This document shows positions 1 through 29,521 of a DNA stretch of 29,521 nucleotides, piece by piece. The notes under the pieces were generated by a model that was not told the DNA's origin, ran no database searches, and saw nothing but the letters and a program-made list of their open reading frames with translations. Each line of letters begins with the position of its first letter. The stretch's first letter is position 1. The DNA lies in NCBI GenBank assembly GCA_034722055.1, contig JAYENL010000093.1, forward strand, positions 1-29,521, given 5' to 3'. The translations under genes and the position numbers were made by a program. The stretch comes from Armatimonadota bacterium (GTDB taxonomy: Bacteria > Armatimonadota > Zipacnadia > Zipacnadales > UBA5352).

Positions 1-1
1 G

Positions 2-850
2 GCGGAGGATGGTGTGCACCTGGCGAGGACTTTGGGCCAGCCGCTGATCCCGAAGAACACCCCGCCGTTCAACAGCGTCTATCTGCAGCCGCAGGCGAAC
101 CCGGTGCGCCTGGGCGAGCGGCGGCTGTACTGGTACCGGTCGGGCAAGAGCGGCAGCGAGTGGAACATGGCGACGATCCGGCTGAACGGGGAGGCGCTGT
201 ATCGGCTGGACACGTCTGCGACGGAGGGCATGGTGGAGACGTGCGAGCTGTCGCGCCGTGGCGAGATGTGGGACGAGCTGCGCGTGAACGCGGCTCCGAA
301 GGACGGCACGGTGGAGGTGTCGGTGCTGGATGCGGCGACCGGAGAGCCGGTGCCGGGCTTCGATTACGACGACTGCGACGGAGTGAGGGATGACGTGGAG
401 CAGCGGGTGAGCTGGCAGAGCGCGGGTCTGAGCGAGGTCACGTGCGGGCACGTAAAGCTGCGCTTCCGGCTGCGCAGACCCACGGCGGAGGACGCGTCCC
501 CGGAGCTTTACGGATGGATGATTGCGCCGCCACGGGCAGCGGATCGGCCGACGGTGACCACAGTGCAGGTGGAGGGGAAGACCAACCCGGCACGCGTGGC
601 GGATCCGCAACCGGAGCTGTCGTGGGAGTACGAGGATCGGCTGGACCGAGAGCAGACGGCCTACCAGGTGCTGGTGTCGTCGTCTGAGGAGAAGCTCGAT
701 GCCGACGAGGGTGACCTGTGGGACACGGGGGTGGTGCTCTCGGGCGAACACGAGGTGAAGTACGGGGGCGCGGAGCTGGATTCGGAGCGGACGTACTTCT
801 GGAAGGTGCGTGTGCGCAACAGCGAAGGAGCGTGGTCCGAGGAATGGTAG
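2..850 (+). CDS. Partial (5' truncated) glycosidase-like protein with a C-terminal Fn3-like domain
   Basis: Frame is open to the window edge. ELRVNAAPKDGTVEVSVLDAATGEPVPGFDYDDCD..KLRFRL..LYG resembles the beta-sandwich that follows beta-propeller glycosidase domains. PQPELSW..QTAYQVLVSSS..DLWDTG..YFWKVRVRN resembles the Fn3-like N-terminal domain of GH78 rhamnosidases. The stop overlaps the next start. Confidence 0.7.
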   Translation, partial: AEDGVHLARTLGQPLIPKNTPPFNSVYLQPQANPVRLGERRLYWYRSGKSGSEWNMATIRLNGEALYRLDTSATEGMVETCELSRRGEMWDELRVNAAPKDGTVEVSVLDAATGEPVPGFDYDDCDGVRDDVEQRVSWQSAGLSEVTCGHVKLRFRLRRPTAEDASPELYGWMIAPPRAADRPTVTTVQVEGKTNPARVADPQPELSWEYEDRLDREQTAYQVLVSSSEEKLDADEGDLWDTGVVLSGEHEVKYGGAELDSERTYFWKVRVRNSEGAWSEEW

Positions 851-1500
851 CGTCGGGGGTCTTCACGACGGCGAACCTGACATCGTACTGCTCGGCGGAG
901 GACGTGCTGGAACTGCTGCGGGCGTATGATCTCTCTGACTGGGGAAGCGAGGAGGAGCTGACAGGGAGGATCGCGGGGCTGCTGGGGGAGACTCGGGCGG
1001 CGATCGACAGCGCGGCGGGCCGCGACTTCCTGCTGCACGCGGACGAGACTGTACACGTGGACGGAACGGGGACGCGGGTGCTGCTGCTGGGGCCGCTTGG
1101 GCTGACACCGGTGGTGTCGGTGGAGAGCGTGAGCGTGGATGGCGCGGAGCTGGAAGCCGACGAGTGGCTGCTGTATCCGGAGGAGACGGCAATCGTGCTG
1201 GCGGCGTCCAGCGATCTGGGGAGTCGGTTCCCCGAGGGGCGGCAGAACATCACGATCGTGCTGGACTGGGGATACGAGCAGACGCCGGCGGATGTGCGGA
1301 CAGCGCAGGCGAAGCTGACGGCTGCAGAGCTGCTGGCGCGGATGACGGGCGAGGAGGGTGGGGTGGAGTCCGTGAGCGTGGGAGACTACAGCGTGAGCTA
1401 CGGAAGCGCCGGCCGGTTTGCCTACAGCGTGCGGCGGCTGGTGGCCGAAGCGAATGAGGTAGTGGCGCGCTACCGGCGGCTCGACTTCTGCGCGATCTGA
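844..1500 (+). CDS. Phage head-tail connector/adaptor (HK97 gp6 / SPP1 gp15-like, long form)
   Basis: ATG at 844 overlaps the upstream stop. Motifs YCSAEDV, AIDSAAGRDF, PVVSVESVSVDG, FPEGRQNITIVLDWGYEQTPADVR, VESVSVGDYSVSY and C-terminal ARYRR. Confidence 0.85.
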   Translation: MVASGVFTTANLTSYCSAEDVLELLRAYDLSDWGSEEELTGRIAGLLGETRAAIDSAAGRDFLLHADETVHVDGTGTRVLLLGPLGLTPVVSVESVSVDGAELEADEWLLYPEETAIVLAASSDLGSRFPEGRQNITIVLDWGYEQTPADVRTAQAKLTAAELLARMTGEEGGVESVSVGDYSVSYGSAGRFAYSVRRLVAEANEVVARYRRLDFCAI

Positions 1501-1518
1501 GAGGAGGCTGACCTGCGG

Positions 1519-2052
1519 ATGGTAGATGCGACCTTCCGGGAGCTGATGACCGGTGAGGCGGCGGTGATGCGTCCGGATGTGGACCTGGACGGCGAAGGGG
1601 GGCTGAAGACGCCGGTTTACGAGGAAGTGCAGAGCGGGGTGCGAGTGCGGATCGCGCGGGCGAGGACGGACAGCGAGGATGACCTGCTGGGCAGGGCGGA
1701 GGACATCAGCCACGTGGCGTACGGCGAGGTGGTGGATGTGCGGCCGGCGGACCGGCTGGTGACTCGGCCGGTGCAGACGGCCCTGGCTGAGGACGTAGAG
1801 AGTGGGGCGACGGAGCTGCCGGTGGCGTCCACAGATGGTCTGCATGACGGCCAGGATGTGGAGATCGGTGCAATCGTGGAGGAGCGGGTGATTACGGTCG
1901 TGGGCGCAAGCTCGATTACGGTCAGCCCGGCGCTGGAGGCGGAGCACAGCGCGGGTGAGGCCGTGAGGGTTGTGGAGCAGTACGAGGTGGTTGCGGTGGA
2001 GGACGCGGCCGGGGCAGGTCATCACCTGCGGATGATGGTCAGGAAGCTGTAG
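1519..2052 (+). CDS. Phage head-closure protein (SPP1 gp16-like) with an inserted beta-rich domain
   Basis: Follows the connector; GGAGG RBS. DGEGG..VYEEV, DVRPADRLV and YEVVAVEDAAGAGHHLRMMV are typical of head-tail joining proteins. Confidence 0.7.
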   Translation: MVDATFRELMTGEAAVMRPDVDLDGEGGLKTPVYEEVQSGVRVRIARARTDSEDDLLGRAEDISHVAYGEVVDVRPADRLVTRPVQTALAEDVESGATELPVASTDGLHDGQDVEIGAIVEERVITVVGASSITVSPALEAEHSAGEAVRVVEQYEVVAVEDAAGAGHHLRMMVRKL

Positions 2053-2085
2053 AGGCGGGAGCGGTGAGGACGGCGGATCGAGTCA

Positions 2086-2119
2086 TGGCGGGCGGCCTGG
2101 AGGCGGAGGCCGCCCGCCA
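2086..2119. repeat. Perfect 13-bp inverted repeat (intergenic hairpin)
   Basis: TGGCGGGCGGCCT-N8-AGGCCGCCCGCCA; no U-tract. Confidence 0.85.
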
Positions 2120-2182
2120 GCGATTCGGGAGCGGCGCATCAGATACAAGCGAGGCGGGTACCGCGATACGGAGGGAAAGCGA

Positions 2183-2869
2183 GTGGCAGCAGACATGTTC
2201 CGCCAGAACGAGATCGCGCGGGCGATCCGCATGCTGTGCCAGGGCGCGACGGCGCTGACGGCGGACGCGTCGGGGGGCGACCAGGTGAGCGTCGGCTCGA
2301 ACGAGATGTTCGAGGTCGGGCAGCAGGTGCGACTTCGAGACGCAGCCGGCGAGGAGGAGAAGACGGTCTCGGGGCTGGTGGGCCTGACGACGGTGAAGTT
2401 CACTGAGGCGATCAGCGGCGAGTACCTGGTGAGCCGGGGCGCACGGCTGGAATGGGCGGACAACCCGCTGGGGACCGTGCAGTGGGTGGGCCAGGGATCG
2501 CCGGAGCTCATGCCGCGGTCGCCTGTGGAGCGTTTCCCGTGTGTGCTGGTGCTTCCCGGTGAGATGCATCAGCCGCTGAACGAGGGGACGAACCGGACCT
2601 TCCAGCAGGATTACAGCTTCAGGGTCTACTACGTGATGCAGCACGATGAGGGTCAGCGTGCGAACATTGAGGTGCTGGATCGAGCGGCGACGCTCTTCAA
2701 CGTGCTGATGGCAGACCCCTACCTGGGAGGGACGTGCTGGCACAGCCAGGTGACGAGGGTGGATCCGGACCCGGCAGTTCAGGAGCGGCTGAGAGAAGAT
2801 GAGCGACCGCTGCGGGTCGTGGAGCTGACGGTCATGGCGCGGCGAGCGGCGCTGTGGAAGCCGGCTTGA
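2183..2869 (+). CDS. Putative tail terminator/completion protein (lambda gpU-like) with an inserted domain
   Basis: Directly upstream of the tube gene. RFPCVLVLP..YSFRVYY..LFNVLMADPYLGGTC..VVELTV pattern; GTG start with a GAGGG RBS. Confidence 0.6.
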   Translation: MAADMFRQNEIARAIRMLCQGATALTADASGGDQVSVGSNEMFEVGQQVRLRDAAGEEEKTVSGLVGLTTVKFTEAISGEYLVSRGARLEWADNPLGTVQWVGQGSPELMPRSPVERFPCVLVLPGEMHQPLNEGTNRTFQQDYSFRVYYVMQHDEGQRANIEVLDRAATLFNVLMADPYLGGTCWHSQVTRVDPDPAVQERLREDERPLRVVELTVMARRAALWKPA

Positions 2870-2927
2870 CAGAGTTTGTGAGGAGATCAGGCGCTGAGAG
2901 CGCGGAGAGATACAGGGTGGTGTGAGC

Positions 2928-3833
2928 ATGGCCGTGGCACTTGCACAGGAGGGCAGCTTCGGCTTCGGGCTGCAGGTCGAGAGGGGGACATACGAGGCGC
3001 CGACGGTGTGGCTGCCGCTGATAAAGAGGAGCGGCGGGCGCGGAGAGGACATCCAACTGCACAAGAACTTCACGCTGCTGGATCTGGCGGACAGCAACGA
3101 GTATGAGAGCCGCTACTACTCGGCAGGCGAGTGGGCTGAGGGTGAGGTGGCGGTGCCGCTGATCCCCGGCTCGCTGACCGAGCTGCTGTCGTGGATGCAA
3201 GACCGCGACAGCAACAGCCAGGGGAAGTGGGCGTCGGCGCTGATAGACTGCGTGAACTCGGTGAAGAAGCTGACGGACGCCAAGGTGCGGCGGGCGAGGA
3301 TCAGCATGACCAAGGGCCAGCCAGTGGTGTGCACGCTGGACGTGGGAGCGCTGATGATGGAGGCGGGCTCACCGGTGAGCCCGACGATGCCGGAGGAAGC
3401 CCCGTACATCTTCCGGGAGGCGACAGTGGAGATCGCGAGCGGCGGCGGTGGTCTGTCGGCGGATGCCAACTGTGAGCGGATCGACATCGTTATCGACAAC
3501 GCGGTGGAGGAGATGAAGGAGGGGGTGCGGCTGGCGACCGGCCTGGCGCCGAGGCAGATGTACAACCTCTCGGGCGTGCGGTCCTGGGGGGCACTGAGTC
3601 GGGACTTCGTGGACAGCGCGGTGTACGCCGACTTCGCGAACGGGCAGGAGGCGGCGCTCTCAATCACGCTAACGCGGGGAGTAGCCAGCGCAGTGATCAC
3701 GCTGCCGCGGATACTGTACACGGCGAGCGACATGGGGCTGCCAGGGACGCACGACCAGCGGATCGTGGAGAAGGTGGAGTTCGTGGCCCTGGGGAGCGTG
3801 GATGGATTGACGCCGCCGGTGACGCTCACGTAG
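2928..3833 (+). CDS. Phage major tail (tube) protein
   Basis: About 300 aa and beta-rich. N-terminal FGFGLQVERGTYEAP and C-terminal VITLPRILY..IVEKVEFVAL resemble tail tube families. No sheath gene is adjacent. Confidence 0.75.
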   Translation: MAVALAQEGSFGFGLQVERGTYEAPTVWLPLIKRSGGRGEDIQLHKNFTLLDLADSNEYESRYYSAGEWAEGEVAVPLIPGSLTELLSWMQDRDSNSQGKWASALIDCVNSVKKLTDAKVRRARISMTKGQPVVCTLDVGALMMEAGSPVSPTMPEEAPYIFREATVEIASGGGGLSADANCERIDIVIDNAVEEMKEGVRLATGLAPRQMYNLSGVRSWGALSRDFVDSAVYADFANGQEAALSITLTRGVASAVITLPRILYTASDMGLPGTHDQRIVEKVEFVALGSVDGLTPPVTLT

Positions 3834-3870
3834 TGGGCGAAGCGATGGCAGAGGGAGGACGCAGGGACTG

Positions 3871-4167
3871 ATGAGCGAGGAGATCACGGTGAAGCTGTAC
3901 CGGACGAGCGACCTGACGGAGGCGGCGGCGTTGTGGTCGCTGGGGCATCCGCTGCACAAGATCGAGGTGCGGGAGAGCTGGGCGACATTCGTGATCGGCT
4001 ACGTGATCGACGACGAGGAGTTCGAGGAGCTGATTGACAGCTACCAGCGAGGGGAGCTGCTGGTGGAGGCCGGCGAGTTCGCCCGGCGGAGGAACGAGAC
4101 TGCCGCGAAGATGCGCCGGGCCATCGCGGAGGAGCAGTCCGAAGCGGGAGGTGACGGGGGTGAGTGA
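3871..4167 (+). CDS. Small protein, DUF5659-like
   Basis: YRTSDLTEAAALWSLGHPL..FVI..LIDSYQRGELLVEA resembles the DUF5659 pattern as recalled; not searched. Confidence 0.5.
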   Translation: MSEEITVKLYRTSDLTEAAALWSLGHPLHKIEVRESWATFVIGYVIDDEEFEELIDSYQRGELLVEAGEFARRRNETAAKMRRAIAEEQSEAGGDGGE

Positions 4168-4630
4168 CCGACCGCCACGGACCGACGCCTGGATCATCTG
4201 CGCAGCCGGTCGGGAGACGACGAGACGCTTCGAGGCCCCGGTTGACCCTCCTGGCTGGGAGGGTCGGCCGTGGGTGGTGCTGCGGCCGCTGACGGCGCGG
4301 GAGGCGCTGCGCCGGGAGAGCCTGGGCTTGGTGGAGGAGTACGAGCTTGTGGGCGACGGGACGCCACAGGTGCTGCGCCGGACGTACGACGCGGAGGCGA
4401 TGGTGGAGTTCGAGCTGGAGCGGTGCCTGGTGGACTACGAGCTGCCGATACGGGCAGACGATGGCGAGGTCGGGCGGCTAAGGCCGGAGGACGAGTCCGG
4501 GCAGCAGCGCAGGGAACTGCTGGATCGCCTGCCACCGGCGCTGATGACATGGCTGATTGAGTGCCTGGAGGCAGTGAACATGCGCCGGGCGGCGGACGCG
4601 GAGGTGCTGGCGGAGGCAAAAAAAGGCTGA
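4160..4630 (+). CDS. Tail assembly chaperone (gpG-like), 156 aa
   Basis: GTG at 4160 with a GGAGGTG RBS, overlapping the previous gene. VVLRPLTARE..CLVDYEL..LDRLP motifs; ends EAKKG on an A7 run. Confidence 0.75.
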   Translation: MSDRPPRTDAWIICAAGRETTRRFEAPVDPPGWEGRPWVVLRPLTAREALRRESLGLVEEYELVGDGTPQVLRRTYDAEAMVEFELERCLVDYELPIRADDGEVGRLRPEDESGQQRRELLDRLPPALMTWLIECLEAVNMRRAADAEVLAEAKKG

Positions 4631-4662
4631 GGGGCGCCGCTGAGGCGATGGCCAGCGGCCTC
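4600..4662 (+). promoter_or_regulatory. Programmed -1 ribosomal frameshift signal
   Basis: Internal SD GGAGGTG at 4600-4606, slippery A AAA AAA at 4618-4624, stem GCCGCTG/CAGCGGC at 4636-4659. Confidence 0.8.
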
Positions 4663-4959
4663 GACGTGGCATGGCTTGACCTGCCTGCCGAGCCTGCGGT
4701 GGAAGATGAGCAGCTCCGAGAGGGCAGGGACTTCGTTGGAGTCGAGGAGCTGATGTCCCGGAGCGGCCGGCGGGACCGGCGTGTGGTGGACGTGGAGATC
4801 GCCGGGAGGCTGGCACGGGCGGTGATCGAGGAGATGCGGTGGGCCGGGTGGAGCGGAGAGCTACCGGGAGGGCTGCCCTGGGACAGGCAGCCCTCCTGGC
4901 GCGTACGGCTGTGGGAGCACTGGCTGTCTGTTCGCGACGAAGCGGTGGCCCAGAGATAG
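4624..4959 (+). CDS. gpT-like frameshift extension of the tail assembly chaperone (GT fusion about 266 aa)
   Basis: The -1 frame is open across the slippery site to TAG at 4959. The Trp-rich end ELPGGLPWDRQPSW resembles T-type segments. Confidence 0.7.
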   Translation, partial: RLRGAAEAMASGLDVAWLDLPAEPAVEDEQLREGRDFVGVEELMSRSGRRDRRVVDVEIAGRLARAVIEEMRWAGWSGELPGGLPWDRQPSWRVRLWEHWLSVRDEAVAQR

Positions 4960-4979
4960 GCATTGTGAGGTGACGGAGA

Positions 4980-5561
4980 GTGACCGTCTTCGACGAGCGG
5001 TCCGTGGAGCTGCGGACGCCATGGGCTCTGCGCGCACGGGAGAGTCTGCGCTATCTGAGGCAGTTGGGTGCACGGGTGATGGCGCCGAGAATAGCGCTGG
5101 ACCTGATGGGGGTCCGTGAGCATCTGAGGCCGCCAGGGCCGGGCGGGGATGAGGCACTGGTGGCGGCGCCAGCGGCCGGTGCCCCGCCCGCGCAGCGAGT
5201 GACAGGGGCCGGCGGCGCGGAGGGGCGGTTGGCCGAGGAAGTTGCAGCTACCGGGAACCGGCCTGTGGCTGGTGCTCTCGCACTCGGCGGGTGGCCCAGG
5301 CGCGCTATCAACGGTGGGGTGGTGACGCACCGAGTGGCGGCCGGGCTGCAGACTCCGTTGATGGCTCCGGCCGCGCCCTCCGTGGTGGAAGTGCCCGGGG
5401 CCGATGCGCTGTCAGCGCAGGCCGTGATGGGCAGGGAGCGCAGTATCGGCGCGACTGCAGAAGCGGCGCCTTACGCGAAGGAGATATCGAGGAGCAGCCC
5501 GGCCCAGGGCGGAGATAGGGAGCGGGTCGTGCGGCGGGAGCGGGTGGATCTGCACCGGTGA
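4980..5561 (+). CDS. Ala/Pro/Gly-rich hypothetical protein in the tape-measure position
   Basis: 193-aa ORF with a GTG start and purine-rich RBS, filling the gap between GT and the tip genes. Function is inferred from position only. Confidence 0.5.
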   Translation: MTVFDERSVELRTPWALRARESLRYLRQLGARVMAPRIALDLMGVREHLRPPGPGGDEALVAAPAAGAPPAQRVTGAGGAEGRLAEEVAATGNRPVAGALALGGWPRRAINGGVVTHRVAAGLQTPLMAPAAPSVVEVPGADALSAQAVMGRERSIGATAEAAPYAKEISRSSPAQGGDRERVVRRERVDLHR

Positions 5562-5621
5562 TGTCCGGCAGATGGCTGAGAGGCGCAGGCACCTGACAAG
5601 AGCGAGGATGAGAGGATCGAC

Positions 5622-8600
5622 ATGGCACTGGTGAATCCGGGGCTGGGCGAGAGCCTGTTGGACTGCGTGAGCGCCGTCGAGACGAAGGAGTCGGATGCGG
5701 GCGACGACACGGTCGCGGGGCGTGCTGAGAAGCGAGCATTGAGTGGGCACATCGTGCTGCTGGCGAGCTTCCTGGACCGCGGCGACGGCACAAATGCGCT
5801 GGACTACGACGACGCCCAGCGAAGCGATGCCGAGAACTACTACAAGCGGCTGACTGTGGGGATGGCGGCGCGACTGCTGGAGCGGCTGGAGGGCGAGCCG
5901 GAGCGGACGTGGCCGGAGGTCGGCGAGCTGGCGCAGATCCTGTCGGACCTGACGACCACCGAGGATACCTCCTGGCGGCGGGAGATCGTGCCTCTGGGCC
6001 AGGACACGGGAGTGACGGTGGAGCTGCGGCAGACGGTGGCGGGAAGCGCATCCTTCGATACGCCGGGCGGGACGGTCACCGCGCACGTGTACCAGGCGCG
6101 GAGCCCGGACGTGGCACTGAACGGAGTGGACGTCTATCTGCTGGAGATGCTGCCGGAGGAGGGCGACGAGGAGCCGACTGAGCGGTACGCGGTGATGGTC
6201 GATGATCCGTGGTGGGGGCGGAGAATCCAGCCGGCGAGCTTCACGGAAGCGCCACTGACCGAGCACGTCACGATGGGCTACCGGCTGCGGGGGCGGATTC
6301 TGAGTGACGGGACGCCGGTGGCGGACGCGAACGTGAGCCTGGAGCTGGTTCTTGACACGGCCGAGGACGGCATCGTGATCGCCTGGGACAGCCTGGAGTA
6401 CAACGAGCTGATCTGGGACGCGGAGCTGTCCACCTACGTTGAGGGCGCGCAGGTGTTCGCGCCGATACGGACCGATGCGGACGGCCGGTGGGAGTTCATT
6501 GCGCCGAAGGGACACGGAGCGCTGTACCAGCGTGCGGGTGACAGACGGGACGATACGCCGCAGAGCGGGGCGGGACGCCTGCCGCGGATGCTGAGCGAGG
6601 TGCGGTGCGCGTACCTGGGCCGGAAGGTGCCCGTGTACGAGGGTGTGGAGGCCGTGCTCGACATCCTCAGCGGGACGCTGGAGGTGAGCGGGGAGCCGGA
6701 CGCGGCGATTCGGGTTGGGACGCTGGACGATCCCGGGGCGGAGTACACCATACCCCCTGAAGGGACCGTGACGATCACCGGTCTGCCGCAGGCCGAGCAC
6801 AGTGTGGTGGCCTACAAGGTGACGGCGTGGGGGACGTGGGACCAGAGCTATGGCTGCGCGCGACAGACTGCGGAGGTGCAGCGGGGGGAGACCACGAGCG
6901 TTTCGATGGGGCCGCTGGAGCACTACACTGATCCCGACATGATCTGCGGGCGGGTGTACCAGCGACCGGGCGTGCCGGCTGAGGGAATCGACATCGTGGT
7001 CATCGACACGGAGCTGTATGAGATCGTGGGGACGATAGCCACGACAGGTCCCGACGGGTACTGGGAGGCGACAGTTCCGCCGGAGGGGCTGGGCGGGCAG
7101 CCGTCGATCCACGATCAGGAATGGGGCTCCATGCCGGTGCTCGGGACGCCCTACTCGGATGTGGTGCTTGGGGCGCGGGCCTATGCGGCGCCGTACGAGC
7201 AGTACAAGCCCGAGGCGTGGCGGAGGCCGCTGCGGGGACACAAGAACTTCCAGTGGTGCCCGCGCAGCGTGGTGGTGCGGGAGTGCGACAGTGGTGAGAC
7301 ATACGACACGAAGGAGCTGGACTACGGGGGCTGGATCACGACGGGGACGCTGCCGAAGTTCAAGTATGTGCCGGACATCATGGATCTGGTGGAGGGCGGT
7401 GCGCAGCCGCACCAGTATGACGTGGTGGTGGACGGGGAAGTGAAGGACCCGTCATTCGAGCTGCGAGGCCAGCCGTTCGACGACAGCGGGAGCGGGGCCG
7501 GTGAGTATCGCGCGGCGGGATACTACCCGGAGCAGAAGCTGCTGCTGGGCGGGAAGGTGCACGGGAACACGCTGGTCGGCGACGAGGAGCGGGTGAGGGG
7601 GAATCTGCCGGAAGCGGCGCGCGTGGGGCTGGAGTTCGGTGAGCACGCCAGGTTCGTCGAGGCAAGGATGAGAGGGGGCGTGGTGACGCGGGCCGGCATG
7701 GCGGATCTGGTGTGCCCGTACTGCGGCGGACCGGCGCGCCGGGGGCCAAGCGGGGACTATCTGCACGGATTCTGCATGCAGTGTGCGGACGCCTTCGGGC
7801 GTGCGGATGCGATGGATTGCCGGGGGTACTTCGAGACGCCCACCATGGCGGCGCAGGCGGAGCCGGGCTACGGGATGCGGCTGGTGCGGCTCTCAGAGCG
7901 GGAGGGGAGCTGGTCGCGGCGGGTGAGGTATCACTGGCGGCCGGACCTGTATGACGAGACGGAGGACTTCGTGACGCAGAGCGGACCGGGCCAGCCCACG
8001 AATGCGCCCAGATGGGTGGCGAAGCACGTTGACGAGGTGAATGACGGGCTGGGCTTCGGGAAGTTCGACGGCGATCAACAGGAGCCGTTCGTGCCGGGCC
8101 ACAACGTGGCGTTCTTCGAGGGCCTCCCGGAGATCGACAGGGAGCTGGGAGTGACGGCGCTGAAGCTGGTATTCCCCGATGGGCACGTGTCGCCGCTGAC
8201 CTACACGGTGGAGATTGACTGCGTGCGCGCGGACAGTGTCATCGAGACGTGGACGGTGACGGTGCCGGCCGGGACGGCCGGGCCGGATCAGGACGACGAG
8301 TTCGGGGACGCGATCCCCGTGGTGGCGCGCCCGAAGCTGGTGGCGGAGTCGGTGAGCAGCCCCTACCGGAACGTGGGCCTGTACAGGGCCGTGGCGGACG
8401 TGCGCCTGGTGGAGCCGCAGAGCGCACCGGGCTGCCGGTTCACGATCGTGAACGACGTGCCCTGGCTGGCGGCGGCGGATGGCGTGCCCGTGGAGACCGA
8501 GAGGGCGACGCCGGTTGCCATCCAGATGGCCCGGATGTGGGGGAACCCGCACCTGATGGACGACGCGGTAGGGCAGCTTTTCCTGTTCTTCGCCGCAGGC

Positions 8601-8804
8601 GGGGACATCTACATGCGGCGGCGGGCGGGGCTGCCGGGCGAGTGGACGGCGGCGCGTCGGATCACAGAGGGCGGCGACGCCGACGAGCCGTGGGCCGGCA
8701 AGGATGCAACGGGCACGATGGTGCTTGTCTGCAGCCGGGGCGGCGGGCGGGTGTCAGTCCTGCGGTCCATTGATGACGGCGAGACCTGGGAAGAGGTGGA
8801 GTGA
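5622..8804 (+). CDS. Large putative tail-tip/adhesin protein (1060 aa)
   Basis: GAGGA RBS. Two carboxypeptidase-regulatory/prealbumin-like repeats (LRGRILSDGTPVADANV..TDADGRW; ICGRVYQRPGVPAEGI..TGPDGYW), a CPYC..CMQC motif and a C-terminal Asp-box SIDDGETW. Confidence 0.7.
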   Translation: MALVNPGLGESLLDCVSAVETKESDAGDDTVAGRAEKRALSGHIVLLASFLDRGDGTNALDYDDAQRSDAENYYKRLTVGMAARLLERLEGEPERTWPEVGELAQILSDLTTTEDTSWRREIVPLGQDTGVTVELRQTVAGSASFDTPGGTVTAHVYQARSPDVALNGVDVYLLEMLPEEGDEEPTERYAVMVDDPWWGRRIQPASFTEAPLTEHVTMGYRLRGRILSDGTPVADANVSLELVLDTAEDGIVIAWDSLEYNELIWDAELSTYVEGAQVFAPIRTDADGRWEFIAPKGHGALYQRAGDRRDDTPQSGAGRLPRMLSEVRCAYLGRKVPVYEGVEAVLDILSGTLEVSGEPDAAIRVGTLDDPGAEYTIPPEGTVTITGLPQAEHSVVAYKVTAWGTWDQSYGCARQTAEVQRGETTSVSMGPLEHYTDPDMICGRVYQRPGVPAEGIDIVVIDTELYEIVGTIATTGPDGYWEATVPPEGLGGQPSIHDQEWGSMPVLGTPYSDVVLGARAYAAPYEQYKPEAWRRPLRGHKNFQWCPRSVVVRECDSGETYDTKELDYGGWITTGTLPKFKYVPDIMDLVEGGAQPHQYDVVVDGEVKDPSFELRGQPFDDSGSGAGEYRAAGYYPEQKLLLGGKVHGNTLVGDEERVRGNLPEAARVGLEFGEHARFVEARMRGGVVTRAGMADLVCPYCGGPARRGPSGDYLHGFCMQCADAFGRADAMDCRGYFETPTMAAQAEPGYGMRLVRLSEREGSWSRRVRYHWRPDLYDETEDFVTQSGPGQPTNAPRWVAKHVDEVNDGLGFGKFDGDQQEPFVPGHNVAFFEGLPEIDRELGVTALKLVFPDGHVSPLTYTVEIDCVRADSVIETWTVTVPAGTAGPDQDDEFGDAIPVVARPKLVAESVSSPYRNVGLYRAVADVRLVEPQSAPGCRFTIVNDVPWLAAADGVPVETERATPVAIQMARMWGNPHLMDDAVGQLFLFFAAGGDIYMRRRAGLPGEWTAARRITEGGDADEPWAGKDATGTMVLVCSRGGGRVSVLRSIDDGETWEEVE

Positions 8805-9112
8805 TGGCATCCATCAGCGGACTGACCCACGGGATGGCCTTCGAGTACAACGGGCTGCTCTACGTGATCGGGTATCGGGCCGGGGGGCAGTATCTGCGGA
8901 GGAGCGCGGACGGGGGAGAGACGTGGCTGCCATTCGCGGATGAGGCTGAGGAGAAGCTGGTGGCGATGCCGTCGGATGAGCAGCGCGTGGCGTTCGTGAA
9001 GATGGCGACTCAGGGACGGGCGCTGGTCGTGGGGGTTCCGAACTTCCCGGAGATCGACGTATATGTGTCGCACGATGACGGGGAGAGCTGGACCCAGGAG
9101 CCGGCGTCGTAG
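8804..9112 (+). CDS. Small BNR/Asp-box repeat protein (102 aa)
   Basis: TGATG stop/start overlap; Asp-boxes RSADGGETW and VSHDDGESW. Confidence 0.75.
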   Translation: MASISGLTHGMAFEYNGLLYVIGYRAGGQYLRRSADGGETWLPFADEAEEKLVAMPSDEQRVAFVKMATQGRALVVGVPNFPEIDVYVSHDDGESWTQEPAS

Positions 9113-9136
9113 GAGCGATAAGCACGAGAGCCCGAG

Positions 9137-9176
9137 AGCGGTGGGCCTGGCGTCAGTTGACGCAGGGCCCGCCGCT
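9137..9176 (+). repeat. Long imperfect intergenic hairpin
   Basis: AGCGGTGGGCC-TG-GCGTC-AGTT-GACGC-AG-GGCCCGCCGCT. G-U pairs favour folding on the + strand. Confidence 0.75.
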
Positions 9177-9196
9177 TCTCTGCGAGAGGTGCAAGT

Positions 9197-11503
9197 ATGG
9201 CGAAGCGAGTGAGCCCCGTGGCCGAGGTAGAGCTGCTGGATCCCGGCCAGCAGTATCAGGTGAAGTACGACGGCTTCGCGCGGGCGGACCTGGTGGCCGA
9301 TCTGCTGGCGACGGGCCGGGCGCGGAGCAACTACGTTGACTGGCAGGGGCAGCCGGCGGTCGGAGATGCGGCGCGGCACAGCGCGGCGATGGTGGTGGGG
9401 CGGGGAGAGCTGAACGCGGTCATCGCGAGGCCGTTCCTGGACCACTCCCAGGAGATTGGCCTGGGACACTTCCAGACGCTGGCGGGGACGTGGCATGCGC
9501 TGAAGGGGATCGGTCTTCCTAACGAGGTGAAGCTCTACCAGTCGGACGGGGCGCCGAACCAGATGACGGGAGTGGAGAGCCGGTTCGACCTGCCGAACAA
9601 CCCCATCTTCTGCATCTCGCTGTACCGGGCGGAGCCGGGGCCCGACCACGACTGGAGCGCGCACCTGCCCCGGACGCAGATCAACTTCGGAATTGCGGGC
9701 CGGGAGAACTGGGCGCTGGTGCTGCCATACGCGGGTCCGGTCTTTCTGATGTACAACGGCCCGAACGGGTGGGAGCGGGTGTCGGAGACGGAGCGCACGG
9801 TGCGGGTGCCGACGCTGGAGGGATTCAGCGCCGGCCAGCGGCTGCTGTTGTGGATCGCGTGCCTGCGCGAGCGGATCGTGATGTCAACGGACGGCTTCGC
9901 GGACGACATCTGGATCTACGAGCGGCCGGGGCACTACCTGCGCATCCCGGGCGGGAAGCTGCGGCTGACGCACGTCGGGGGACAGTGGATGTTCTCGATG
10001 TTCCCCATCAGGATGGCGACGGCGGAGATCGACAGCGCGGGGATAGGCGCGGGATACGATACAGGCGAGAGTCTGGGAGAGCTGCTGCTGCAGGCCCAGA
10101 GGCTGCCGGTGGTGGACAACGACGAGAATATCCTCGCGGAGGTGACGGCCGAGGATACGACGGACAGCCGCGACGATCTGACGCCCACGCAGAGGGCCTG
10201 GCGAGCGACGATCGCCCCGTACACCCACACGCAGGAGGACGTGGGGACGGACCCTGACACCGGGGAGCTGGTGGACTTCACGACGCAGGTCTCGCCGGAG
10301 CTTTACAGCATGCAGATCGGCCAGTACGCGGAGGTCATGGATAACGGGGAGCCGGCCGCGACGGATATCGGCGCCGACGTGATCGCGCTGGAGAGCGATC
10401 ACCCGGACCGACTGCGGACGGGGCTGTGCGAGCTGGAGCTGGATAACCAGCTCGGTCAGCACACGGATATCGAGGAGCATCGCGCGGTGAGCGTTTCGCT
10501 GGGGTGGAAGATGTCCGATGAGCAGGTTGAGACTGCGGCGACGCTGTCTGGCTACGTTGTGGAGCCTCCGCCGCTTACCAAGGAGGGAGGCGACAGCGAG
10601 CTGTCGCTGACGGTCCTGGACCCGATGATCCGCCTGCGGGATGAGAAGTCTGACGGGCGCTGTCCGGTGTTCGACGGGTGGGCCGTCAGGGACGTCTTCC
10701 ACTGGGTGCTGGATCGATGCGGCCTGGCGCGAGCCGAGCAGGACCTGGAGGACACGGGTACGGTGCTCAGCGCGGGCCAGCCGGAGCGCCCGCTGTGGTA
10801 CGCGGAGCCCGGGCGGCCATGGACGGAGTTCCTGGATGAGGTGGCGCGGTTCGACTACAACGCAGGGATCTTCTTCGACGAGAGCGGTACATTCGTGAAG
10901 GCGTGCCGGCACTGCCGCACCAAGCGGACGGCGGAGAACGTGACCCAGCACGACGGAAGCGCCACGGGCGCGTGCCCGACGGCGGTGGACTGGGAGCTGT
11001 ACACGCGCGGGACAGCGGCGAGCGACCCGGAGGCTCCGGGCGAGATCCTGCGCATACGCAGGCCGCGGCTGAGCCTGTCGGCCGCGCGGGAGTTCGCGAA
11101 CTACGTGATGGTGTCGGGGGTGGGGCCGGACGGAATGCCGATAGCGGCGGTGGCCTACGACCCGGCATCGCTCTACGATCCCGACAGCGATCGCTACGTG
11201 GGCTGGCGGAAGATGCATGTGGAGGCGCTGGAGGCCTACATCTCCCAGGAGCTGGTCAACCGCCTGTGCCAGGACCGCTTCGCGGAGCTGTCTCAGCGCC
11301 CGGAGCACATCGAGATTATCACGCCGCTGCTGCCGGAGGTGCGCATCGGGCAGGTGGTCGCTGTGAAGGGCGGCGAGAGCGTGGGCGCCGATGACAGGAT
11401 CTACCGCGTGACGGCGGTACGGCACCTGGTAGACCGACGCAAGGACGATGCGGGCGCCGCCGTGACGCGGATCGAGGCGCGGTGGATCGGCAGCGTGTCA
11501 TGA
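9197..11503 (+). CDS. Putative tail-tip/baseplate hub protein (768 aa)
   Basis: The C-terminal half follows a hub/Tal-like pattern: ELELDNQLG, LTVLDPMIRL, IFFDESG, NYVMVSG, LLPEVRIGQVV..YRVTAVRH. Confidence 0.65.
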   Translation: MAKRVSPVAEVELLDPGQQYQVKYDGFARADLVADLLATGRARSNYVDWQGQPAVGDAARHSAAMVVGRGELNAVIARPFLDHSQEIGLGHFQTLAGTWHALKGIGLPNEVKLYQSDGAPNQMTGVESRFDLPNNPIFCISLYRAEPGPDHDWSAHLPRTQINFGIAGRENWALVLPYAGPVFLMYNGPNGWERVSETERTVRVPTLEGFSAGQRLLLWIACLRERIVMSTDGFADDIWIYERPGHYLRIPGGKLRLTHVGGQWMFSMFPIRMATAEIDSAGIGAGYDTGESLGELLLQAQRLPVVDNDENILAEVTAEDTTDSRDDLTPTQRAWRATIAPYTHTQEDVGTDPDTGELVDFTTQVSPELYSMQIGQYAEVMDNGEPAATDIGADVIALESDHPDRLRTGLCELELDNQLGQHTDIEEHRAVSVSLGWKMSDEQVETAATLSGYVVEPPPLTKEGGDSELSLTVLDPMIRLRDEKSDGRCPVFDGWAVRDVFHWVLDRCGLARAEQDLEDTGTVLSAGQPERPLWYAEPGRPWTEFLDEVARFDYNAGIFFDESGTFVKACRHCRTKRTAENVTQHDGSATGACPTAVDWELYTRGTAASDPEAPGEILRIRRPRLSLSAAREFANYVMVSGVGPDGMPIAAVAYDPASLYDPDSDRYVGWRKMHVEALEAYISQELVNRLCQDRFAELSQRPEHIEIITPLLPEVRIGQVVAVKGGESVGADDRIYRVTAVRHLVDRRKDDAGAAVTRIEARWIGSVS

Positions 11504-11527
11504 CGCGTGCCGGGGAGGTGCTGAGGC

Positions 11528-11767
11528 GTGGACGAGAGAGTGACGCTGCGGTCGCGGGCGCCCGGGCTGCGGGAGGCGATTGACAGCAGGACGCGACCGG
11601 GGCAGCCGGAGGGAACGCTGGTCGTGGACCGGGCGCCGTCGGCCGCGACGCTGAGCCCGCGCGGCCACATGGGCGCGAATCGGTATGACTGGACGGACGG
11701 GGAGAATCACGAGAGCGCGCTGTACGGGCGGGGTCGCTACGGGACCGGCCGCTATGCCGGCGCGTGA
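11528..11767 (+). CDS. Hypothetical protein (79 aa)
   Basis: GTG start after GAGG; fills the gap in the operon; YGRGRYGTGRY C-terminus. Confidence 0.55.
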   Translation: MDERVTLRSRAPGLREAIDSRTRPGQPEGTLVVDRAPSAATLSPRGHMGANRYDWTDGENHESALYGRGRYGTGRYAGA

Positions 11768-11803
11768 CGAGCTCGGAGATGAGTGGCAGAGGGAGGACCT
11801 GAG

Positions 11804-12502
11804 ATGGCGGGTGTTACGGACAACTACGGGCTGGCTACCGACGTGGCCGTGGACGACTTCGTGCAGCCCAGTCACAACAACCGCCTGGCCGACACGGTGG
11901 ATCGAGTGCTGGGGTCGGTGCTGAGGCGGCTGCTGACCGCGGGCGTGTATGAGGGGTGGAGCATCCAGGCCGACAAGACGGTGGGGCCGGGGCAGGGGCT
12001 GGTGGCGGCGTGCTGGTGCGAGACCACCGCCGCAGAGGCCATCAGCGGCCTGACCGACGGGGCGGTCAACCACGTGTTCCTGGAGGCGACCTCGGACTCG
12101 CCCCCGGAGGGCGACGTCTCTGTGTTCGCCCAGCTCTCCAGCAGCGGGCCGACCGACGCCATCTACCTGGGGACCATCGAGCTGGATGGCTCAGGCGCGG
12201 TGGTGACCATCGACAACCACGCGGAGGGCGTGGATCGGCAGTGCTACTCGCTGGCCTGGCGGAGCGTCTCGGGCGAGGGCACGGAGGCGGATGTGCCGGC
12301 CGGTGAGCAGGTGAGCTTCACGATTACGCACGAGCCGCTTCGGGTGCCGGGCGCGATCAGCCTGGAGTCGAGCTCTCCTGACTTCACGTGGGAGATCAGC
12401 GAGACGTGGCGGTCGGACAGCTTCACAGTGACGGTGACCAACAACGGGGGCAGCCAGGCGGACTTCGAGTACACCTGGACGAGGGAGGGCATCGCGGAGT
12501 AG
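11804..12502 (+). CDS. Putative tail fibre/distal structural protein
   Basis: ATG at 11804 with a GGGAGGA RBS. N-terminal TDNYGL..D.V..HNN..DTVD resembles fibre attachment segments; beta-rich, acidic remainder. Confidence 0.55.
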   Translation: MAGVTDNYGLATDVAVDDFVQPSHNNRLADTVDRVLGSVLRRLLTAGVYEGWSIQADKTVGPGQGLVAACWCETTAAEAISGLTDGAVNHVFLEATSDSPPEGDVSVFAQLSSSGPTDAIYLGTIELDGSGAVVTIDNHAEGVDRQCYSLAWRSVSGEGTEADVPAGEQVSFTITHEPLRVPGAISLESSSPDFTWEISETWRSDSFTVTVTNNGGSQADFEYTWTREGIAE

Positions 12503-12569
12503 TGGGCGTTACGCGGGCGGTGGCCGAGGATCCGGCCCCGAGCGTGAATGCTGGGGAGAGCTGAGGCCC

Positions 12570-12914
12570 GTGGAGAGCTCAGGACACCTGACGATGGTGC
12601 TGGCGGCCCTCGCGGGGCAGGTCTGGCCGTTCCTGCGATGCACCACGGCCGGGGTGCTGGGGGCGCTGGCGAACGTGGCCCTGGAGGACCAGGTGGTGGT
12701 GCTGCCGAGGATGGAGAGCGGGCGACTGCACCTGGGATTCCTGGGGAACCTGATCGTGGCCGTGACGATGGCGCACGTGGTGGACAATGACTTCGCGACG
12801 GCATTCTTCGCAGCGGTCTGCGGGACGACGACGCTGCGGACCCTTAAGAGGCGCATCGAGAGCGCCTTTGAGGAGGAGCGGAAGGAGATGGGCGAGGATG
12901 ATGACGCCGGCTGA
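12570..12914 (+). CDS. DUF4257-like membrane protein (holin candidate)
   Basis: AGVLGAL..VLPR..LHLGFLGNLIVA pattern, hydrophobic segments and a charged C-terminus. Start may be the ATG at 12594. Confidence 0.6.
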   Translation: MESSGHLTMVLAALAGQVWPFLRCTTAGVLGALANVALEDQVVVLPRMESGRLHLGFLGNLIVAVTMAHVVDNDFATAFFAAVCGTTTLRTLKRRIESAFEEERKEMGEDDDAG

Positions 12915-13194
12915 ACTGATGTGCGCACAGGTGGTGACCCTCGTCTGCGAGGGGCTGTTTCTGGCTGGCGCGGCGCTGGTGTGGCGAGCGCTTTACCACA
13001 TGAGGATCAACGGGGCCTGCCAACTGGGGCTGGGCCTCTTGGTGGTGTTGCGGGTGAGTGCTGCTGCATCGACGATAGGCGGCCCGCCGCAGAACCCTCT
13101 GACGTGGACGTGGCTCACTGAGGTGCTGTTCAGCTTCTCGTTTCTGTACCTGCTGTATCACATGGGGGCGCTGGTCTCCGCGTGTCGGAGGTAG
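12898..13194 (+). CDS. Small 3-TM membrane protein
   Basis: Tandem ATGs overlapping the previous gene; three hydrophobic stretches. Confidence 0.55.
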   Translation: MMTPAELMCAQVVTLVCEGLFLAGAALVWRALYHMRINGACQLGLGLLVVLRVSAAASTIGGPPQNPLTWTWLTEVLFSFSFLYLLYHMGALVSACRR

Positions 13195-13224
13195 GTGCGC
13201 CCGAGTCTGCTGCATCGAATCAGC

Positions 13225-13250
13225 GGCGCCCGCCCTCTGTGGCGGGCGCC
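13225..13250. repeat. Perfect 10-bp inverted repeat
   Basis: GGCGCCCGCC-CTCTGT-GGCGGGCGCC upstream of the holin. Confidence 0.8.
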
Positions 13251-13275
13251 AGCCATTAAGGGAGGCGATCGGAGG

Positions 13276-13578
13276 ATGGAGGTCATCGGCGAGTGGCTGC
13301 GCGAGATCCTGCTGCCGGGTCTGGGCACACTGCTGGTGGCGGCGGTACTGACGCTGGTGCGGCGCTACATCAACCGGCTGGACGATGAGCGCCTGCGCAG
13401 GCTGCTGCTGGAGCTGGTGCGGGCCGCGGAGCAGATCTACGGCCCCGGCCGCGGAGCGGCCAAGAGGCGCTGGGTCACTGAGAAGCTGCGCGAGATGGGC
13501 GTCGGGCCGGTGGAGCGTGACCGGCTGGAGGCCGCGGTGTACGAGCTGGAGAGCGACGCTCAGGCGACGCGGGAGTGA
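13276..13578 (+). CDS. Phage holin, LL-H family-like
   Basis: A single N-terminal TM, then LVRAAEQIYG..G.AK..V..L..LEAAVYE, the LL-H holin signature. Confidence 0.8.
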   Translation: MEVIGEWLREILLPGLGTLLVAAVLTLVRRYINRLDDERLRRLLLELVRAAEQIYGPGRGAAKRRWVTEKLREMGVGPVERDRLEAAVYELESDAQATRE

Positions 13579-13588
13579 CAGGCTCGGG

Positions 13589-13621
13589 AGTGCGGGCCGG
13601 GGATGATTCCCGGCCCGCACT
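13589..13621. repeat. Perfect 13-bp inverted repeat between holin and endolysin
   Basis: AGTGCGGGCCGGG-GATGATT-CCCGGCCCGCACT. Confidence 0.85.
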
Positions 13622-13654
13622 GCATGTACTTCGGCGGAAAGGTGGCGGGACGGG

Positions 13655-14329
13655 ATGCCGGTTGAGCGCGAAGTGAGCATGGAGCAGTTCGGCGCGCACC
13701 TGCGTGAGGTGCAGGTGGGGCGGCGCATCGATGAGGTGATCGTGCACCACACGTGGCGGCCCAGCGCGTCGGACTACCGGGGCATCGAGACGGTGCGGGC
13801 CGTCCGGCGGTATCACACGGGAGTGCGCGGGTGGTCGGACAACGGGTATCACGTGATGATCGGGCCGGATGGGAGCATCTTCCTCTGCCGGCCCCTGCAC
13901 CGGTCAGGCGCCCACACCGCGGGCAGGAACGCCCACAGCGTGGGCGTGTCCTTCATCGCGAACTTCGATCACGATGACCCCGAGCACTACCAGGGCCTGA
14001 CCACCGGGCACGAGGTGGTAGCCGCGCTGCTGGAGCGGTTCGATCTGGGAACCGCGGCCATCAGGTTCCATCGGGAGTTCGCGCCGAAGACCTGCCCGGG
14101 GCTGAAGCTGGGGCTGTCCGCCTTCCGCGAGGCGGTGGCTCAGGCAGGGGCCCGGGCAGCCGGCCAGCGGCCGAAGATCGTGCTGCTGCCGGGCAGTGAG
14201 CTGGTGTCGTGCAACGCGCGGATCGAGGACGGCGTGACGCGCGTGGACCTCAGGCCGCTGGTGGAGGCACTGGGCTACCGCATCCACAACCACCTCCGCG
14301 ACCAGGGGAAGCTCTACCTCGCCCGGTGA
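13655..14329 (+). CDS. N-acetylmuramoyl-L-alanine amidase (Amidase_2/PGRP-like endolysin)
   Basis: IVHHT, RGWSDNGYH, GAHT.G.N and HREFAPKTCPG zinc-amidase motifs. C-terminal DGVTRVDLRPLVEALGY is copper-amine-oxidase-N/stalk-like. Confidence 0.92.
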   Translation: MPVEREVSMEQFGAHLREVQVGRRIDEVIVHHTWRPSASDYRGIETVRAVRRYHTGVRGWSDNGYHVMIGPDGSIFLCRPLHRSGAHTAGRNAHSVGVSFIANFDHDDPEHYQGLTTGHEVVAALLERFDLGTAAIRFHREFAPKTCPGLKLGLSAFREAVAQAGARAAGQRPKIVLLPGSELVSCNARIEDGVTRVDLRPLVEALGYRIHNHLRDQGKLYLAR

Positions 14330-14393
14330 GGGGGTGGGGTGCCGGCTTGCGGGGGGAGACCGGGTCCCTCGGCCCGCGTCGGCGTGCCTCTTC

Positions 14394-14423
14394 TTGCGGA
14401 CGTACAGGCCGATATGATATACT
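14394..14423 (+). promoter_or_regulatory. Sigma70-type promoter of the rpmH operon
   Basis: TTGCGG-18 nt-TATACT with an extended -10 TG at 14415-14416. Confidence 0.65.
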
Positions 14424-14511
14424 ACACCTCGTTCCCCCCGATCCGATTCCATGGCGGACGGGGGGTTCGATCTCAGGGCCCGAGGAAGAGCCTTGGAGGC
14501 ATTAACATACG

Positions 14512-14646
14512 ATGAAGAGGACACATCAGCCAAAGAAGAAGCGCACGAAGCGCAAGAGCGGCTTCCGGTCGCGGATGAAAAGCAAGGCCGGCCAGCGTAT
14601 CATCAAGCGGCGCCGAAAGAAGGGCCGCAAGCAGTTGGCGAAGTGA
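14512..14646 (+). CDS. rpmH: 50S ribosomal protein L34
   Basis: Not in the ORF track. Manual translation MKRTHQPKKKRTKRKSGFRSRMKSKAGQRIIKRRRKKGRKQLAK; GGAGG RBS. Confidence 0.97.
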   Translation: MKRTHQPKKKRTKRKSGFRSRMKSKAGQRIIKRRRKKGRKQLAK

Positions 14647-14673
14647 CGGCGCTCCGGGTGCGGCAATCCGATA

Positions 14674-15042
14674 ATGGCTCGCCTGAGGACACTCCGCCGA
14701 CAGCGCGACCTGGACCGCGTCTTCCAGCACGGTCGCTGGCGGCGCACCGACACCGTGGCTGTGGGGGTCCGACACCGCTCGGACGATGAGCCGACGCGCC
14801 CGGCATTCGTGGCGGGGAGGCAGATAGGGACAGCCGTGCGGCGGAATCGCGCCCGGAGGCGCCTGCGCGAGGCCTATCGGCTTCTGGCGGATCAGGTGCA
14901 GCCGGGTGCCGACGTTGTGCTGGTCGCCAGGGAGCGGACGGGCAGCGCGGACTTCCGCGACCTGCAGGCTGAGATCGCACAGGCGCTGCGGGCGGAGGGG
15001 CTGCTCCCCGAGAAGGCCGAGGACGCCGGTGTGGGGCAATGA
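14674..15042 (+). CDS. rnpA: Ribonuclease P protein component
   Basis: RNR motif [20 protein letters not shown]; synteny. Confidence 0.95.
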
Positions 15043-15311
15043 GACGACTGGCGGTCGGCCTCATCCGGCTGTACCAGCGCACGTTCTCCCGGGCGCTGCC
15101 CGCGACGTGCCGCTTTCGCCCGACCTGTTCTGAATACGCGGCCCAGGCGATCCAGGTGCATGGCCTGCTGCGGGGTACATGGCTGAGCATACGGCGGATC
15201 TGCCGCTGCCACCCTTTCTCCAAGGGTGGTTACGACCCCGTGCCGGGCATCGACGAGGACGAGATCGAGGAACCCGCATTCAGCTCTGATGATCGAGACT
15301 GGAGACATTGA
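15039..15311 (+). CDS. yidD: Membrane protein insertion efficiency factor
   Basis: [28 protein letters not shown]. Confidence 0.96.
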
Positions 15312-16984
15312 TGCCCTTCCGCGACCGTTCATCCCTCCGGCGACATCTCCTCGCCGTGATCGCCCTTCTGGTTGTGGCGGCGCTGCAGGCGCCGGCTGTT
15401 TGGTGCCAGCCCGCCGCGACGCAGGAGGGACTGCCCGTGGAGCTGGTGATTGACCGCGAGCAGGACTTCGACGACCAGCTCACCACCATGCGCGCGCTCT
15501 ATCATGTGGGCGAGGAGTATCTGCCTGAGACCGGCATCATTGCGTCGGTGAAGTCCATGTTCACCGGCGGCGACGAGGCTATGTACGTCACCGTCGCCAC
15601 CCTCGCCGAGCACGCGGCACGGGTACGCGGTGACCTGGTCAAGGTCGAAGGCATCTATGAGCCCGGTGGGGAGCGCGGGACCCTCCGCTCCATGGGGGCG
15701 GAGGTCATGGTGGAGATGGTGGGCGGCAGCTCGCCGGAGGGCTTCTCCGAGGTCGGCGGGCCTGACGGCATGCCGGTGATGATCACCGGCCGGGTGGAGA
15801 CCGAGGACGAGAAGGCGCTGCTGCGGGCGGAGGCCATGGTCCCGTCGGCGCAGATCGCGGGCGTGCGCGCCGCGCGATTGCTGGAAGAGGGTGAGGAGTG
15901 GGAGGCCGCGGCCGACGCCTACGAGGACGTGGCCACCAACGGCGCGCTGCAGAGCCGCCCCCTGGCGGCCTTCGCACGCATCCGGGCGGGTCAGATCGCC
16001 CTCGAGCACCTCCGCGACCAGAAACGCGCGCGTGCGCAGTACTCCGCCGGGTGGCAGCCCTACTCGGCGAGCCAGGGCGGGACGCCCGCGTACTACACGT
16101 GGGTCCCGAAGGAGGATAACGGTTGGGAGAGGACGCCGGCGGCGGAGGCGCTGGCGCCGCGGCTGGACAGGCTCAACGCCGACCTGATCGGCTACAAGAT
16201 CGTGGACGTGTTCGTGCGCATCGCCGGGGGCAGCCCGGCCTTCGGTGTGCTGCTGATGGCGGTGGTGGTGCGGCTGGCCATCTATCCGCTGACCAAGAAG
16301 CAGCTCGAGTCCCAGCGTCGGATGCAGGCGCTGCAGCCGCAGATCAAGGAGCTGCAGAAGAAGCACGCCACGGACAAGCAGAAGTTTCAGGAGGAGTTCT
16401 GGCAGCTCTGCCAGGAGCACAACTGCAACCCGCTGGGCGGCTGTCTGCCCATGCTGGTGCAGATGCCGATCCTCATCTTCCTCTACCACGGGATCCGCGA
16501 CTACATCGTGCAGTTCCACGGCACCCAGTTCCTGTGGATTCCCAACCTGGCCCAGCCCGACATCTGGCTGCTGGTCGCCTACACCATCAGCATGGTGGCC
16601 TTCCAGAAGATGGCGGCGCAGAGCCAGCCCGCCGCCGACGCCCAGCAGCAGCAACAGCAGCAGATGATGGCCTACATGATGCCGCTGATGTTCTTCTTCC
16701 TGTTCCGCAGCTTCCCGGCGGCATTCATTCTCTACTGGCTGGGCAGCAACGTCATCTACTTCAGCGAGCACCTCATCTACCGGCGGGCAACCGGCGATGA
16801 GGCCGTGGTTGAGCCGGAGCCGGGCGAGAAGGCCTCTGAGAAGAAGGGCGGCTTCCTCGCCTCCATGGTGGAGGCCGCAAAGCGCATGCAGGGCGGCGAG
16901 GGCAACCGCGAGGAGCAGCGGCCGCCCAGCTATGAGGAGCAGCGAAAGCAGGAGAAGGGGCAGAAGCGAGGAAAACATAAATAG
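15311..16984 (+). CDS. yidC: Membrane protein insertase YidC/Oxa1 with a long N-terminal extracytoplasmic extension
   Basis: VRLAIYPL..MQALQPQIKELQKK..NPLGGCLPMLVQMPIL..FLWIPNLAQPD..LYW. Start is ATG 15311 or TTG 15308. Confidence 0.93.
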   Translation: MPFRDRSSLRRHLLAVIALLVVAALQAPAVWCQPAATQEGLPVELVIDREQDFDDQLTTMRALYHVGEEYLPETGIIASVKSMFTGGDEAMYVTVATLAEHAARVRGDLVKVEGIYEPGGERGTLRSMGAEVMVEMVGGSSPEGFSEVGGPDGMPVMITGRVETEDEKALLRAEAMVPSAQIAGVRAARLLEEGEEWEAAADAYEDVATNGALQSRPLAAFARIRAGQIALEHLRDQKRARAQYSAGWQPYSASQGGTPAYYTWVPKEDNGWERTPAAEALAPRLDRLNADLIGYKIVDVFVRIAGGSPAFGVLLMAVVVRLAIYPLTKKQLESQRRMQALQPQIKELQKKHATDKQKFQEEFWQLCQEHNCNPLGGCLPMLVQMPILIFLYHGIRDYIVQFHGTQFLWIPNLAQPDIWLLVAYTISMVAFQKMAAQSQPAADAQQQQQQQMMAYMMPLMFFFLFRSFPAAFILYWLGSNVIYFSEHLIYRRATGDEAVVEPEPGEKASEKKGGFLASMVEAAKRMQGGEGNREEQRPPSYEEQRKQEKGQKRGKHK

Positions 16985-17025
16985 CTGTCTGCTGCATTGA
17001 CACGCCTAAGGAGGACGCGCCGACG

Positions 17026-17733
17026 ATGGAATGGGCTGAGGGGACCGGGAGGACGCTCGAGGACGCCCAGCGGGACGCGCTCGAGCAGCTCGGCGCCTCT
17101 GAGGATGCAGTGGAGTTCGAGGTGCTGGAGCGCCCCGGCGCCTTCGGGAGCATATTCGGGCGCTCGACCTATCGGGTGCGTGCCATCCTCGAGTATCCCG
17201 AGGAGCATGAGCCGGCCCCCGAGGAGGCCCCGGAGGCTGAGGAGGAGGCGGAGCCCGAGCCTGAGCCTGAGATCCCCCATCAGGACCTGGCGGAGATCGG
17301 TCGCGACATGCTTCAGAGGATGGTCGATCTGATAGGCGTGGAGGGCACTGTCGAGATCGGGGAGTGTACCGAGGACGAGGTGCGGCTGAACGTGGAGGGG
17401 GAGGATATGGGGCTGCTGATCGGCCGTCACGGGGCCACGCTCGACGCGGTGCAGCTCATCGTGGCGATCGGCGCGAACCGGAAGGTCGAGGACGGGGCGC
17501 GGGTAATCGTGGATGCCGAGGGCTACCGCGCCCGCCACAAGGCCATGATTGAAGCCCGGGCCCGGAAGCTGGCGGAGGAGGCCAAGGACAGCGGCAAGGA
17601 GGTCGTTGTCCCCGACCTCAAGGCCTACGAGCGCCGGCTGATGCACCTGGCACTGAAGAAGGACCCCGACGTCCAGACCTACAGCGAGGGCGAGGGCGAC
17701 GAGCGGGTGTTGGTCATCTCGCCCGTGAGCTGA
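17026..17733 (+). CDS. jag: RNA-binding protein Jag/KhpB/EloR
   Basis: Jag_N domain, KH motif LLIGRHGATLDAVQ, R3H motif ERRLMH..TYSEGEG. Confidence 0.95.
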   Translation: MEWAEGTGRTLEDAQRDALEQLGASEDAVEFEVLERPGAFGSIFGRSTYRVRAILEYPEEHEPAPEEAPEAEEEAEPEPEPEIPHQDLAEIGRDMLQRMVDLIGVEGTVEIGECTEDEVRLNVEGEDMGLLIGRHGATLDAVQLIVAIGANRKVEDGARVIVDAEGYRARHKAMIEARARKLAEEAKDSGKEVVVPDLKAYERRLMHLALKKDPDVQTYSEGEGDERVLVISPVS

Positions 17734-17758
17734 GTCGCAGCGGCAGCAAGACTGCCCG

Positions 17759-20740
17759 TCACTCGGCCTGCAGTGAGCGGATCAGTGACGCCACCTCGCG
17801 CCGGACCTCGTTGGCGTCCGCCGCCGTGAAATCCTGCGGGCGGACGCCCCACGGCACCTCGGCGAGCAGGGCGTCCAGCTCCTCCAGCGCTCGTCGTCCC
17901 GCTTCACCCTCCGCCTCCGCCATCTGCTGGAGCGTGTAGATGTAGCGGAAGTCGTCCACGCCCTCGCGATGGCCCTCCCACTGCAGCGTCGGGACCATCT
18001 CGGTGCCGTCCTCGGACACGTAGGTGGTGCAGGCCTCCTTGGCCTCTCGCTGCTCCTCACCGTCGAAGTCGTTGTAGATGTCGCCCTTGGCGCGCTGCAG
18101 CGTCCAGCACCAGATGCCCTCCGCGCCGGATTTGGCCAGCATGTAGCCCGCCAGGTAGCGGTTGGGCATCGTGGCGCCGTCCATGCCGGTGTAGCAGCCG
18201 GTCCCGTACATCCACAGGTGATCGCCGCTGTCGGCGGTCTCCTGCGCCCGGAGCTGCTGGGCCTCCGCGGATCCGACCACGAAGTGCACGTAGTAGGTCC
18301 GCGCGTCCAGGACAGGGTTCAGCTCCTCCTCCACGGTCACGGGATCGTTCACGGTCGTGAAGGTGGACAGCCCCAGGTCCTTGAACCAGCTCAGCTCCTC
18401 GTAGGCCGCCGCCGCCCGGTCGGGGTGACCGCGATTGGGCTCATCGACCGCATGCCAGAACAGCTCCCCCCAGCCCTCGCGCTCGCCCACCTCCGCGAAG
18501 TGCTGCACGATCTGCTTGTAGACGCGCTCGAACTGGGGCCCGCGCACCTCGGCCTCCGGCAGGAGGCCCTTGACCGTTCCGGCCAGGGCCTGCATGCTGA
18601 TGACCGTCGGCGGCCGCAGCCCCTCCTGCAGCGCCCACCTCATGTAGCGCTCGAACTCCGCGGAGTCGATGCGCGCCTCGCCATCCTCCAGGCTGATCTC
18701 GCTGTGGTCGGGCGGATACATCATCGCGCTGGTGATGCCGTGGGCCACGAAGTCCCGCATCTCAGCGCGCACCTGCCGCTCGGGCATGCGCCTCCAGCGG
18801 CTGCTGTCGGTGTACAGCCCCCAGTGGTACTCCGGCGTCGCCATCAGCCGGAAGGGCTGCACATCGACGATTACGCGGCGCTCGGCGGAGCCTCCATCGG
18901 CGTCGGTGATGCGCACTGTCCCGTGGTAGCGGCCGGGCCGCGCGTCCTCCGGGACGTGCAGTGTCAGCCAGGCCTGAGCCGGCTGCAGCGGCGCCAGGTC
19001 CACCGTCGGCCGCCGCTCGAGCATCTCCGGGATGACGTGGAAGGTCGTGCTGCGCCAGGATATGCGCTGCGACCAGTAGCGCGCCCAGCGCACCTCCCAG
19101 GCCTCAGCCGGGATGCGCTCGCCTGCGGCGGTCGTCAGCTCCGACGCTGTCACGCGCAATCCGCGCGTGGCGGCCGTGGCCAGTACGCCCACCGTCGCCG
19201 GCTCATACTCGCCCGGCGTGGCGATGAGCTCGATGCGCCGCTCCACGTCCTCTGCGCTGGGCCGGTAGCGATAGGGGATCGCCTCCGCGGCCTCCGGCAC
19301 GAACGGGATCCAGCCCTGTGAGGCGTGCGCCGGGACGGTGGCCCCCAGCGGCGTGGGCGGCTGCGCGGTCACATCGGTGAAGTGCTGGTCGTTCCAGCGC
19401 ACGAAGTCCACGCGCGTCCAGCCCAGCGGCACCGGTGAGCCATCCTCCAGCACCGCCTGCCACTCATAGGCGCCATCCGGCAGCTCCTCCGGCGGGTGCA
19501 GTATCGCCACTGAGCCGTCCCAGTCGGAGATGATCTGGGCGTGGACGGTCTCGGCGCCGGCGCCTCCGGGCGTGTGTGACGGCGGGGAGCGCAGCAGCGT
19601 CGTGCGCAGCTCCAGGCCGGGCGGGGGCTCGCTCAGCGCAAGACTGACGCTCACCCCGGTGGGCCGGCCGTCGCCGCGGGCCACGCTCTCCGCCGAGACC
19701 AGCGGCTGGTAGCCGCCCACGAACAGGATCGAGCCCTGGCGAGCGATCGGCGTGCGCGCGGTGACGCCCCCCGGCATATCGGGCGTCTTCAGGTCCAGGC
19801 GAAGCTCGTACTCGGCGAACCGTGGCCCGCTGAGGGCGACCTCAAGCTCGCCTTCGGCGGCCGGCGCCTCAAAGGTCTTGGAGCTGCGGGGAGTGCCCAG
19901 GTACCGCAGCGTGCCGACCAGCCGCCCCTCCTCGGTCGGCGCGGTCAGTCCCAGCCGCACCACCGGCTGCTCCTGTGTGCCCACGTAGCGCGGTGGCTGC
20001 CGCAGCCCGGTGGCGAAGGGCACCAGCACGCCGTCGCCGCCCAGGGACAGATACTGCGGCACATCGCGGCTCAGCCCGATGTCGCAGTCCTCGAACACCC
20101 CTGTCTCGGCCTTCCCGGCGGTCAGCGACCACGCTGCGCCTGCGTGGCCCTGGGGCACCTCGACGTGCAGCTCAGCCCCCTCCATGCCGATGGTCGTAGC
20201 GGAGCCGGCCTCCTGCCCCTCGGGGTCGAAGACCGTCAGCGTGGCGTTCTCCTCGCTGCCCTGCCCGCGCACGCTGACCGTGAAGGACCCCGTGCCGCGG
20301 GGGACGTAGAAGAACAGGCGCCCGACCCGGCTGATGAAGCTTGCCGGGCGCTCGGCAGAGGCCGGTACTGCCACGGGCCCGTTGCAGCTCACCGCGGCGG
20401 CGTTCTGACCCGTTTCCAGGCGAACCTCCACCGGTCCCGGCCCCACGTTCAGCGCCAGCTCTCCCTCCTCGCCCGGCGCCAGCCGCACGACCTGCCCCGC
20501 ATGGGACGCCACGATCTCGTCCACGTACCGGCCGACCTGGCGCGCCTGCACGTGCAGCCGCAGCGGCTCAGCGCCGGGACGCTGATACAGAATCAGTTGG
20601 AAGCTGCCGCGCAGGTAGCTCTCCCCTCCGTAAGGCCCGAGCGGTCGTCCGCTCAGCGGCACCAGCCCCTCCTGACCCCACGCACACGCCGTCATCAGTG
20701 CCACCAGCGTCAGTGCCAGCACGATCCTCGTCAGCTTCAT
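17759..20740 (-). CDS. Secreted glycoside-hydrolase-like protein (GH123/DUF4091-like C-terminal region)
   Basis: Signal peptide MKLTRIVLALTLVALMTACAWG. ATPGEYEP, QAWLTLHVPEDARPGRYHG, AVDEP and PTLQWEGHREGVDDFRY motifs. Confidence 0.7.
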   Translation of the reverse strand: MKLTRIVLALTLVALMTACAWGQEGLVPLSGRPLGPYGGESYLRGSFQLILYQRPGAEPLRLHVQARQVGRYVDEIVASHAGQVVRLAPGEEGELALNVGPGPVEVRLETGQNAAAVSCNGPVAVPASAERPASFISRVGRLFFYVPRGTGSFTVSVRGQGSEENATLTVFDPEGQEAGSATTIGMEGAELHVEVPQGHAGAAWSLTAGKAETGVFEDCDIGLSRDVPQYLSLGGDGVLVPFATGLRQPPRYVGTQEQPVVRLGLTAPTEEGRLVGTLRYLGTPRSSKTFEAPAAEGELEVALSGPRFAEYELRLDLKTPDMPGGVTARTPIARQGSILFVGGYQPLVSAESVARGDGRPTGVSVSLALSEPPPGLELRTTLLRSPPSHTPGGAGAETVHAQIISDWDGSVAILHPPEELPDGAYEWQAVLEDGSPVPLGWTRVDFVRWNDQHFTDVTAQPPTPLGATVPAHASQGWIPFVPEAAEAIPYRYRPSAEDVERRIELIATPGEYEPATVGVLATAATRGLRVTASELTTAAGERIPAEAWEVRWARYWSQRISWRSTTFHVIPEMLERRPTVDLAPLQPAQAWLTLHVPEDARPGRYHGTVRITDADGGSAERRVIVDVQPFRLMATPEYHWGLYTDSSRWRRMPERQVRAEMRDFVAHGITSAMMYPPDHSEISLEDGEARIDSAEFERYMRWALQEGLRPPTVISMQALAGTVKGLLPEAEVRGPQFERVYKQIVQHFAEVGEREGWGELFWHAVDEPNRGHPDRAAAAYEELSWFKDLGLSTFTTVNDPVTVEEELNPVLDARTYYVHFVVGSAEAQQLRAQETADSGDHLWMYGTGCYTGMDGATMPNRYLAGYMLAKSGAEGIWCWTLQRAKGDIYNDFDGEEQREAKEACTTYVSEDGTEMVPTLQWEGHREGVDDFRYIYTLQQMAEAEGEAGRRALEELDALLAEVPWGVRPQDFTAADANEVRREVASLIRSLQAE

Positions 20741-20848
20741 CGCAGGACCTCCAGCCCGGCTGTCAGAGCAGTACGGGGACGACCTGGCAGCTCACTCCGT
20801 GTCCTTCTCGTGGCTGTGGTGATGCGCCTTCCTGTGGCCGTACGCACC

Positions 20849-20878
20849 GCGGCGCGACCGTGGAAACGGCCGCGCCGC
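20849..20878 (-). terminator. Stem-loop 3' of the DUF1559 gene (terminator or stabiliser)
   Basis: GCGGCGCG-A-CCGT-GGAA-ACGG-C-CGCGCCGC. The mismatch becomes a G-U pair on the - strand; no clear U-tract. Confidence 0.45.
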
Positions 20879-20901
20879 CCCCCTCTGGCGGTGTCCGGAG
20901 A

Positions 20902-21606
20902 TCAGTTCTTGTCGAAGTAGGTGTTCTTGCCGTCGTTGTAGAGGGCGCTGTAGGAGAATGCCTTCGCGTGTCCGTCCACGAAGTTGACATTGCCGGTTCC
21001 GTTGTGCCGCGGCACGAAGTTGAAGCCCGGACGATCGCCCATGGCGGATGTGTTCCAGTAGGAGTCATTGCAGCCCGAGGGGAACTGAAGCGTCGCGATG
21101 GCCTCGTTGTAGCCGATGCCGAACGAGGGGTAGTAGAGCCGGCCCGGCCCCCAACTGTCCATGCAGGTGTCCGCCGCGATCACGGTCTCGGCAGGCTTCT
21201 TGATCTTGGCCAGCTTGGTTGAGTACCAGGCGAAGATCAGATGGTTCCATCCGTAGCTCCGTTCGCCCAGGAAGGCCGGGTCCCCGCTCGACGTGCGGCG
21301 AGTGGAGAGCGCCGCACTGGGGCAGTCCCACACGTCGATGTTCTTGATATAGGGGTGTACCACCTGGATGATGCTGTAGCGGGGTCCTACGCTCGGCCTG
21401 GTGTAGTGATACGGGAGCCTCTCGTCGTAGTCCTCGATGTACATCCGCATGCCCAGCGCGATCTGCTTGAGATTCGACAGACACGAGGTCTGTCGCGCCT
21501 TCTCGCGTGCCCGTGCGAACACGGGGAACAGAATGGCCGCGAGGATGGCGATGATCGCGATCACCACCAACAGCTCGATGAGCGTGAAGCCTCTCTCGTG
21601 TCTCAT
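20902..21606 (-). CDS. Prepilin-type N-terminal cleavage/methylation protein, DUF1559 with H-X9-DG motif
   Basis: [44 protein letters not shown] and [16 protein letters not shown]. Confidence 0.93.
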
Positions 21607-21769
21607 AGCGTCTCCTCCTTTTGACCGACGGCGTGCGGGGATGCGCCAATCGTATCCCCTCCCACCGGTGCCTGAGTGCCTATCATTAAAGTTCGACGAC
21701 GCGGCGCCATCACCTTCTCCATCTCGGGAAGTTTCTTCCCCTCTGCTGGGTCAGCCCACCGACGCGCTG

Positions 21770-22201
21770 TCAGCCCAGCATCATCATCAGGGCCTCGGCG
21801 ACGTTGGACAGCTTGGCGCCCACGAAGTCGAAGACCCCCGCCATCTTTAGCCCCGAGACCACCAGCAGCACGCCGAAGCCCTTCTTCAGCGTCTCGACAG
21901 GCAGCCAGTTCGCCAGCGGCGCCCCGATGGCAAAGCTGCCGACGATCGCTCCCACCGCCAGGCCGGCCGCGATCCGCCAGTCCACAACGCCGTAGGAGAA
22001 GTGGTGTCGCAGCACGCCGGCGATGGCCCCGGGGATCATGACCGCCAGGGATGTGGCTACCGCGATCTTCGGCTCCTTCTGCCAGATGAAGATGATCGCC
22101 GGCACCATCAGCACCCCGCCGCCTATTCCGAAGAGGCCGGAGATGACTCCCACCACGGATCCAACGCCCAGATATGCTCCTATGCCGCTCAGAAAGCTCA
22201 A
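21770..22201 (-). CDS. Sulfite exporter TauE/SafE family protein (single repeat)
   Basis: SGLFGIGGGVLMVP, AVATSL, VDWR, LKKGFGVLL; TTG start. Confidence 0.85.
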   Translation of the reverse strand: MSFLSGIGAYLGVGSVVGVISGLFGIGGGVLMVPAIIFIWQKEPKIAVATSLAVMIPGAIAGVLRHHFSYGVVDWRIAAGLAVGAIVGSFAIGAPLANWLPVETLKKGFGVLLVVSGLKMAGVFDFVGAKLSNVAEALMMMLG

Positions 22202-22238
22202 TGTGCCATCGTCCTCTCAGGTTCCGTGTGGCGTCAGC

Positions 22239-23258
22239 CTACCGCGTGCTGTGCTCGTCCACGTACTGCAGAGCCGCGTCCCAGCTCAGGACGCCGTGGT
22301 TGGCCCCCGCCTGGGAGACCACCGACGCCGCATTCGCCGCCCCCAGCCGCAGGCTCTCCGGCACGGTCATGTCGTGCCACAGCGCCGAGATGCAGCCGGC
22401 GCCGAAGGCGTCGCCGGCGCCCACGGTGGAGGCGACCTCCGTCTGGAAGGCCGGCACCGTGTAGTAGGCCTTCCCGTCCGAGGCCCTGGCGCCGCGCCTG
22501 CCGTCGGTGATGACCACGATGTCCACCCCGTGGTCGTGCAGCCGGTGGCACATCTCCCGCTCGTCCCGGTCGCCCCGCTCCTCCTCGATCCCCGTCAGCC
22601 GCCGCATCTCCTCATCGTTCTGGAAGATGATGTAGGTGCTCTCAAGCAGCTTCCCGTACTCCTCCAGCCCCTGGTCGATCTGCGAGGTGCCCAGGTTCAG
22701 CCCCAGCTTGATGCCGTGCTCGTCGGCGAACCGCGCCAGCTTCGGGTACAGCCGCCAGCTCTGGCCCGCCAGCGCCCCCACATACAGCCACTGCGTCTTC
22801 GCCAGCTCCTCCCAGGGGATGTCCTCCTCGCTCAGCTCCCTGCTGGCCCCGCGATGCACCAGCACCGTCCGCTCCCCGGTGAACGCCGTGATGATCGTGG
22901 AGTAGCCGGTGCCCGAGACGTCGGAGTAGGCCAGCAGATGCGTCCTGGCCCCGACCTCCTCCAGCCGCCGCTTGACGCGCTCGGCTGGCTCGTCGCTGCC
23001 GACCTTGCTGACCACGGCGGTGTGCATGCCCTGCCTGGCGAAGGTGATGGCGGTGTTCACCGAGCCGCCGCCCACGCTGATGAGCATGTCGTCCACGTGG
23101 ATCTTCCCTCCATACTCGAAGGCCATGAAGGACTCCTCGCCCTGGGCGTCCCTGAGGGTGATGACCTGCCCGCTGCTGCAGCGGACCATGACATCCTCGG
23201 TGGCGCTGCCCACCGTGATGATGTCATAGCCCTCGGGCGAGGCTGCATCCGCTGCCAT
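22239..23258 (-). CDS. PfkB family carbohydrate kinase
   Basis: GGGSVNTA, NDEE, VITDGRRGA and STVGAGDAF motifs. The start at 23258 was chosen by RBS and domain boundary. Confidence 0.92.
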   Translation of the reverse strand: MAADAASPEGYDIITVGSATEDVMVRCSSGQVITLRDAQGEESFMAFEYGGKIHVDDMLISVGGGSVNTAITFARQGMHTAVVSKVGSDEPAERVKRRLEEVGARTHLLAYSDVSGTGYSTIITAFTGERTVLVHRGASRELSEEDIPWEELAKTQWLYVGALAGQSWRLYPKLARFADEHGIKLGLNLGTSQIDQGLEEYGKLLESTYIIFQNDEEMRRLTGIEEERGDRDEREMCHRLHDHGVDIVVITDGRRGARASDGKAYYTVPAFQTEVASTVGAGDAFGAGCISALWHDMTVPESLRLGAANAASVVSQAGANHGVLSWDAALQYVDEHSTR

Positions 23259-23494
23259 GGTCACATCAGGCTCCCGCATCGCGACGAAGATGCACGCGCC
23301 CGCGCGTCCCGTGCTCCGGGCGCGGGCGCCTGTCCGGGGCTTCCGTTCCAGTCCCACAGGCTATTCGCGGCCGTAAGGCGCCACTCCTGCACCGGAGGTG
23401 CCCCGCGGCGTGCTCGCGAAACGTGCGCTGACGTGCCTGTCATTGAGTCCAGGCGGTCGCCACAGCGACCGCTGAGCCGTGAGGAGGACGTGCC

Positions 23495-24760
23495 GTGAAG
23501 GACTTCCTGACAGCCGCTCGGCAGCGCGAGGAGCAGACCGTGGGCCTGTTGCAGGAGCTGGTGCGCATCGATACCCGCAACCCCTACTCCGGTGACGAGG
23601 GCGCCCCCGGCGAGGCCGCTGGCCAGGCCCTTCTCGAGCCCATCCTCCGGGAGATGGGCGCCGAGACCCGGCTTTTCGACTGCCCCGACGGCATCTACGA
23701 GCGCATGGAGGTCATCGGCCCCCAGGGCCGCGACTTCGCCGACCGCCCCAACCTGGTGGCCGAGTGGAGCTTCGGCGACGGCCCTCGCGTCATCGTCAAC
23801 GGCCACATGGACACGGTGGGCGCCGAGGGCATGGACATCGAGCCCTTCGCCGCCGAGGTGTCCGACGGCGCCGTGTGGGGGAGGGGCTCCAGCGACTGCA
23901 AGGGCGGCCTCACCACGGCGGTGGCGGCCATCGGCCTGCTCCTGGACTCGGGCCTGGACCTGCGCGGCTCCCTGGTTTTCGAGAGCGTGGTGGGCGAGGA
24001 GTGCAGCGACTCCGGCGCCGGCACGCTGGCCTGCCTCGACGCCGGCTACACCGGCGACGTGGCCGTCTTCGTTGACGGCAACGACCTCACCATCACCCTG
24101 GGCTGCCAGGGCTGCCTCACCGCCGATCTCACCGTCAGCGGCAAGGAGGGCCACGCCGCCCGCGGCACCGGCGTCTCGGCCATCGACAAGGGCATGGTGG
24201 TCAAGCAGGCCGTGGATCGGTTCAAGGCCGAGCGCGAGAGCCAGCGGCCCGATTGCCGGGTGAACCTGGGCATCTTCCGCTCGGGCGTCCACGCCGCGGT
24301 GGTGCCGGGCAGCGCCTACCTGTCGCTGAACATCGTCTACGCCATGGAGGAGGCCGAGGCGGCACGCGCCGCCGGCCATCCCTGGGGAGGTCGGCCGGTG
24401 ATGGAGCGCTTCGAGGAGACCGTGCGGGAGGCCGAGGCCGCCGACGAGTGGCTCGCACAGCGGCCCAGCGAGCTGACCTGGGTGAAGGACCTGGTGCCCT
24501 TCGACCAGCCTGATGATGACCCCTGGGCGCAGCGACTGGCGGCGGTCTTCGAGGAGACGCTGGGCCGGGAGGCCGTCTTCCACCGCATGGTGGCGTGGAG
24601 CGACTCCGCCTACCCCTGCGCGCTGGGGGGCATCCCCACGCTGCTCTTCGGCCCCGGGCTGGCCGGGCAGCCGCACGGGCCCCAGGAGCACGTCATGATC
24701 GAGGACCTTGTGCAGTGCACCGCTGTGCTGGCGGCCTTTCTGGCCCGGACTCTGTCGTAG
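23495..24760 (+). CDS. M20 family metallopeptidase (ArgE/DapE-like deacylase)
   Basis: NGHMDTV, GRGSSDCKGG, GEE, GKEGHA and HGPQE motifs; GAGGAGG RBS. Confidence 0.92.
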   Translation: MKDFLTAARQREEQTVGLLQELVRIDTRNPYSGDEGAPGEAAGQALLEPILREMGAETRLFDCPDGIYERMEVIGPQGRDFADRPNLVAEWSFGDGPRVIVNGHMDTVGAEGMDIEPFAAEVSDGAVWGRGSSDCKGGLTTAVAAIGLLLDSGLDLRGSLVFESVVGEECSDSGAGTLACLDAGYTGDVAVFVDGNDLTITLGCQGCLTADLTVSGKEGHAARGTGVSAIDKGMVVKQAVDRFKAERESQRPDCRVNLGIFRSGVHAAVVPGSAYLSLNIVYAMEEAEAARAAGHPWGGRPVMERFEETVREAEAADEWLAQRPSELTWVKDLVPFDQPDDDPWAQRLAAVFEETLGREAVFHRMVAWSDSAYPCALGGIPTLLFGPGLAGQPHGPQEHVMIEDLVQCTAVLAAFLARTLS

Positions 24761-24765
24761 CCCAA

Positions 24766-25487
24766 CTCCGAACCGCGTAGGTCGGGCTTCCAGCCCGACT
24801 CTTCTCGGCGCGGCACAGGTCCGCGCCCTACAACGGCAACGATATACGGCAACAGCCGGCGGGCTGGGCAGCCCGCCGCTCCGTACGACATAACAGCGAC
24901 GGATCACGGCAACGGCCGGGCGGGCAAGGAAGCCCGCCGCTCCGTACGACACAACAGCGGCGGATCACGGCAACGGCCGGGCGGGCAAGGAAGCCCGCGG
25001 CTCCGTACGACATGACGGCAATCTCGCCGGGATGTCGTTGTGGCCCCGGCGCCGTCGCCGGGGCAGGCGGCAGGTCCGCTGTGGTTGTCTTTGCCGTACG
25101 GAGGGCCGGCGTGCCTACGCCGCCCGCTGTTGATGCCGTTGTCCGTCGGTGTTTCCGTGCCGTATGGAGGGGCCGGACCACTGTCCGGCCCGCCGTTAGT
25201 CGTCGCCGTATGCAGGGGCCGCACGACGACGGGTGCGAAGCACCCGGGGGCGGGGTTGTGGCTGCGGGAAGAGACGCGCAGGCGTCTCCGGGAGGTCGGC
25301 CCGGCTCCGAACCGCGTAGGTCGGGCTTCCAGCCCGGCTCTTCTCGGCGCGGTACAGGTCCGCGCCCTACAACGGCAACGACGTACCACAACAGCCGGCG
25401 GGCTGGGAAGCCCGCCGCTCCGTACGACATGACAGCGACGGATCACGGCAACGGCCGGGCGGGCAAGGAAGCCCGCCGCTCCGTACG
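24766..25487. repeat. REP/BIME-like mosaic of palindromic repeats
   Basis: A ~183-bp direct repeat (24766-24948 vs 25305-25487), GTAG-headed palindromes, five 61-bp-period units ending CTCCGTAC and three opposite-orientation GTA(C/T)G(G/C)AG units. Confidence 0.85.
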
Positions 25488-25526
25488 GCGTGGCGTAACT
25501 CAGCGTCGTGTTCGGAGAATGGCAGC

Positions 25527-26534
25527 TCACTCCCCCGCCACGCGGCGCCGGATGTGCTTGAGCAGCCCCAGCGCCTGCGGCGTCCACGGGCTGTCGTAAT
25601 ACTCGGAGTCCTTCTCTCCCGTCTCGAATCGCTCCAGAAGCCGCAGGGCTTTCTGTGCGTCCCCCAGCACGTAGTGGGCCACGGCCATGTAGTACTGGAT
25701 CTCCAGGCGCCGATGGCCATCCCTGTCCCTCGCCTCCAGCTCCGCCAGCGCGGTCAGGGCCTTCTGCGGGTCGTCGGGCAAGCGGAGGATCGCCAGGTCC
25801 ACCTCGGCGTCGAACTTCGCGCCCGTGTCGTTCTCGGGGTCCATCTTGATGGCGGCCTCGAGGTTGCGCACCGCCGCCTTGTAGAACGGATCGCCGCGCG
25901 CGAAGTCCATCTCCATGTAGGCCCGGCCCACCTCCCGCCTTGCCACCGGATCGTTGGGCTCCTCAGTGACCGCGGTGATCTTCTCGAAGAGGTTCGCCGC
26001 CCGCTGAAGTTGCATCGAGTAGACCGGCGGCGGCAGATAGCCGTGCCGGCGGAACAGCTCGTCGCCATGGGAATCCAGGAACAGCGAGATCGGGTAGGCG
26101 GCCACCCGTTCATTGGTGTCGGCGTCAAGGCCCAGAGGATTGGAGACCGGCGAGACCTTCAGCCGGCGGCGCGCGGCGTCGCTGTCAGGGTCGCGCAGGT
26201 CCAGCTTCACCGCCTCGAAGGCCCGCGCCGCCGCCACCACCCCGTCGTCGGTCAGCGTCTCGCGCAGCATCTGCTTGGAGGGCTCCAGCCCCTCGCGCTC
26301 CCCCAGGTCAGCCTGGCTGAGGTAGACGAACGCGAAGATGGGCTTGCCTGACTGCTTGGCCGCCTGCAGCGCCTCCTCGAAGCTGTCGTGCCATCGCACC
26401 CGGGCCGCCGACGCCACCGAACACAGCAGCAGGGCGCTCGCCACCGCCACCAGCATCAGCACCCGACGCCCGGCGAGACGGGGAGAGTCACACCTCGTCG
26501 TCCACAGGCCGCACATCTCGCCTGCCTCCTCCAC
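25527..26534 (-). CDS. Exported thioredoxin-like fold plus TPR protein
   Basis: Signal peptide; WHDSFEEALQAAKQSGKPIF; YPISLFLDSHG; helical TPR-like C-terminus. Confidence 0.75.
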   Translation of the reverse strand: MEEAGEMCGLWTTRCDSPRLAGRRVLMLVAVASALLLCSVASAARVRWHDSFEEALQAAKQSGKPIFAFVYLSQADLGEREGLEPSKQMLRETLTDDGVVAAARAFEAVKLDLRDPDSDAARRRLKVSPVSNPLGLDADTNERVAAYPISLFLDSHGDELFRRHGYLPPPVYSMQLQRAANLFEKITAVTEEPNDPVARREVGRAYMEMDFARGDPFYKAAVRNLEAAIKMDPENDTGAKFDAEVDLAILRLPDDPQKALTALAELEARDRDGHRRLEIQYYMAVAHYVLGDAQKALRLLERFETGEKDSEYYDSPWTPQALGLLKHIRRRVAGE

Positions 26535-26539
26535 GGCGC

Positions 26540-27028
26540 TCAGAGCCTCTTCGCGTCCTCCATGCGCATGATGTAGTGGATCTGCCTCACGATCTCCTGG
26601 AAGCCGAAGCGGGGATACAGCGCCTGACCGGCCTCGTTCGTGGCCAGCGTCTCGATCTTGGCCAGCTCCATGCCTCTATCATCGAAGCGATCCAGAGCGG
26701 CGTTGATGAGCTGGGTGCCGATGCCCTGCCCCTGGTGGTCGGGGTCTACCGCCAGGTTGGGAATGCGGCCGATCCCACAGGTCTCGTCAGTCGTGGTGGT
26801 GATGTAGCCCACCACCTCGCCCTCCTCCGTCTCCGCGACCAGCACGCCCTCAGGCTCGGCTGCGATGTCCTCGTCGATGTCCCGGCACTTGCGCTCGGCC
26901 CATGTGGTGCCTCGCAGCCTCCCGTACATGCCCTCCAGCTTCCCGTGGATCGACGCCTCCCGGAAGGAGCTGGCCGTTATCTGATGCAGGCGCCCTCGAT
27001 CCTCTTCGCGATACTGCCGGATCCTCAC
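26540..27028 (-). CDS. GNAT family N-acetyltransferase
   Basis: LAVDPDHQGQGIG and NEAGQALYPRFGF. Confidence 0.92.
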   Translation of the reverse strand: MRIRQYREEDRGRLHQITASSFREASIHGKLEGMYGRLRGTTWAERKCRDIDEDIAAEPEGVLVAETEEGEVVGYITTTTDETCGIGRIPNLAVDPDHQGQGIGTQLINAALDRFDDRGMELAKIETLATNEAGQALYPRFGFQEIVRQIHYIMRMEDAKRL

Positions 27029-27076
27029 CTGTGACTTCCTTTCGCGCAGCCGCCCGCTGGCCTCGACTGCTGCAGC

Positions 27077-27105
27077 TTGACGTACCGCCTCGCGGCGTGC
27101 ATCAT
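27077..27105 (+). promoter_or_regulatory. Putative sigma70 promoter (rightward)
   Basis: TTGACG-17 nt-CATCAT. Confidence 0.4.
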
Positions 27106-27246
27106 AGATACAGCGGCCTGCTCCCCCCTTCGACCAGGCTGACCGGAGCAGTTGAATCGTGGCGCCCGGAAGGGGATCGGGGGGCGTTTCGATAGGTGTG
27201 CCGCGCCGGTCGGCCTGCGACAGCTCCCCGGCGAACGGACATACTC

Positions 27247-27275
27247 AGTCTATCGCCGCGACAAGCGGGTGTCAA
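27247..27275 (-). promoter_or_regulatory. Sigma70 promoter (leftward, toward the GNAT gene)
   Basis: On the - strand: TTGACA-17 nt-TAGACT, near consensus. Confidence 0.7.
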
Positions 27276-27439
27276 GCCTGCGGCGTTGCAGGCTCGGGCA
27301 GGCTCACGGGGGACCATCGCGCCTGTGGTACCGGCCTTGCAGCCTGTCTGGCGTCGCCCGAGGCGGGAGAAGGGCTGCGACCCCACCCAACAGCGGCACA
27401 GTCTCGATGGGCGGTCTCAGGAGAGGCTGTCGTGCGGTG

Positions 27440-28729
27440 ATGCGCGCCATCGACAACGAGGGCCGGCCGGACCCGCTGTGGCGCGGCGCGCTCGCCACCG
27501 GGTTCGCCGGCCTTACGGTAGGCCTCGGGCTCGGTGCCGTGGCCCTGCTGCGACCGGAGGGTCTGGGTGTCGCGCCGGTGCTCGCCTCATCACCGCTGCA
27601 CCTGCAGGCCATGCTGCTGATCCTGTGCGGCTGCGTGCCGCTGGCGCTGGGGCTGACCTGGGAGTCCGCTCGTCTGGAGGCCCCGTCACTGATGCGTGTG
27701 CGGCCCTGGGTGCTGGGCGGCGTGGTGCTCTCCGCCGCCGGCGGCGGCCTCGCTATTATCGCCAACTGGCTGGTCGTCACGGGCTATACCAGCGATGTCA
27801 TCGGCCTGCTGCCCGGCCTGGTGTGGCTGGGGGTGGCATTCTGCTACGTGTCGGCGGTCTACCCGCTCTCCGGCTCTGGCTCCGTGGGCCTCAGCGGTCG
27901 CCTGCTGCTGCGCAGCAGTTGCCTGTGGCTGGCGGCTGCAGCAGCGTCTCAGTTCTCCTGGATCGCCGGTCGGGTGTTCCTGGACAATCCCAAGATCATG
28001 TGGTTCGTGGAGCGCCCCACGATCGAGGTGGGGCTGCTGGGTTTCGTGGCCCTGGCGAGCCTGGGGCTGATGCTGGCGGCACTGCCGACGGCCGTCAACC
28101 ACCGCAATCTAATCCAGGCCCTGCTCCGCAGCCATCACGCAGCCAACGGCCTCATCTTCGGCTGGGGCTCGCTGCAGACCTGGTCCCTCCGCTACCCCGG
28201 TGGCTACCAGAACCTGGTCCTCGCCCTGGTGGCCTTGGGCATCGTCATCGTCGTCGCTGTAGTGGCCGTCAACAGCGGCCTGCTCGACCGCTGGCAGGCC
28301 CTCTGGGACGGTACCCACAGCGATGACAGACTCAGGTCGGTGCTCGCGGTCCTCGCCATGGGCTTCTTTGTGGCGCTGGCGGTGCTGCTGGCGATTACGG
28401 CCTTCGCGGCGGCGGCCGCCGGTCGGATACCGCCGCCGGAGCTTCTCGAGAGCTGCCTGTTGGCGGTGGCCGTGGGCATGAGCTCGGCCTGCGCGCTGGT
28501 GCTGACGAGCTGCTTCATGCGGGACGTGCCTCAGGTAACCAGCCTGGGCGCGGCCGCCACCACTGCGGGAGTGGTCATGGCCATGCTGCTGGTCATCATG
28601 TCCATCCCGGTGGAGCGCTCTCTGGCCGACCTCATCGGCGGCTCCTATCTGCTCGCCATGGCCGGACTTGCTGCGCTGGCGTTGAGCTCCCTGCCATGGC
28701 GCCGCGTCTCGGTCGGTCGGCAGCTCTGA
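27440..28729 (+). CDS. Polytopic membrane protein (about 12 TM), unknown function
   Basis: Continuous hydrophobic segments from MRAIDNEG onward. The upstream in-frame extension to 27152 looks non-coding. Confidence 0.7.
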   Translation: MRAIDNEGRPDPLWRGALATGFAGLTVGLGLGAVALLRPEGLGVAPVLASSPLHLQAMLLILCGCVPLALGLTWESARLEAPSLMRVRPWVLGGVVLSAAGGGLAIIANWLVVTGYTSDVIGLLPGLVWLGVAFCYVSAVYPLSGSGSVGLSGRLLLRSSCLWLAAAAASQFSWIAGRVFLDNPKIMWFVERPTIEVGLLGFVALASLGLMLAALPTAVNHRNLIQALLRSHHAANGLIFGWGSLQTWSLRYPGGYQNLVLALVALGIVIVVAVVAVNSGLLDRWQALWDGTHSDDRLRSVLAVLAMGFFVALAVLLAITAFAAAAAGRIPPPELLESCLLAVAVGMSSACALVLTSCFMRDVPQVTSLGAAATTAGVVMAMLLVIMSIPVERSLADLIGGSYLLAMAGLAALALSSLPWRRVSVGRQL

Positions 28730-28804
28730 GCACACATCACGCGCCGCCGTCTCTGCCGACGGCGGCGCCCTGCGCGCGGCTCGGACGCGTCGGTTGGTCG
28801 GCTG

Positions 28805-29410
28805 TCAGGCGCTCTCGGTTTCCTCACCCTGGTCGGTGCTCAACGGCTCCGGCTCGGGCAGGGTGGAGAGCGTCTGGTCGGCGAGCGTCCCCATAGGGAT
28901 CTCGAAGGCCAGCCCTGTCTCCTTGTAGCCCAGCTTCTCGAGCGCCTCGTTCGCCTGCTCCCGCACCAGCTCCGCCGCCGCGCCGGCGACCGTCTTGGCC
29001 GAGGAGGCGGTTTTCAGGGCCGGAATCGCCTCCCGGTCGCCGATCTCGCCCAGGACCCACGCCGCGCGCGCCCGCACTGGCTGCGAGAGATGGACGTTGT
29101 TGGCGAGGGCTGCGATCCCCTCGATGATGGGGTCGGGCTTGCGCTCGGTGGTCTCCTCCCGCCCCTTCTTCACCAGCGCCACCGCGGCCATGCCCCGGAG
29201 CTCATCGTCGTCCTCAAAGACCTCGTTGAGCGCCATGATGGCGCGCGGGTCGTCGAGGTTCGCAAGCTCCAGCACGGCGGAGCGACGCACGCCCACGTCC
29301 TCGGCCTCGATGTCCTCATTCAGCCGCACCATGGGGTCAACTGCACAGCCGCCGGCCAACATGACGACCGTGAGGGTGAGTGCGATCGGGCCGCTCCCGG
29401 GGTATCGCAT
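28805..29410 (-). CDS. HEAT-repeat lipoprotein
   Basis: Lipobox-like LAGGC after a hydrophobic stretch; VRRSAVLELANL and VRARAAWVLGEIGDREAIPAL repeats. Confidence 0.8.
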   Translation of the reverse strand: MRYPGSGPIALTLTVVMLAGGCAVDPMVRLNEDIEAEDVGVRRSAVLELANLDDPRAIMALNEVFEDDDELRGMAAVALVKKGREETTERKPDPIIEGIAALANNVHLSQPVRARAAWVLGEIGDREAIPALKTASSAKTVAGAAAELVREQANEALEKLGYKETGLAFEIPMGTLADQTLSTLPEPEPLSTDQGEETESA

Positions 29411-29521
29411 CAGTTGCCTCCACGCTGAACTGAGATCTGTCTGGCTGTGTGTCCGCTGCTCCCGCCGTGGAGGGGCCGTCCTGAGGAGCGGTTGCGTGAG
29501 CAACCGCGCTGAAGCCGGCCC

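What the first reader, a model, noticed from the sequence alone, without database searches (positions are those of the whole stretch)
2..14329. Candidate domesticated phage-derived particle system (GTA-like, short non-contractile tail) next to the rpmH operon
Seen: an intact, single-strand neck-tail-lysis operon with no obvious broken genes, no sheath and no long tape measure. It has host-like GC, several intergenic hairpins and a host-type glycosidase gene coupled into it, and it ends about 180 bp from the rpmH promoter. Known: GTAs such as RcGTA are compact siphovirus-like structural clusters with short tails at a fixed chromosomal locus. Connector and closure genes imply a capsid, which argues against a headless tailocin. 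Inference: this may be an undescribed GTA-like system in a probable Armatimonadota host. Caveat: normal prophages also end in a lysis cassette, so the missing integrase at this end is not diagnostic.
Basis: partly seen in the sequence, partly recalled or inferred. Interest (0 to 1): 0.88.

Follow-up and report, generated by a model that had tools for sequence, protein, structure and literature searches.

The report
Domesticated phage particle cluster in Zipacnadia
These uncultured bacteria keep one intact set of phage head, short-tail and lysis genes that is inherited like ordinary chromosomal genes and has no integration or replication genes, so it is most likely a previously undescribed gene-transfer-agent-like particle rather than a prophage.

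Summary
The window is the 3' two-thirds of a ~23-kb single-strand operon. The overlapping contig C128 supplies large terminase, portal, protease and capsid genes, then only host genes (no integrase, repressor or replication genes).

The host is Ca. Zipacnadia (Armatimonadota). Element genes occur in 46 of 66 order relatives (five of seven families), essentially single-copy and collinear. Cluster dN/dS is 0.11-0.37, synonymous divergence tracks rpoB, and 17 of 20 well-supported rpoB splits recur in the cluster tree. Terminase catalytic motifs are invariant, so DNA packaging is maintained.

Two oddities. The tape-measure slot holds a 140-300 aa, near-neutrally evolving ORF that keeps only a C-terminal motif. 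A putative small terminase, present in 17 relatives, is missing here and in 18 others, probably lost several times.

Corrections: the 'host glycosidase' is a conserved LamG/Ig-domain gene with no catalytic domain found, and the rpmH neighbourhood is lineage-specific. Domestication is about 0.9 likely; a true GTA role about 0.55 (random packaging and transfer are untested). It is not an RcGTA-family member. No paper on it was found in seven searches.

The parts
1..146 (+). Overlap with the end of contig C128 (145 of 146 identical). C128 carries the 5' third of the operon: promoter-like motif (C128 29473), TerL 29606-31093, portal 31420-32655, prohead protease 32652-33542, major capsid 34257-35189, and the start of the LamG protein at 35323. 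Upstream of these lie only host genes (membrane glycosyltransferase-like, two GT9-like, peptidase, rpsB-tsf-pyrH-frr-uppS; names read from the translations).
   Evidence: Logan contigs run 1097 nt past window position 1 in two runs
2..850 (+). C-terminal 282 aa of a ~1100-aa protein (LamG domain, unknown middle, beta-sandwich, Rha78A-like Ig domain). Conserved between capsid and adaptor genes; probably a head-attached glycan-binding appendage (inferred). The G000 copy spans a scaffold gap on C128.
844..1500 (+). Head-tail adaptor
   Evidence: phrog_442, E 1.3e-24
1519..2052 (+). Head-closure (stopper)-like protein with an inserted ~60-aa domain that two f5 genomes lack; assigned by position and a weak hit to a prophage gene in the same slot
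2183..2869 (+). Tail terminator-like protein (by position; no family hit)
2928..3833 (+). Tail tube protein (non-contractile type; no sheath gene)
   Evidence: PF18906 E 4e-10
3871..4167 (+). 98-aa DUF5659-like protein, found only in family f1; candidate regulator (lead only)
   Evidence: dN/dS 0.07 versus G001
4160..4959 (+). Tail assembly chaperone (4160-4630) with slippery A7G at 4618-4625 and a conserved -1 frame extension to 4959 (lambda G/GT-like; analogy recalled)
4980..5561 (+). 193-aa low-complexity ORF in the tape-measure slot; unalignable between genera except a C-terminal R-L-E/D-L-x-R-like motif; dN/dS 0.9 versus G001 with the frame kept
5622..8804 (+). 1060-aa tail-tip protein: 4-helix N-terminus (absent in some relatives), CnaB/pilin-like beta-sandwiches, invariant CxxC...CxxC, C-terminal propeller-like blades; model confidence low in part
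8801..9112 (+). 103-aa BNR/Asp-box protein, possibly completing a propeller with orf1060
9197..11503 (+). Baseplate hub (gp27/gp44/Tal fold, Z 24) with an inserted lectin-like domain at about residues 75-370
11528..11767 (+). Small conserved ORF (~75 aa), function unassigned
11804..12502 (+). 232-aa conserved protein, probably a baseplate upper or fibre component (inferred)
12570..13194 (+). Two small hydrophobic proteins (114 and 97 aa), probable lysis accessories (inferred)
13276..13578 (+). Holin
   Evidence: phrog_6918 E 2e-5
13655..14329 (+). N-acetylmuramoyl-L-alanine amidase endolysin; last gene of the element
   Evidence: PF01510, phrog_1493
14512..17733 (+). Host flank, not part of the element: rpmH-rnpA-yidD-yidC-jag. 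A Logan contig covers 10978-17253 across the junction.

Best explanation
An ancient siphophage head-tail-lysis module, domesticated near the root of Ca. Zipacnadales and working as a gene-transfer-agent-like particle. SHOWN: complete gene set, no integration or replication genes, vertical inheritance, purifying selection, intact terminase motifs, conserved upstream motif. INFERRED mechanism: a host-controlled promoter upstream of terL switches on one long operon in some cells. Capsid, portal and protease build an HK97-fold head. TerL cuts and pumps chromosomal DNA. With no replicating phage genome, and in this lineage no recognisable small terminase, it fills heads with host DNA without preference for its own genes. 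Adaptor, stopper and terminator attach a very short non-contractile tail, whose length is set by a 140-300 aa spacer anchored in the hub by its C-terminal motif. Lectin-like domains on the hub, orf1060 and the LamG protein bind surface glycans of kin. Holin and amidase lyse the producer, and the DNA enters kin for recombination or repair.
For: Head genes upstream, host genes beyond. TerL, MCP and tube essentially single-copy in 37/67, 32/61 and 35/61 genomes; union 46/66 relatives. Gene order kept. Cluster dN/dS 0.11-0.37 in 19 pairs, with dS close to rpoB dS (G000-G001 0.38 vs 0.36; G022-G027 1.15 vs 1.03). Trees share 20/26 splits (shuffles: mean 0.26, max 3), 17/20 well-supported; patristic r 0.81. 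Walker A/B and nuclease aspartates invariant in 26 TerL sequences. Host-type dispersed repeats inside the head operon, 119-179 hits on 81-104 contigs. Contig depth over cluster about equal to host flank (15.3 vs 13-14; 45-50 vs 37-47) (weak). Nearest cultured phage proteins only <=35% identical. A true prophage in G014 shows the ancestral state: integrase, repressor, TerS-like gene plus related TerL, 804-aa tape measure.
Against: No particle, packaged DNA or expression data. 17 relatives keep a putative TerS with an HTH-like N-terminus, whereas known GTA TerS proteins lack a DNA-binding domain (PMC11841831, passage read). The tape-measure-slot ORF is low-complexity and near neutral, unlike the helical RcGTA tape measure (PMC7296036, passage read), so DNA delivery may be defective. 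No distal-tail (Dit) gene was recognised. The element is absent or truncated in some good genomes (G021 96% complete, none; G020 and G046 only TerS-TerL-portal; f2 0/4). Three supported rpoB splits conflict with the cluster tree. dS is compressed by high GC, so dN/dS values are rough.
Confidence: 0.55

Rival explanations
1. PBSX-like domesticated particle: heads fill with host DNA, but the particle is kept for binding and killing or disabling competitors, not for delivering DNA.
For: Portal's best NCBIfam match is TIGR01540 portal_PBSX (156.8 bits, under its 166 cut-off). The capsid family phrog_1623 also rings in the B. subtilis control genome. The tape-measure slot is degenerate. PBSX packages 13.4-kb chromosomal fragments but acts as a tailocin (PMC12946183, passages read).
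Against: No sheath in the operon or genome, and no pore-forming or lysin domain recognised at the tip, so no killing device is evident. Strict vertical inheritance with conserved tip proteins fits kin targeting better than an arms race (inference).
Confidence: 0.2
2. Domesticated particle with another job, such as a glycan-binding or degrading matrix particle, a DNA-release or decoy device; DNA packaging is a by-product.
For: Lectin-like, LamG, CnaB and propeller domains make up about a third of the coding length. f4 genomes and G031 carry glycosyltransferase genes inside the operon.
Against: Terminase motifs, neck and tail-assembly frameshift are all conserved, more than a scaffold would need.
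Confidence: 0.15
3. Cryptic or satellite prophage remnant, or a family of temperate phages repeatedly integrating in these hosts.
For: Locus differs between families. Losses and truncations exist. One integrase lies 3.5 kb upstream in G025 (1 of 139 flank and insert proteins from 29 loci).
Against: No integrase or repressor at the G000 locus. The G025 integrase is on the opposite strand and was not seen beside the cluster in congeners G035 and G039. Host-congruent tree and host-like dS. No stops inside any TerL match. IMG/VR capsid hits: 6 of 7 are this same module without a replication gene in the fetched parts.
Confidence: 0.08

Closest known systems
RcGTA (Rhodobacter capsulatus) and other alphaproteobacterial GTAs
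   Same: Compact siphovirus-like head-neck-short tail cluster, short tape-measure gene, vertical inheritance with the host (PMC7296036 and PMC11841831, passages read)
   Different: Other phylum. Other portal and capsid families (PBSX-type portal, phrog_1623 capsid). Lysis genes inside the operon. Hub with a lectin insertion, a 1060-aa tip protein and an 1100-aa LamG protein, with no Dit, peptidase or megatron recognised. Tape-measure slot is low-complexity and near neutral rather than a helical trimer. TerS is absent or HTH-bearing rather than DNA-binding-domain-less. An independent domestication.
PBSX of Bacillus subtilis
   Same: Resident, non-replicating head-tail-lysis module; related portal family; capsid family present in B. 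subtilis
   Different: No sheath; very short tail; no repressor or sigma-like regulator at the locus (PBSX regulatory and sheath features recalled, not tested)
FpGTA of Faecalibacterium (PMC12946183, passages read)
   Same: Near-ubiquitous single-locus GTA-like operon outside Alphaproteobacteria
   Different: FpGTA is podovirus-like and shown to package host DNA; this one has siphovirus neck, tube and chaperone genes and is untested
Temperate siphophages of Armatimonadota (G014:C19, G080:C12)
   Same: TerL family and TerS-like gene (G014); tube family and TAC-TMP-hub order with a distant hub (G080, G014)
   Different: They keep 804-992 aa tape measures; G014 also keeps integrase and repressor (the G080 flank was not scanned); their other genes differ from the cluster's

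Membership tests
Gene transfer agents (functional class) | Phage-derived head, packaging motor, tail and lysis genes, intact | tested here: met
Gene transfer agents (functional class) | No own replication or integration genes at the locus | tested here: met
   one unlinked-looking integrase in G025
Gene transfer agents (functional class) | Vertical inheritance with the host under purifying selection | tested here: met
   G007 dropped as a misbinned contig
Gene transfer agents (functional class) | Small terminase without DNA-binding domain | tested here: inconclusive
   No homologue in G000 (best E 0.33) or 18 other TerL-bearing genomes; 17 relatives keep an HTH-like one
Gene transfer agents (functional class) | Host-controlled expression | tested here: inconclusive
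   Conserved upstream motif, one strict site in the genome; no regulator identified
Gene transfer agents (functional class) | Packages host DNA without preference for its own genes, in pieces too small for self-transfer | not testable with these tools
   needs purified particles
Gene transfer agents (functional class) | Transfers DNA to recipients | not testable with these tools
   hosts uncultured
RcGTA family | Alphaproteobacterial host | tested here: not met
   Armatimonadota, Ca. Zipacnadia
RcGTA family | Dit, hub, peptidase and megatron tail-tip set | tested here: inconclusive
   Hub fold present; orf1060 model partly low-confidence and searched only whole
RcGTA family | Sequence orthology to RcGTA genes | not tested
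   no direct comparison run; best cultured-phage hits are Streptomyces and Vibrio phages at <=35%
PBSX-like elements | Contractile sheath | tested here: not met
   no gene in the operon; PF04984 0 matches in the genome, control rings in B. subtilis
PBSX-like elements | PBSX-family portal and capsid | tested here: inconclusive
   TIGR01540 below cut-off; phrog_1623 shared with an unidentified B. subtilis locus
Tailocins / eCIS | Headless: no terminase, portal or capsid | tested here: not met
   all three present and conserved
Temperate prophage | Integrase, repressor and replication module next to the structural genes | tested here: not met
   positive control G014:C19 has integrase and repressor
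Temperate prophage | Patchy, mosaic, host-incongruent distribution | tested here: not met

The most novel reading that the evidence does not exclude
An independently evolved GTA lineage caught in mid-domestication. Several host lineages separately deleted the small terminase gene from between the promoter and terL, turning a sequence-guided packaging motor into a TerL-only random packager. The tape measure decayed into a sequence-free length spacer that keeps only its baseplate anchor. TerS-plus and TerS-minus relatives would give a natural experiment on how GTAs lose packaging specificity.
Probability: 0.3. Interest if true: 0.88.

Novelty: new variant of a known kind. Interest (0 to 1): 0.72.

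Why it matters
Reviews say GTAs cannot be found by homology and that very few are known outside Alphaproteobacteria (PMC11841831, PMC12946183; passages read). This cluster has the evolutionary signature of a GTA across five families of an uncultured order, from a different phage ancestor. It would extend GTAs to Armatimonadota. It also offers two testable handles on open questions: how packaging specificity is lost (TerS present versus absent) and what a minimal tail needs (near-neutral tape measure). It is also a source of false 'viruses': IMG/VR lists chromosomal copies as viral contigs.

Tried and rejected
PF03237 missed TerL in the own genome; PHROGs and the alignment profile found it. PDB sequence searches gave nothing for capsid, hub or orf1060. 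The orf1060 model is partly low-confidence; whole-model fold searches gave only generic helical-bundle, CnaB and propeller matches, so absence of a Dit fold is not shown. No RNA holder listed among public runs, so there is no information on expression. The sigma-70/terminator scan was at chance level. The G007-G010 near-identity (dS 0.006) looked like horizontal transfer but is best explained as a misbinned contig: host flanks are ~100% identical too, while G007's own rnpA-yidC is 67% identical; G007 was dropped from the congruence count. A genome-wide search for the upstream motif found no satellite loci. The host-glycosidase reading was rejected. Most stops flagged, and the single stops, are in hits that begin before the likely start codon; I did not inspect each one (G026 portal and G005 orf1060 unchecked). 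Literature: seven searches found no description. The paper naming Zipacnadia has no occurrence of phage, virus, capsid or gene transfer in its main text; its supplements and subscription papers were not seen.
Full report
OBSERVATION. The window is the start of contig C93 of a 6.1-Mb, 92.7%-complete genome. From 2 to 14329 all genes lie on the + strand without internal stops. They include an adaptor, a tail tube, a holin and an amidase. The AlphaFold model of orf768 (pLDDT 87.5) matches gp27/gp44-type hubs at Z about 24 and has a lectin-like insertion. No sheath or classic tape-measure family matches anywhere in the genome. GC equals that of host genes. Three of eight window spacers tested are significant hairpins. 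rpmH starts 182 nt after the amidase stop.

UPSTREAM FLANK. The last 146 bases of contig C128 match the first 146 of the window with one mismatch; such overlaps are common in this assembly. Logan contigs of two runs extend 1097 nt past window position 1, and one bridges 10978-17253 into the host operon (these two runs may be the source sample). C128 carries TerL, portal, prohead protease and major capsid. Beyond TerL lie 29 kb of ordinary host genes by my reading of the translations, with no integrase, repressor or replication gene. The element is thus about 23 kb, head to lysis, between the rpsB-tsf-pyrH-frr-uppS region and rpmH. The ORF at 2-850 is the end of a ~1100-aa gene present at this place in every locus that covers it. 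All 17 aligned members carry PF25788, 12 carry LamG, and none carries a glycoside hydrolase family. A 25%-identical full-length relative lies on phage-like contig C328. I read it as a glycan-binding virion appendage, not a recruited host glycosidase.

DISTRIBUTION. Named relatives are Ca. Zipacnadia / candidate division WS1, Armatimonadota. Capsid, tube and TerL were found in 32 of 61, 35 of 61 and 37 of 67 genomes, own genome included, essentially once each, at 54-98% identity for capsid and tube. Pooling, 46 of 66 order relatives hold element genes: f1 15/17, f3 1/1, f4 15/17, f5 12/16, f6 3/7, f2 0/4, f7 0/4. Not every genome was searched with every gene; four negatives were searched with TerL only. 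One positive (G007) is best explained as a misbinned contig. G020 and G046 show only TerS-TerL-portal followed by host genes, and G055 only a portal end. G021 (96% complete) gave no convincing hit. In 400 genomes of the phylum, hub hits outside the order are weak (E 1.9e-14 or worse). Gene order is constant. The locus is fixed within lineages but not between them. It lies next to rpmH in G000, G005, G008, G010 and G012, but not in G011 or G013. It is inverted next to jag in G022 and G027, and elsewhere in f4 and f5. Of 139 flank and insert proteins from 29 loci, one is an integrase (G025); it was not seen beside the cluster in two congeners.

EVOLUTION. In 19 genome pairs, cluster dN/dS is 0.11-0.37, and synonymous divergence is close to that of rpoB in most pairs (Nei-Gojobori, rough at this GC; two rpoB values saturated, two missing). 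Without G007, cluster and rpoB trees of 29 genomes share 20 of 26 splits (label shuffles: mean 0.26, max 3). 17 of 20 well-supported rpoB splits recur, and three conflict within families. Families f1, f4, f5 and f6 are each recovered as groups. Walker A, Walker B and nuclease aspartates are invariant in 26 TerL sequences. Dispersed host repeats have settled between the head genes. Contig depth over the cluster is about that of the host flank in the two evenly covered runs of four (weak evidence). The closest cultured phage capsid and TerL are 35% and 34% identical. Of 7 IMG/VR capsid hits, 6 are this module and 1 is a distant sheath-bearing phage.

TWO ODDITIES. (1) Tail length. The chaperone ends in a slippery A-run, with a conserved -1 frame, in most of the 16 loci printed; in G004 the site is lost and the frames are fused. 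The next ORF, in the tape-measure slot, is about 140-300 aa, low in complexity and unalignable between genera, but usually ends in an R-L-E/D-L-x-R-like motif. Against G001 its dN/dS is 0.90, while six neighbours give 0.07-0.40, and the frame is kept (one pair only). Related Armatimonadota prophages have 804- and 992-aa tape measures in this slot. (2) Small terminase. A ~190-aa ORF sits directly before terL in 17 genomes of f3, f4 and f5. It resembles terminase-associated HTH proteins by features (0.94) and the gene before TerL in the G014 prophage (hhalign 86%, E 5e-6). A predicted complex with its TerL gave weak support: score 0.51, best control 0.01, runs agreeing in at least 65% of contacts, partner pLDDT at least 54. 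At 0.60 or under, 18 of 157 solved complexes and both passing mismatches scored so. No homologue is found in G000 (best E 0.33) or in 18 other TerL-bearing genomes of f1, f6, f5 (g17, g22) and f4 (g27) (three have short upstream sequence). A conserved promoter-like motif lies shortly before terS where it exists and shortly before terL in f1, G022 and G040, where it does not. On the rpoB tree the TerS-less groups are separate (deep nodes partly unresolved), which suggests several losses. A relocated, unrecognisable TerS is not excluded.

MECHANISM AND RIVALS. Domestication is well supported (about 0.9). A conserved motor, head, neck, tail and lysis set without a genome of its own to package most simply means a GTA-like particle (0.55). 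A PBSX-like particle that fills with host DNA but serves in competition (0.2), or a glycan-binding particle with another role (0.15), cannot be excluded, mainly because the degenerate tape measure and missing Dit cast doubt on DNA delivery. A prophage remnant is unlikely (0.08).

COMPARISON AND NOVELTY. It works like a GTA on the genomic criteria that could be tested, apart from the mixed small-terminase result; the functional criteria could not be tested. It is not an RcGTA-family member (host, gene families) and not a tailocin (head present). Passages read: PMC11841831 (GTAs arose several times and cannot be located by homology; known GTA TerS lack a DNA-binding domain), PMC12946183 (PBSX, FpGTA; few GTAs outside Alphaproteobacteria), PMC7296036 (RcGTA tape measure of about 216 residues, five tube rings), PMC8987985 (purifying selection and vertical inheritance mark exapted elements), and PMC10290634 (term search only; no phage or virus mention). 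Seven searches found no description. An earlier unchecked note of this scan on another genome reached a similar reading (e1-716460); it is not independent evidence.

VERDICT. Real, domesticated, probably GTA-like; a new variant of a known kind in a phylum where my searches found none described. Interest 0.72.

Noticed in passing
L211:7431 / L212:10001 (IMGVR_UViG_3300037692_000675): A ~44-kb prophage (own portal, neck and TerL) is inserted in the hub gene of one copy of this cluster, with TG...CA ends and a 5-bp target duplication, as for Mu-like transposable phages (hallmarks recalled).
   Followed up: partly
L213:467-10013 (G111), L215 (G239), L217, L218: All 4 sampled genomes of same-class family f8 have a distant hub; G111 and G239 carry a different, smaller collinear capsid-tube-methyltransferase-like-hub cluster, with an endolysin and host genes beside it in G111. 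Possibly a second domesticated element.
   Followed up: partly
L228:7600-19500 (G113), L230 (G137), L219 (G080:C40): Further compact TerL-portal-capsid-hub clusters in other Armatimonadota families, with short genes in the tape-measure region; G088 has a lone hub gene among host genes.
   Followed up: no
L239/L240 (G014:C19): Ordinary temperate prophage with serine integrase, CI-like repressor, a TerS-like gene and a TerL of the same family; useful outgroup.
   Followed up: partly
L232 (G000:C328): Phage-like contig in the own genome with a full-length relative of the LamG protein, a protease-like gene and a 1849-aa helicase-like ORF.
   Followed up: partly
L042:17104-18165, L057:7674-8678, L059:8135-9133 and after the capsid gene in f4 and G031: GT4 and GT9-like glycosyltransferase genes are built into the operon in family f4; in f1, GT9 genes and a membrane glycosyltransferase-like gene flank it upstream. 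Particle glycosylation or receptor masking is possible.
   Followed up: no
L049, L050, L107, L167 (G031): The operon is broken up by host genes and toxin-antitoxin pairs, and the 3' part of the tube gene is duplicated twice on another contig.
   Followed up: no
window 24760-25530: Cluster of the genome's dispersed palindromic repeat family (665 hits on 128 contigs); similar dispersed repeats sit between the head genes on C128.
   Followed up: partly
window 15308-16984: YidC has a ~300-aa N-terminal extension before the PF02096 domain.
   Followed up: no
L060 (G007:C113) versus G010:C201 and C38: Contig near-identical between two genomes labelled as different genera; probable misbinning.
   Followed up: yes
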